From: Somniosus microcephalus
Lineage: Eukaryota
NCBI GenBank assembly: GCA_052327205.1
Contig: CM126207.1
Coordinates: 239,568,001-239,632,000 of the forward strand
Direction of reading: 5' to 3'
Length of the DNA stretch: 64,000 bases
Part shown: piece by piece, positions 1 to 64,000 of the stretch
How the letters are laid out: the number at the start of each line of letters is the position of its first letter
Position numbering within the stretch: the stretch's first letter is position 1
Translations under genes and position numbers: made by a program
Notes under the pieces: model-generated
Databases searched by the model: none
Told to the model about the DNA's origin: nothing
The model's input: only the letters and a program-made list of their open reading frames with translations

Positions 1-252
1 TGCTGCACAGGGCAGAGGGCATCAGCTCAGGGCTGCACCGCGCCTCAGCAGATGTCCCCAACACAGGGTTTACAGGCAAAGGATGAGCTTCCTCAACATG
101 ACTGAGCAGCAGTGCCAGAGGAGGCCGAGACTATTGTGACAGGTAGTGCAGATATTTGCACAATGCTCGATCAAGACCTGCAGCCCAGAGGAGTGGGTGG
201 ACATGAGCACATTGCTGCCAGGAATGGCCTAATCAATACCAGAGTCACCTAA
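1..252 (+). pseudogene. Internally deleted HARBI1-like transposase remnant
   Basis: Reads HRVYRQRMSFLNMTEQQCQRR...DICTMLDQDLQP (stop and frameshift inside), matching the N-terminus of the 60376-61518 transposase (RVYRQQSYLTMS...DICQLLHRDLQP). It jumps directly to a C-terminal-like AARNGLINTRVT* (cf. AARRRLIECHF*). The DDE core is absent. Confidence 0.65.
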
Positions 253-504
253 CTTTATGCAGCACAGACATGTGGCTGCCACATGCACATGAAGGTTGGC
301 ATCACCCCACTTCAACACCATAGAGCATCTCTACCATGGACTGTGCATTCCTTGCACTGTCACCACCATTGCTAGACATAAAAGACGTCCTTACCCTTCA
401 CTCTATCACCTCAAATTGTGAGCAGGCATATGGCAACGAATGCAAACATTCAGAAAAAATTAATTTATTACAACGAAGTAAAAGATCAGAAACTTAACAT
501 TCAT

Positions 505-2400
505 TTATAGCAGATCACCCAAGTGACTACCCGTGTGACTGTTTATGTGAGATCTTTCTTTTACGCGTGGTGCTACCCCTGTGGTTTCAGCAGATGTAAA
601 GGCAACCTGCTCACTTCCCTGCTGTGCCTGCTTAGACGTCTTTGGCGGTCGTCCTCTGGGTTTTGGAGCCTGTGAGGGCCCCACCATAGTCTGCTCCTCC
701 TGCGGCTGTGCGGGGGCAGACTCGCCCATCACTGTCCGGGGAGGCATCTGGGGCTCTGACCGAGGAGTTGACAAGGGGATGGAAGTTTGATCGCTTGGAG
801 AGGAGCCCCCACTTGCATGTCCCCTCTCATGGGCCACCCGCACGTCTCTGCTAGCAAGTAGATGGAGAGCACCTTGCTGCACATCAGTGGGGCCATGAGG
901 ACCCGCGTCTGTACTGACATTCCTCATAACAAGGATGTCCATGAACTTTTGGTTTCTCTCCTCAATAGATACCCATCTATCCTCCATGGATGACCATCTA
1001 TTTAGAACAGTTACCATGTTCTCCTGAGTTTGGTGATTTATGTCCTCCATGGAGGTTGCCATCCTTTCCAAGGCAGAACCAACAGTTGCCAGTGCGTGCG
1101 CCATAGCGTTGCTCATATTTGAGATAGACTCCTCCATTCTCTGCACACTCACAGTCACTGTGTTAGCAAACCCTGTCAGAGTCCCCTGAACTTGTTCCTG
1201 ATACTCCAGGATCGCCCTCTTCCTGGATGACCCCTGAGGCTCAGCATCTACATGTAGTTGAGCACAGCTAGGAGACTCCTGCGGCCACAGGTGAGGAGTC
1301 TCCACTGCTGTCCCTGTCTCCACCGTCTGATCTTGCTCACTTGTGAATTCTGATACACCAGATGACAACATTACTCTATCTCGCATAGGACCCACTGAGG
1401 TGTGTGACTCTGCGTTGGTGCTGGGTGCGCTTATTTCTGCTGATGCTGCTCCCTCAGAGGCTGGAAGATTCTCTGAGGAGTGCTCCTGCTCTTCCTCCTG
1501 GACAGTGGGGGGGCTCTTGATGGTCCTGTGGGAGAGTAACGACATGAGTTAGACATGTGATATGTAGATAGCAGACACATCCCATTATGCACATGATGAG
1601 CATTCAGTTTCTCTTGACATCATATGAGTCACTCATGAATGCCAACTAAGATGTATGGAAAATAACTCTGTCACCAGGTTGTTCTAATGAGCCCCTTTCT
1701 CCGTTCCCCACTTCAGGCTGGTCAATGACTCCTGTTATGCCCAGAGCTACCTCCTCAACGTTGGTGAGCACAGCCAATGATGGCAGTCCTCCTCCTGTTC
1801 TCTCCCTCTCCTCGTATTGTGGGCTCTCTTTTCCTGCAATGAGGGAATCAAGAGAAGTTTGAGTGAGAGTGATGGAATGAGAGTAAAGAATGGATGGGAT
1901 AGATGTTTAGAGGGAGACTATGATGGAGTGGGGTGCCAATACCAAGTTGCCTCCTTTTGAGTTGTTAGTTTTTGTCATTGCATAACAATGAGGGTGAGTG
2001 TGAGGGGTGCATAGTTAGATGGGGATGTGATTCTGTAGAGGGAGAGAAGGATGGGTGATGGTGCGAGGGATGTTGGGGTGAGTAAGGATGTGCAGGAGTA
2101 GGTTTGGCAATGCAGAGTGATGGGGATGTGATGACAGTCACAGCAGAATTAAGGTAAGTGTGCTTTTATACTCACTTTTCCTGAAAGCAGAAAATCATTA
2201 AAACTCTTCCTACATTGCACCGAGGTGTGAACAAACACACACCTCGCAGTGCCCTCCGCAGCTATTTGCAGCCAGGCTACCTTTGTCTGCTGAGGCGGTC
2301 TCCTCCTTCCATTCCCAGGGAATAGAACCTCCCTGCAAGAACATGGAGGGAGTCATCATTGAAACGTGGTGCAGCCCTTTGTCTGTCTGCAGTCAATGCA
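505..2400 (-). pseudogene. Harbinger Myb/SANT-like DNA-binding protein gene, three exons (about 2400-2176, 1833-~1670, 1525-505), disrupted
   Basis: Exon 1 has RAAPRFNDDSLHVL...AWLQIAAE...VQCRKSFND followed by a GTGAGT donor. Exon 2 has EKRAHN...TGGG with a frameshift. The last exon is the 346-aa ORF with an acidic stretch, a helical segment and PKPRGRPPK. Confidence 0.7.
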
Positions 2401-4333
2401 CTCGGGAGCATTGAATCAGAATTGAGAGCAAACGGGGACATGGCACCTTTAAATATACCGGCAACAAACGCGTCATCAGGTGACATCACCAGACCCGTAC
2501 CTTGTAATTGGGCCGGGTAACACGCAGGGTGGGCTTAACAAGCCCAATTAACGTAAAATCCTTTTCACAGCGTGGCTGGAGTTGGGAGCGGGACCCGCCA
2601 AAGACCTCTCCCGCCACGATCCCGCCTCCGATGGCAAAATCATGGCCAGGGTGTTACTAACAAGATGACACTGGGAAAAAAATTGCATATACCCCCCATG
2701 TGTCTTACATTTCTTACGTTTTATCATTAAGTCCTGATTTTCATGAACTATCTTCTATTCACATTTTCTCCTCTTTGTATCCTCCCAAAACAGGCAAACA
2801 GCCAGGGACATGTCAATGAGCTTCACTAATGCTGTTATGTATCAGCTGTCGAGGATGCTGCAAAAGAACCTTGCCAATGTTTTTCTACATCCCATCCGCA
2901 ATTTTTCTATGCGATGTTAAGGAACATGTCAGTTGATTTACATAGCTGCATTTCAAACTACAGATGGATTCAAAAGCAGTTGTTTTCAACATTCTTACTG
3001 AATTTACTTTGTTGTGAATAACCATGGCCAAGGATCCTCTTAATGAAAATCAGGATAACACATTCCTCATGTAGGATTCAGATAGAGCCCATTTGAGAAT
3101 TTAGTGGCATATATTTTATGTTAATGCACACAGCGGCAGATTTGTATGTTAAAAATGCAATGTTTCTTCCCTGCGAATAGAGGCTTTTCCCGAGTGTATC
3201 TTATTTTATATTGAAATTGTGACATTACTAAGCTCTTGTGCCAGTTACTTTCTTACAGGGATCTCAGAGACGAAAGAGAAGCCTACAACTAATAAGCATT
3301 TTTCTCATTAAATTTGATCTGTGTATGTAACTTGGCCTGAAAGTTATTAAAGATACATGGATGAATTCTATATATTTTGCCTGTGCTGCCTTACATGTAG
3401 TGCACAGTGTAAATTTTCATGAAGTTATGTGTTTGTGCAAAATCAGAATGCACTGTGATCAGAAATAACATTGGGTGGATTCATTTCAGAGATAATATCT
3501 GGATGTGGGGGGAAATATGCATTGATGATGAGGTGAGTACTTACCTAGTAAAATGGAGAAACATGATAAAAGTGTTAAGGAGTTAACGATCCTGGAGTTC
3601 CCTAGATTAGATCATGTCATTGGGTTTGCAATCTATATTACTGTTATCAACAACTCCCTATGGATGATAATATGGCCTATGGCTTCCCAAGCATTGTACC
3701 AACTGTACACAAAGGTCAAAAAGATCCCATAACACGGTTGATGTGGCAGAAAAGTGCACCATTGTTCAGTGCCTGTTGCAAGAGGGCCACAGTGAAATTT
3801 GAGCATTTTGTTCCTGGGTGGCCCTGACCATCCACATGATACCTCAACTGAACTGTTGTATCTCAGCAGCTCGATTTTGATCAGGCACTGTCGTCCTGCA
3901 CCCTGCTTCAACAGAAAAAGGTCCGCTTCCCCTGTAAATTCCAACAGCCACAGGAAATCCCAGCCCTGTAAACTCGGTGCTCTCCCAGCAGGTCATGAGC
4001 AATGTGCTGGGAGCAATATTTAAATATTCTAAAGAGCTTTATTGTGTGAAGCCAGCTCATCTGTGTGCAGCAGACTTTAGCTGTTGACCTTTATCTTAGC
4101 CAGGCTTTCAATTGATGCCATAAAAGCAGTACTTCCAGTTCAGGGCAGCCCAGTGGTACTGCATATTGGAGTTACGCAAGTGAGCCATGTTGCTTTGGGG
4201 AAACAGGTAGTGGTAGCAAAGCATTGCCCCATATGGACAGCAGAAGTAGGGAAATTGGAGCAATATCCATCCCAGATCATATTCCCACATTGGTTGCTTC
4301 AAAGCAGCATTGGTGATTCCTGGCAGTAGGTTG

Positions 4334-4547
4334 TGACATAATAAAACTCACTACACACTTGGTTTGAGCATAATCAAATTGTTTCAGAACATGGAGGTCT
4401 AGTTGTACTTCACTAGTTCCTGTCTTACAAAATGTCCCTGCAAGCTGGGCCCACACCCGAGTATTTATACTCCTTGGACGGCGCCACCAGCTGGCCGTCC
4501 AATGTTATTTCATGAGTAGTTTCTTTATGATGATGAGATTTATAACA
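4334..4547 (-). repeat. 3' LTR of Gypsy element 1
   Basis: TG...CA ends; shares gtatttatactccttggacggcgccaccagctggccg (37 bp) exactly with 9021-9057; polypurine tract adjacent on the - strand. Confidence 0.75.
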
Positions 4548-4588
4548 TTCTTCCTGTCTAAAAGATTTAGAAGTCCGACGACTTCCTC

Positions 4589-7500
4589 CTAACGGATTAG
4601 GTGGACCACAAACAGCCGCAGTCTTTTAGATCTTTGTTTATGGCTGGAAGGCACGTCTCCCCGGACTGTGTCTTGGTCCCTGGGCCGCTTGATCCGTACC
4701 GGTGGATCAACAGGGCCCGTGTTGCCCTGATCGACCCGAGGGAGGCTGGGGAGATCGTGACTCCGGGTGCGGGTCCCCACAGGCGCAGAGCTGGCTTCAT
4801 CCTGTTTGATAGCCGGGGATTGACCAGCGTCCTGGCATCGGGTGGCCATCCCACGGGGAGCACTCGGCTCCCCGAGTAGATCTGGTGGGGCAGCCGGCAG
4901 ATCTCTCGATGTCCCAGGTAGGGCGTCATCTTCAAGGGAGCGCAGAGTGTCAGCATCATCACCGTGGGTCCCTCTATCAGTTGGGTCCGTGGGACCGGCT
5001 GGATAGGAAGCCAGGTCCCAGAGCAAAACGCTGGACTCCCGGTCATGAGGGTACCGCACGTGCGCGTACGTGGGATTAACATCCGTGAGTTCTACCTCGT
5101 CGACGAGGGGATCGTTTTTAGAAGATCGGACGAATCTTCGGAGCAGCACGGGGCCGGGCGCTGCCAACCATGATGGTAGGGACGTCCCATGAGTGGAGCG
5201 ACGCTGGAACCTGAAGAATCGCTCGTGAGGTGTGACATTGGTGGACGTAGAAAGAAGAGACCTGATGGAATGCAACACGTCAGGGAGCATAGTTTCCCAC
5301 TGCTGGTCTGGTAGGTTGCGTGACCTTAGTGCAAGACGAACAGCGTTCCAAATGATAACGTTGTATCTCTCAACCTGTCCGTTACCTATGGGATGATACG
5401 GTGTCGTTTTACTTGTGGCGATTCCCCATTGGGAAAGATAACTTTGAGTTCGCTTGACATGAAGGAGGGACCCCGATCAGAGTGGATGAAATTGGCCGTA
5501 CCGCAAAGGGAAAAGACTTGATCAAGGCATTTGATCACTGTGGAAGTAAGCATATTGGGACAGGGGAAAGCAAAGGGAAAGCGTGAATATTCGTCCACCA
5601 TAGTAAGTAAGTAGGTGTTTTGCGTTGAGGAAGGCAGTGGCCCTTTAAAGTCAATGCTGAGCCGCTGCATAGCATGTATAAGCGAGCCATCCGATGGACG
5701 GAAGAATTGCAGTTTTAATTCCACACAAATTCTACAGGAGGAGCATGTTCTTTTCACATCTTCTGTAGAAAATGGGAGATTTTTAAATCGCACAAAGTGC
5801 AACATACAGATAACGCCAGGATGGCATAAGTCAGTATGAAGATCTGCAAGAGTCGAAGTTGACATAGAAGAGCAGAATGCCCATGTGAGGGTATCTGGGG
5901 CCACATTCTCTTTGCCGGGTTGATAATGTATGGTGTATCCAAAGGCGGCCAATTCCATCCTCCAGAGTTGTATTTTGTTATTCTTGATCTTAGTGCGTTT
6001 CCGGTTATCAAGCATAAAGGCCACGGAGCGCTGATCAGTTATAAGTGTGAAATGGCGATGAGCGAGAAAATGACTCGATTTACGTACAGCTTCGATGATG
6101 GCCGTAGCCTCCTTCTCGACAGGAGGATAATGGAGCTCGCTACCTTGCAAAGTTCTGGACAGAAATGCAACGGGTCAACCACCTTGATTCAAGGTAGCAG
6201 AGATCGCCACATCCGATGCATCGTACTCAACCACGAAAGGAAGATTTTCATCAATGGAACGAAGCGTGGCTTTTTCCAGTTGTCGCTTGAGGAGGTTGAA
6301 AGCTGAAATAGTCAGTGCCTCCAACGGAAATGACTTTGCATGAAGCAGAGGCTGGATCTTGTTGGAGAAGTGGGGTATCCACTTCGCATAATAGGCGAAC
6401 ATGCCGAGTGCCCGACGAAGAGAGACGAGATTCGTAGGGGGAGGGAGCTCCTGAAGCGGACGAAGTCACTCCGGATCCAGTTTGATGACACTGTTGCCCA
6501 CCCAGTAGCCAAGGATGCTGACTGATGGTACTGATTTCACAGATTTGGACTCATTTAAGGTTAAGTTGCGACGACGGAGAACGTCAAAAAATTTCTGGAG
6601 GTTGGCATCATGCTCCTTCTGGTCATGACCAGCAATGGTGATATTATCCAGTTACAGATAAGTGTCCGTTAAGTTCTCCTGTTTGACTAGGCTATCCATT
6701 GCCCGTTGAAAGACGGCCACCCCATTGGTGACCCCAAATGGAAGGCGAGAAAACTGATAAAGCCGACCATTGGCCTCAAAGGCCGTATACTTTTTGTCAG
6801 AGTTCTTTAACGGTACTTGATGGTATGCGCTCTTTAAATCAAAAGTTGAAAATACCTTATAGTTGGCAAGATTATTGACCATGTCATCGATATGTGGTAG
6901 TGGGTAGGCATCCAGGTCAGTATACTGGTTAATAGTTTGCGAGTAATCGATGCAAAGATGTTTCTTGTGTTGCTTCAGAGGATTTTTAACAACGACGATT
7001 TGAGCCCGCCAGGAAGATGAACATGGCTCAATGATACCGTCAGCTAGAAGGCGAGAGATTTCTGCCTCGATAAAGGATCGATCATCTTGGCTGAAACGTC
7101 GTGATTTAGTGACTATGGGCTTACATCGGGGGGAAAGATTTGCAAACAAGGAGGGCTCATCGAGTGAAGCCGCCGAAAGTGCACAAAACGGTACTTTGGA
7201 AATAGTAAGCTCCGGCTTTGACCCTCCAAACTCGAAAGTGAGTCTTTTGTGTTGTTTCTGGAAATCCTGTCCCAGGAGCACATCACTGCATAGGTTTTTG
7301 AACACCCTGAGCCGGGTGGAGAAATAAGTGTGGCCATTTAGAATAAGGTCGACAAGACAAAAGCCGGAAGAATTGGTGGTCAGTGTCGTCAGAGCCATTG
7401 CAATTTCCCTGTCCAAGGGGTAAGTACGCAGTTTTAACTTACTGACAGCCCACTCACTAATTAAGCTGTCAGAGCTGCATGAGTCGATTCGTGCACTCAA

Positions 7501-8778
7501 AATGTGTCCATTTACCGAAACCTTCGTGGCTGCATGGGACAGACTTTGGGGGAAAACAGCTGTGATGGGAGGAGGGGCAGTTTTACACTTGACAGCTGTA
7601 ACCTTGGTAGTGCTTCTTCGGGGGGGGGGGAGCAGTTTTATAGATTGCAGCTGTAACCTTAGTAGTGGCTCTTGGGGGAGGAGCAGTTTTATAGATAGTA
7701 GCTGCAAAACTAACTGGGGCTCTCGACCGGTATACCTTAGAAAAGTGGCCTTTCTTACCAACAGAGGCTCTTGACTGGCATACCTTAGAAAAGTGAACTT
7801 TCTTACTGCAATGATTGCAGGTTGCGTTACGAGCAGGACAACATTTCCTATAGTGGAATGCACCTCCACAGAAGAAACACTTCCTTCCAGATTGCCAAGA
7901 TGCCGCTAGGGCAGGGCCGTCATCTGTGAAGGCTTCTAGGGTAGGGTTGTCATCCGCTAGGTTAGAGTCATCATCAGTGAGGGCTTCCGCCCAAGACCTA
8001 TCGAAGGAGTCATTAAAAGTGATAGCAGCAGCCCGTGCACGTGGTAAAAGATAGGTATCTGCATTCCTCTTTGCTAAGCTCAGGGAACATGCCTGGTCGT
8101 AGGCAGCCTGTAACTTGAGGGTATTATTCTCCAACAGACGCTGGCGTATGAAGGGAGACGTAATTCCGTTAATAAAAGAATTAGCTCCTTCTGGTACTGC
8201 TCAGCTGTAACAGCTTTAAGATTACAATCCTTGCTGAGCCTGCGAAGCTTTTGAAGGAATTCGTCAAGCAATTTCCCGGGTTGTTGTCGAGTAGTGGCCA
8301 GCAGATGCCAAGCAAAAATTTCGTTTGGGGCCTTAACATATAGTCGCTGTAATATTAGGATAGCGGAGTCATAGTCTACACAGTCTTCTGTAGTGTCCGT
8401 GTGTAGATAAAGACACTGAAGACAGGAGTTGGTTCATAGGTATTTACTAAGCAAGTCTGGGGGGGGGGGGTTCTAAAGGATATACACAATACACAGGCTT
8501 ATATAGCCCAAGTGGCAATTACCGGCATTACGCACACCTGGGGCTCTTAAAGGCACATACACCACAATTGCTCTTAAAGGCACATACACCACATCTTCGA
8601 TATAGTCAAACACATAAGGAGATACATAATTGGCAAGTATCTCTAATTTATCAGAAACATTCTCCCCACACACCCTGAGGAAGTTGCTGAAGATATGATA
8701 CCAGTGTTTCCATATCTTAGCAGTTGTAGGTGAATTCGGGTCCAGGCCAAGACGGGCAGGTCTGAGTCGTTTGTCCAT
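4589..8778 (-). pseudogene. Gypsy gag-pol, frameshifted and interrupted
   Basis: Fragments: gag MDKRLRPARLGLDPNSP (8778); CFFCGGAFHYRKCC and CNHCSKKVHFSKVC knuckles; protease IDSCSSDS; RT (YPLPHIDDM, FSTFDLKSAYHQV, LPFGVTNG, YL-DN split by a frameshift near 6650); RNase H (YDASDVAI, EKEATAI); integrase (SIDFKGPL, HSDRGPSF). Confidence 0.9.
8389..8593. mobile_element. Solo LTR inserted in the gag of Gypsy element 1
   Basis: TGTAGTG...CACCACA ends with 5-bp TSD TCTTC (8384-8388, 8594-8598). Removing it rejoins gag (YVFDYIED/CVDYDSAI). Its right end resembles the 40806-41006 LTR. Confidence 0.85.
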
Positions 8779-8881
8779 GATGGATTGATTGCTACGTCGG
8801 AGTTCCCTTCTACAGTTGAAGTCGTAGCTGGCTGTTCCCGAAATTACTCAGAGCGTGGAGCTGATACACAGTTGATTAAAT

Positions 8882-9090
8882 TGATGTAAAAAGACTACTG
8901 AGCTCTTGGTTTGAGTATAAAACAAGGCTTTAATCAACTGTTTCAAAACCATGAGATTTCTAGTTACATCACTAGTTCCTGGTTATAGAAACATCCTGAG
9001 CAATCTGCGCCCACGCCCGGGTATTTATACTCCTTGGACGGCGCCACCAGCTGGCCGCCCAGTGTTACTTCATGAGTCATGAAAAGATTC
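8882..9090 (-). repeat. 5' LTR of Gypsy element 1 (outer end probably truncated by CR1)
   Basis: Starts tgatgtaa versus tgacataa in the other LTR (both derivable from tgacgtaa by CpG decay); TATA-like gtataaatac on - at 9021-9030. Confidence 0.75.
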
Positions 9091-10945
9091 ATGACAGTCA
9101 GCATGGATTTGTTAAGGGAAGGTCGTGTCTGAGAAACTTGCTTGAATTTTTTGAGGAGGTAACAAGGAGGGTAGATGAGGGTAGTGCATTTGATGTAGTG
9201 TAATTGGACTTTAGCAAGGCTTTTGATAAGGTTCCACATGGCAGACTGGTCACGAAGTTAAAAGCCCATGGGATCCAGGGCAAAGTGTCAAGTTGGATTC
9301 AAAACTGGCTCGGAGGCAGGAAGCAGAGGGTAATGGTTGATGGGTATTTTTGTGACTGGAAGGCTGTTCCCAGTGGGGTTCCGCAGGGCTCAGTACTAGG
9401 TCCCTTGCTTTTTGTGGTATATATCAATGATCTTGACTTGAATATAGGGGGTATGATTAAGAAGTTTGCAGATGATACTAAAATCGGCTGTGTGGTTGAT
9501 ACTGAAGAAGGAAGCTGTAGACTACAGGAAAATATCAATAAATTGGTCAGGTGGGCAGAACAGTGGCAAATGGAATTGAATCCGGAGAAGTGTGAGGTAA
9601 TGCATTTGGGCAGGGCTAACAAGGAAAGGGAATACACATTAAATGGTAGTGTTCTGGACTTATTACATGCAGATAGCACCCTCTAGTGGTAGTTAATGTA
9701 TAGCAGTGTTAGTATACTCGAGAGGTCATTTGACCTAGTTCCTGTCTCAACCCGGAAGTAGTTTTTCAGAAAGAACTTACTGAGTAATGGAGAATCCCTC
9801 ATGTGAGATCCTCAATCCAGTGCCATCTCATCTCATATGCAAGGCCAGATGCAATGTCTGTGAGTATCTTTGTTTGTTAACATGATAGCAACTTTGTCAG
9901 TGTAGTATTTGACAATACTTTGTTTATAAGAAGTTAGTAGTTGTTAGCTACAGAAGTCTAGCTCAAGTGCCATTTAGTTATACAATTAATCTATTCTATT
10001 GTTATAAATATGTTTATATCTTATGTAACATCTAATGTATAGTACTTAGTTCTATGTACCAAACATACTTTGTCTTTGTTTACAGTTTCACAAATTTGTT
10101 GAAGTAAAGCTTCAAAACAGCAAACCGGCTTCTCGAGGAATTATTTGAATAAGTGTTTAGCTTGCTGGATAACTAGATAGGAGCACGTCTAGCGAGACCA
10201 GTACAGGTAGGACACTGAATAGTGTAGAGGAACAAAGGGACCTTGGAGTGCATGTCCACAGGTCCCTGAAGGTAGCAGGCCAGGTAGCTAAGGTGGTTAA
10301 GGCGGCATACGGAATGCTTGCCTTTATTAGCCATGGCATAGAATACAAGAGCAGGGGGGTTATGCTTCAACTGTATAAAACACCAGTTAGGCCTCAGCTA
10401 GAGCACTGTGTGCAGTTCTGGTCCCCACATTACAGGAAAGGTGTGATTGCACTAGAGAGGATACAGATGAGATTTACTAGGATGTTGCCGGGAGTAGAGC
10501 ATCTTAGCTATGAGGAAAGACTGGATAGGCTGGGTTTGTTTTCCTTGGAACAGAGGAGGCTGAGGGGAGACCTTATTGAGGTGTATAAAATTATGAAGGG
10601 CCTAGATAAAGTGGATAGAAGGGACCTATTTCCCTTAGGAGAGGGGTCAAAAACCAGGGGGCACAGATTTAAAGTAATTGGTGGAATGTTTAGAGGGGAT
10701 TTGAGGGGAAATGTCTTCCCCCCCAGAGGGCTGTGGGTGTCTGTGGAGTTTGGAACTCACTGCCTGAAAGGGTGGTAGAGGCAGAAACCCTAACCACATT
10801 TAAAAAGTACTTGGATGTGCACTTGGGATGCTGTAACCTGCAGGGCTACGGACCAACAGCTGGGAAGTCGGATTAGGCTGGATAGCTCTTTGTTGGCTTG
10901 CGCGGACGCAATGGGCTGAAATGGCCTCAACTTTCTATGATTCTA
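9091..10945 (+). mobile_element. 5'-truncated CR1 LINE (RT and 3' UTR), interrupted by a solo LTR
   Basis: SQHGFVKGRSCL, DFSKAFDKVPH, GVPQGSVLGP, KFADDTK, VRPQLEHCVQFWSP, RRLRGDLIEVYK; tail ending in ttctatgattctat. Confidence 0.93.
9650..10205. mobile_element. Solo LTR (556 bp) inserted in CR1
   Basis: TGTTCTGG...CCAGTACA termini with TSD GGTAG (9645-9649, 10206-10210). The sister CR1 copy near 63705 shows the empty site (aaatggtaggacactgag). Confidence 0.9.
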
Positions 10946-10946
10946 T

Positions 10947-11362
10947 ATTTAAAATTAATTAAAATACAATTTAATTAAATATTTTTTTTTTTAATTAATT
11001 TTTTGAAAAATAAATCTAAATGTTTTAAAGAGGCTAAAAATAACAGTACCTTATTTTACAGGTGTTTTAATGTTTAAATGATTGAAAAAATTATTTTTAT
11101 ATTCATTGAAACTCTTACGCTGGTAAAAGCAGGCTTTACGCCTGCTTTTACCAGGCATAAGAATTTCACGGGCATTCACAGGGCAGTAGTTGGGCAAGCC
11201 AACTCTCTGCCCTTCTCCCGGGGATGTGGATGATCTGTCAAGAAGATTCTTGACAGATCACAAGTTCCGGGTTTTTGCGCATGCGCTTCGCACGCGAAAA
11301 CCCGGAACTTGCAGGGCCCTTACGGGCGCGTATGCACCCATAGACACCGAAAAATACGGGTC
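10947..11362. mobile_element. Partial Harbinger-type MITE (one half), similar to 53860-54251
   Basis: AT-rich core followed by cttacgctggtaaaagcagg...cctgcttttaccagg and a TIR-like end aaaaatacgggtc. Confidence 0.6.
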
Positions 11363-11802
11363 ATTAAATTCAAAACTTCATTTGTTGATGGGAGGGGTCT
11401 TATCATATTTCTCACTTACAATAGCAGTATTACAATGCTCTTTTCTCTGTCACAAAGCTGAATCACATACTCAAAATATTCTGATTAACTAACTAAGCTT
11501 TTAGTTTAAGTTAGATGGGAGTTTTGAATATTTATTTTTAAATATTTGGTGTTGATGCTATCAACATGGGATGGCAAATAGGAATCGCTAAGTGCTATAA
11601 TGACAAATAATTGAATTTTATCAGTGGACACAGTAATTAGCCTTAGGTGCTTCAGTGATCATATTGAGTATCTTTATTCAAGTCCACATACAGGCACTGT
11701 AACTTCTGAAAACCAGTTTTGCTAATAATATCATTGGCACTCAAATCTTACGTACTTCTAGAAATGCATTTGAAACATTTAAAGTCAAATTTCTAACACT
11801 AT

Positions 11803-12518
11803 GGCCCAGATTTTACAGGGCCTATGATGGCGTACACACAGTGTACATCGTCGTAAGTGCTCCGCAAGTTCTAGCATGCGCGAAAACCCAGAACTTGCTA
11901 TGTCAATTGACTTTCGCTGGCACAGAGTTGGGCTATTTGCCCAGCTACTGCCCAGCGAATACCCACCAAACCCTTACGTCTGATAAAAGCAGGCATAAGA
12001 CATTCTTTTACCAGCGTAAGCGTTTAAATAAATGTTAAAATAACATTTTTTAAATGATTTAAACATTCCCTTACATTTAAAATTAGGTTAGGTTATTTTT
12101 GTCCCATTTAAAAATGTTAACATTTATTTTTCAAAAAATTAGATTTTTATTTTTAATTTTTAATTAAATGGTATTTTAATTAATTTTGAACCTGTGATTA
12201 ATTATTTTTATTTCAGTGTTGTGAAATTGTATTTTTTAGGGGATTCCTATTATGCTTATGGGGATTCCATACATAAATGGAATTCCCCTAAGCATAATAG
12301 GAATCCCCCTTTGTCATTGGCTGGGCTGGCCTACATGATCCCAGGGATGCTTGCGAACCGCATGCACCCCTGGGATACGTGGGCCTTTACGCAGACGTAC
12401 GCCAGCAGGCCCAGGACCGCAAGAGTTCGAAGGTCCGCAGGCAGCAGGTAAGTGCAGAGTTTTCTTGCGGTTCGGTAGTGTTCGCCCACAGCAAGCCTCC
12501 GACTGTAATTTCCAGGCC
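11803..12518. mobile_element. Harbinger-type MITE, family A
   Basis: Ends ggcccagatttt / aatttccaggcc; flanks TAT/TTT. Reverse-complement homologue of 53538-54251 along its length. Confidence 0.8.
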
Positions 12519-13559
12519 TTTGACAATATGTTCTGGAAAAACTGATTTCTGTAAATCAATAATCTCCTTAACAGTTATCAAACAAACTTTTATTGTACAT
12601 AAACAAAGTATGATAGAATCTTATTTATCTTCAGATGTGTTTCCACTCATGTCTACGTTTCAATTTCATCTCGTACACTCTCGTCACACAACAGGCGTGC
12701 TACACCACATGTAACACTTCATTACAGATACAAAATAATCTTCAAAAAAGAGAAAGGCAGCGACTAACCTGGAGCCTGAAAGTTACAAGCAGTTGCAACT
12801 GCCGTCTGATTTATTTCAGCAGTTTATAAGTAGCTATAGGTAACTGAATTTACTTATATAGATCAGTGGCCTTAAAGGCACTGGCCATGTTTATGCTCCA
12901 GACCCCAGATCCTTGAGCTACAATATGGGAGATCTGCTCGTGTGTGTATATTTTAAGTTATTAATCTCCCATGGTATTGCACACATGGTCATTAGTAATG
13001 CTGCTCTATGTATATTTGTATATGTTTTATTGGTCACGTTGAGTATATTTGTGCTACTTTGATCCCTTAAAAAGACAGAATAAATGTGTCAATTTAGATG
13101 TTTTAGATTTTATTTACTGTTAGCCTCAGGGAGGTGCTGCAGTCTGAGTGTGTGTGGTATGCACAACCTCCCACCATGCACCAATAGGATTTTCTCACTA
13201 CAAGCAAAAGACTGTGGTTGATTTTGTTGTGTAGCGCAGATCAGAAGGGCCCATCTGATGACATAGGTGGGGAGCCCGATCAATTTTGGTGGTCAAGTCT
13301 CATTTAAAGCTTTCCCTGACTACAGCTAATGGTCCCTTTAAATAGTGCTAGCACTATTGGTTGCCCCATCAAGCTATATTGTCCATAGTTTGTGGGTGTG
13401 TTAAGGTGGTGGCAGCGCTGATTGAAAACAAATATGGTGTTGGGGGTCCTAACAGCATTAGTTGATCCTTATTTGAATGTTTTAATTAGGTCACTTCATG
13501 TTTCCAGTGGGCGTAATGGCCGGTTAAATAAAAAATTGGAATAAATTGCCGTTTTTTTC

Positions 13560-13751
13560 TCTTGAAATTTTCATCCTGCTACCATCCGTTTAAAGTCAGA
13601 AGCTCTAATCTGGTGGAGCAGGTAAGTAGGACTATTTTCCTTTTCGTCCCAAAGAGGCATCAGGATAGGCCTCATACAAAAATAGGTCAGCATAGGGGAA
13701 GGGGGGTGAGATGGGATGGATTGTCGTGCTGCACCTCAGGAAAATACCAGG
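13560..13751 (-). mobile_element. Possible very old L1/Tx1-like LINE remnant, continuing at about 21047-21560 beyond the BEL insertion
   Basis: Reads HPIS..FPYADLFLY (cf. RT motif HKISLYADD.LLY); weaker RT-like traces on the other side of the BEL element. Heavily decayed. Confidence 0.3.
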
Positions 13752-14184
13752 TGTAGTGGCGCTTCTTAGTTTCCAAACAGGCAGCCACTGAGCTGTGGGG
13801 CTGTTAACAACGAGTAGACGCGTGTCGAAATAAAACGTTCCCAAACGTAGCTTTGTCTTTTAAACTGTTTACTATAACACTTCACAAACGGAATTACAAA
13901 GCAAACACGTATAAACGAACACGGTCAAAAACTGTATTGCTCCAAACCTCACAACTTCTGCCTCCTTCAGCCACGTGGAGTTTAAACTGTAAAATGGCTG
14001 CGTACCATGTGTGGCTTAAGGACTGTACCATTGTGGCGAGAATGAAGGGGGTGTCTCGGACTATACTACTGGAGCAAGAAAATGGGGGGTTTCTTAATAC
14101 AATAAGTCAATCAGGTAAATTAACTGTATTATGCTATTTAACCAATATTTTAAAGTATTTTCTTAAGCTTTTATGGCTCTTACA
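13752..14184 (-). repeat. 3' LTR of BEL/Pao element
   Basis: Direct repeat of 20609-21041. Confidence 0.97.
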
Positions 14185-14305
14185 TTCCGGCCCCTAATTG
14201 ACTAGGCACATGAAGCGTCTCAATTACTCAAACATTAAGAGTCATAAACTAATGAGTTCAACATATTTACAATATAAGTGTCCACTTTTTTCGTTCAGGA
14301 GCTTT

Positions 14306-17300
14306 TCACGCTGCTTCTTGTAGCAGGCAGAGCTTGGTGATCGGTCTTTCCAGGGTACTGGTCTTGGTTTGCAAACAAACGCGACGAACGACGCCTCTGG
14401 AGTCTGGCATGGTCTTAATTATTTTTCCCATCAACCAAGAATTTCTAGGGGCTGAATCATCCACGATTAAGACAGTGTCTCCGACAATGAAGTTCCTCTT
14501 TATTTTGGACCATTTTTGACGCTCCTGTAGCAGAGGTAAGTATTCTCTTGTCTATCTGGTCCAGAAAAGGTCTGACATATACTGAACTTGCCTCCACTTC
14601 CGACGGGCATACAGATCTTCCTTTTTGAAGACTCCCGGGGGCATGGCTGGCTGTGTTTTCAACAACAACAGGTGGTTCGGAGTCAGGGCTTCCAGGTCGT
14701 TGGGATCAGCTGATGTCTTAGTTATCGGTCGGTCATTAATGATGGCTTCGACCTCGCACAGAACGGTTTGGAGTCCCTCGTCGTCGAGCACTTGCTGCTT
14801 CAGTACAGAACTGAGTAGTTTTCTTACGGTGCGTATCTGTCTTTCCCAGACACCTCCATGGTGGGATGCAGCCGGAGGATTGAAGATCCACTTAATTCCT
14901 GTTTGCATCATGGCTTCCTGTATTTTAAGCCGATTCCAACCTTCAATAGCTTCCCGTAGTTCTCTCTCCGCTCCGACGAAATTAGTGCCATTATCAGAAC
15001 GCATAATGGACACCTGACCTCTTCTACAGACAAAGCGCCGCAAGGCGTTAATACAGGAATCAGTGTCAAGCGTGTGTGCCACCTCAATATGAACTGCTCT
15101 GATGGTCAAACAAGTGAAAAGCACACCATATCTCTTGACAAGGCTCCGTCCTCGCTTTACCTCGAAAGGCCCGAAATAGTCCACCCCTGCGTTTGTAAAT
15201 GGGGGCTTGTCTGGTAACAAACGGTCTTCAGGCAGGTCTGCCATTTTCTGCTCCCCAGCTCTAGCGTGTAACCGTCTGCAAACAATGCATTCAGAGAGTA
15301 TTTTTCTTATTACAGAATTAGCTCCTGGAATCCAGTATCTTTGTCTTAGCTTCGCAAGCACGTGATTCCTCCCACTGTGTCCAATACTCTGGTGTATATG
15401 CTGAAGAATGAGAGTAGCAACCCGGAGGTCCTTAGAAAGGATAGCAGGATGCTTGGCCTCCTCTGGCATAGCAGATTTGTTTAGTCTCCCTCCCACCCTC
15501 AGTACTCCATCTTGCAGTGTAGGATCCAGCTTGTAGATATGACTACCTTCCTTGATTGGAGTATTTCGCTGTAAAGCTTCGATTTCTTCTGGGTATCTTT
15601 GTCTTTGACTGAAGCAAACTATCTCCATCTCAGCCTTGGCCAAATCCTCCACGGTCAATGAATTCTTACCCAATGTGGTCTTGTGCTGATGCATATACTG
15701 CTGTCGAAGCATTCTCTGCTTATCGGGGTTACTTTCAGACTGACTGATAGTGGCTCGGTACTCTTTTCTCTTACCGCTCAGGTGTAGCAGCAACTCTTTC
15801 AACCTTAGAAACCATGCAACTGCTTTCCTCAACTGGTGCCATCCTGAGAAATGGTTAACAAGCTTGTTCACTGTGTCAAAGTTCTCTTTCGTAGTTATGA
15901 GATTTACTGTGACTGATCTCTTGACTTCGACGTCGTCTTCAGCAATCTGACTTGGCATATCTGGTCTTTCTGGCCATGATCTCTCTGTTTCCAGCAGATA
16001 ACTTGGGCCTTGTATCCAAGTTTCACTCCTCATGAAGTTTTCAGCCTTCAATCCCCGTGAGGCTTGATCTGCTGGGTTTAATGAGGTGTTTACATACCTC
16101 CATTGAGATGGTTGTGTAGCTTCTCTAATGGATGAGATTCTGTTTGCTACGAAGGTCTTGAAGCGTATCTTCTCATTCTCTATATACTTCAGCACCGTCG
16201 TGCTATCCGTCCAGAAGACAGATTCTTCTAGTGGGAGCTGTAACTCTTTCCGCATCGCCTGGTCAACTTTAACTGCAACAACCGCTGCCGTCAACTCCAG
16301 TCTCGGGATGGTGATCTGCTTCAGCGGAGCCACCCTGGATTTCCCCATGAGGAAGGCACAATGTTTCTGGCCCTGTTGATTTGTCAGCAAGAGGTAAGCA
16401 GCCGTGCCATAGCCGTCCTCACTGGCGTCCGAGAAATGATGTAGTTGAGCCGTCTTTGTAACTCCAAAACTCACGGGCTTGATGCATCTACTGACGTTGA
16501 AGCTAGAGTGTTGTTGCAAATCTGTCAACCATCTGAGCCATCTCTGAGCTTGACCTTCTGGGATATCTTCATCCCATCCTCTCTTGTCTCTACACAGCTC
16601 TCATAGCATCAGCTTCACCGGCAGAATGAGTGGTGCCAGGAATCCAAGAGGGTCGTAGATGGAACTGACCACGGAGAGAATCCCTCGTCTTGTGGATGGT
16701 CTTTCGTTCACCATTATCCTGAAGTTGAACGTGTCTGACTCAATGCACCATTGTACACCAAGAGCTCTCTCGATAGGAAGGACATCGTGGCTCAGGTCCA
16801 GATCTTTGACTTCAGTGGCTCTTTCCTTTTCTGGGATAGAAGCTAGAACTGCTCTGCTGTTGCTTAGCCACTTAGTCAGATGGAATCCTCCATTCGAACA
16901 CAGAGTTCTAAGGTCTCTTGACAGTGCGATGGCATCGTCTTCTGTTGACACGGACTTCAGACAGTCATCGACATAAAAGTTTCTGAAGATTGTCTCCACA
17001 GCCTCTGATGGTGCTTTGCCTTTGCCATCTTCTGCAGTTTTTCTGAGAGCGTAGCTTGCACAGCTGGGAGATGATGTGGCTCCGAACAAGTGTACGGCCA
17101 TTCTACATTCCACCATCGCTTGACTAACGTCGCCATCTGGCCACCAAAGGAAACACAGAAGATCAGCATCTTCATCAGGGATTCTGACTTGGTAGAACAT
17201 TGATTCTATGTCTGCCATCATGGCAACGAGCTCTTGTCTAAACCTGGTCAAGACGCCAATGAGGGTATTAGTAAGATCAGGACCTTGAAGCAGCTGGTCA

Positions 17301-20300
17301 TTCAGTGAAGTTCCTCTGAATGAGGCGGCGCAGTCAAACACTACACAGATCTTTTTCTTCTTTGGGTGATACATGCCGTGATGAGGAATGTACCAGACCC
17401 TTCCATCGTCTCTGTTCAACTGTTCCTCGGGCACTTTTACAGCATAGCCTTTCGCTATGATGTTTCTCATGAAGCCTTTGTAGTCTTCGTGAAAGTCGGG
17501 GTTCTTGTTCAGCTTTCTCTTTAGACTGATGGAGCGTTGCTCTGCTATGCAGCGATTGTTCGGCATCTTCGCGGTCTGTCTTCTCAGTGGCAAACTAATG
17601 TGATAGTGGCCATCAATGAACTGTGTAGACCTTGTCATCAAATCCATGAACTGATGGTCTTCTTGTGACATCTCTGTCTTTTCCTCACAGCTGCGTTCTG
17701 AAAAGTCTGCGTTGAACTGCTGTATCAACAGCTCTTCAATGCTTGCGATAGAGATGCGATTAACTGTGACATTTTGTCGTTCCTCCTTGTTCGACTTGTT
17801 GCCATCATCTCTCCTTACCGGTCCATTGACTACCCATCCAAGGGCTGTCCTGACGGCGTAGGGTCCGTCATCCTTGCTGTTTATCACCTGCCGTGGCTCC
17901 ATAGTTTTGTAGGCATTGGTTCCAATTAATAGGCCAATTTCTGCTTCAATGTATGGGAGACGCACCTTTTCTAGGTAAGGCCATCTATCCACATCCTTCT
18001 GCAGGGCTAAGTTCCCTATTCTAACAGGAATCTCCCTCTGTGTGAAAACATTAGGCAGGTCTATGAAGTCCTTCTCTTCAAGTCCACACACTTCTAAGTC
18101 TGACAGGATATAACTTTGCATTGACTTCTCATGACCCATGGTGCGTAATAGGATTTCTGTTCTTCTGCCTCTAACGTTCAGCTGTCGCATGAGTGATTCT
18201 GTGCAGAACGTTGCTGAACTACCTGGATCCATGAAGGCATAAGTCTCCACAAGCTTCTCGCTCCTCTTAGACTTGATCTTTACTGGTACGATGGCAAGAA
18301 TACAATCACTGTCACCGGCCCCAGTGAGTCCACAAGTCTCTGGTTCTAGCGACACCAGAGCACTTGAAACAACCTTCTCGTCGGTATTGTTTTCTTCACT
18401 CTTCTTAGAGACTTGTTCTTCTTTATGGATATGCAGCAGACTGGGATGTTTCCGAGTGCACTCTCTGCATGTTGTTCTTTGCTTACAGTTTCTACTCAGG
18501 TGCCCCTGAGAGAGACATCCAAAACATAGGCCGTTGTACTTCAGGAATTCGATTCTGTCCTTATGTGGCTGTGCTTTGATGTCGCTGCAGAAATCCAATG
18601 TATGATTCTTCTGGCAGAATAAGCATGGCTTCTGAAAGGCATTAGCAGGCGTCACTGTGCTGCTCTTTTTGGGAGATGAGTTCTGGGGCCTTTATTCCTC
18701 GGCCTGAGTGACGATAGTTGCAAAGTTGCTTCCCCTGGAACCACCTTTCCTGAGAGTCTTTGATTCAACAGGCTTGGCTTTCACTCTTCCATCGGTGGTC
18801 GGGCTGGCGTCCTGGATGTTTCCAAACAATGGGTCCCTAGCAATTTTAGCCTGTTTGTCTATGAAATTCACTAAGTCTGCAAACCTGGCTCTACTTTTCC
18901 GTCTCTCCATTATCTCAAAGGCTGTTCTTCTCCATTGTTCTCTCATCCTGTAAGGAAGCTTAGAGATGATGATTCTCATAGTCGTAGGATTGTCCATCTC
19001 TTCCATGAATTCAACATCCTCCATGGTGTTGCGACATCCTATGAGGAAAAGAACATATGCGTTCAATGCCTCTCCATCCTCCGATCTGATCTGTGGCCAC
19101 TTGGTAGCCTTTTCAATATACGCAGTGGCTATCTTCAGCTCGTTACCATAGTGCTCCTGCAGCAACTTCCTGGCTTCTATGTATCCCCGGTCCGGTCTCA
19201 TGTGTTCACAGCTTCTGACCAGGTCTTGTGGTTTACCACTGGTGTACTGTCCCAGGTAGTACAACTTATCACTGCTGCTCTCTGTCTTGGAGTCAATGGC
19301 TTGTTCAAAGGATCTGATGAAGGGCTTATACTTGAGTGGGTCGCCTTGGAACACTGGTATGTCTCTTTGAGGGAGTCGAAACAGATTCTGTTGTTTTACA
19401 AGCATCTCTGTAATTTCGTTCTGACGTTGCATCACTCGGTATAGGCTTCTCCCTGTGTCTTCAGGCCTCTGGTGGTCATCAGCAGGGTCTAGTCTAGACC
19501 GTCTGATGTCTGGGGTAGCATCACGTGCTCCTGTTAGTGGAGAGGCCACTCTTCCACGCTGTAATGCCAGGGGATTGCCTTCGGACTCTCTTGTAACTCT
19601 TGAAGGTGCCCTGGATCCAACTCTATGTGACAACATTGACTGGCAGTATTCGCTCCCGCCGTCCCGTGAGCCTTCATAATCTTCATACGCACTCAACCTG
19701 GCGTCTGAGACCGCGATAGCTGTTTTTATCTCCAGCTGTTCTTTCTTTGCCTGCACCTGGGCCTGCAGTTGGGCCTGCACTTGGGCCTGCAGTTGGGCCT
19801 CTTGGACCTGCAGTTGGGCCTCTTCCCGTTCAAGAGCTTGCTTCTCCGCTAAAGATGCTGCGCGCGCCATCAACGCCGCCCGTTCAACCTCCTCTCTCAT
19901 GCGTCGCGACGAGCTTGTGGTAGAAACGACTGACCTGCGTCCAGAAACAGAGCTACCTTCTTTTCGATTTTTGCTCGGCCTGGCGGAAGTCTCTGAAATG
20001 CTATCGTCTGGTCCGACTTCATCGTCAACTTTATCTTTCTCTGCTGTATCAGCATCTTGACGAATCTTTAACATCCACTGTTCTGTGGCCTTGATATAGT
20101 CCTTAATGCTGGTTGATTTAAGATCAAACCAGTTGTGCTGATCAGCGTTTCCCTCTTCTTCAGACAGAAGTGCTAATACATCTTCATTGAGTACATTAAA
20201 TTCTTCATGCAGCTTGGAGAAATCGTAATACATTATGTCTTCAGCTTTCTTAATATTAGCATTATCTTCCATGAGACGATCAATTATCTTCATTTTTCCA

Positions 20301-20446
20301 GTTATCTGAGCTAATTTAGCCTTCCTTGCACCTATGCTTCTATGTAACTTCTCTTCCATTGCCTTTGGGGGGAGCTTTATTTCCCTCTTTTGGCCAGCAA
20401 TCCTTCTGGCTGGGGGAAGCTCCTGGCTCCGTAAGGCCTCGGCCAT
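14306..20446 (-). pseudogene. BEL/Pao gag-pol polyprotein: one reading frame with three premature stops (18692, 16601, 14552)
   Basis: The three ORFs (20446-18692, 18655-16601, 16528-14552) and the tail to 14306 are in the same frame. Motifs: FQGDPLKY gag; three Cys/His knuckles (CLFCQKNHTLDFC, CFGCLSQGHLSRNC, CRECTRKHPSLLH); protease FMDPGSSATF; RT YIPHH, LFGATSSP, FYVDD; Pao RNase H HHFSDASEDGYG, TIPRLEL; integrase GVDYFGP, SDNGTNF, GGVWER. Confidence 0.95.
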
Positions 20447-20608
20447 TTTACCCGCAGCTCTTATTTAGCTTCTCAATAGAATGAACAAAGCAAGTAACAG
20501 TCACTGTACCTTCGCTTTCTTATATTGTCGTCTGGCTCCGTGACCATTCATGTATACGTTCGCCGACGATTCCGTCCTTTCCTTCTTAGGGAGCAAGTTT
20601 TTGACTAT

Positions 20609-21041
20609 TGTAGTGGCGCTTCTTAGTTTCCAAACAGGCAGCCACTGAGCTGTGGGGCTGTTAACAACGAGTAGACGCGTGTCGAAATAAAACGTTCCCA
20701 AACGTAGCTTTGTCTTTTAAACTGTTTACTATAACACTTCACAAACGGAATTACAAAGCAAACACGTATAAACGAACACGGTCAAAAACTGTATTGCTCC
20801 AAACCTCACAACTTCTGCCTCCTTCAGCCACGTGGAGTTTAAACTGTAAAATGGCTGCGTACCATGTGTGGCTTAAGGACTGTACCATTGTGGCGAGAAT
20901 GAAGGGGGTGTCTCGGACTATACTACTGGAGCAAGAAAATAGGGGGTTTCTTAATACAATAAGTCAATCAGGTAAATTAACTGTATTATGCTATTTAACC
21001 AATATTTTAAAGTATTTTCTTAAGCTTTTATGGCTCTTACA
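20609..21041 (-). repeat. 5' LTR of BEL/Pao element
   Basis: Direct repeat of 13752-14184. Confidence 0.97.
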
Positions 21042-21879
21042 CCAGGGATTGACTCACGAGGGGTTATACAGAAAATGAATGGGAAAATACAGCCTGATCC
21101 GATCGGGTTTCTCCAGTTATGTCAGTGCTGTCAGTGTTGGGATAAGAGAAATTTCTCAACCATTTTAACCCAGTGTGAAATTCAGACATTTCCACCACAC
21201 TGTTAGCACAGACCTGCAGATCTCTGGGATGAATAACGGGGTAAATCTCTACAAGTAGAAGACCTGGGTGTGGTGAAGATCCGTCATGTCACATTTTGAA
21301 AAGCTATCTCACTGGTGCAGAGAGCTGTCCACTTATCATGTCCTTCGTAGTCTTGGGGCCTCTAAAGGTACTTGATCCTCTCTTCAGTTGATTCTTTTTT
21401 TACCTGAAGTATTTTGTGGCCTTTACTAGGCCCTTATTGGAACCTATGATTGGTATACGGGGCGGAATTTCCCAGGGGTGGCCCAGGAACTCTCCCAGGC
21501 ATACTTCCTTGATATAGGATTGCAGATGGAAGATCCTCTCTCTTCCATCCCCCTTTCCCCACCCCAACTGGAATTTCCAGGTCTTCTCTCCACAGGATGG
21601 AATCGCAGTAGTCCTGGGTTCCACCCCATTTTTCTAGCCCCACTCCTCCCCGGCACTTATTCTGGAGATGCATCATCACTCACCCTGCTATCAGAGTGAA
21701 GCAGTAGTGGTAGCTCGATCTCAAACTGGTTATTCCTGCTGACATTTAAGCATGAGCATTCATTGTTTTGACAATAGCATGTCACAAATACTGCAGAAGA
21801 GTTTAGCAGTCCACATTCCCATGGACTATGTGAAAAGTTCTCCTCAACCAACAGTAGATTAACTGGTTCTTCATATCAT

Positions 21880-21975
21880 TGTGGAGTTTTGCTGTGCATA
21901 AGATGGTTGCTGCATTTGCCTACATAACAACATCATCTGCACCTAAAAGTAATTTGTTGTATACGAAGTGCGAAC
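21880..21975 (+). mobile_element. SINE 3' fragment (DeuSINE/SacSINE-like)
   Basis: gctgtgcataagatggttgctgcatttgcctacataacaac resembles the reverse complement of 47965-48010; family assignment is from recall. Confidence 0.45.
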
Positions 21976-23239
21976 AAACCCTCTAAATATGTTCGGGAAT
22001 ATGTGACTACAGGATAAGGAGGATCTGGCCCAGCATTCATTACCCATTCATCAATGACAAATTCAGAGGTGGTAGATGCTCTCAGGAAAGGCATCATCGT
22101 GGGTACCCAGAGCCCTTGAGAATGCAAGAAAGTAGCAAAGCACAATCTATTCCCTGAAATCCTCAGCCAGACACCAAAAAAGACACTGTTTTGAAGATAT
22201 CCATCCCATTTTTGACCATGAACAAGGTTCATTGCTTGTTCATCTATTTTTGGTTGAGTAAAAGCGTTGGCCAACATACGAGGAGAATTCTTCACACAGC
22301 CAATAGGAATGTGGACAAATTGTAATGTGGACTGCTAAACTCTCCTGCAGTATTTGTTGAATGCTCATAATTAAATGTCAGCAGGAGTGACCAGTTTGAA
22401 CTGCAGCTACCACTGCTGCTTCACTCAGAAGAAATTGGTATGTGTTGTTTTAAATGGCCCCTAACAAGTCCTTAACACATTTAAGCAGTCTTGCTTTGGA
22501 TTTTTTAAAATACTTTCAGAACACACTATAGGTATTAGAAGAAAACTAACAGTGCTGAAAATGACCCAAATTGTGCTTTGTTCCTGGATTTAGATTGCTA
22601 CTGAGTTTCTTTGCTGCAATTAGTGCTGAGAGCAGAGAAGTAAATTAACAGTAAATTCAGTAAAATTCTAGGGTGGTTCATTAATTATCATTTGAAATGT
22701 GTATGTTAATTATGCTGTTCCAGAGAATTGTAGCAACTCCTTTAAATGAGTTACTCAAAAATATTCAGAAAAATCAACATAAATTGGCAGAAAAACAGTT
22801 AGTTCATATTTTTCGGTTTTCGTTTTTAATGGAGGAAACAAGCACTGAACATTGTTCATGGTCAAAATGTGATGTATCTCTTCAAACTGAGAGGTGCTTG
22901 ATTCAGGACAGTGGTACTGCAGTTGAACCCCTCTCTCTCTCTATCTTATTCATGCCTATTTAATTTAATACTGTTCTCAACTTTAAAAAGTCATGCTATT
23001 ATAGTAAGAAACGTGACTCTCGGTGTAGATTATAAGAGGCACTGTACACATTTGTCTTGGTCTCTGTAGCTGTAATGACTCCAACATGACACACCTGGCA
23101 ATGGCAGTTCAGAATTAAGTCAACCCTCTGTAATCCAATATCTGAATCAGGCAGATCCGCAGGCCCTGTTAATAATTGACTAACCAGTCTAGTTCACTAT
23201 TGGAACCTGGAGGGGTAGACCTGTCACTGGTGGTTGGAA

Positions 23240-24190
23240 TTTTTCACACTGAGCTCCAGATAAGTACAATTTCAAAATTTGTGAATGACACCAAATTGAG
23301 TGGTGGGACTATAATTAATACTGAGCAAGACTGTGACAAAATACAAGAAGACATTAATAAATTTGCAGAATGGGTGTGTAATTGGCAAATTAATTTCAAT
23401 ATAGATAAGTGTGAGGTAGTGCATTTTGGTACAAAGAATAAGGAGGCCACATACTGTTTGGATAACGAGTTTAAATGGGGTAGAGGAGCAAAGGGATCTA
23501 GGGGTACAGATATACAAATCACTAAAAGTAGGGAAGCTGGTTAATAAGGCCATTAAAAAAAAACAAGAACTGGGGTTCATTTCTCGAGGGATAGAATTGA
23601 AAAGCAGAGAAATTAATGTTAAACTTGTGTAGAACCTTGGTTAGACCACACTTAGAGTGCTGTGAACTATTCTGGTCTCCATATTATAAAAAGGATATAA
23701 AGGCATTGGAGAAGGTACAAAAAAAGATTCACAAGGATGATACCAGAACTGAGAGGATATACTTATCAGGAAAGGCTGAACAGGCTGGTGCTCTTTTCTC
23801 TAGAAAAGAGAAGGCTGAGGGGTCACCTGATGGGGTTCTTTAATATTATGAAAGGGTTTGATAGGGTAGACATAGATGTTTCCACTTGCAGGAGAGACCA
23901 GAACTAAGGGCCATAAATATAAGACAGTCACTAATAAATCCAGTAGAGAATTCAGGAGAAACTTCTTTACCCAAAGAGTGGTAAGAATATGGAACTCGCT
24001 ACCACAAGGAGTAGTTGAGGCGAATAGCATAGATGCATTTAAAGGGAAGCTAGAGGGAGAAAGGAATAGAAGGATATGCTGGTAGGGTTAGATGAAGTAG
24101 GGTGGGAAGAGGCTCATGTGGAGCATAGACCAGTTGGGCCGAATGGCCTATATCTGTGCTGTAGAATCTATGTAGCTCTATATGTAACTA
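23240..24190 (+). mobile_element. 5'-truncated CR1 LINE fragment
   Basis: ISKFVNDTKL, FNIDKCEVVHFG, LVRPHLECCELFWSPY, RTKGHKYK, RNFFTQRVVRIWNSLP; ctatgta-type tail. Confidence 0.9.
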
Positions 24191-24725
24191 TAACCCTGAA
24201 AATCAATGCAGTAACAGATAGGATGGTCCTAGCTGTCAGTTAGTAGGAGCTTAGTATTGCTTTAGCTGATTAAATGCCAGCAGCATCACTGCACAAGCTT
24301 GGGTCCCTAAACCTGGGCTCTGCCAATCTATGCTTAAGCTCTTTAGATTTGGGTAAGTGGAATGTGTCCCTGTGGGGAAAGAGTGTACAATTTGTATTGG
24401 GCATACAGAAATTCTACATGTGGAAATTTCTTAGTAGCTGGGTGGAGATATCCTTAAACATGGTGTGTGTGCCAATAAGATGTCACTCAAACCTGATAAG
24501 AGGCCAGATTCTGCAAAGTGGAAAACTGTAGGAAGTATTGTTTTAAGACTACTTACTAAGAGATAAAACATGAACTTTGAAGGTTGTAATGATTAATACC
24601 ATCTCTGATTGCAGAAAACTTTATAAATCAAGTATAAGAGAGTTTCCAGCAAACTATTAGTTTTAATTTGATCAGACTGAGGTTCAGTGTGCTCATTCTA
24701 CAAATTAACACAAAGATAACTTATG

Positions 24726-24921
24726 TATTGTGTGTTCTCCTCCCACCTGTGGTGGCGCTGTCACGGCAGATAAATGGTTGGGTGTTCTCTTGGTTAAGTT
24801 TAGCTCTCTTTGTTTGGAACTCTCCAGAACTTTCCTTTCCTTCCTGAATAAAGCACTTCATGTTTGAATCTCTGGGTTCTGAGTTCTAATTGTGTCTAGG
24901 TAGAAAGGTACCGACACAACA
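24726..24921 (+). mobile_element. Solo-LTR-like 196-bp insertion with a 10-bp flanking direct repeat
   Basis: Ends tattgtgt...acacaaca (7 of 8 bp inverted match); internal AATAAA; ATAACTTATG at 24716-24725 and 24922-24931. Confidence 0.6.
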
Positions 24922-25096
24922 ATAACTTATGCCACTGTTGACAGAAAACTGTCGAAGAGAAGAGAACTGGGACACACGAGTCTGGCCTATCATAGAGCAC
25001 AGATATGTCCCATCAGGAAACAGATGCAAACACTCCAGTCTTTGGACCCACCTGTACTGATTTAACCAGCAACAATGTGAGGAACACAGACATATA

Positions 25097-25778
25097 GACC
25101 TAGAAATTACTTTAGGCCATCTTTAAAGCAGCAAATGGGTGCAGGAATGATCCCTGTGCCAAAAGATGGAGGCCCCAGGATTGTTGTAAACTGATACTCG
25201 GGCCTCACCTACATATTCAGAGTGAGCTGCCGACACCTGTCACGCCTCCAAAGGCAGCTCGTCTGAAGAATCCAATTTTGAGCTGCCAAGTTTGCCAGCA
25301 GTGGCCCCTCGGGTATGTTCTGGGAGGGGGTTTGAGGATGGCTGGAGTGGGGGCAGTGGTGCCGTTGTGGCCAGCACGGATGTCAGGAGTACTGTGGAGC
25401 TGGGAGGGGCAGGACTGCTTCCGGCTCCAATTTAAAAGGTTAAAAAAAAAAATCACCTTTTTGGTTGGGGCCATTTGCTAGGCCATATGCCACCTGGAAA
25501 ACCTGAACGGAGCAGGCCTGGCTCTTACTCCGCTCAGGGCAGCCCAATTTGGCACAAGAGTCCTTTAATAGGCATTAAGCCCCTAATTAACATATGCAAG
25601 AGGCCTAGCGCCTGTTTAAGGTGGCTACCCAGAACACCTAATAAATGGGCCCCACTAATTTGGCAGTGGGCCAAATGCCTTTGCAGATTGAGCGCCAGAT
25701 GTTCCACTGCTAAATTGGTCAGCGCTGCACCTGTTTTACACCTAAAGAATGTGTGCAACACATAGCAATTTCTCCCCC
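25097..25778. mobile_element. Harbinger-type MITE
   Basis: Ends gacctagaaatt / aatttctccccc with 3-bp TSD ATA on both sides. Confidence 0.65.
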
Positions 25779-25794
25779 ATAGAGTTAAAAAAGA

Positions 25795-26000
25795 CTGAAA
25801 ATCTGCAATATAAATCAGAAATGTTGGAAATCCACTGCAGGGCAGTCGGTGTGTGAAAAGAGAAAAGGTAAGTTAACGTTTTGAATTGAAACCCTTTATC
25901 CGAATGAATGTTCCAGTGAGTGATTTCTATCTGAAACGTTAGCCTATCCTGTAGGATCCCAATCTACCTGGGGTGTATTCTAACATTTTCTGTTTTATTT
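25795..26000. repeat. Old, diverged copy of the palindromic Penelope-type repeat
   Basis: cagaaatgttggaaat...agttaacgttttg...ctgaaacgttagc...taacattttctgtttt has the same inverted layout as 53460-55214. Confidence 0.55.
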
Positions 26001-26662
26001 AAGAGGTGAAATGTGGTCAATAAAGTACAAAGATTATCTCAGACAGTTGTCAAAAGGCAAAATAATTTGTTCACACATCTTTAAGCCTATTAACTGTCTT
26101 TTTGAAATATTAACTAATTTTTTCTGTACTCTTGTCCTTAGTCATTGCTACCTCTGCCCAAATTAGAGCTGTAAACGTAGGTCCAGTGACACATTGTACT
26201 TGTGTGCTGACATATTTTACCACGGGTAGTAGAGCATTGGTCCACATTTACAATTCTCCACACAGCAGTACGAATCTCAGACAGACCATCTGACAAGGTG
26301 CTTTTCTAAAGAAGGGGAAGAAAATCAGCAAGGGATTTATCCTTCATGGTTCATGCACATTTTGTACTTAGTAATGGCATAGCAGTGGCATTGGGTAGGG
26401 GTCTGGTCATTGTGCACCTACCTGATTCGAAAATGGTGCAAGAACCCTAAAGGGGAGAAAAAAACTGTTTTATATTTTTATACCAATGGCTGGATTGAAT
26501 CAATAGCACAAGTGACAAAGTATTTAGACCATTTTGATATTGAGTTCACAGTAAATATCAAAAGAAAAGAGAACCATTTGTTTCATATTCTAATTTTTGG
26601 TCTGTTGAGGCATGTTTCATTTATTTTTCAGTTTTGAATTATTTTTACTTAGAATATATATA

Positions 26663-26998
26663 CAGGAAACTTTGGTTTATCCGGAGGCTGTATGTCCGGA
26701 AACCTCGATCTAACGGCAGAAATCAGCAGCCGTTTTGGTTAGGTTTTTTTTCTTCTAGCATTTTTTTTTTTTAACAGTCAGGCTCTGGAAAGCGTCTCTG
26801 TAGCTTAGCAACAGCTTCAGAGACGCTTCCAAGGTACGGGCCGAGTGTTTACAAGCTGTTGCTAAGCAACAGTGTTTGTTGTCAGATACGGAGATGAAAA
26901 CCTCCGTATCCTTCAACATTAGCGCTGGTCTATCCGGAAGTTTTCATAGATCGGCAGCAGCTCGGTCCCGTCGGTGCCGGATATCGCGAAGTTTCCTG
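26663..26998. mobile_element. Tc1/mariner (Tigger/pogo-like) MITE
   Basis: TIR caggaaactttggtttatccgg / ccggatatcgcgaagtttcctg, flanked by TA on both sides. Confidence 0.85.
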
Positions 26999-28453
26999 TA
27001 TATGCAGTGTAGCAGGCGGAAGACTTGGAAGTAATCCTGTTTTTAAAAAAAATTAAATGATATCCAACAGGTCGAGAACTATGGAATAAAGATTCCATTG
27101 TAATCTTTTTTTTGAGCTCTGCAGCTTTTCACATCTGTTGGTACATGATTTAGTGACAATCTTAGATTAACTTGGCCTATGGGATTGTTTTGTTATTTAG
27201 TAACAGCTTATTTGCACAGATTCACATGGGGTGTGTTTCAAAATTTGACAGGAATGTAATGTTAACAATGTTCTGGTGTCCAGTATGGAAATGATCAGCC
27301 AGACAAAATATCATTTGCATTGAAATCTTTTGGCAGAAATATGCAGTGTGGAAATGGGGCATGAATTTTCAGGATCTAACTTTTGGGTGAGAAGCACAGA
27401 TGTGTGTGAACTACAGTATTTGCATAGGTTAATCGGTACTACCACATCATGGATTGCAGTGCTTTACTAAAAAGAATTACATTGAAACGTTTGTGTAAAC
27501 ATCATACATTTTGCATATACCATAATCTTTAAATCAGTGGGTCAAAATATTTAAGAGATTGTTGCCACGTGACAGATTATATGTGTACGTTTGAACAAAT
27601 CCTCTTATTTGCTCCATTTCCCATCACCACACACATTGGCCTGTTGCAACCAGATTCAAACATATTTAAAGCAAACTTTCAAGATTCATCATTGTCATTA
27701 GATCACACCTGTCCTCAGGGCTTACATGTGGAACATTTTTAAAACAAGTCTAAGTTAGTTTCTGATGTTTTACTCTTTTACCCCAAGACAGATTAACTTT
27801 ATAGAATTCTTGAGCTGCGTGTTTCTGGCAGCTAGCCAATTAAATTTTGAACTAGAATAATATAGCAGTATCATGAGAATAGTTCAGTACATATGCTAAA
27901 TAAATAACTCAGACATTAGTGTAAACAACACTGTTGCAATGCAAAGATTTGTAAGAGCCTCAGACTTTTTTGTTGCAAGTTAACTGATTTGCAACGTTAT
28001 TTTGTTGAGTGATTGCAATTTTACATTGTATTTTAACATACAAACTGGACAATCTAAAACAGAAAATTGAAAATTCACTAAATTACATTCACAATGTCCA
28101 GAAAAATAAAATAATCCTGGCTCTGAAAGAAGTCCATCAGCGCTCAACTGACAAGTGTGCGGAAACCAAACGGGGGAGGAGTAACAATACTAATTTTAAA
28201 ACATTTCTGTCACCTTCTGAACTTGTCCACCTTCAGCAGCTGCTACAGAGCAGCCTACAGAGTATGTCCTGAATTTTGTGTCTTTTCTGAAGCCTTCCCA
28301 AACCTACTTGTCCTAAAAATGAATGTTTTAATCCAACAAATCAAATACTAAGGCAGAATAAGTAGACTGTGGCAGAAAGGAAAGCAAGCTAATTTGTCTT
28401 AAGAAAACTTGACAATACCTATGGTTGATCTCCAAATGGTTTACAGCATGAAA

Positions 28454-29830
28454 CACTTAATTTGCCTTCTCTTACTGCACATCTTCTCTATTGGTGTGAT
28501 ATTTGCCAGCAAATGGTAATAAGAATAACATTTTACTTCTTTGTTTGGAGCAATTTTTTCCCATGAAATTTTGTTAAATTCTACAGAAGTCTGTTCTGTT
28601 AGGTGGAAAGATAACTTTTCCTGTCGGACCAGGCTGTTAGAACTTATGAAATATATATTTTTTTTACATATTTTGGTGCACATTCCTTCCTTAATTTGTA
28701 GTATCTTCCTTGGTGTGCTGAGTGCCTCTCTGCTGTGAATGCTTGAGCATAGTTTGAATGTGGGATCTGAGCAATATGATCCAGTGAAATATTGGTGCTT
28801 CATCATCAGGAAGATTGGAGCAGGAATGAAGTGGTTGTACACAATCCTACTCAACTCTTTTTAATCTGGGAAAATAGGATTCAGCGCATATTAGTTATTG
28901 CGGTTTTGTGGGGAATGGGAAGAGAGCCAAGACTAGTATCTGGGTGGTGAGTGATTCAGATGAGTGACAGCAAATTTAGAAGGTGGAAGAAGGAAAATAA
29001 AACTTTACAGCTTTTAAATTTTCACATAATTTGGAGTTGCCTGTTTCTTAATTATAATGGAACATATTTATGAAATCAGCAAGTAGATTTTTGGTGCAAC
29101 ATAAATATCTTTTTTGGGTCAATTTTTCAATACTGCACCTGACTGATTGTAATTTTACTTCTAAATTGGTTCAGACGCTTAGCCCTAATATCATCACTTG
29201 CAGGTGTGTCAGAATAATGTTCCACTAAATACTAGAAAATAATTTGAATTTAATTTGTATAGTTTTGCAGTCACATATAAGAAGCAAATTGAGAACTCCT
29301 CTACAAATCTATGGTGATCTACACCATAATTGTAATTTTCACAAGCTAGGGCATGTGTAAGATTTTTGAAGACTCGCATAAAAATAATGTAATAAACATT
29401 CACAGGAACAAAAAATTTTAACTTTTATTCTGGAGAGTCTCAGAGTGCAATTCCACCAACTGTAACTGTGGGCTGTTTCCCTCTTCCTGCAAATATATCA
29501 TATTAAATTACAACTTTCTCTTCTGCTTTGTGTTTCAATTCCCTGCTGCTGATTTGAAATCTTCTCTGTGTTTCTATACTGCTGGTCTTCCTGTAATTTT
29601 TAAATTAGCAGCAGAGGCTGGACTGAAATTTGCCATTTAAATATGGCTGAGTTGGAGAAGCAGAGCCACGACAAAACTAGACAAAACACGACAAAAAGTC
29701 CATTACCCTCTGCCACTCGTAGCATGCTAGAAAATATAGCACCACAATAAGAGTTAAATTTTCACTTAATTCGCCTTCTCTTACTGCACATCTTCTCTAT
29801 TGGTGTGATATTTGCCAGCAAATGGTAATA
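28454..29830 (+). repeat. 68-bp near-perfect direct repeat pair (28454-28521, 29763-29830)
   Basis: cacttaatt(t/c)gccttctcttactgcacatcttctctattggtgtgatatttgccagcaaatggtaata occurs twice with one mismatch. Confidence 0.9.
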
Positions 29831-29867
29831 CTTGCTCCTGACTGCAGTCAACATTCCAACTCATGAC

Positions 29868-32083
29868 TTACATAGGATTACATAGGATATACAGCACAGG
29901 AACAGGCTATTTGGCCCAACCAGTCCATGCCGGCGTTTATGCAACACTCAAGCCTCCTCCCGTCTTTCTTCATCTAACCCGATCAGCATAACACTCTATT
30001 CCCTTCTCCCTCATATGCTTATCTAATCACCCCTTAAATGCATCGATACTATTCGCTTCAACCACTCCCTGTGGTAGCGAGTTCCACATTCTCACCACTC
30101 TCTGGGTAAAGAAGTTTCTTCTGAATTCCCTATTTTATTTTTTGGTGACTATCTTATATTGATGACCTCTAGTTTTGTTCTTCCCCACAAGTGGAAACAC
30201 TCTCTCTGTATCTACTCTATCAAAACCTTTCATGATTTTAAAGACCTCTATTAGGTCACCCATCAGCCTTCTCTTTTCAAGAGAAAAGAGACCCAGCCAG
30301 CTCATCCTACCCTGATAGGTATACCCTTGCAATTCTGGTATCATTCTTGTAAATCTTCTCTGCATCATCTCCGGTGTCTCCACATCCTTTTTATAATATG
30401 GCGACCAGAATTGCACACAGTACTCCAAGTGTGGTCTAACCAGGGTTCGATACAAGTTTAGCATAACTTCATTACTTTTTAATTCTATCCCTCTAGAAAT
30501 AAACCCTAGTGCTTGGTTTGCTATTTTTATGGCCTTGTTAACCTGTGGCGATACATTTAGTGATTTGTGTATTTGCATTCCTAGATCCCTTTGTTCCTGC
30601 TACCCCATTTAGAGTCTTATTTTCCAAGTAATATGTGACCTCCCTATTTTTCTTACCAAAATGTAATTCCTCACATTTATCTGTGTTGAATTTCATTTGC
30701 CAATTATATGCCCATTCTGCAAGTTTATTAATGTTGTCTTGTAATTTGTTGCAGTCTTCCTCAGTATTGGCTCCCCCCCCGCCCCCCCAATTTGGTGTTG
30801 TCTGCAAATTTAGAAATTGTGTTTTTGCTTCAAAAGTCTATTCGTTAATATAAATTGTGAACAACAGTGGTCCCAGCACTGATCCTTGTGGAACACCACT
30901 TCCCACCTTCTATCACTCTGAATAGCTACCCTTTACCCCTACTCTCTGCTTTCTGTCTTGAAGCCAGCTAGCTATCCATTCTGCTACTTGTCCCCTGACT
31001 TCGTATACCCTGACCTTATTCATTAGTATATTATGTGGTACCTTATCGAAGACCTTTTTAAAATCTAGATCAATTGCATCTACTGCATTACCCTTGTCTA
31101 CTCTCTGTCACCTCTTCAAAAAATTCAGTGAGGTTGGTCAAGCAAGACTTTCCCTTTTGAAATCCATGCTGACTATAATAATGGCCCAGAAATTCGGGTC
31201 GGGGGCTTCCCGTGGGTGCAAGCCCCCGACCTGCACTTACCTACCGCGCTGGCCGTTGAGCTGTGGGCCCACATGGGATTCCGATCCTGGGCCTCCTTCA
31301 ACTGCCAGCGTACAGTGCTTGCGTATCCCAGGGGCGCAGTTAGTTCGATGCGTCCCCTGGGATCACATGGGCCATGGAGAGCCAATGATAGCAGGGAATG
31401 CTTCATTCATAAGTTTGACAGGAAGACCTGTCAAACCTATAAATACTATAAGCCCCAAAACATCACTAACACTTCAAATAAAAAAAATTTTTAAATCACA
31501 TTTTTAAAATAACTATAAATTTCATGAAATAACTATTTTAAACAATAATTTAAATTTTTGAAAAAATTAATTAACTTTTCTAACGGGGCTAAAAATAAAC
31601 TTACCTTTCTTTAAAGTATTTAAAAATAATAAACCTGTGGAAAAAATGTTTTAATTTTAATTAATTCACCACTTACCTTGTTAAAAGCAGGCCTTGCGCC
31701 TGCTTTTTAAAAGTGTAACTGCTGGAGACTTACCCTCCTGGAGAAACCTGCAAAAAAATCGTAAGTTCAATGCGCACGCGCTGCCTCTCCGGCGCACGCG
31801 TTCGATTTCTGAACCCCTTCTTTCAGGGGACTGGAAGTGCCGGTTTCCCGCGCATGCGCAGTGCATGCACGAAACCGGCACTTTCGTTGGGCCGGCGTGT
31901 GAGTACTCCATGCGTACTCACGCGTTGGGACCCGAATTTCTGGGCCTATATTTTTCATTCCTAGATGTTCTTCTATTTTCTCCTTTTAATAGGGATTCCA
32001 TTATTTTTCTACCACCGATGTTGAGCTGACTGGCCTATAGTTCCCTGGACATGTTCTATCTCCCTTCTTAAATATAGGTATTT
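29868..32083 (-). mobile_element. CR1 LINE fragment interrupted by a MITE
   Basis: On -: SQHGF, GVPQGSVLGP, KFADNTK, LVRPHLEYCVQFWSPY; tail tacatagga repeats at ~29870. CR1 sequence resumes after 31946. Confidence 0.9.
31183..31946. mobile_element. Harbinger-type MITE inserted in CR1
   Basis: Perfect 18-bp TIR ggcccagaaattcgggtc / gacccgaatttctgggcc; flanks AAT/TAT; GC-rich ends and AT-rich core related to family A. Confidence 0.88.
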
Positions 32084-35000
32084 AAACTTGGGGGCAGACC
32101 AGCAAAGTCGATACATATGGGTGGAGTTTCCTGTGTATTTGCGCCCAGGTACACATGCAATCGGGGCTTAAAGCAAATACCCAGCCTAAAATAGAAGGAA
32201 ACTCAGGTACAAGTGTGTTACACATGAGCTTGCCTGTTGGTCGATGGGAAATCATGTACTGATGCAGAACATAATGTCATTCTGATTTTTTTAATTTGCA
32301 AGATAAGCTTCTGTCAATTTAAAAAAGAAAGTATGACCAGAAGGAGTGGAGTGGGTCACAGAGTGACATGGTTGTCTATGCCTTGGAATGGTGCAATTCA
32401 CATACATTTACAGTCAGGTTTTTGTCCAATCGAAAAATCTACACTTCGAATTTATATGTACTCCTGTTAGGTGCTGGATAAGTATATAAAAAGTGTGAAA
32501 AGTTTCTTATGTTTGAGAAATGTATTAATTTCAGTGAAATCAGAACTGTTGTATGCATTTAAACTCATGGTGCTTTTGTTATATGGTTTCTTTATTTTGA
32601 AACCAAAACTAGGCTTTTTTTGGCGTAGTTTTCCTTTCTAGATACTTTATTCAGAACATTGCACAATAGGATACTGGCTGATTTTCAAAGCCAGCAGTTA
32701 AAATGTGTATCTATTTAAACACTTCAAGTTGTTTTTATTAATAATTGCTGAATTTGGTTATGACTGTACCCTTAAAATCTTCTACTTCTGCATCTGCTGG
32801 GAATATGCAGAGTTGATGCATGGATTTTTAATGGGGAAAAACTTAAGTGTTTGTGTAACCTTTTTAGCATTTTTAATGTTATTCAATTAACTTAAAAAAT
32901 AAGGCTTAGAAACTGTAGAGAAAATGAGCAATTGAATTCAATCAATTGAATGCCTGATAGGCAAAGTGTTCTGTTAAGGTTAGCAGATTAAATATCTGAT
33001 TTTTTATTATCTTCGTGTTTATCTGAATTTGTCACTGTAGATGATTTGACCAGTTTAGTGATGGAGATCACAATAACAGTTCAAGATTAGATTCAAACTG
33101 TGATATTTAAGCTCATAAGTGTGAATGATTTATGTTACCCATGCCGATTATGGCTATAATGGACTTGTTTTTAAATACAAATTATTTTATCATCAAAAAA
33201 CTAGAATATAAATTTGGCAAACGACTTTAATTTACTGCATTGTTAGAAATAAAGCTTTATATCTTTTTCAGCTTTTTAATTGTCAGCAAAACTATTTTGA
33301 TTGCTTGGGTATCCAGTAGGATTTACTGATCTGAATGGGAGAGTGCTGGCTGACTGATTTCCAGGGTGCACCATATGCGTAGGTAAGTAGTACTACATTT
33401 CTCACTAGTTACCTGAAGAATTATTTATTGGATGCTAAATCTTTTAGTGCTGATGATTATGAACATACTCCTTGTTATGTATGTGTGATGCAATCACTAA
33501 AGTCCCAAGTTTGTCGTACCATTATTACATAATAATGTAATTATTACAAGTGTTCTGTTGGGAACAGATTTCTAAACTTGTTCAACTTTATGTGAAAAAA
33601 AATTGTATTGTTAAATACGGTATCCCCTTTCTTAAAATTGTTTCTTAGAATTCTTATACTGAAGTTGTGATATTCCCCTGTATCATCAAGTTAAGAATCA
33701 TGCCAAAATTGCTTTTTGTCAAATCATCTGGTATGGTGTCATTTCTGATCAAATCTTGTGATTTGATCGTGGGGTGGGGGGTAGCGATTCTGTTGGTATC
33801 CATAATATCCCCTCTCCACAGGCAAAAATTAGAGTGTGGTAAGCAATAAGGGATTTTAGTTTCACTCTTACAGTTTGACATTTCAACCCCTAGATATGTT
33901 ACTGCTTTGCAATGCATAGCAGACCATGTGTTTTATATAGCCATGGAGAGAAAGCAGTTCTCTACTTTCCCATATACTTTGACAATCATGTTGCAGACCA
34001 TGACTGCAGGTGGTCAGCATTTAATGAATTGGAAGGTAAAACAACTGCCATTAATTATACCACTATTATAAGCATGCTGTTATTTATGAGTTAGTCCTTA
34101 ACTCCTTCATGATCATGGTAACAGAAATTAATCCCTAGATAAAAACCTGGGTTCTTGGATTATAGAAGAAGGAATTTAAAGGCACTTATGCACTATCTAA
34201 AAATTGCTTCTGTCTCAGGAGAGGCACCTCCATGTGCTGCTCCCTTTCTCCTACACATTCTGTGGAGTGCAGGTTTCAGTACTGCTGATGGGCTTAAATG
34301 TTTTATGTGGAGACCCAATTGCTTAATAGAGTGCACATGAGGTTGGGGGGTGGGTGGTACACACTGCATTTACTTTACAGAAACTGGTAGCTTTCACATA
34401 ATGGCAGATCCATCGACTTATACAGATACTAAGGCGGGAGAACTAGTTATCTACTGTCAGCTGCATTCCTGTAAAGTAAACGTGTCTTAACAGCCTTCTT
34501 GGAAACCTGCAGGCTTAGCTTAGATCCTCAAGTCTCAGAGGAATTGGTGACCCAAGCTCTTTAAAGAAATAAGTTTACTTCTCGTTTTGATATAATTTAT
34601 TATTTTGATCAAATAAAATGAGATATGTGAAGGTGCATTTTTGTAATGTGCACCAGTAAGGACTGTCAAGCCAGGTAGCAACATGTTTTAAATGACCTGT
34701 GGCAATGCTGAGTCTGAACCATAAGGTTACTTTGATTTACTTACACGGAAGAGGGTTGTAGCTTTTTCAGACCTGTTTATGGCATCACAGACAGGTATAT
34801 TGTGAAATTTTGGGTTTCCTTGCAGCATGCATGCGTATTTAAGGTGAACCTTTCTAAATGGCTGTCAAATCATGAAGGATTAATTACGTGAAAACCATTT
34901 AACCACTGAATTATTGAGATTAAATACCTCAGAAGCAGTAGCTCCCTGGGTGGCTACCCAGCAAAACCCATTACAAAGTGCAAGTACCATAGATTTAAAG

Positions 35001-35236
35001 TATTGTGAGATTATTTAGCATTTAACTAAAAGAGGAGCAGTTGAGATTGTAGTAATGGATTACGAGAAATGTTCATTTTTGCCTTTGACACAAGTTTGCC
35101 CATAAGTGAGGACCAAAAACTTAATAAATGAAATAATTTATTCATAATGCAGTGTGATAGAAATGCCAACTGCCTTGAGAAAATGAAATATGATTACAAC
35201 AGAGTTTAATTTTATTCCTTTACTTTAGCACTTGTA

Positions 35237-35948
35237 TAAGAACATAAGAACATAAGAAATAGGAGCAGGAGTAGGCCAATCGGCCCCTCGAGCCTGCTCC
35301 GCCATTCAATAAGATCATGGCTGATCTGATCCTAACCGCCAATCCACTATCACAGAACCATCTCCTGAATCTAACAGAATTAGACACACGAAATAGGAGC
35401 AGGATCAGGCTACACGGCCCCTGGGCCCGCTCCGCTACCCATAGGGCCATGACCGATCCGAACCTAGACTCATGCCCACATTCCTGCCCGCTCCCCGTAA
35501 CCCTTAATTCCCTTTACTTCTAGGAAACTGTCTATTTCTGTTTTAAATTTATGTAATGATGTAGCTTCTACAGCTTTTTGGGGCAGCATATTCCATGGAC
35601 CTACCACCCTCTGAGTGAAGTAGTTCCTCCTCATCTCAGTTTTGAAAGAGCAGCCCCTTATTCTAAGACTATGCCCCCTAGTTCTAGTTTCACCCATCAT
35701 CGGGAACATCTTCCCCGCATCCACCCGATCCAACCCCTTCACAATCTTATATGTTTCAATAAGATCGCCTCTCATTCTTCTGAACTCCAATGAGTAGAGT
35801 CCCAATCTACTCAACCTCTCCTCATATGTCCATCCCCTCATCCCCGGGATTAACCGAGTGAACCTTCTTTGTACTGACTCGAGAGCAAGTATGTCCTTTC
35901 TTAAGTATGGACACCAAAACTGTACGCAGTATTCCAGGTGCGGTCTCA
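35237..35948 (-). mobile_element. 5'-truncated CR1 LINE 3' end
   Basis: RPHLEYCVQFWCPYLRKD, RRMRGDLIETYK, RTRGHSL; (taagaaca)n tail at 35237-35258. Confidence 0.92.
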
Positions 35949-36295
35949 GGTGTTCTATATCCTCACTGTAACGGGCCTGTACGAAAATAGTTTGAGCAGT
36001 CTGAATCCATTTCCTTGTGAGTTTAGGCCCACAGTGCAAAATGACCCCATAATGGCTCTAAATTGGCCACCTCATTCAAAAATGCCATAGGATAGTTGGT
36101 GCCTAACATGGAAATTGGCACACTAGTACACTATGAGTATTCTGAGGTTGGGACAGAGGCATATTGTTGGGTCAGAGTACCTTTCTTCTGTATCTAACCA
36201 ATACTGACACTAGCAACATGAAATGTTTTCTATTCCACAGCATTATCATCCCTCACTTCGATGAGTGCAAAATTCACAAAAAGAAATCATAGTAT

Positions 36296-36652
36296 TGTGG
36301 AGGAGCCACAAGAGACTCAGTGTACTTTAGTATAATCCCCTTAATTGTATTATAGTGCAGCCGGGGACTGCACCTTTAAATTGATTGTTACCTTTACAGT
36401 GTGTGTTTGCCTTTATCCTGCGTGGCGACGTCATGACGCTGATCACGTGACCGCCAGTGGTGCGAAGAACGTGGGGACGTCATGACATCAGCTTAGAGAG
36501 CTTTCCAGCAGTCTTCGACTACCTGGCATCTTGAACGAACGTGTTTTGATTTCCTCCTTGTAACATCCAGCAAACTTCGTTGTTATTAAATTCCAGCCTT
36601 TTAATCCGTCGAGTTGAGCTGAATTATTTAGTTAGGAACCTCCATTCCTACA
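36296..36652 (+). repeat. 5' LTR (357 bp) of CsRN1-like element
   Basis: TGTGGAGG...TTCCTACA; near-identical to the rejoined 3' LTR. Confidence 0.95.
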
Positions 36653-36653
36653 T

Positions 36654-36665
36654 TGGTGACCCCGA
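36654..36665 (+). promoter_or_regulatory. Primer binding site, tRNA-Trp type
   Basis: TGGTGACCCCGA one base after the 5' LTR; complementary to the tRNA-Trp 3' end, as typical of the CsRN1 clade. Confidence 0.85.
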
Positions 36666-36697
36666 TCTCGTCGAACAAACTTCGAAGAGAATTCAAC

Positions 36698-37345
36698 ATG
36701 AGCACAAATGCCATCGCCCTCAAATTGCCTCAGTTCTGGGAGCAGCAACCAGAAGCTTGGTTCCTACAGACGGAAGCACAGTTTCACCTGCGGGAGATCG
36801 TAGCGGATTCGACCCGTTATTTTTACGTGGTCTCCGCTCTCGACAGCGCCACGGCCTCGAGGGTCGTCAGCCTACTGAGCAGTCCACCAGACGAGGGCAA
36901 GTATGAGGCTCTCAAAGCTCGTTTACTGCAAATATTTGGCCTTAACAAATCAGAGCGCGCACGCAGGCTCATTACCATGCCAGGCATCGGGGACTCAAAG
37001 CCTTCGGAATTAATGAGCCAAATGCTCACCCTACTTGGTTCGGAAGACCAATGTTTTTTATTCCGAGAACATTTCCTCTGCCAGCTACCTGACGCGGTGC
37101 AGACAGCCTTGGCCAGCTCTGAGATCACTGACTGTGTTAAGCTCGCGGCAGAGGCAGACAAAATTTTTGCAGACTCACAGCAGTGCTGTACAGCCACGAG
37201 GCGTCCTTCTCCTGCGTGTGCGAAGCCCAGCCCTCCTCCAGCAGGCTGGTGCACGTACCACGCCCGTTTGGGCGCCAAAGCTCGATGCTGCAAGCCTCCC
37301 TGCAGTTTCTCCCCCCAAAAAATCCTTAGCAAGCCATTGACCTGA
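36698..37345 (+). CDS. Gag (CsRN1-type)
   Basis: ATG at 36698; [34 protein letters not shown] and a terminal [19 protein letters not shown] motif; a C/A-run possible frameshift site near 37311-37322. Confidence 0.85.
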
Positions 37346-37349
37346 AAAG

Positions 37350-40300
37350 CACGTTCAATTTACCATGGCGGTCGGTTGAACGGGGAAATTACTTTATGTT
37401 ACGGATTCCACAACGGGGAGGCGATTCCTCTGCGACACTGGGTCCCAGTGCAGCATTTTGCCAGCTTCCAGGCTGGATCTACAATCCGGCGGCCGCAGCC
37501 CTGCACTCGAGGCAGCCAATGGCGCGGCGATTCGCACTTTTGGGAAACGGACGGTTACCGTTACTTTCGGCGGTCAGCAGTTCCTCTGGCAATTTATCAC
37601 TGCCAGTGTCACAGGCCATACTAGGAGCCGACTTCTTTTGTGCAAATGGTTTTCTAGTCGACGTCAAAATCTGCCGCCTTATTCACGCGTCCACTTACCA
37701 TGCGGTGCCCTGCCACCGCAGCACCGCCATGTCCTGGTCGGTCGCCTGGGCGGTACCAGTTCAACATGGGTTTACACGCCTACTCAGCGATTTTCCAGAG
37801 CTCACCCGGCCTACCTTCTCAGTAGCAGTCACGAAACATGGTGTGGCACACCATATCACCACGAATGGATCACCGGTTTATGCCCGGGCGCGCAGGTTAG
37901 AACCCAGCAAACTCGCGGCGGCTAAAGCCGAATTCCAAACAATGGAGCGCCTCGGGATCGTCCGACGCTCCGACAGTCCTTGGTCCTCTCCACTGCATAT
38001 CGTCCCCAAACCAGGTGGAGGGTGGCGGCCTTGCGGTGATTACAGACGACTAAACGATGCCACGACTCCTGACAGGTATCCCATACTTCATATCCAGGAT
38101 TTCTCAGCACATTTGGCTGGAAACTCTTCAAAGGTGGATCTCGTCCGCGGGTATCACCAGGTTCCGGTGCACCCACAAGATGTTCCCAAGACGGCAGTCA
38201 TCACACCTTTTGGCCTTTTCAAATTTCTCAGAATGCCTTTCGGGTTAAAAAATGCAGCGCAGGCTTTCCAGCGGCTCATGGACTCTGTTTTACGGGATTT
38301 GCCTTTCCTTTTCGTATATCTGGACGATATACTCGTCGCTAGCAAGAACCCCAAGGAACACTTGTTACATCTACGCCAGCTCTTCACTCGGTTAAGCCAA
38401 CATGGCCTCATTGTCAACCCGGCCAAATGCCAATTCGGTCTCACCAGCATCGATTTCCTGGGGCACAGGATAACATCAGACGGCGCCGTTCCACTAGCCA
38501 CCAAGGTCGAGGCTGTTACAGCTTTTCCACGTCCCCTCGCTGTTAAGTCCTTGCAGGAATTCCTGGGGATGGTTAATTTTTACCATCGTTTTGTCCCCAA
38601 GGCAGCGCAGTTGATGCAACCGCTGTATGAAGCACTGAAAGGGAAATCTGGCAAAGACCTCATCAACTGGACTCCCCAGATGGACCAGGCCTTCCTAGAT
38701 ACCAAAGCAGCACTGGCAGATGCAACCATGCTGGCACACCCTATTCCAGGTGCAACCATCGCTCTCACGACGGATGCTTCGGACTACGCCATTGGAGCGG
38801 TGCAGGAGCAGTGGGTAGACAGGACTTGGCAGCCGCTGGCCTTTTTCAGCCGCCAACTACGCAAGAACGAACGCAAGTACAGCACGTTCGATAGGGAGTT
38901 GCTCGCCCTGTTTTTGGCTATTCGACATTTTCGCTTTCTGCTAGAAGGACGCCCGTTCACCGCGTTTGTGGACCACAAACCACTCACGTTTGCCATGGCC
39001 AAAACGTCTGAAGCTTGGTCAGCGCGGCAACAGCGCCACCTCACCTTCATTTCGGAATTCACCACCGATCTATGACACGTCTCGGGCAAGGACAATCTCG
39101 TGGCCGATTGCCTCTCCCGCGCTCCTGTCCTGGCAGTTAACCTGGGCGTCGATTTCGCTGGCTTAGCGGAAGAGCAGTTGGCTGACCACGCCTTCCAGTT
39201 GGCAAGTCGCTGTCGTTCAGTTCCACTCAGCAGGAACCACCCTTTTGTGTGACATGTCCATGGGAGTGCCTCGTCCCATAGTGCCGGTCGAGTGGCGCAA
39301 GAAAGTCTTTCGGGCAATACACGGGTTGTCGCACCCAGGGATTCGAGCTTCGCAACGTCTCATGTCCCGCAAGTTCGTGTGGAAGGGCATGCACTTAGAT
39401 GTCCGAGATTGGACAAACAATTGTATTGATTGTCAAAAAGCGAAAGTCAACCGGCATGTTAAAGCCCCTTTGGCTGAGTTTCCAGTGCCAGAACGACGGT
39501 TTGACCACGTGCACGTGGATCTAGTGGGTCCTCTCCCCGGTTCACGGGGTTTCACGCATCTCCTCACAATAGTGGACCGCACCACCAGGTGGCCAGAGGC
39601 GATTCTGTTGGTCGTTACCACTACAGCTGATATTGCCAGGGCATTCCTGTCGTCGTGGGTGGCTCGCTTCGGTGTCCCATCCGACATATCATCGGACCGA
39701 GGCCCACAATTCACTTCCGAATTATGGAATGCCGTTGCACATGGCTTAGGTACCAAGCTACACCGTACCACCGCCTACCATCCGCAGGCGAATGGCCTGT
39801 GCGAAAGGTTCCATCGGTCGCTTAAGGCATCTCTTCGTGCCAGCCTGTGCGGATCCAACTGGGTAGACAGATTGCCTTGGGTGATGCTGGGGCTAAGGAC
39901 GGCTCCCAAGGAAGACCTTCAGTCTTCATCAGCTGAGTTAGTTTACGGGCAAACCTTGAGGGTCCCTGGTGACTTCCTGCCTCCGCATACAGAACCGTGG
40001 TCTGCAACTCAGCAACTTATCCAGCATCGCGAGGCAGCCAAGAACATCCTGCCCATTCTGACCTCGCATCATGGCTGACAGAGGCCTCACGTTCCTGCGG
40101 ACCTCATGTCCGCCGATTATGTCTTCATCAGGCACGACACGCACAGAGACCCACTTAAACCACCATACGCCGGCCCATTTCGTGTCATATCTGCCGGTGA
40201 GAAATATTTCACCGTCGACGTAGGCGGCAGACCGGACACCATCTCCATCGACCGTCTGAAGGCCGCTCACCTCGATCGCACTGAAACAATAGTGCCTGCC

Positions 40301-40537
40301 CAGCCACCTCACCGAGGACGACCGCCGTTGCACGCTGATTCATCATTACAACAGCCAGCCATTGAACCGCCTACAGATGCCTCACCATCGTTTTCGCAGT
40401 CAGACACTGCGTTCGCCGCACCTGACACGCCGCAACAACCACAGCCAGGCTCCATGCTTTCTCCCGACGTTCCACTTCCACCGCCTGAGGGTCGTCGACG
40501 CTCGGAGAGAACCATCAAGTTTGATACTGGCCATTAA
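37350..40537 (+). pseudogene. Pol (protease, RT, RNase H, integrase) with frameshifts and stops
   Basis: FLCDTG protease; [24 protein letters not shown]; TTDASD RNase H; HGLSHPG...CIDC zinc finger; HVDLVGPL, SDRGPQF, NGLCERFH integrase; PYAGPF GPY/F module. Spread over several frames. Confidence 0.92.
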
Positions 40538-41093
40538 CGGGGATTCTGGGGGGGCGCCTGTGGAGGAGCCACAAGAGACTCAGTGTACTTTAGTATAATC
40601 CCGTTAATTGTATTATAGTGCAGCTGGGGACTGCACCTTTAAACTGATTGTTACCTTTACAGTGTGTGTTTGCCTTTATCCTGCGTGGTGACGTCATGAC
40701 GACGATCACGTGACCGCCAGTGGCGCGAAGAACGTGGGGACGTCATGACGTCAGCTTAGAGAACCTTCCAGTAGTCTTCGACTACCTGGCATCTTGAACG
40801 AACGTTGTTAGATCCGTGGTTCAGTGGATAAATAATTACACGGATGCTGTACATAAACAAATAACAGGTCTTCACTGGAGGAGGGTAATCTCTAGACTGG
40901 GGTACAGAGGCAGGCGCACAGCTTATATACCGGTGTGGTCACTGCCGGTACTACAGTATACAGGAGCTGTAAAAAGTAGTTCTGACTTAAAGGCACATAC
41001 ACTACAATTCCTCCCTTTTTAGATTAATAATACCCCCTTAATATTCAAATAACAATTACATTTTTACATGTACATTCAATAACAAAAGTCCAT

Positions 41094-44000
41094 TTATAGA
41101 TTCAGTCTTTGGGGCGGCTTCCTGACCCTTTCGGGATAGCGCCTTTCCAGAGGTTCTTGTTCTTGGTGCAGAGGCGATTCTGACCCCCTTTCATCGGGTA
41201 GTTCATCGGGTTCCACTGCTACGGGGTCTGAAGTAGATACTACCGGTATGTCGGGTTCATCCCCAGGTACTCGAGACATGGGGTTGACGCATTCCTGTGA
41301 TGCTAAGATCTGATCGACGTGGTGTCTCACAATGTTCTCCCCGACATCCACTGTGTACATTAATGGCCCCTGCCTTGTACATATCGTTCCGGGTTGCCAC
41401 TTCTCTGTTCGATAGTCCCGGGTCAAGACTGGTTGCCCTACATTGAAGCTCCTTGTCGGCTTCTCGTTGATGTGCTGGAATTGTTTGTCCTCAACATTTC
41501 TTCGCGCATTTGGTCTGAGCAAGTCCAGACGAGATCTCAACCTTCGGTTAAAGAACATCATGGCCGGGGTCTGGTTGGTAACTGCATGTGTCGCGTTTCG
41601 GTCGGCTAATAAGAAATTGTCCAGCTTATGCTGTAGTGGAATTTCCTCGTCGCACATGGCCTTTATCGCCTTCTTAAAGGTTTGTACGAACCTCTCAGCC
41701 AATCCATTGGTGGCTGGATGATACGGGGCGGATGTGTAATGCCTTACCCCATTCCTTTTCATGAATTTTTGGAACTCGTCGGACACAAACTGTGGTCCAT
41801 TATCAGAGCAGATCTGCTCTGGCAACCTGTTTCTGGCAAATATGGTCCGTAGGACTGCAATCGTTTTCTCTGTAGTGGTTGAAGACATCTTTATCACCTC
41901 AGGCCACTTTGAATGAGCATCCACGGCTATTAAGAACATTGAGTCCATGAATGGACCAGCGAAATCAATGTGCACCCGTTGCCATGGAGAGGAGGGCCAC
42001 TCCCATGGGTGTAGAGGGGCATGTGGTGGTGCATTTTGGACCTTCTGGCATCCTAAGCAGCTCTTAGTTAGGTCTTCGATTTGTTCATCGATTCCCGGCC
42101 ACCACACATAAGCCCTAGCTAGGCTTTTCATTTTCACTCCCCGCAGATGACCTTCATGTAGCTTATTTAGCACTCTCTCCCTTAACTTGGGTGGAATCAC
42201 CACTCTGGATCCACACATCACTGTCCCCTGGCATACTGACAGCTGTTCTCTTCTGGATGAGAATGCTGGCAACAGTGAGTCGCCATGTGTTGGCCATCCC
42301 CTCACCGTCAATTCATATACCCGTGACAGCGTCGGATCATTGCGGGTCTCCTTCTCTACATCCGCGTTTGTTACTGGCAATCGTTCAATTATCGACGAAT
42401 AAAATATCTCGATAGGGTCCACTGCTGGTGCTTCCTCCACAGTAGGCAGTGGCAGGTGCAATAGCCCATCAGCGTTCCCATGCTGTCTCGTGCCTTTATA
42501 TTCTATTTCATATTGATTCGCCCCTAGAAACAGGGACCATCTTTGTAACCGCTGTGCAGTCATTACTGGCACGCCCTTCTTAGGATTAAAGATGGAGACA
42601 AGTGGTTGGTGGTCAGTCAGCAAGGTGAACTTCTGTCCATGCAGATAGTGGTTGAATTTTTTTACTCCCCATACTAGGCTGAGGGCCTCCCTGTCAATCT
42701 GGGCATAGTTGCGCTCGGCTGAGGTTAGTGACCGAGACGCAAAGGCTACTGGCCTCTCCAACCCGTCTGGGAATTTGTGCGACAGCACCGCTCCAATGCC
42801 GTAGGGTGATGCATCACATGCCAAACGAATTGGTAGTGCTGGGTTGTAATGGGCCAACACTTCTTTTGATGTGATCAATTCTTTACACTTCTGGAAAGCT
42901 CGTCTACGTTCGTCATCCCACTTCCATGGTACCCCTGTTTGCAGTAGGGTGTTCAGCGGGTGTAATACCGTAGACAAATTTGGTAAGAACTTGTGGTACT
43001 AGTTTACCAGCCCGAGGAACGACCTCAGTTGTGACACATTTTCCGGTGCTGGAGCCTTGACTACTGCCTCTATCTTGTCAGGGGAGTTATGTAACCCCTC
43101 TTCATCGATGACGTGGCCGCAATACGAGATCTGTTTCTGGAAAAACTGGCACTTGTGGCGATTAGCTCGTAGCCCATATTCCTTTAATCTGGTGAGCACC
43201 TCCTCCAAGTTAGCGAGGTGATCACTGTCATTTTCGCCCGTGACCAAGATGTCGTCCAAATAACACTGGGCCCCTGGAATCCCTTGCAGGAACTGATCCA
43301 TCGCCCTTTGCCAGATAGCCGGAGCCGAGGCTACTCCAAACACCAGCCGGTTGTATTGATAGAGACCTTTATGGGTGTTGATCGTAAGGTAATGTTTCGA
43401 AGCTTCTTCTACCTCCATTTGCAAGTACGCCTGGGCTAGATCAATTTTGGTGAAGCGTTTACCACCAGATAGCGAGGCGAAAATATCCTCAATTCGTGGA
43501 AGCGGATATTGCACCGTGTGAAGGACTGGGTTCACTGTCACCTTAAAATCCCCACAGATACGGACCTTCTTTGGTTCCCCAGACGTATTACTCAATGACC
43601 TCTTCATTACAGGAACGATGGGTGTAGCCCACTCGCTCCAGTCCACTTTGGACAGTACTCCTGAACGTTCCAACCCTTCCAGCTCTGCTTCAACCGCTGG
43701 TCTGATCGCATAAGGCACTGGTCTGGCCTTCAGAAACTTTGGGCTTGCATTATCCTCTATTTTAATTGTTGCTGTTATTCCTTTTAGTGTTCCTAGTCCC
43801 TCCTGGAACACTTCTTTTGCGTCAGTTAGCATTTTTGACAGTCGGCCAGGTGTGACGTCGTCATCCTTTTTGGCCTCCACCTTCAGTGCCTGTATGGAAT
43901 GCCAATCTAAATGTATCTTCCGGATCCATTCACGTCCTAGCAGTGGTGGTCCTGCATTTGGCAATACATATATATCCATTTTAGGTATTTCCTGACCTTT

Positions 44001-45170
44001 ATATGTCACTTTCACCCTTATTTTTCCTTTGGGGTAGACTTTTTGCCCCGTATACGCCTTCAAGACAATCTCTGTAGCTTTCAAGGGTATGTGTGAAAAT
44101 AGCCGCTTGTAGTCTCTTTGATTTATGACTGTTAGAGCTGACCCTGTGTCCAATTCCATTTCCACTTGGACTCCGTCTATCTTGAGTGTAACCCAGATAG
44201 TCTGGTGATCCTCCATTTCGGTTACATTATGTAGTTTCAGACAACCCAGCTCCTTGCTTCCGGAGTCTGTGTCACTTTTTTGTTCGTCTGCACCACTGTC
44301 CATCACCTGGTGTACCTTTTTGTACTTCTCCTGTGGAGATTTCTTACTGTTGGTTTTCTTCCCAGACCTGCAGACTCTTGCTATGTGTCCTGCTTTCCCA
44401 CACTGTCTGCACACTTGGTCCTTGAACCAACAATCTTTCTGGTCATGTGTTGTTCTGCCGCAGCGATAGCACTTCCCTGTTCCATAGGTCATTTCGTTGG
44501 TGCCATATTCTTGCGGTCTCCGTTGTATCTCTGCAGCGCCCCTTGCGGCTGCTTCGTGTGATACTGCCATACTGAAAGCTTTGTCCAGCGTAAGGTCCTT
44601 TTCTGATAGAAGCCGTTTCTGGGTTCCTTCACTTTGTAGCCCACACACAAACTTGTCCCTTAACGTGTCTGCTAGTCCCGCTCCAAACTGGCAGTATTTC
44701 GATAGCTTGCGCAGTTCCGTTAGGTACTCAGCATTGCTTTCGTCTTTGTGTTGGTTCCTTTTATGGAACTTAAATCGTTCTGCTATCAGCAGCGGTGTGG
44801 GGTTTAAGTGGTCCTGTAGGATTTCTACTATGCTTTCAAAATTCTTGTTTACTGGCTTCTCTGGGGTTATTAGATTTCGCAGTAACCCATAAGTTTTTGC
44901 ACCCATGGAATTTAACAGAACCAGTGCTTTATTAGCATCTGGCACTTCATTCGCCCTGCAGTACACCTTAATACGTTCCACATATGTCGCCCAATCTTCG
45001 ACTTCATTGTCGAACGTAGAGATACTGCCACTCTTCGGCATCCTTGGTTGTGCGTTAACTATCACCAATGGCGCCTCCCGCGCTTCCCCTTCTTCTCCGC
45101 AGCACAAAATGGCGTCTCCTGCGCTTTCCTTCCTTCCCGCGCTCGCCCGTCTTCTCCGCTGCGGCTTCAC
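41094..45170 (-). pseudogene. Gag-pol single frame with one premature stop (TAG at 42999-43001)
   Basis: ORFs 45170-42999 and 42977-41094 are in frame (LGLVN*YHKFLPNLST). Two CCHC knuckles, LDTGS protease, YLDD RT, ACDASPYG RNase H, HIDFAGPF / SDNGPQF / NGLAERFV integrase. The true start may be the ATG of MPKSGS. Confidence 0.95.
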
Positions 45171-45320
45171 AAAATGGCGTCTCCCGCGCTCTTCCTCCTT
45201 CTCCGCGGCTCAATGGCGCCTCCCGCGCTCTCCCTGCTTCTCCGCGGCTCAATGGCGTCTCCCGTGCTCTCCCTGCTTCTCCACGGCTCAATGGCTTCTC
45301 CCCTTGCTTCGCCCCGCGGA
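45067..45320. repeat. About 39-bp tandem repeats in the 5' leader of the Mag-like element
   Basis: caatggc-led units start at 45211, 45250 and 45289 (the first reads caatggcgcctcccgcgctctccctgcttctccgcggct), with degenerate copies from 45067. Confidence 0.85.
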
Positions 45321-45754
45321 CCCTGATCAGCCTATGATCCCTGGCTGTGCTCTGCGCGTTCTTCTCTTGATATTTGTCGACGCCGCTCAGCCTAGAACCC
45401 GGCTGTTTCTTACCCTCTCTGTCTCCGGTTTGCAGTAGTTTTCCTCGACGCCGCTCGGTGATCAACCCCCGGCTGCGCCCTGCTCTCTTCACCCTCTTTC
45501 TTACCCCGTCGACGCTGCCCAGCTCTCTCTCTCTGCTGTCGGTCGGCTCCAGCCGCCGCTGCTCGGGAAGGGTCTGCTCTGGACCTGTCGTCGGTCTCTT
45601 ACTGCTCGTTGTGGCTGGGGAACCAAGCCCGGCTCTCCACAGTCTTCCCAGCGAAGTTGGATCTCTGCCTGACTGCTGGGCGGTTGCTCGCGGTCGACGC
45701 CCGTGTTCCTGGACTCGATATTTTTTTAATGTTGCAGGTAGATTCGCATCAACA

Positions 45755-45764
45755 CTCGTCGCCA
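45755..45764 (-). promoter_or_regulatory. Primer binding site, tRNA-Ser type
   Basis: TGGCGACGAG on - one base inside the 5' LTR boundary. Confidence 0.8.
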
Positions 45765-47162
45765 CTGTTAAATCCGTGGTTCAGTGCATAAATAATTACA
45801 CGGATGCTGTACATAAACAAATAACAGGTCTTTACTGGAGGAGGGTAATCTCTGGACTGGGGTACAGAGGCATGCACACAGCTTATATACCGATGTGGTC
45901 ACTGCCGGTACTACAGTATACAGGAGCTGTAAAAAGTAGTTCTGACTTAAAGCACATACACTACAAACGTGTTTTGATTTCCTCCTTGTAACAGCCAGCA
46001 AAGTTCATTGTTATTAAATTCCAGTCTTTTTATCCATCGAGTTGAGCTGAATTATTTAGTTAGGAACCTCCGTTCCTACAGTATAATATCTGAGATATTA
46101 ATACTGTAACAGCTAGGCTAAGCAGAATTGATTTTAAAATGGATGCTAATCTAGGTTTAGGTTATATAAGAAAAAATATGATTGGCAACAGGAAAAAAAA
46201 GCGACAAAGAAAAGTTGCTTTTTGCCCCAGCAACTTTCACCGTATGATATAGTACATTACTGCAGCACTGATTTGCATGGGCCTGGAAAGCTCTATGCAA
46301 TGAAGTATCCTGATCAGTTACATGAAGTGACTCATGGCTAAAAACAGTCAGTTTTAATGTGTCCAATTTGGCTATATTAGAAATGACAGTAGTTAGACCA
46401 AGCCCAAAAAAAGGTCATTGTTACTGATACAACATTCATTTGTAAATTGAACACAGATGTATGCTTTTGGCAGTTTTCTAAGGAGTGATGAACATGCCAT
46501 GTACAGATTACTTCTTGGGAGTGTTTGGTTTATTGTGGTTTGGGTTAAACAAAAGTACTAAAGCTTTCTGGCAATAAGTCAAAAATATATCTGATTGAGA
46601 GTTAAGCAGACATAATACGTAAATTATTTATTTTCATGTAAAATTTTAGGAAAATATTTTATGTATGTATATATGTTGGGGAGGAAAGATGGTCATGGTG
46701 TATCAGAATGTTGCCTTTTTACCTAAGGTTCAATCCATTCCCATTGGGAAGATTGACTGAAGAATTCCTTTCTTTTAAAGGTAATAAAGGATTTCTGCTG
46801 AAATTAGTTTGGGCAGTCTCAACTTGATCTCAGCCCACTGGCAATGATTTAATTTGAGATTATCTAAACCACATAGACACGTTTCTGCCTTGAAATTCTC
46901 TCTTGAAGCCCACTGTATCTCATTAGATTCTGTGAAATGAAATTTAAATATCATTTGATGTGGCAAATGTGCTACATTATCACTTCAGTTTGAATTGGAT
47001 GAACTTGCTTCTCTGAATGTGATGCCCACACATGTATAAGAAAAGGATTTCTATATAAAATGTATAATTACGCATGTTCTACAATTTAATTCAACTTCTT
47101 GAATCTGTTTATCTCTGCTTGCATACAGCATGAGGTAATGGGGCGACAGTTTACATTACATT

Positions 47163-47857
47163 GGCCTGAAATTTGCGGTTGTAATGACGTGCAGTTAAAT
47201 GCGGAAATCTGAAAGTTGCTGTCAGTGATACGCTGCTCCTCCACATGGTGCACTGTTGTAGTCCTTGCAGATGGAAATCAATTGGAAATCATGAATTGTC
47301 ATGAACTTCAACTTTTTACGCACCATTCTCACTGTAAAAACCCTTGAAAAAGTTAAGCCTTGTTGAATGAGGTGTAACTGAGTTGTTAATGGCATACTAA
47401 GTCATAATTACTGCTGAACAACCTCTGGCCCTGAAAAACTAATTTTATATCTGGGGAATGTCATTTTCCATGATTAAAAGAAATCTATAGGTTTTTAATT
47501 TTTAATTTTTATTTTTTTAAGTTTGTTTATGATATTTCAGCTTCTACCTTAATTCTATGTGTATATCCCAATCTTTATTTTGCTTTCTGTAAAATTATTA
47601 AAAAGTGAATGATAAAACCTGCTTTTTACTTCCTGGTTTGCTGTTTGTGAGAATTCTTCAATGTGATTGGCTGCTTAGCCTGCTTGATGACATTACTGTT
47701 GCTGGATGCCACAGATCCCCTATAGATGGTGCCAGATGGAACGCCACGTCGTAAAAAGTGAAATCAATGAGACAGAGCACACTAAATGTTTGTAGGTAGC
47801 TTTCTTTGAGGTCAACGGCGACGCCATCACTTTGCTGCTGACTGCAAAATTCTGGCC
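47163..47857. mobile_element. Harbinger-type MITE (older)
   Basis: TIR ggcctgaaatttgcggt / actgcaaaattctggcc; flanks ATT/AAT. Confidence 0.7.
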
Positions 47858-47889
47858 AATATTTTACTTAATCATGCTTTAATAGTAAG

Positions 47890-48130
47890 AAAGAACTAAC
47901 TTACCTTTTTGTAGTGCCTTTTATGTCCTTTGAACTTTCTAAAGCACTTTTTATTAGCATGGTTACCATTGTTATGTGGGCAATTACGGCAGTCAATTTG
48001 CCCACAGTAAAGTCCCCCAAACAATAGTGCAATCAATTAATCTGTTGGCCGAAGAATAATGTTGATTAGGAAACTAGAAGAACTTCCATGCCCTTTTTGA
48101 ATTGTGCTATTGGATCTTTTATGTCCTAGG
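47890..48130 (-). mobile_element. DeuSINE/SacSINE-like fragment
   Basis: cattgttatgtgggcaattacggcagtcaatttgcccacag...ccctttttgaattgtgctattggatcttttatgtcc resembles the Deu-domain SINE core (from recall); related to 21880-21975. Confidence 0.5.
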
Positions 48131-49584
48131 ACTATTAGTTGTCTCTCATTGTCTAGACCAGTCTTTTCCAGTTCTTCTCTTGCTCTAAGAGTTAGATTTA
48201 TGCCTTCTTTTGCTGGGTCAGCACTTACTCTCCTGCCCATTATTCCATACCCCGTCCTCACAGGTCAACCATTCTTAACTCCCCTAACAATATTTCTCGC
48301 GCATTGTAATAGATAAGAGCTAACTGTTTCTACCCTAAACTGCAGCTACAGATTTCTGGTCCCCTTTCCATCCTATATCTAGCGCAAGTGCAGTATTTAT
48401 AGTCCCCTAGGAGATGCCGCCATCCTCCCCCCTCCCCCATGGTCATATCCCTATTATATTCTACAAAGAGAAGATGACGAAAGAATCCTGGACCAGGGTT
48501 GTGTCGGCTTTCAAGAAGAAAACTGAAGCTGTCCTCAAGGGTTCTCTACAAAGGAGGCTGCTTCAGAACTTTAAAGAAAAAAATTCTTCTTAGTGGTGGG
48601 TGGAGGTTCTGCTCCCACAAGGCAATGGCATTAAGCCAGAACCCAGCATCACCTGGTCCTGGTCTAATTTTCACCCATTCTGGTGGACTCTTTAATGGCC
48701 GTAAGCTTGCAGGACACAGATTTTCCATTTCTTGACACTGTAGTCTCGAGCAGCACCATCCCATACCACCAAATATAAAACAATAGAGAAAGAATTCACT
48801 TCTAAGCCTTCTTCCATTTGTGGCATTTAAATGATAATATAATACAAAAAGAGGTGTAAAATATTTCAGAATATCACCAAGTGTACTAAATGGATCTAAT
48901 CTAAAATTGTTTCCTGTTTCTTTCAATTTCCTTTTTAATTTTTTTTGTTTTAAATGACAAAATGTGTTAGTAACTCAAAGATGAAAATATGCGTATGTTT
49001 CATATAGGAATGGAATTTTGACTGAAGATCTTGTTTACAAAAAACTCTGCTTGGTAATTTTCAGTTGGCAGAGTTAGGACCACACCAAATTAGTTTTAAT
49101 TTTAGAGTTGAAATTTAGGAATGGGTCTGAAATAGAAGTGTTTGTTTGAAAATTAGCTTGAAATAGGATTTGATTGCTACTTCCAGTCTAGGAGTGGTCC
49201 TTGACTTACTCTAAGACTAGATACAGGTCAACACATTGAAGGTCTCAGAATCTCAGAACCCTGAAAATAGAAGCTAGTAATAGTTGTTTGGGATATGTAA
49301 ACATTGTATAGTTCTGGTAATGGTTCAGACAAATATCCACTCCAATTCACCTTCATCCCCCTGCTGTGCATTAATCCTGGGCTCACTCCCCCCACCTCCA
49401 CAGTTTAAGGTAAAAACACTTTACTATCAACCCTCCCCTTACTATTGTAACCAACTGATGCCTGGCAGCAAAAAAAAATTAAGACTGATGGAGGGAACGG
49501 CAGACTTCCCGTCTCTCTCCTGCTGAGATGAATTTTCAGAACCCAGTTCTACTGAGAGAGATTACCAGCCTTTACTGACCAATT

Positions 49585-51390
49585 TCTCCCCTCACCACTG
49601 CTGGCCTCCTTCTCTCCCTCTCCATTCCTCCCCCACCCTGTTCTCCTCCCCACTCTTGCTCGCACCTCCACCACCTCTCCACCTTTCTCTGCCGTCCTCT
49701 TCCTCACGCCCTTCTCTCCTTCCACGTCTCTCCTCTCCCTGCTCTACCCTCCACTTGTCTCCCTTCCCCATTTCACTCCCTCGCCTTCCTCGCTTGCTTC
49801 CTTACCGTGTTCCCTTCATCATCTTCATCTCCCTGTTCCCTTCATCTCCTCCCTCTCCCCATTTCCCTTTCCCTCCGCCATTAGACGTCTCACCTCCAGT
49901 CTTCCCACCTGCCTTCTATCCCCCACCTCCCTTCTCTCCCTGTGATGAAATATGCCATTCATCAGGCACTGTATTCCCTGTGTTTAGTTTAGTTTCAGTT
50001 TCATTTCCTTACCTGTATTGTATTGTGTGTAGGGCTCCGCCCATACCTGGCCCCTACTGAAGCAAGCCCCAGCGTGTCTCACAGCAGTACAGCAGATCTC
50101 TGGATGAGAGACACTTCTCCAATGTGTATTACTTTCTGAGTTAATAAAAGCCTTGCTTTGCTCCGTTAACGTCGAGTCTCGGATTCATTGAGGCACATCA
50201 CTCCCCCCACCTCCCTTCCCTCCCCCCACCTCCCTTCCCTCCCCCCACCTCCCTTCCCTCCCCCCACCTCCCTTCCCTCTCCATCTACCTTCTCTCCACC
50301 TACCTTCTCTCCACCCCACCTCCCTTCTCTCTCCCCCCCAACCTCCCTTCTCTCCCCCCACCTCCCTTCTCTCCCCCCACCTCCCTTCTCTCCCCCCACC
50401 TCCCTTCTCTCCCCCCCACCTCCCTTCTCTCCCCCCCACCTCCCTTCTCTCTCCCCCCCACCTCCCTTCTCTCTCCCCCCCACCTCCCTTCTCTCCCCCC
50501 ACCTCCCTTCTCTCTCCCCCCCACCGCCCTTCTCTCCCCCCCACCTCCCTTCTCTCTCCCCCACCTCCCTTCTCTCCCCCCACCTCCCTTCTCTCCCCCC
50601 CACCTCCCTTCTCTCCCCCCCACCTCCCTTCTCTCCCCCCACCTCCCTTCTCTCCCCCCACACCTCCCTTCTCTCTCCCCCACACCTCCCTTCTCTCCCC
50701 CCACACCTCCCTTCTCTCTCCCCCCCACCTCCCTTCTCTCTCCCCCACACCTCCCTTCTCTCCCCCCCACACCTCCCTTCTCTCCCCCCACCTCCCTTCT
50801 CTCCCCCCACACCTCCCTTCTCTCCCCCCACACCTCCCTTCTCTCCCCCCACACCTCCCTTCTCTCTCCCCCACACCTCCCTTCTCTCTCCCCCACACCT
50901 CCCTTCTCTCTCCCCCACACCTCCCTTCTCTCCCCCCCACACCTCCCTTCTCTCCCCCCCACACCTCCCTTCTCTACCTCCCCACCTCCCTTCTCTCCCC
51001 CCCCACCTCCCTTCTCTCCCCCCCCACCTCCCTTCTCTCCCCCCCCACCTCCCTTCTCTCCCCCCCACCTCCCTTCTCTCCCCCCCACCTCCCTTCTCTC
51101 CCCCCCACCTCCCTTCTCTCCCCCCTCCCTTCTCTCCTCCCCCCCTCCCTTCTCTCCTCTCCCCCCTTCTCTCCCCCTCCCCTCTCTCCCCCCCTTCTCT
51201 CCCCCCTCCTCTCCCCCCTCCCTTCTCTCCCCCCTCCCTTCTCTCCCCCCTCCCTTCTCTCCCCCCCTCCCTTCTCTCCCCCCTCCCTTCTCTCCCCCCC
51301 TCCCTTCTCTCCCCCCCCTCCCTTCTCTCCTCCCACCTCCCTTCTCTCTTCCCACCTCCCTTCTCTCCTTCCTCCCCACCCCTATCTCTT
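49585..51390. repeat. CT-rich low-complexity tract and minisatellite (unit about ccacctcccttctctcccc), split by a solo LTR
   Basis: Dozens of variable ~18-22 bp units at 50201-51390; older pyrimidine-rich tract at 49585-49940. Confidence 0.95.
49941..50200 (+). mobile_element. Solo LTR (260 bp) in the CT-rich tract
   Basis: TG...CA ends, AATAAA near 50143, flanked by CTCCC on both sides (TSD, though in low-complexity context). Confidence 0.75.
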
Positions 51391-51868
51391 TAATTATCTC
51401 TTCCTACTTCCCCTTCCTTCTACCTGGGTCTAATTTATCTGCTGTCCTATAGCTCTGCTGGACCCAAACATTACACTCCATCTTGACCCCACAAGAGCAA
51501 TGCCATGGGTGATCACCTTGCAATTGTAACATAATTTGGGCTTGTTTCAGTATCGCAGCATGTTAGCTGTAAACATAGGAAAAATGGCTGGGGTAGGATG
51601 CTTGGAACTGTGACGATACTGTCAGGTTTAAGATTTTAAAAAATAGTCCCACATAAACCCTTTTTATCACATTAAATGTTTTGCATATTGTTCTCTGCTG
51701 TCACAGTGTGTGTTACACAAACGAAGTACCACTGCAATGTTTTATTTGTGATAATCTTTCATTGGACATCTGAAACGCTAAATGCTTGTTATGTATATTA
51801 GTTCAACTTCTATCTTTCACTGCCTATCTTAAACTCTGTGGTATGTCATTGGTTATACAAAATATGTG

Positions 51869-52555
51869 GGCCTAGAAATTCACTGGCCTTAGCGCCGCTT
51901 TTGAGGCGCTAGAGGGCCTAGCGCCGAAGTTATGGCCAGTTTAGAAATTGACAGGGGCCCTAAATCGGCGTTAGGCCGGTAGCGCTGCGCCGGCACCGAT
52001 GACGTCATCGGTGTGCGCAGCGTCCCGGTTGCCATGGTAACCCGCCCGAACTCGGAAATTGAGTTGCGGCCGCCTCGCCCGTGGCAGCCGCAAGCAACGT
52101 TCTGGCAGAGGTGCCTTACAGAACTTTGCGCCGGCGCATTAAAGGCCCCGCAGCGGCCGGCCGCTTTCCCGCCGGCCGCCTGGCCGCAGCTCCCTCCCCG
52201 GACTTCCCCCCCCCCCCCCCCCGGAACAGAAGCAAGCCCGGCACTTGTCCGAGGTGCCGGGCTCATTTTTAAAAAGATTATCGCGGGCCGCGGCCGGGTG
52301 CAGGCAGCTCCTCCTTAACGGAAGGAGGAGGCCTGCACTTCCCGAGCCTGCCGCACCGCAGCGGGCGCCGCAGCGCCGGAATAGCGCCGCAATGCGGCGC
52401 GTGGCGCCAGTTTTGAGGCGCTGAGACCCCTCAGTAGCGCCGGCAGCCGTTTGGGCGCGGCGCTACTGAATTTTTGGCGCGCGCAGGGGGACTTAGCGCC
52501 GGCACTAACTTCCGGCGCTAAAGCCCTCGCTGCGCCAAAACCGAATTTCTAGGCC
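51869..52555. mobile_element. CpG-rich Harbinger MITE sharing TIRs with the element at 57557-62024
   Basis: 13-bp perfect TIR ggcctagaaattc / gaatttctaggcc; 3-bp TSD GTG; many TAGCGCC/GGCGCTA motifs. Confidence 0.92.
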
Positions 52556-53537
52556 GTGGTGTTTGAAATAAACATGGATAGTAACAATTAAGAAATCAGA
52601 TACCAAGTTCATATGCTTTCAAAATGACGTGACTTAACCTGGTATTTAGAACATTTTGAAAAGACATCTTGTATAGGTTTGATCTGTTTCTTATTACTTT
52701 ATAATTACAGGGTAAGTAAGTCAACCAAAGAGTTCTTTTCCTCTAATCCTTGTCTTTGATTTTGTTGCAAAAAAAAATGAATATTCAATACACATGAAAG
52801 CAGTGATCCAGAACTCATAATAAAACCTGCACCAGTCCAGATGCTCAAGGAATATTCAAGTCTATAAACAAGGCAGTATGCTATGCACCAATTCAACAGA
52901 CAGATACATAGGGCATACACATATCCACAAATTATTTGATGCAGTTCCAAATACCCATTGAGCTGGTGAATTATCAGAATTAGTCATACCGAAGGAGTGG
53001 TTACTTCCTCCCTAGCTTAAAACACAAAATTGTACTCTTTATTCTCTAAACCAATACAATTGAGAATTGACTAAATAGATGTTGGCTCCAATACACCAAA
53101 TAAAAATGGAAGATTGGAGTCTTGCCATTAGAGAATATTAATCATTTTGAGTAGAACTGTTTCCTGCTCAGTCTTAGAAAAAACCTTCCATAGGTATTGG
53201 CAAGGCTCTGTATTCAGTAAAATATTCTAATTTATATTTATTTCTGTTTCCAGATGGCCTCACCAGATAACCACAATTTGGGGTAAAGGTTTCCATATAA
53301 TCTCAAGTCTTACTTGATGCATGTTAATTTTAGACTTCTTTCATGTAGTTCTGCACTCACAGTCCAAGTTGAAATAACTTCCTATCAGTATTATCCATTT
53401 CACACTTATTAAGATACCCTTTATTAGTTATATAAATGCAAACTACTGAGGATGGTCGAAATCTGAAATAAAAACAGTGAATGCTGGAAATACTCAGTCG
53501 GTCAGGCAGCATCTGTAGAGAGAGAAACAGAGTTAAC

Positions 53538-54251
53538 GGGGTAGAAACTGCAGTCAGAGGAGGCTTGCCGTGGGCAAACGCCTCCGAATCGTAAGAAAAC
53601 TACGCACCTACCTGATTGCTCCGGACCTTCGGACTCTTGCGGTCCTGGGCCTGCATAAAGGCCCACGTATCCCAGGGGCGCATGAGGTTCACAAGCATCC
53701 CTGGGGTCATGTGGGCCAGCCCAACCAATGAGAAAGGGGGTTTCCCATTATGCTTATGGGGATTCCATTTACGTACAGAATCCCAATGAGCATAATAGGA
53801 ATCATCTAAAAAATACATTTTCACACAACCTAAATAAAATAAATTATCACAGGTTCAAAATTAATTAAAATACTATTTATTTAAACATTTAAAATAAAAA
53901 TTTAATTAAAAAAAATTTTTTTTTTTTTTTAAATGGGACAAAAATAACCTAAACTAATTTTAAATGTAAGGGAATATATAAATGATTTAAAAAAATTATT
54001 TTAGCATTTATTTTAACCCTTACATTGGTAAAAGAAGGCCTGTGCCTGCTTTTACCAGGCGGAAGGGTTTGGTGGTTATTCGCTGGGCAGTTGTTGGGCA
54101 AATAGCCCAACTATGTGGCAGCGAATGTCAGTTTCCAGCGGATGCATACAATCTATAAATCAGAAACTTGACGGATCGCAAGTTCTGGGTGTTCTCACAT
54201 GCGGCGGCATATGACAGCGTACGCCTTTGTAGGCCCTGTAAAATCTGGGCC
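53538..54251. mobile_element. Harbinger-type MITE, family A (inverted relative to 11803-12518)
   Basis: Ends ggggtagaaact / aaaatctgggcc; interrupts the palindrome arm at agagttAAC|gtttcagg. Confidence 0.82.
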
Positions 54252-54254
54252 ATT

Positions 54255-54280
54255 GTTTCAGGTCGGTGACCTTTCAACAG
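54255..54280 (-). ncRNA. Degenerate minimal hammerhead-ribozyme-like core
   Basis: Minus strand reads CTGTTGA-A-AGGTC-ACC-GACCT-GAAAC: a CUGAUGA-like box, a 5-bp stem II and the GAAA box. The downstream stem III is interrupted by a MITE. Confidence 0.5.
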
Positions 54281-54282
54281 TT

Positions 54283-54307
54283 CAATGAAAGGTCCTCAAC
54301 CTGAAAC
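54283..54307 (+). ncRNA. Second, more degenerate hammerhead-like core (mirror copy)
   Basis: CAATGA-A-AGGTC-CTC-AACCT-GAAAC; first box mutated, stem II with one mismatch. Confidence 0.4.
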
Positions 54308-54310
54308 ATT

Positions 54311-55140
54311 GGGCTCGAATTTCCAAGCCCCGTGGAGGCGGGTTGGAGGCGGGAGTGGGGGGAAAATTGCAGAATTGGGGGGCACGAACCCTTCCCGCCC
54401 CCAACCCACCTCCATGCCCTTTTCCAAGAGGCGGATACCCGACCTGTGCTGGGAGCTGCCTCCCCGAGGCGGGAAGGGGATTAGTGCCAATTAACTGCCT
54501 GTTAACAGGCAGTTAATGGGCAGTTTTTGGCCTAATCCCTATTTTTAGCCCTGAAGTGTGGGCTGCCCGACGGCTCCAAACCACGCCAAGTTAGCAAGGC
54601 GGACCGTCGGGCTGAAGGGCTTGGAGGGTTTGAGATGTCCGGTGTTCAGGTGAGTGATGAGTGCAGAGGTAAGCATGTTTGGTGTGTGTAAAGTGTTTAA
54701 ATAAGTTTTACTTACCTTTACTTACTAATGCAGGCTTCCTTCCTTCAGGTCTCGGGGTCCCTCATCTCACTGGCACAGAAAGCAGAATGGTCACGAGCTG
54801 TCAAAAGTTGCAGCATTCTGCTTTCTGTTCTGGAGAGATTTCTAACTGAGTCTGTGGAGGACTCAAGTTAGAAGTCAGATTGTCAGTGTTTGACAGCTTC
54901 ACAGAGCTGTCAAACGCTGATATTTCATCTATCAAAATCTCTTGACAGATGAAATGTCAATCCCTGATGTCACCTGTAACCGGGTGTCCCTTAATTGGCC
55001 TGCTGAGCCCGCCCAGCGGGCTCAGCAATGTCAATCAAGGGAAAATTGCGTGGGTTGGCCACAAATCGATGGAGGCGGGACTACAACCCAAAAAGTGGGA
55101 GTCCCGCCTCCATCATGTCCCCATTGACAAAATCCAGCCC
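54311..55140. mobile_element. Harbinger-type MITE (different family)
   Basis: Ends gggctcgaattt / aaaatccagccc; flanks ATT/GTT; ggcggg-rich subtermini similar to 2580-2647. Confidence 0.78.
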
Positions 55141-56513
55141 GTTGACTCTGTCTCTCTCTCCACAGATGCTGCCTGATCTGCTGAGTGTTTCCAGCATTTT
55201 CTGTTTTTTATTTCTTTATTAGTTATGTTGCCCTTTTAACACCCCTGCACATTGCTCATAGTTTTGAATATTTACTTTTCTTACATTGTGCATAAAGCTA
55301 ATGTCTAAAAAAAAGTTAAAATATTGGTATCTTAGTCGGGAGTAAGCATAACTACCTCACCAGTTAATACACTAGAGAGACATTACAGCCACTGTTAGAC
55401 CACCAATGTAATATTTATATTGGAAGTAATTCTATGTAGATCAAGTCAGGGAGAAAAAACTTGCAATGAATAAAAGAATAAGCCAATTGAGAGCTGTCCT
55501 CTGAATAACACATAGTACTTAGCCTAGTTAGTTTATTCCAAAATAACTGAAGTATTCCCACTGAAAATAACTTGGACTACCATTGCAGTGTAACTTTGCT
55601 GCCAATGCTATGTAGACTGGTGTTGGAGAAAGCAAAGAAAGAGGTGTTCTTGCTTCCTTTTCATCGGAACCAGTTGTATTATGTCTGCAGTTGGTGCAAA
55701 GTTTATTTTTAAATGTAGATTTTTCTTAAACTCTCCAAATACTGTAAATTGACTTTCAAAAGACATGTCAGTCCAATCCATTCATCCCAATTAGAAGAAA
55801 TTGAATTGAGTCAAAATCAGAAGCAATGCTCCGTCCACGTGTTTGAAAAGCTCCAGAAGTCTCTCCATTCCTTCCTGGTGGCCTGTGTAACTCGCTAAAA
55901 TACTGTCAGTTTTACATCAGTAGCTACACCCTTAAGACAGTTTGAAAAGTATCTGCATTAAGGAGTTATACAGACAGCAGATGGTTTAAGCTTGTATTTT
56001 GTTCTTGTCTTCTGACATGGACATGGGAAGGGTGCAGTAAGCTGGTTCAAAACTTCTCAGTTGATTGTGCTGGGTTAAGATATGGACACATTGGGGGAGA
56101 AATTCAACTCATGGTTGTCCATTTTGTGTACGCACCTTTTTAAAAAAAAGTTGTGTTAAGTGCATGTTACATTATGTTTAGCATATTGTCATGTTAAGCT
56201 ATCATCATCTCACATTTTGTTGATTTCGGATATATATATGGATGTAGGCTTAAAGAGTTATGGCCTGTTTCCATTTACTGTAATTGTCTCTGATGGTGAT
56301 CTTGTTTATGGCAATTACTGTCTTGACTAAACATTCAGTAAGTTGTAATAGGACAGGAACCAAATTAGAAACATATTTGGCCTAAGTTGGGGCAAAATCT
56401 TCAGGTGGAACTAATTATATGGCAAAGAACAGCAATGAACTATACAAGTACAGTGTACTTGTTTCAGCATGGTGTTTTCTTTTATTTGTTCCTTTTTTTG
56501 TCAGAAACACCAT

Positions 56514-57403
56514 GGGGGAAAAATTAGGTTGGTTTGCGCCTCCCGTTAGTGCCTTAAGAGGGCGCTAATGGGGTGCAAAGCAACGAGCGCCCAGGCGCGG
56601 CGATGTTTGCGTCGCTCGCGAAATTGACCAGACATTTTGCGGCAGCGCTAAACACTACCGCCACGATCTCCTGTGCCCGCAGATCGTGACGTCAGTCGAG
56701 TGTGCAACGCCCCGGTAGCGCCCCGGACCGGATATTGAGTGGCGCCCCCTGCCTTACCGCCTGCCGCTAGCAACAACAGATTATGGGGAGCGTTTTGCAG
56801 TCGGGAAGGGACTGGGGGAGCGTTATTTAAAGGCGACCGCTTCCTGCCTTTTTTTGTCGGCGACATTTTTGCACCACGCATTCTGAGTGAGAGAGAGACG
56901 TCTGGAGATATTCAACGCTGTGTTGAGGAGTTTTGGGTATGAGCAGCACTTTGCAGGTTCATTTTGATTTGATCTTCCTTGCATCGATTTAGAATAGACT
57001 ATGGGGGCTGCACTCTGAGTTCTTTCCCTGGGCCTCTCCATTGTTTTTTCCAGCAGATTTGATGTACAGGTCTCTTCAGGCTGAGATTCAAAGCTGCAAT
57101 GAGCAGGGTGTGGATGGAGAGCAAGATCGACCCTCCCCTTTAAGAACTGACCGGTGCCAGTGTGTCTGTGTTCCATTGCTGACTGACATCACATGAGCTT
57201 TGCCAGCGCTCTGATGTAGCGCCTTGCTCTTCGGTGTTAGCACCTTAAGAGAGGTGTGTAGCACCTGATTTAACGCTCCTATCACCTCCAGGGGCGATAG
57301 AAGCCAAGTTTGCAGTTGGAGGCGATAATTAGCGGCAGGCGTTAAACTTTGCGCCCGGCCGATAATTGCGCCCCAAACGAAGCGATACCCAATTTCTCCC
57401 CCC
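56514..57403. mobile_element. Harbinger-type MITE or deletion derivative
   Basis: Ends gggggaaaaatt / aatttctcccccc; flanks CAT/TAT; CpG-rich subtermini with gcgctaa motifs. Confidence 0.7.
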
Positions 57404-57917
57404 TATGTCCCTCTCTTCTGCTCTTCTGATCCAGCAATTAGTAAAGTCAAAAGCTCTTTTGACATTAATATTGCAGCATGTCATAGTCTTTTCACAACCT
57501 GCTATGTATGTGTATGAGTGTGAGGTGTTTTAGTCAACATTGAGTTTCGAAATTTTGGCCTAGAAATTCATTGTAGCCACTTTTGGGGCGGTAAAGTCGG
57601 GCGGCCGCTAAAGTTTGCGCCCGCCGCCAAATCGAGGCCACTTCTCCGATATTCATTAGCTTTGCCCTAAGAGTTTGCTCGAGCGCTAAAACTGGCGCTG
57701 GACGCCTCTCTTTAGGCGCTAAGCCGGAGGTGCTGAGCGAGAGCACCGAGGCCGGGCGCAGCGCAGGTGCGGCCATCTCGTGATTGACAGCAGACACCCT
57801 GGCGCCGGCCAGCTCTTAAGGGGGAAGGGTCGACTTGGTCTGCTGCCACGCCCTGGATAGTGGAGCCCTCCAGCTAGGCCTGAACACTGCTGCTGGACCC
57901 AAATAGCGCCTGAAGCC

Positions 57918-59915
57918 ATGCAGAAGGCCCGTGAACGAGCGCAGCGCTTCTCAGAGCGTGATCTGAGTGTGCTGGTTGGTGGTGTGGAGAAGAGGCGCCA
58001 TCTTTTGTACCTGGACAATGGCAGGAAGGCGCCGGTCCGCGTCTACCGGAGAGCCTGGAGGCATGTCGCCAGCAAGGTGTCAGCCAACAGCGAGGTCCCC
58101 AGGACCGGTGTCCAATGCCGCAAAAAGTTTAATGACCTCACTCGGATTGTCAGGGTGAGTACCCTTTCCAGTGACCTCCTCATCCTTGCATGTGCACCTC
58201 ACCTTATGGGCAAAGGGACCTGAAAGCCCTAATGGCCAGCCCTCATCCAGCAGCTATGGGACAGGCATGAACATCAATTGCACATTCTGCACTTAACACA
58301 CTGGCCAAGCTATTCCACCATGGGAGGCAGTGCACACAAGATCAGGGCGACACACTGGCCAGGCTATTCCACCATGGGAGGCAGTGTACACAAGATCAGG
58401 GCGACATACTGGCCAGGCTATTCCACCATGGGAGGCAGTGCACACAAGATCAGGGCGACACACTGTACTTAGAGGCCGTCCTTTCTCTTGCAGGCCAAGC
58501 TGGCCAATAATAGGAAGAGCCGGACTGCGACCGGGGGAGGCCGACCCCAGATCCAGCCGCTCACAGAGCTGCAACATCGCGTGGAGCGCATCATGGGTGG
58601 CCGGGTGATTGGCCCCGTTGCATGTGGAGATGCCGACCCTGTTCTGGGCACCAATGGTAAGGACATCACCTTTTGGACCTCTCTCGTCCCATTTGCGCAT
58701 CAGATCTACATCCTTTGCCACTGTCCGACCAATGCGCTGAATGCCACCACTCATGCATCCCTCGCTGACGCCCTCTCCTCACTCTAAAGCTACTCTTGTG
58801 CCTTCCTGCTTTCAGATGGTGAGGAGGAGGTCCCTGAACTTGCCAGTGACAGCCCCTCAGAAGAGGAGGAGGAGGAGGAGGAGCAAGAGGAAGGCGGCCC
58901 ATCAGGGGAACCCTCAGCCGCGGCAACCCATGCGAATGTAGGGGACACGTCTTCCCTGGAGGGGAGCGTGGCAGAAGTGTCGGAGGGGAGGGGAGCTCAT
59001 GGGACCTACGGCCTGCAGAAACGCGGGAGGGGGGTGGAAGCTCAGCGGCCTTCTCCCCAGAGGGGGGAAGGGTCGGAGGGGAGTCCAATTGCTGGGCCCA
59101 GCGGCGTCCAGCAACTCAGGAAGGGTCGGCCAGCTCGGCGGCCTTCTCCCCAGAGGGAGAGTCCGGCCTCCAGTCCGGAGATGGTCTTCGCCGAGGAGAT
59201 GGAACGCCTCGAGGACTTGTCCGCGGACTCGGAGCGCCGGCACACGGAGCTCATGGGGGTAGTGGCACGGTTGCCTGAGGCCATCGAGTCCCTCTCTCGG
59301 AGTGTGACCGACGTCGGGGCCTCACAGGCCATCAGTTTGGCGGAATTCGGGGCAGAGCAGGCAGCGAGTCGGGCGGCATTCGGGGCAGCTCAGGCAGCGA
59401 GTGGGCAGCTGATCAGTGGTGCCGTGCAGTCACTGGGTGCTCTGATGAGGTCACTGAACAGGTCAACACGGGCACTCACTGCTGCCACACTCGCTGTGTC
59501 AGCCAGGCATCGCCAGGGCACCCGGCGCGCTGCAGCAGCACAGCGGTCTGTCCCTCGGCAGATTGGTGCGCATGCTGCAGTGCTGGCCCGGGCGAGTGCC
59601 AGTGTCTCAGGCGACCAGCGAGCGCCTGCCATCCGCCAGCTTGCCCCCATTCCTCCAGCCGCCACTGCCACTACCCCAGTGGAGCTGCCAGGAGCTGCTG
59701 CAGCGACTGATGCTGGCCAGCCACAGCTGCAGCATTCAACAGCCGCCCGCTCGACGGCCAGACCTCGACTAGGCCGACCCCCAAGGGCATCTGCCGTCAC
59801 GACATGTGCCCCTCTGGAGCCTGCCCCCAGCCTTGCAGCAGCCAATGGCTTTACTTTGAGGAGGAGCAGCAGGGCGGGCAGGGGCCACACAAAGATGGCC
59901 AAGGCATCGCCCTAG
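57918..59915 (+). CDS. Harbinger Myb/SANT-like DNA-binding protein; predicted exons 57918-58154, 58494-58656, 58816-59915 (499 aa)
   Basis: RFSERDLSVLV...AWRHVASKVSA...RTGVQCRKKFNDL Myb/SANT-like domain. GT/AG junctions give one open frame (237+163+1100 = 1500 nt). Contains a TGGG motif, an acidic tract and RPRLGRPPR. Confidence 0.88.
58297..58465. repeat. Three 54-bp tandem repeats in intron 1
   Basis: cacactggcca(a/g)gctattccaccatgggaggcagtg(c/t)acacaagatcagggcga units at 58297, 58351, 58405. Confidence 0.92.
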
Positions 59916-59946
59916 CGGGCCAAAAAGTCGAATGTGTGGCCAGTTG

Positions 59947-60112
59947 TGTTTGTTTTTTGAGGCCGAGAATTGGATGTTTGTTTTTTGAGGCCGAGAATTG
60001 AATGTTTGTTTTTTGAGGCCGAGAATTGGATGTTTGTTTTTTGAGGCCGAGAATTGGATGTTTGTTTTTTGAAGGCCGAGGATGTGATGTTTGTTTTTTA
60101 CGAAGGCTGAGG
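59947..60112. repeat. About 28-bp tandem repeats (5-6 copies) between the convergent genes
   Basis: tgtttgttttttgaggccgagaattgga units. Confidence 0.9.
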
Positions 60113-60375
60113 ATGACGGCCATTTTAGTTGCACTGTTTTGTTAATCCTCTCCAGGTTGTGGGAGCGAGTAATGTGTTTGAGTGTTTTTTGGGGGTTTCG
60201 TCTGTTTTTGGTTTTCATGTGGGAAAGGCCCTGAGTTTGTACAATAAAGCATTTTATTTATTAACATTGTCCATGTTTGATCTTTGAAGTGTTTGTTGCC
60301 TTAACCGGCTGAGGGCTTGCGGAGCGGCTGCAGTCATGTTCTTTCATTGGCACAAGCCATTCCCTGACAGGGGGC

Positions 60376-61518
60376 CTAGAAGTGACATTCAATAAGCCGC
60401 CGACGGGCGGCCCTTGGACCTTGTGCCTCCCTCCTGGGCTGGTACTCCTCGTCCTCCTCCTCCTCATGCTCCTCTTGCTCCTCCTCCTGAGGTGGTGGTC
60501 CAATGTGAGTTGGCAGTGCCTGAGTCCTGCAGATAGCCAGGTTGTGCAGCATGCAGCAAACGATGACGAATTGGGAGACTCGCTCCTGCGAATACTGGAG
60601 GGCTCCCCCAGAGCGATCGAGACAGCGGAACCGTTGCTTGAGGACGCCGATTGTTTGTTCTATGATGTTCCTAGTCGCCTGATGGCTCTCGTTGTATGCC
60701 TCTTCAGCAGGGGTCGTGGGTGCGCGGAGCGGGGTCATGAGCCAGGTACACAAAGGATAGCCTTTGTCTCCGATAAGCCATCCTCTTGGGTGAGGCTGTG
60801 CCTGGAACATGTCAGCCACAGTTGTCTGTTGCAGGATAAAGGCATTGTGGCTGCTGCCTGGAAAGCGGGCATTGACAGCTAGGATGCGCTGCCTGTGGTC
60901 ACACACCAGCTGTACGTTGAGGGAATGGTAGCCCTTCCGGTTGCGGTAATCCTCGGCATGCTCCAGAGGTGCCCGCAAAGCCACATGCGTGCAGTCAATG
61001 GCGCCCTGCACCATGGGGAAGCCCGCTATTCTTGCAAATCCCACTGCACGCTGCTGCTGCTTGTCCAGGGTCATGGGGAAGGAGATGAATTGATGTCTCC
61101 TTCTGAAAAGGGCTTCGGTCACCTGGCGGATGCAGCAATGCACGGCGAACTGGGAGATGTTAGCGATGTCCCCAGCAGCGGATTGGAAGGAGCCGGTGGC
61201 ATAGAAGTTGAGAGCCACCGTCACCTTCACTGCCACCGACAGAGACGTCCTGCGCATCAGCTGTGGCTGCAGATCTCTGTGAAGCAGCTGGCAGATGTCT
61301 GCAACCACCTCCCTTCTGAATCGCAGCCTCCTGACACACATCGCGGCAGACATGGTCAGATAGGACTGCTGGCGGTATACCCTGGGTGGGTAAGGCCTCA
61401 GTTGGCGACGCCTGTTGCCCCCTCTGCATCTAGCCAGGGCTGCCACTCTCTCACGGCGTCTGTAAGCCCTTCTGGCATAAGGCTGAAAGTCAGCGTTGGC
61501 ACCCAATGCAGCCCCCAT
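60376..61518 (-). CDS. HARBI1-like PIF/Harbinger DDE transposase (380 aa)
   Basis: LNFYATGS, GAIDCTHV, YRNRKGYHSLNVQLVCD, FPGSSHNA, LIGDKGY, YNESHQATRNIIEQTIGVLKQRFRCL, CCMLHN; open frame. Confidence 0.95.
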   Translation of the reverse strand: MGAALGANADFQPYARRAYRRRERVAALARCRGGNRRRQLRPYPPRVYRQQSYLTMSAAMCVRRLRFRREVVADICQLLHRDLQPQLMRRTSLSVAVKVTVALNFYATGSFQSAAGDIANISQFAVHCCIRQVTEALFRRRHQFISFPMTLDKQQQRAVGFARIAGFPMVQGAIDCTHVALRAPLEHAEDYRNRKGYHSLNVQLVCDHRQRILAVNARFPGSSHNAFILQQTTVADMFQAQPHPRGWLIGDKGYPLCTWLMTPLRAPTTPAEEAYNESHQATRNIIEQTIGVLKQRFRCLDRSGGALQYSQERVSQFVIVCCMLHNLAICRTQALPTHIGPPPQEEEQEEHEEEEDEEYQPRREAQGPRAARRRLIECHF

Positions 61519-63534
61519 TATATGCTGGCAAACACTGAGCTCTCAATGAAGGCAAAGATAATTGCTAAGCTCTGGCCTGAGCCAAAAATACCTGTCCTAG
61601 TGTTGGTCCAAACCAGTAAGCTCTCCTCCTTGGTCTCTCTCCAAAAAACCGTTGCACAAGAGTGAATGCTGCAAAATGGCTGGCCTTTATAGTGCAGGGT
61701 AAGTGCCCTTTAATTAGCGCTCCCTGCGGCCCGCCTCGGCTGTGTACCGTTCCACTTCACAGTCGTTAGGGCCGCCCGGCGCACAATGGCCCGGCGCGAG
61801 TGAAGTTCCGGTTCGGGGCGCACAAAGGGCGTTGCACGATGAAATGACGTCATGATCTGCGCGCGCAGCAGGGCACGCGCTAAGACTTTGCGCCGGCGCT
61901 AAATGTGTACTGAAGTTGGGGCGAGGCGCAGATCGCGCTGCGCCCGGCCGCTAAGCGCCTAGCGCTCGAGATCTACTCCTCCTAAGGCGCTAACGGCTGG
62001 CGCGCCCAACTGAATTTCTAGGCCTTTATTTCTTGCAGTTAGCTGGTAGTTAAAAGGCAACAATGGAAAATGATCTTCTAAGGGATTGGAAGTGGCACCA
62101 ACACCTGTACATGCTTCAGCCATGCTGCAGATAGTGTCTCACCTGTCTAAACCTTTCACAAGATTAAGTTTACAAAATGTGTCATCCTGCAAGATGGTCT
62201 AAAAGGAACTATTGGGGCTAGAGCCAGAGACTCCCTGCGCTGGGATTTCCCGCTCCTCAGTCTCAGTTGGGATCTGGTATTTGTGTGGAGGACAGTACGA
62301 CCAGCGAGGTGAGGTGTACTGATCCCAAGGGCAGGTGGTAGACCTACCGGCGAGATCCAGGCTAGGCAAGCGGTCTGGAAGAATAGGAATTTAAAAAAAG
62401 AAAAATTTGGACAGGTGGTCGAAGGGAAGCATGGCAGGGTCATGGAGGGCCCAGACAATCTCTGCACCCCAAGGGCAGGTGTTAGAGTTTCCATCAGTCA
62501 TGGACAAATGGGCGCTTAAAATGTACCCAAAGTGGCATTTGTGCCACCTGTCTCATGTAAATGAGTTGCCCCCCCACTGACCCTGCATACTCTGTTGGGG
62601 GTCAGCCCTCGATGGCAGCTGATAGAGGTAGGTGAAGTGACCGTGAATTTATAATTGCAAGCTTCTTATGAAGTTAATGATGCTAAGGCATTGATGAATT
62701 GGATATACTTTTGGTTCTCATCTTGGATGACGATAAATGTTGAGTAAAATTGTTGTCTGCTATGCAGGTTTTTTGTGGTCAGCCAAGTGTCTGATGTGTG
62801 TGGAAATGCCTCATCATTTTTAACAGTTTCCCAACTGAGCTACTGAAAAATGCAGAAATGTGGAGTACGCACTTTCTCTCCACAAGGACATTCCCTACCT
62901 CAATTAGATCACCCCTGAAAAAGTTGCAGCATTGAGTGTAGATGCTTGATGTCAAGATACTCACCAAACCCTTGCATTGCTAGACACATCTGTGAATGTC
63001 ATCTTGAAGAACTACCTCAACCATCCTTCGCCACAAATAAGTTGAATTGGAATGCCTTGTAAAGGATGGTTACAGATAATTTAGATAACCTTGCTTGAGC
63101 TGAGGATTCTTGCACTAACACAGCAACATTTGTGCATTCAGTTGGTTATCTAACCTTTCCTACTCTGGATTGCTATTTCTGTTGCAGTACTATATCAAAC
63201 TCAGTCAAGCATTATTCTTATAAACTTGCAGGGAGTAACTAATGCCCTGAATTTAATAGCCTGTGATACTAGCAGATAAACTCTGAAATTCCCCACTCCA
63301 CTATTTTAGTGGCGATGTTGAGGCATTATTTTAAATGGATTAATGCTTAAGCTCAAATAATGGAGGGAAGAATTTCAGACAGATGCATTGCTGTTTGTGC
63401 AGTACTAGCTCATAGTGTAACGTTAGGACCTCTCATTATCAGATATTCACTGTAACTAAGTTTAACTTCCTCTACTGAGTGTAATAGAACTTCTGCAAGA
63501 ACCTGGGGAAATATTTGTTCTAATTAGAGCTTAT

Positions 63535-64000
63535 AGATACTAAAATCGGCTGTGTGGTTGATACTGAAGAAGGAAGCTGTAGACTGCAGGAAGATATCAA
63601 TAAATTGGTCAGGTGGGCAGACAGTGGCAAATGGAATTCAATCCGGAGAAGTGTGAGGTAATGCATTTGGGGAGGGCCAACAAGGAAAGGGAATACACAT
63701 TAAATGGTAGGACACTGAGTAGTGTAGAGGAACAAAGGGAACTTGGAGTACATGTCCACAGATCCCTGAAGGTAGCAGGCCAGGTAGATAAGGTGGTTAA
63801 GAAGGCATACGGAATGCATAGAATACAAGAGCCAGGGGGATTATGCTTCAACTGTATAAAACACTAGTTAGGCCTCAGCTAGAGTACTGCGTGCAGTTCT
63901 GGTCATCACATTACAGGAAAGATGTGATTGCACGAGAGAGGGTACAGAGGAGATTTACAAGGATGTTGCCGGGAGTAGAGAATCTTAGCTATGAGGAAAG
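63535..64000 (+). mobile_element. 5'-truncated CR1 LINE (runs off the window); same subfamily as 9091-10945
   Basis: gatactaaaatcggctgtgtggttgatactgaagaagg... nearly identical to 9473 onward, without the solo LTR. Confidence 0.93.

Follow-up and report, generated by a model that had tools for sequence, protein, structure and literature searches.

The window, the whole 64-kb stretch of DNA analysed here, carries on its minus strand a degenerate Ty3/Gypsy element, recognised by its long terminal repeats (LTRs), its polypurine tract and its gag-protease-reverse transcriptase (RT)-RNase H-integrase order. The Ty3 RT was the top solved-structure match (79.8 bits), and neither a chromodomain nor env was seen in its coding region (4976-8778). 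The features of the element are listed below; the candidate transcription start was placed by the spacing between a TATA box and its start.

4334-9096 (-): degenerate Ty3/Gypsy element, defined by LTRs, polypurine tract and domain order
8882-9096 (-): 5' LTR, 215 nt, TG...CA, bounded by alignment to the 3' LTR and by loose ends at 8882
9022-9029 (-): TATA box TATAAATA, starting at 9029, the same in both LTRs
8996-8999 (-): candidate transcription start, A at 8997, at the usual spacing after the TATA box
8929-8941 (-): predicted self-primer arm in the 5' LTR, from pairing, folding and covariation
8934-8929 (-): ATTAAA, a poly(A)-signal variant, closing the arm
8939 (-): initiator-like AGT in the arm
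8901-8928 (-): GCC and a hairpin opening at the end of the duplex, imperfect in the window copy
8881 (-): spacer of one base, A, separating the LTR end from the primer site
8868-8880 (-): putative primer-binding site, complement of 8941-8929, without TGG
4976-8778 (-): broken gag-protease-RT-RNase H-integrase region with several stops and frame changes and one nested insertion
8389-8593 (-): TG...CA insertion of 205 bp within gag with a 5-bp duplication on its flanks, probably another element's solo LTR
4548-4559 (-): polypurine tract
4334-4547 (-): 3' LTR, whose subfamily type is not that of the 5' LTR and whose arm region has a gap of about 12 nt

The window copy is dead, and its value is that of a witness. 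Its LTRs are identical in 168 of 197 aligned columns and no target-site duplication is present at its flanks. The copy is probably a chimera or recombinant, because reads of related species hold two LTR types, each of which resembles one of the LTRs found here. The end of the 5' LTR at 8882 is backed by heterogeneous loose ends (agreement 0.34-0.42) that related species show there in their reads and contigs. Around the gag-protease junction (7568-7804) there are tandem duplications, one of about 50 nt in three copies and one of 48 nt in two, and a 28-nt piece of the insertion at 8389-8593 matches 40986-41013, so that the insertion may be a solo LTR with kinship to the element there.

The first-pass annotation of this DNA had described a perfect fold-back of the putative primer site into the LTR and the lack of a tRNA-type TGG, and both observations hold: 8880-8868 (13 nt, minus strand) is the exact reverse complement of 8941-8929 in the element's own 5' LTR, is preceded by A at 8881 and has no TGG. 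Each 13-mer of the pair occurs once within the 64-kb window. When the 215-nt LTR was dinucleotide-shuffled 20,000 times, 2 shuffles reached a match of at least 13; so did, as a point in favour of chance, 16 of 9,113 sampled window positions. The folding of 8941-8868 gave z = -4.2, with 1 of 200 shuffles equally good. The TATA-like box reported about 80 bp upstream is also present, as TATAAATA starting 88 nt before 8941. The initiator-like CAGT exists (8940-8937), albeit one base inside the arm rather than at the beginning of the segment, where it had been placed, and the terminal ATTAAA of the arm is a feature absent from that annotation. Reads and contigs show that the window family has other letters at 8867-8869 (e.g. 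43-44 of 63 reads in one direction at 8868-8869 in RNA run X24) and also an LTR variant with one extra base at 8939; combined, these would again give 13 pairs, the variants being unphased in these tables. In a second subfamily, represented in reads and contigs of related species, duplex positions 12-13 differ on both sides and re-pair, likewise unphased.

Relatives were gathered with a Gag N-terminal alignment, which retrieved 80 of 84 confirmed metagenome loci. At least 150 nt upstream of gag was available for 72 of 81 sequences, the window included, and these, at 80% DNA identity, make up 20 families. When the longest perfect inverted repeat was sought blindly, it measured at least 11 bp in 40 of the 72 loci and 16 of the 20 families (window included), against 2/72 loci and 1/20 families in gag and 0/62 further upstream. 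Four families fell below the 11-bp cut-off: in two the pairing spans 15-17 nt with one wobble or mismatch, in one it is weak and in one (L043) it is absent. Anchoring on CA plus one base retained 21 of 23 representatives, with L043 and L019 failing, and the removal of L044 and L002 (wrong anchors, short upstream DNA) left 19 families. Among these, Watson-Crick pairs occupy 220/228 cells at positions 1-12, which were used in anchoring (swap mean 145), and 45/57 at positions 13-15, which lie outside it (swap mean 25), neither value being reached in 20,000 swaps; these counts are of sequences and overstate independent events, since the families are related and contig names suggest few source data sets. 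Positions 16-18 are at chance level (16/57 pairs, swap mean 17), and the duplex is about 15 bp long with a clear end. Across 21 rows, a site forms on average 12.7 of 14 pairs with its own arm and 7.6 with that of another family. A plain, sequence-only MAFFT alignment of 16 of the families, its rows selected among families with pairing, has 97.5% of 203 cells paired, compared with 21-47% in slid controls. Compensatory changes affect 11 of its 13 pairs, with 41 cells altered on both sides and 22 further pair types across the 13 pairs, a result matched by 0 of 500 shuffles. Covariation of the two segments across related families, which the first-pass annotation had proposed as a check on its reading, is thus found both in the own-pair counts against swaps and in the 11 of 13 compensated pairs.

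The anatomy around the duplex is similarly conserved. The primer site begins one base after the CA of the LTR in 19/19 families (CAA in 18, CAG in 1), TGG occurs at the site in none of the 19, and the loop between arm and site measures 24-60 nt. Arms end in ATTAAA or AATAAA in 10 of the 19 families, several others have near-variants there, and pairing is kept where they end in TGAAGA, TCAAAA, GTTTAA or CATGAA. Directly after the arm comes RCC in 14/19 families (GCC 11, ACC 3), and a stem of at least 4 bp opens there in 14/19, compared with 4.9 in shuffles (sum 80 vs 53, 0/2,000). The mean length of this second hairpin, 4.2, is only a modest excess over the 3.05-3.9 of stems at neighbouring offsets, and in the window copy the hairpin is bulged or imperfect. 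Members of the clade typically have a single ORF of about 1,200 aa, LTRs that measure about 200-240 bp where both were observed, and a 5-bp target duplication, and in three young relatives (L007, L010, L013) such duplications fix the LTR ends. The complementarity, its fixed position and its covariation are demonstrated by these data, and a chance match or local inverted duplication in the window copy is refuted by position-fixed, covarying pairing over families that share 46-75% RT identity. Two minor observations concern the same upstream regions: GTGGCGC, a possible promoter element, was noticed by eye 11-20 nt before the TATA-like box in the window (9050-9029) and in L022, L030, L048 and L005, and L056 (183-250, 3956-4053) has two copies of the primer site upstream of gag and a third after the 3' LTR match, reflecting either a tandem arrangement or a collapsed assembly.

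A protease-RT search returned 1,125 proteins at E <= 0.001. The best 120 of these have 49-71% identity and include many single ORFs of about 1,200 aa, and the named matches among the same 120 come from prawns, mantis shrimp, lobster, sea louse, soft coral and leafhopper. An RNase H domain is present in 40/40 full-length relatives and a chromodomain in 0/40 (Pfam, E 0.01), nor was one found in the ORFs of the window. In a quick RT tree, 39 rows (the window element, 12 loci and 26 proteins, of which 20 were drawn at random from closer matches and the remainder were further ones) form one clade with an SH-aLRT of 100, on a stem of 0.89; the 25 other Gypsy RT rows, all unnamed and including the two TGG-primed elements of the window, fall outside it. 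Membership of the Tf1/sushi chromoviruses is not assigned, as no chromodomain was found and the RT tree holds no named chromovirus. Some members of the Tf1/sushi branch lack a chromodomain, and its absence alone leaves kinship possible. A 'Mag C-clade' label was dropped; RT identity to the window's other element that we take to be Mag-like is 30%. Used alone as a query, the Gag N-terminal piece had no homologues, the ESM Atlas gave matches only to generic retrotransposon Gag clusters, and 17 and 24 pattern matches in viral contigs yielded 0 confirmed cases. The LTRs of Cigr-1 measure about 245 bp and its single ORF about 3.6 kb, which would fit the 1,200-aa single ORF of the clade. Compared by description, the Cigr-1 clade is a lead only, and identity with a MolGy clade is also possible. 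The Cigr-1 clade is recorded from Ciona and also from molluscs (PMC6238403).

An LTR element needs a primer at this position, no tRNA site is present in 19 families and the element's own LTR segment is offered there with its 3' end toward U5; on these grounds we infer, with a probability of roughly 0.8, that the clade primes minus-strand DNA synthesis with its own RNA. A segment within the 5' R of the genomic RNA would anneal over 12-15 bp to the site one base past the LTR, and the RNA would then be cut at the 3' end of the duplex (8929/8928), where the RCC-opened hairpin begins, with the element's RNase H the likeliest agent, as in Tf1. By analogy, Tf1-like chemistry with a cut at 8929/8928 is probable. 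The freed 3'-OH would be extended through U5, and strand transfer would get its overlap from a poly(A) site shortly past ATTAAA in the 3' LTR. If the primer is copied in plus-strand synthesis, the primer site would be rewritten, which would keep both arms matched and may set the 15-bp length; more speculatively, that length might be set by how far apart the polymerase and RNase H sites lie.

Three other readings accept the pairing and assign the primer or the purpose differently. In the first, the primer would still be self-derived but act in trans, either as the arm of the 3' R copy or as a short RNA of the LTR alone, terminated at the 5' poly(A) signal, in each case trimmed to the arm. In every transcript the same arm does shortly precede the predicted poly(A) site, and LTR-only copies outnumber internal sequence by contig depth in related species, but the short, bounded loop of the 19 families and the hairpin within it suit an intramolecular fold and the Tf1 precedent acts in cis, so that a trans primer is regarded as unlikely. 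The second reading holds that the fold-back only hides the poly(A) signal of the 5' LTR and that the primer is something else. The partner of the arm lies outside the LTR, so the fold is possible only at the 5' LTR, many arms end on a hexamer or a near-variant, as described above, and with a start near 8997 the RNA would contain a live hexamer, about 63 nt in. Pairing nevertheless persists with the four other arm ends, the partner is always one base past the LTR end, which occlusion would not need, and no family retains a TGG primer site; occlusion as the sole function is therefore improbable. Under self-priming the duplex can also hide the hexamer, in the 5' LTR only, and masking of the 5' poly(A) signal is likely to be a second role, yet not the whole story, because families without the hexamer keep the duplex. 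In the third reading, the primer would come from the cell (a tRNA fragment, an snRNA or some other RNA), with the LTR match as a decoy or by-product. Half-tRNA primers without TGG are known in Copia lineages (PMC6317226), but here the site varies by family and tracks its own LTR, and one conserved host RNA cannot fit all, which makes a cellular primer very improbable. No tRNA gene was found in the window, and an Rfam scan of 8700-9200, which is insensitive to short complements, gave one chance-level match, outside the LTR.

Self-priming in a chromodomain-less Gypsy lineage, as the first-pass annotation proposed by extension from Tf1, is strongly supported by covariation, by TGG in 0/19 families and by a chromodomain in 0/40 relatives; for its further proposal, that the primer would be the 5' end of a transcript beginning at 8939-8941, there is evidence on both sides. 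An A sits 11 nt away from the arm's 3' end in 14/19 families, usually in AGT and within a pyrimidine-AGT motif, and this position favours a terminal primer in matching the 11-nt primer of Tf1. A terminal primer is disfavoured by pairing that is maintained to about position 15, upstream of that A (45/57 at positions 13-15 vs an expected 25), and the mostly pyrimidine 5' end of the pairing also counts against it. A TATA-like motif 36-50 nt before the end of the arm (about 30 nt before the arm) occurs in 0/19 families, and one 100-127 nt before the arm's 3' end occurs in 5/19, an interval chosen after looking. In the window copy the A at 8997 is 32 nt past the TATA box common to both LTR types, and a start near 8997 is suggested by this conserved TATA position, which fits a 5'-terminal primer poorly. 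Two RNA runs of a related species (X23, 864 reads; X24, 3,219 reads; likeness 80) show no begin or end peak in the LTR, 0 joints and no poly(A) tail among the loose ends listed (394 more lie beyond these), with both mate directions present. A capped 5' end as primer, with a start at 8939-8943, is possible at somewhat less than even odds, and much the same may be said of an internal segment of a longer leader that starts near 8997. Both starts could be in use, since Tf2 has alternative starts and includes the primer in only one (PMC5341516). A possible splice at the YAG inside the arm was rejected: 0 joint reads were found in both RNA runs, the YAG is itself paired and such splicing is unnecessary. 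More tentatively, a start well upstream (about 8997), an internal R primer cut at the arm/RCC junction and a 15-bp duplex masking the 5' poly(A) signal may together constitute one RNA switch for full-length transcription and the start of reverse transcription, and a tRNA-free priming origin separate from that of the chromoviruses, a combination that we hold to be rather doubtful as a whole. If true, it would represent a form of self-priming unlike that of Tf1 in a widespread animal Gypsy clade.

In Tf1 the first 11 bases pair and RNase H cuts between bases 11 and 12 (PMC7175516), and a DNA copy of the primer is made at the end of the cDNA (PMC11042837); for Tj1 of S. japonicus self-priming is inferred (PMC4600332). 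According to PMC6317226, described self-primers are confined to Tf1/sushi, including the plant Tcn1, and they are proposed there for Copia TAR. Tf1/Tf2 of Schizosaccharomyces pombe, Tj1, Tf1/sushi and Tcn1 likewise combine the Ty3/Gypsy order with no tRNA site and an LTR-adjoining site complementary to an LTR segment (PMC7175516, PMC4600332, PMC6317226, PMC5341516). Likeness to Tf1 extends to the A 11 nt from the predicted cut in 14/19 families and to extra structure beside the duplex, the latter known on the Tf1 side from reference titles. The clade described here differs from Tf1/sushi in having no chromodomain (0/40), a duplex of about 15 rather than 11 bp, an arm that usually ends on a poly(A) hexamer and an RT clade of its own with a long stem, in a tree that contains no named chromovirus; its start may also lie about 56 nt upstream. 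Outside Tf1/sushi, the Copia TAR lineage (Houba, Osr-1) has predicted self-primers with a complement of at least 10 bp, 0-5 bp past the LTR (PMC6317226), but belongs to another superfamily and to plants. The dictyostelid Skipper chromoviruses are also Gypsy elements without TGG, but have a polypyrimidine stretch with no LTR complement (PMC5006619). The words 'PBS' and 'primer' are absent from PMC6238403, and term look-ups in PMC6238403, PMC2836005, PMC3026039, PMC13524379 and PMC2774666 turned up nothing on self-priming. No treatment of a self-priming, chromodomain-less animal Gypsy clade was found by title in the literature searched, which excludes Repbase Reports and most subscription journals, and an earlier description is possible; the name 'Selfy' had no match in the same literature.

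A covarying self-primer in a large chromodomain-less animal clade would mean that tRNA-free priming is commoner than the described cases and probably arose repeatedly or is old, and would bear on the proposal that hairpin priming is older than tRNA priming (PMC3601003). Its elements would also be without the tRNA site at which tRNA fragments act (PMC7472051), and tRNA-based annotation would list them as lacking a primer site. Furthermore, the predicted cut at 8929/8928 and the rival starts at 8939-8943 and about 8997 render the mechanism directly testable.

Several other mobile elements share the window, whose repeat content suggests an animal host, probably a fish-like vertebrate; one of the sequencing runs listed for it is a fish gut metagenome. 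A young BEL/Pao element (13752-21041, minus strand) has 433-bp LTRs that are 99.8% identical, a 5-bp duplication and no TGG past its 5' LTR. The corresponding site at 20608-20597 has a 10-nt complement within its own LTR at 20790-20781, a length reached in 97 of 20,000 shuffles, and self-priming in a second superfamily is possible from this match. Two further Gypsy elements, at 36296-40813 (plus strand) and 40806-46080 (minus strand), have ordinary TGG primer sites. They have LTR pieces in common (36535-36652 with 45963-46080; 40806-41007 with 45766-45966), which suggests a rearrangement between them. ORFs at 60376-61542, 58788-59915 and 505-1548, all on the minus strand, presumably encode a Harbinger-type transposase and partner proteins, with no Pfam match to the ORF at 505-1548. 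The A/T-rich element at 10948-12190 has terminal inverted repeats of 100-113 nt at 70-79% identity and related copies near 53544-54203, and is probably a non-autonomous DNA transposon. LINE-like RT fragments, which we take to be CR1-like, lie at 9097-9686 and 10173-10940 on the plus strand and abut the 5' LTR of the self-complementary Gypsy element, whose other flank is unrelated to them; their 5' end meets the LTR start with a few shared bases.

Follow-up and report, generated by a model that had tools for sequence, protein, structure and literature searches.

[quoted passage not shown] In the accessible parts of two further papers, self-priming is proposed for Tj1 (PMC4600332) and is predicted for Tcn1 and for the TAR lineage of copia elements from at least 10 bp of complementarity starting 0-5 nt after the 5' LTR (PMC6317226). 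The ICTV description of BEL/Pao elements, in its available portion, specifies a single gag-pol with protease, reverse transcriptase (RT), RNase H plus integrase, LTRs and a polypurine tract, and assigns to them an 18-nt PBS for tRNA-Arg or tRNA-Gly and priming by host tRNA, within a replication cycle that is called poorly understood (PMC8742986). Proof of self-priming has so far been obtained only outside BEL/Pao, in another group of retrotransposons. For the Cer7-type BEL elements of C. elegans, an element-encoded primer-like RNA has been proposed, with a tRNA-like sequence in the internal region. A literature search with a scope outside which lay Repbase notes and subscription papers found no paper on self-priming of BEL elements, and the accessible portions of PMC3118150 and PMC554778 do not mention the PBS.

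The window (the whole stretch of 64,000 nucleotides of DNA that was analysed) contains a BEL/Pao element whose family very probably primes minus-strand DNA synthesis with its own RNA. Like Tf1 and Tf2 of Schizosaccharomyces pombe, Tj1, Tf1/sushi and Tcn1, as these are described in the available sources, the element has no tRNA site and has a PBS complementary to 10-11 nt of its own LTR; unlike the Tf1/sushi and Tcn1 groups, which are Ty3/gypsy chromoviruses, it has Pao-type domains and belongs to a different superfamily, outside the Tf1/sushi group. It follows the same sequence rule for predicted self-priming as the TAR lineage of plant Ty1/copia elements (Houba, Osr-1; PMC6317226, accessible part), but differs from that lineage in superfamily and host kingdom. 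Whereas Tf1 pairs nt 1-11, the paired stretch of the BEL element apparently lies about 20 nt inside the RNA and is accompanied by a second helix, and the paired stretch of three BEL relatives, unlike that of Tf1, forms only after predicted splicing. RNase H cleavage has been demonstrated for Tf1, whereas in the BEL element it is predicted by analogy. Like the Cer7-type elements, the BEL element is proposed to supply its own primer, but its complement lies only in the LTR and has no RNA-family match.

Anatomy of the BEL/Pao element and its family

The element runs from 21041 to 13752 on the minus strand, to which all of its features given here belong, and lies between two copies of a 5-bp target-site duplication, CCTGG (left copy 21042..21046, right copy 13747..13751). 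The 5' LTR (20609..21041; 433 bp, TG...CA) has one mismatch to the 3' LTR (13752..14184), which carries a second copy of the primer-like segment (13933-13924) and is directly adjoined by a polypurine tract (14185..14195). A single gag-pol frame (14306..20446) encodes zinc knuckles, DUF1759, RT, the Pao peptidase/RNase H region and integrase; in the window copy it is broken by three in-frame stops (18692-18694, 16601-16603 and 14552-14554), and other copies of the family keep open frames of 2040-2079 aa. Domain matches in the element are to PF05380 (Peptidase_A17, E 2e-35), PF03564 (DUF1759, E 2e-8), RVT_1, Integrase_H2C2 and rve. Membership of BEL/Pao was judged on protein features, with a PBS for tRNA-Arg or tRNA-Gly treated as a described trait only. 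The element is assigned to BEL/Pao because Gag zinc knuckles, DUF1759, RT, the Pao peptidase family and integrase occur in a single frame, with integrase after RT in a Pao-type pol; the structural traits of the group (TG...CA LTRs, target duplication and polypurine tract) are also present. The element resembles the ICTV Belpaoviridae in the domain set of its single gag-pol, its LTRs and its polypurine tract, but unlike them it has no tRNA-Arg or tRNA-Gly site.

The BEL family is young and large: the 40 copies listed for it are 99-100% alike, and at least 1279 of its LTR-leader junctions in the genome match one pattern. All 19 of the BEL stretches sampled from the genome (16 of them with a 5' junction) are subfamilies of the window family, and a profile search with PF05585 for other BEL families in the genome gave no match. 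The nearest named proteins are those of bony fishes (about 52-62% identity), and in an RT-RNase H tree that carried no named BEL/Pao superfamily references the element falls among fish-type relatives. Viral and prokaryote collections contained no relatives of the element, the one match being a weak one to Gypsy. At 61.72-61.74 Mb of G000 C19, copies of the BEL family form a tandem array that repeats every 6853 bp, the length of one LTR plus the internal part.

Predicted pairing of the primer site with the LTR

The original prediction described a BEL/Pao element on the minus strand in which the LTR is followed by ATA and ten further nucleotides (20605-20596) with no TGG, and in which the exact complement of those ten nucleotides lies in the LTR at 20790-20781; both observations are confirmed on the sequence. 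The spacer of 3 nt between the LTR end and the primer site (20606..20608) is ATA in the window copy only, all 27 of the other readable copies (29 fetched) having TTA. The PBS core is GTCAAAAACT (20596..20605; 10 nt), and the first 25 nt after the LTR contain neither TGG nor the described 18-nt PBS for tRNA-Arg or tRNA-Gly. The complementary segment (20781..20790), within the element, is confined to the two LTRs, and the 3' end of a self-primer would be at 20781. This is the arrangement of the published self-priming rule (no tRNA PBS, and an LTR complement of at least 10 nt starting 0-5 nt after the LTR). For a single element the complement is only modestly significant (shuffle P about 0.02): when the LTR was shuffled by dinucleotides, a complementary 10-mer starting 0-5 nt after the LTR arose in 1.7% of 20000 trials and, in a second run, in 1.3% of 1500.

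Across a 4-nt bulge, the pairing can be extended by an outer helix between GGAGCA on the LTR side (20795..20800) and TGCTCC on the PBS side (20590..20595), with which the predicted duplex energy is -20.2 kcal/mol versus -10.3 kcal/mol without it. The LTR side of the outer helix is largely kept in subfamilies and is present in a distant family (L059); base 20595 on the PBS side varies between A, T and C among copies. The ten bases of the PBS are unaltered in 94 of the 100 junctions listed, and the eleventh is variable. The complementary segment stands 175-183 nt before the LTR end in 16 subfamily copies, whose LTRs are 80-95% alike to those of the window element, and few parts of the LTR are as well conserved (0.99 identity versus 0.67 twenty bases upstream, in 12 subfamily copies). 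A poly(A)-signal-like AGTAAA (20725..20730) is downstream of the complementary segment, which is therefore likely to be in R. Part of the primer-site arm recurs in a stretch of U3 (20928-20936, minus strand); in place of the arm, this stretch could pair with the outer-helix segment, which would give the RNA another possible fold within its 3' end. A scan of the element against Rfam gave no match at E <= 1, and thus no tRNA-like internal primer was found. The absence of TGG counts in favour of self-priming, as does the need for a primer with five U in a row, a run that transcripts of RNA polymerase III are not known to contain internally.

Relatives were obtained from a metagenome scan, which yielded 33 related loci. 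Ten of these loci, belonging to five families at 41-55% amino-acid identity (L059; L066; L060-62; L069-72 less the cut ones; L074/76), have a readable LTR-leader junction, the LTR ends of the relatives having been picked by eye; the remaining loci, of which a part was read base by base, are mostly short contigs. A 10-11-nt complement in the LTR, in different letters, is present in all six families examined (the window family and the five from the metagenomes). The complement is contiguous in L059 (11 nt), which also retains the outer helix, and in L066 (10 nt), and an 11-nt complement in L060, L070 and L074 appears only after removal of a GT..AG intron in the LTR. The spliced joins are predicted from GT..AG sites, with the same donor and acceptor in 10 of 10 contigs checked from these three families. 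The predicted intron-spanning primer-like stretches are L060:1032-1144, L070:1895-2092 and L074:5858-6174. None of the six families has TGG; the primer sites all begin with GT, the LTR segments all end with AC, and the helix always adjoins the LTR end with 0 or 3 nt between them. When contiguous or spliced matches are allowed, the shuffle P is 0.033 for the window element and 0.002, 0.0007, 0.0027, 0.0027 and 0.014 for the other five families, each of which thus has P <= 0.014. In the RT-RNase H tree, the contiguous and spliced forms each fall in two separate groups, which implies more than one gain or loss of the LTR intron. A splice-made primer was also sought in the window element and rejected, the best join being of only 5 nt and no splice joint being listed among the RNA reads. 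Where the spacer is 3 nt long (window element, L059 and L060), the polypurine tract ends in AA; where it is 0 nt (L066, L070 and L074), the tract ends in CCA. The two ends of the cDNA seem to vary together.

Within the window family, 26 copies with a variant PBS were examined, several of them duplicates of one event, and one with a rearranged LTR was set aside. A matching change in the copy's own LTR was present in 1 of the 25 informative copies, which is the level of chance; such a result is compatible with decay after insertion, and no support is drawn from it. The covariation that the original prediction called for among related BEL families was thus found between families and was not found within the family. 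The one copy with a matched change in primer site and LTR segment is L039 (= L058). In copies L119-L131, which represent several subfamilies, the tenth base of the primer site has become G in 9 of 13 variants.

Putative genomic fossils of priming and the probable 5' end of the RNA

A primer that is the element's own RNA could be copied in plus-strand synthesis, and therefore rare copies are expected in which the LTR end and spacer are followed by inverted LTR sequence. Tf1 cDNA with a DNA copy of the primer at its 3' end is reported in the available text of PMC11042837. A search pattern consisting of the LTR end, the spacer, the PBS and two further LTR-complementary bases, which fixes the start register by design, had 10 matches in the genome versus none in the reversed control. 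The 10 matches represent 8 loci, because L134/L135 are one locus and L136/L137 are a duplication. The inverted stretches of own LTR at these loci are 12, 13-14, 30, 32, about 51, 87 and (at two loci) at least 255 nt long; they reach 30 nt or more at six of the eight loci and only 12-14 nt at two. Unrelated DNA begins after 30 nt of inverted LTR in L133, and the normal leader resumes after 32 nt in L136/L137; the ends of both fossils correspond to 20810-20812, about 31 nt downstream of a TATA-like TTTAAA (20838..20843) that is lost in some subfamilies. In L134/L135, a minus-sense copy of U5-R runs only as far as LTR base 262, which adjoins the predicted cut, before it snaps back (one event, with 3-nt ambiguity). 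The inverted runs of L134/L135 and L140 continue through U3 into the 3' internal region. The fossils of 51, 87 and at least 255 nt need an extra template jump, and all of the fossils could be obtained by fold-back of DNA. Aberrant copies may offer a general way to read the identity of a primer from genome assemblies.

Transcription was examined in two RNA runs (X7 and X8) from one related species and one study, with mixed copies and uncontrolled strand, of which 24-31% of each was read. The depth of RNA in the sense-like orientation drops at 20800, from 20.5 to 4.65 in X7 and from 24.4 to 8.74 in X8, and 12 molecules end at 20799-20801 in X7, at a depth of 20. Among the reads listed from the two runs there is no pile-up at 20790 and no splice joint. 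Reads of the other orientation form, in both runs, a sharp edge of molecule ends at 20942-20943 (in X8, 90 of about 190). This edge could be the 3' end of an antisense RNA or a hot spot of priming, or else a start site should the library be forward-stranded. Either reading of the strand suggests that the RNA starts upstream of 20790, though ordinary RNA-seq does not map caps. The RNA reads and the fossils point to a 5' end of the RNA 10-22 nt upstream of the paired stretch. The cap region, which would be the 5' end of the primer, may be placed at 20810..20813, where the two fossils end and from which the step in RNA depth is about 10 nt downstream; given self-priming, a cap near 20810 is probable. 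When the RNA begins at 20810 or 20800, PBS and LTR are predicted to pair with a probability of 0.95-0.97 in all three transcript lengths tried; the predicted probability is 0.03-0.94 for starts at 20812-20816 and 0.02-0.07 for a start near 20845.

Proposed priming pathway, alternatives and neighbouring elements

In the proposed pathway, the transcript would start near 20810, and the 5' part of the RNA would fold onto the primer site through helices of 10 bp and 5-6 bp. A cut after 20781 would free a 3'-OH, on a primer of about 30 nt compared with the first 10-11 nt in Tf1; RT would extend the primer across the 3-nt spacer and U5-R, as far as the cut, before a transfer to the 3' repeat. The analogy with Tf1 suggests the element's own RNase H as the nuclease, an assignment that is probably correct if the element self-primes. 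A broader proposal, towards which the balance of judgement tips slightly, is that an entire clade within BEL/Pao, from fish-type to splice-dependent invertebrate-type elements, dispenses with tRNA priming and uses as primer a capped leader of about 30 nt from its own RNA, built with or without host splicing, and that rare genomic copies keep the joint between primer and cDNA and so map both ends of the primer.

The alternatives overlap partly with self-priming from the 5' part of the RNA. The original prediction had the RNA start at 20790 and its first 10 nt act as primer, as Tf1 itself uses its first 11 nt (PMC7175516, accessible part); CAGT is initiator-like, the base preceding the LTR segment is unable to pair, and a short RNA from 20790 folds as required (predicted pairing 0.88-0.97). 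This geometry is nevertheless quite improbable: predicted pairing from 20790 is only 0.11 in the longest transcript tried, the fossils extend past 10 nt, two of them ending at 20810-20812, the outer helix kept across families requires the RNA to include 20800-20796, the X7 molecules mostly end at the step at 20799-20801 with no pile-up listed at 20790, and the segment of three relatives spans a splice joint and so needs an upstream exon. Self-priming itself gains from the six covarying families and the primer-like fossils, and it is the specific geometry of the original prediction that lacks support. A primer with the same cut base might instead derive from the segment's second copy, in the genomic RNA's 3' repeat, or from a short LTR transcript acting in trans. 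Both RNA ends are likely to contain the segment, since the poly(A)-like signal is downstream of it, the inverted runs of L134/L135 and L140 reach through U3 to the 3' internal region, and solo and 3' LTRs look transcribed, with loose RNA ends at 20609; but two fossils end at 30-32 nt, the long inversions could also arise by a jump after copying of the primer, and in the spliced relatives the intron would survive only if the 3' repeat of the template were unspliced, which makes such a source rather unlikely.

Imperfect inverted repeats can be perfected by template switching. The pairing may accordingly serve a structural role in packaging, a translation switch or strand transfer, with some cellular RNA or fragment as the true primer and with the fossils formed by fold-back of DNA on an inverted repeat during reverse transcription or host replication. 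This is unlikely, even though the primer itself is not directly observed and mirror changes within the family are at the level of chance: with six site sequences in six families, each would need a matching cellular RNA, the helix always adjoins the LTR end (0 or 3 nt) and the segment always ends with AC, in L134/L135 the minus-sense copy goes no further than base 262, and nothing in the element matches Rfam at E <= 1. A chance complement in an A/T-rich LTR might be entertained for the window element alone (P 0.013-0.033), but is extremely unlikely given five further families with a complement, each at P <= 0.014, and a segment that stays at 0.99 identity when the sequence twenty bases upstream is at 0.67 in the 12 subfamily copies.

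If the BEL family primes with its own RNA, self-priming reaches a third superfamily of LTR retrotransposons, in a family with at least 1279 junctions in one vertebrate-type genome, and a primer other than the first 11 nt of the RNA would then be possible and could depend on splicing. Self-primed elements would escape control through tRNA supply or PBS-directed tRNA fragments, and annotation tools that seek a tRNA site would call them defective.

Two other LTR elements in the window were predicted to have ordinary tRNA PBSs, and indeed their TGG sites match the 3' ends of tRNA-Trp(CCA) over 12 nt and tRNA-Ser(GCU) over 10 nt. These are adjacent Gypsy-type elements in opposite orientation (36296-46080), which share a 118-nt LTR-like piece (36535-36652 and 45963-46080). 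The geometry that had been noted in a further Gypsy-type element (about 4330-9095, minus strand) is also present, as a 13-nt complement (8941-8929 / 8880-8868) with no TGG, intact in 16 of 20 copies. The two LTRs of this element are only about 82% alike, and the 3' LTR is without the segment. Among the families listed for its 120 best homologues and for its own last frames there is no chromodomain, and therefore it may be a candidate self-primer that lies outside the chromoviruses. In this element a TATA box precedes the paired stretch by 88 nt, so that here, too, the stretch would not be at the first bases of the RNA. The suggested convergence between the BEL and Gypsy-type elements holds as sequence geometry only. 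A DDE_Tnp_4 (Harbinger-like) transposase frame of 388 codons lies at 60376-61542 on the minus strand of the window.

Follow-up and report, generated by a model that had tools for sequence, protein, structure and literature searches.

The window, a continuous stretch of 64,000 nt, carries two Harbinger-type MITEs nested in the arms of a single palindromic repeat. The features of this locus, from left to right, are as follows.

53460..53534, minus strand: outer part of the left arm, an inverted copy of the 3' end of a Penelope-like element, 86% complementary to 55133-55208
53535..53537, plus strand: outer TSD copy of MITE1, AAC
53538..54251, no strand assigned: MITE1, 714 bp, with the Harbinger-type ends GGGGTAGAAACT / GGCCCAGATTTT
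54252..54254, plus strand: inner TSD copy of MITE1, ATT, two changes away from AAC
54255..54280, minus strand: degenerate minimal-hammerhead core (CTGTTGA, helix II, GAAAC)
54283..54307, plus strand: degenerate minimal-hammerhead core (CAATGA, helix II, GAAAC)
54308..54310, plus strand: inner TSD copy of MITE2, ATT, a CpG decay of GTT, the GTT being the predicted NUH triplet
54311..55140, no strand assigned: MITE2, 830 bp, with the ends GGGCTCGAATTT / GGGCTGGATTTT
55141..55143, plus strand: outer TSD copy of MITE2, GTT
55144..55214, plus strand: outer part of the right arm, the 3' end of the Penelope-like element

The insertion points of MITE1 and MITE2 were the identical triplet on opposite arms of the palindrome. 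MITE1 was flanked by AAC and ATT, MITE2 was flanked by ATT and GTT, and no significant similarity was found between the two elements (best BlastN E value: 0.07), in agreement with the original prediction that unrelated MITEs occupy mirror-equivalent triplets. Deleting both MITEs together with one TSD copy each left a palindrome of 205 bp, close to the roughly 200 bp first noted, that was self-complementary in 170 of 215 aligned columns. The RNA fold of this sequence reached -142 kcal/mol (z: -23, relative to 100 dinucleotide shuffles). The imperfect TSDs had been attributed partly to CpG decay, which was borne out: one CpG decay suffices for the MITE2 pair, which reads AAC/AAT on the minus strand, and the MITE1 pair needs an A>T change in addition to CpG decay. 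Relatives of both MITEs were found outside the hammerhead repeat, including a MITE1 relative at about 11802-12518 of the window, and the MITE2 family was abundant, with long matches in many sampled loci.

The palindrome derives from a Penelope-like retrotransposon, whose 3' end, bearing the hammerhead, is present in inverted duplication. The arm was assigned to the 3' end of such an element because GIY-YIG frames lie upstream of it in the hammerhead sense. Specifically, all three candidate frames upstream of the arm matched PF01541 (E values from 1e-4 to 6e-4), one of them above the curated cut-off, and their distance to the hammerhead site was 230-370 nt. On the upstream side, a 254-aa RT-like frame at locus L168 had no Pfam match, and its motifs RYTDD and GVAMG resemble those of the Penelope RT. 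The arm continued into a longer element in most of the 30 sampled copies, and a mirror arm at a distance of no more than about 60 nt was seen in 4, indicating that most copies of the family are not short palindromes. Meanwhile, 2,267 empty short palindromes were counted in the assembly, with different centres among the 50 matches listed; these are inverted truncated insertions as described for Penelope-like elements (PMC8557442).

Within the window copy, the two cores read CTGTTGA (minus strand) and CAATGA (plus strand) and not CTG(A/T)TGA back to back as first proposed; a conserved A was changed in the minus-strand core, and neither core fits CUGAnGA. Both cores are thus already mutated, whatever an insertion does. 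Half of the empty family copies examined (15 of 30) had an intact CTGAnGA core, and the layout of the family copies comprised a 4-bp helix I, a 5-bp helix II and ACGU in place of helix III. Helices I and II were paired in 90.6% of cells (19 distinct copies), compared with 12-42% in slid controls; this test covered 22 of the 30 copies, with 8 rearranged ones omitted, and the search pattern itself dictated the 3' part. No compensatory change was detected in any of the nine helix pairs (covariation test, 22 aligned copies). Ten of the 19 copies had A-U at the base of helix II and the other nine had G-U; the conserved G10.1-C11.1 pair was absent. The proposed search with hammerhead models was negative, as an Rfam scan gave no hammerhead, either across the window at E ≤ 1 or at E ≤ 5 among 10 loci with empty copies, which is weak evidence because minimal hammerheads lack helix III.

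By hammerhead numbering, GTT (GUU) is the predicted cleavage triplet. An insertion would therefore land just 3' of this predicted triplet, displacing the 3' strand of helix I and parting helix I from the core. The TSD that is duplicated is GTT itself, so that GAAAC-GTT would be retained on the 5' side of the insertion. Stem III had been named as the part broken by insertion, and the minimal-hammerhead reading replaces it with helix I. Judged from their sequence, intact family copies fit the minimal hammerhead that Cervera and de la Pena described.

The assembly (6.45 Gb) was searched by pattern for filled and empty copies of the site. Genome-wide, the filled-junction pattern gave 3,777 matches, compared with a single match for the reversed control. 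Because 24 of the first 30 junction matches checked were true insertions (the other 6 being point variants of empty sites), about 3,000 sites are filled. Empty arm sites gave 55,308 exact matches, and the occupancy of the hammerhead site was thus 5.2%, or about 1 in 20. When the junction was left free over a 31-position stretch (gap of 0-30), 85 of 97 distinct sites among the matches listed (the first 100 of 1,624, tallied by eye) were at the triplet, which is the spike at AAC/GTT that had been anticipated; a minor site lying six bases upstream accounted for a further 6, and the other 6 were elsewhere or unclear. The adjoining upstream stretch had 61 matches genome-wide, a raw count unscaled for the copy numbers of the two anchors, and about 9 of them were the same triplet in deleted copies.

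Fourteen complete insertions at the hotspot fell into 9 sequence groups at 80/80 (L007 excluded), and their duplications were mostly AAC/AAC or AAT/AAT. The TSD pairs were identical in 11 of the 14 and differed by C/T or one base in the other 3; the pair of L007 (AAT/AAT) was also identical. At least one AAC copy was kept in 12 of 15 paired hotspot insertions. AAT accounted for 43 of 100 filled and 15 of 100 empty sites among the matches listed, and for 4 of 13 filled sites in a genome-wide sample, an enrichment that is unreliable because it is confounded by region and by post-insertion CpG decay and because one cell of its Fisher test was an estimate. The divergence of filled and empty arms did not differ significantly (24 vs 19, P = 0.21). 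Taken together, the hotspot is real and genome-wide, with an occupancy of about 5%. The approximately 3,000 filled sites, the many MITE families with proper TSDs and the sharp spike confirmed that the hits are independent and sequence-specific.

Regarding the inserted elements, both MITEs of the window have short TIRs (12-bp ends of the type GGSSNNRAWWTT, with an imperfect match between the two ends) and a 3-bp TSD, which has decayed in the window copies. Transposase loci shared this TIR class, and at L022 the hotspot insertion was followed by a DDE_Tnp_4 frame. No direct homology of MITE1 or MITE2 to 20 transposase loci was detected by BlastN at an E value of 1e-4.

Among the short palindromes, 2,267 were empty, 260 single-filled and 13 double-filled, which gave an occupancy per arm of 5.6% compared with 5.2% for all arms. 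The 13 double-filled palindromes had differing centres (58-78 nt matches) and exceeded the expected number of 8.05 by 1.6-fold (P = 0.066). Two hits at equivalent positions had been considered unlikely without targeting; the choice of the site is indeed beyond chance, but the frequency of doubles is near it. Since the hotspot exists and doubles are near the product of singles, the double hit in the window belongs to a small class that is expected by chance.

These counts also bear on two explanations that centre on the palindrome itself. The palindrome might extrude as a hairpin or cruciform and thereby attract the transposase, which would suit its very stable fold and the fact that doubles slightly outnumber expectation (13 vs 8). 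However, palindromic arms were filled about as often as all arms, most of which lack a close mirror arm, and cruciform targeting was rejected as a very improbable cause. Alternatively, MITEs and palindrome could have been amplified as one composite unit, so that the two hits would not be independent, a scenario that no observation favoured. This was the least credible of the explanations considered and is refuted, judged on centres and terminal bases, by the differing centres of the 13 double-filled palindromes and by the 9 groups among the 14 complete insertions. Neither hairpins nor composite amplification is needed, because doubles are near expectation and the centres differ.

The general target preference of the Harbinger-type population was derived from an unbiased sample of 160 evenly placed 10-kb stretches (1.6 Mb), from which 134 element ends were collected iteratively. 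Seven of them were internal false ends and were dropped, leaving 127, among which further false ends may remain. A DRANWY flank was present at 52 of the 127 ends, compared with a background of 3.0% (P = 6e-45), and the TSD consisted entirely of A/T at 73. Of 25 pairs, chosen with at most one mismatch, 17 had identical TSDs. C at the third TSD position was rare genome-wide (3% of the 127 ends). The resulting target motif is generally palindromic, about RANWY-WWW-RWNTY, and the hammerhead site AGAGTT-AAC-GTTTCA fits it in both halves (GAGTT, and GAAAC on the other strand). Moreover, the triplet outscored every other position in 5 of the 6 empty arms that were scanned. Different target preferences were shown by the two TIR classes.

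Only one of the 127 unbiased ends was in the hammerhead repeat. The recurrent hosts were one LINE/SINE-like tail with 5 ends and two LINE coding sites with 2-3 ends each. Sites 1 and 2 in the LINE coding sequence were chosen for counting because of this recurrence in the unbiased sample. LINE site 1, whose right junctions had 1,732 matches genome-wide, was 16-19% filled in the first 100 among the matches listed. LINE site 2 had about 1,050 filled and 2,167 empty copies, or about 33%, an approximate occupancy, as the filled count was scaled from 59 of 100 matches to 1,787 and the empty copies were counted separately. Both LINE sites were therefore 3-6 times as occupied as the hammerhead site.

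According to the original prediction, this repeat serves Harbinger elements as a sequence-specific landing pad. In the dedicated form of this idea, the elements would have specialised on the hammerhead repeat in the way that some target-specific transposons do on multicopy RNA genes. The sharp spike at the triplet, the many MITE families found at one triplet, and an occupancy about 4-fold over that predicted by a pooled matrix (see below) would be consistent with this. However, the site is an instance of the general motif, the repeat holds a single one of the unbiased ends, relatives of both MITEs reside elsewhere, and the two LINE sites are not only fuller but also surpass the matrix prediction by a wider margin. 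A dedicated landing pad is thus largely refuted for the bulk of families, and we regard it as very improbable overall.

The pooled matrix, with independent positions, predicted occupancies of 0.4% for the hammerhead site with AAC and 5.4% for its AAT variant (observed: 5%), 0.5% for LINE site 1 (observed: 16-19%) and 1.4-12% for LINE site 2 (observed: 33%). It under-predicted all three hotspots by 4- to 35-fold, the hammerhead site being the least anomalous at about 4-fold. The matrix accounts for the location of the hotspot but not for its level of occupancy. The gap might be closed by taking into account that old mutations blur the motif, that families with different preferences were pooled, that CpG is depleted and that hosts differ in age. 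Host age was not supported as a cause of the occupancy differences by the arm divergence given above (24 vs 19, P = 0.21). Better right flanks were predicted for the filled copies of LINE site 1, and this prediction failed, as most of the 100 matches listed keep GCCTC.

The gap raises the question of an additional feature. Sequence match might set the site while a methylated C in AA(mC)G that mimics T, DNA shape or a longer context raises its use. Elsewhere AAC seldom serves as a TSD, and yet it is the main form at the hammerhead site, and all three hotspots exceed the matrix. Furthermore, about 12 of 17 perfect AAC-G sites in the sample belong to the hammerhead repeat, so that the matrix has few other CpG sites to learn from. 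On the other hand, the C count of the matrix would already be lowered by the depletion of CpG together with decay after insertion, and the LINE hotspots exceed the matrix without a CpG at the TSD. We consider such a contribution rather unlikely, although it is the most plausible of the alternatives.

The best explanation, to which we assign a probability of about 80%, is that a truncated, inverted Penelope end was hit once in each arm because its triplet matches the general Harbinger target motif. The end of a Penelope-like retrotransposon, 5'-truncated and inverted-duplicated, would have inserted first, and one unrelated Harbinger-type MITE would later have entered each arm. The triplet was likely chosen for its match to the extended palindromic target (about RANWY-WWW-RWNTY), which a transposase/Myb pair may read directly as DNA sequence, as published for other Harbingers. 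The GAAAC of the hammerhead would merely happen to equal a good half-site, and neither ribozyme activity nor hairpin formation would play a part in targeting. The link between hammerhead and Harbinger is most likely coincidental. In a more speculative reading, the letters essential to the ribozyme (GAAAC, the cleavage triplet and the helix I strand) would form a near-ideal Harbinger target at the predicted scissile bond; selection would then renew the landing site, roughly one Penelope end in 20 would be disabled by DNA transposons, and a methylated CpG may replace T. We consider this unlikely.

The hotspot is therefore best read as a fairly ordinary case of a known Harbinger target preference meeting an abundant repeat that bears the motif. 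Both the extended target preference of Harbingers and the minimal hammerheads of Penelope-like elements are already published. The titles and abstract openings searched, among which few subscription papers or Repbase reports were represented, described no case of a Harbinger inserted into a Penelope hammerhead. What the analysis provides is a measured target motif and natural occupancies at three repeat sites (5%, 16-19% and about 33%) for a very large Harbinger-type population, and these occupancies bear on site choice by the transposase and on the nesting of repeats in the genome. Harbingers were reported to be absent from the elephant shark, and a survey of other cartilaginous fish was urged (PMC9179366). 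If the present genome is that of a shark, as its shark-like repeats suggest, its Harbinger-type population would represent the opposite extreme.

Compared with known systems, the predicted hammerhead resembles those carried by Penelope-like pLTRs, for which opposite-strand motif pairs were reported as well (Cervera and de la Pena 2014, PMC4209133). The shared features are the CUGAnGA core, GAAA, an unpaired base before helix II, a palindromic ACGU replacing helix III, a 4-bp helix I and a location close to the 3' end of an element that encodes GIY-YIG. Unlike those hammerheads, the present one has an A-U or G-U pair at the base of a 5-bp helix II instead of the conserved G-C, its triplet is GUU, and the window copy is mutated in both cores. 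Inverted 5'-truncated pLTR structures are also known for PLE insertions (Craig et al. 2021, PMC8557442). There, as here, an inverted truncated copy adjoins the element end and yields inverted repeats whose junction centres vary, but the truncation is extreme in the present case, with about 100 bp left per arm.

Among the MITE relatives, the PHIS subgroups were defined by TSD as Pangu (ANT), NuwaI (CWG) and NuwaII (C|TNA|G) (Han et al. 2015, PMC4482050). The elements described here share with them related DDE transposases, TIRs starting with GG or GGG and a 3-bp TSD, which, as in NuwaII, often stands between a C and a G. Nevertheless, the TSD spectrum fits none of these subgroups exactly.

With respect to target choice, an extended palindromic preference was described for PIF/Harbinger elements, spanning 9 bp for those of plants, as for mPing/PIF, and 15 bp for those of vertebrates (PMC2836001), and Harbinger3_DR integrates into AAACACCWGGTCTTT (PMC3016246), the left half of which (AAACAC) fits the DRANWY pattern found here. 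A 3-bp TSD within a longer palindrome, short TIRs starting with GG and non-autonomous MITEs are common to Harbinger3_DR, mPing/PIF and the present population (PMC3016246, PMC2836001). Compared with these elements, the TSD here is A/T-rich (AAT, ATT, ATA, TAA and TAT, with AAC at the hotspot) and not CWG or strictly TWA. Overall, the target preference is looser than those known for Harbingers (PMC2836001, PMC3016246), and hotspots within other repeats are quantified here.

The strongest hotspot for Harbinger-type insertion among those seen in this analysis is GGACAC-AAA-GAG, a site in the reverse transcriptase-coding part of a LINE, where roughly one third of the exact-anchor copies hold Harbinger-type elements (genome-wide estimate). 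At the other LINE site, GTACTC-TAT-GCCTCT, 16-19% of the copies were occupied among the matches listed, despite the poor fit of its right half to the motif pooled from the unbiased element ends. Additionally, 5 of these 127 ends (L043, L130, L131, L149 and L193) were located inside the tail of a GATTCTAT-type repeat.

On contig 1, the matches listed within its initial 16 Mb comprised 100 empty hammerhead-repeat sites and not one that was filled, suggesting that Harbinger occupancy differs by region.

The window itself contains further Harbinger-type sequences, including relatives of MITE1, the 714-bp MITE in one palindrome arm:

about 10948-11285, a more distant MITE1 relative
11802-12518, another MITE1-family copy, 83% identical
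57557-62024, an element 4.5 kb long, bounded by GGCCTAGAAATT ends
60532-61392, minus strand, a DDE_Tnp_4 frame (E 4e-38) within the 4.5-kb element

The MITE1-family copy at 11802-12518 lies outside the hammerhead repeat, and its flank, AACAC-TAT, fits the target motif. The 4.5-kb element also carries internal tandem repeats. In many MITE copies, the 12-bp end on one side often differed from that on the other at several positions, and MITE ends of different types were found as mixed pairs.

Genome-wide, 96,622 first-look DDE_Tnp_4 candidates indicate a very large Harbinger-type load, and many of the 150 candidates that were scored had open frames of approximately 386 amino acids. For the elephant shark, one publication reports Harbingers as absent (PMC9179366).
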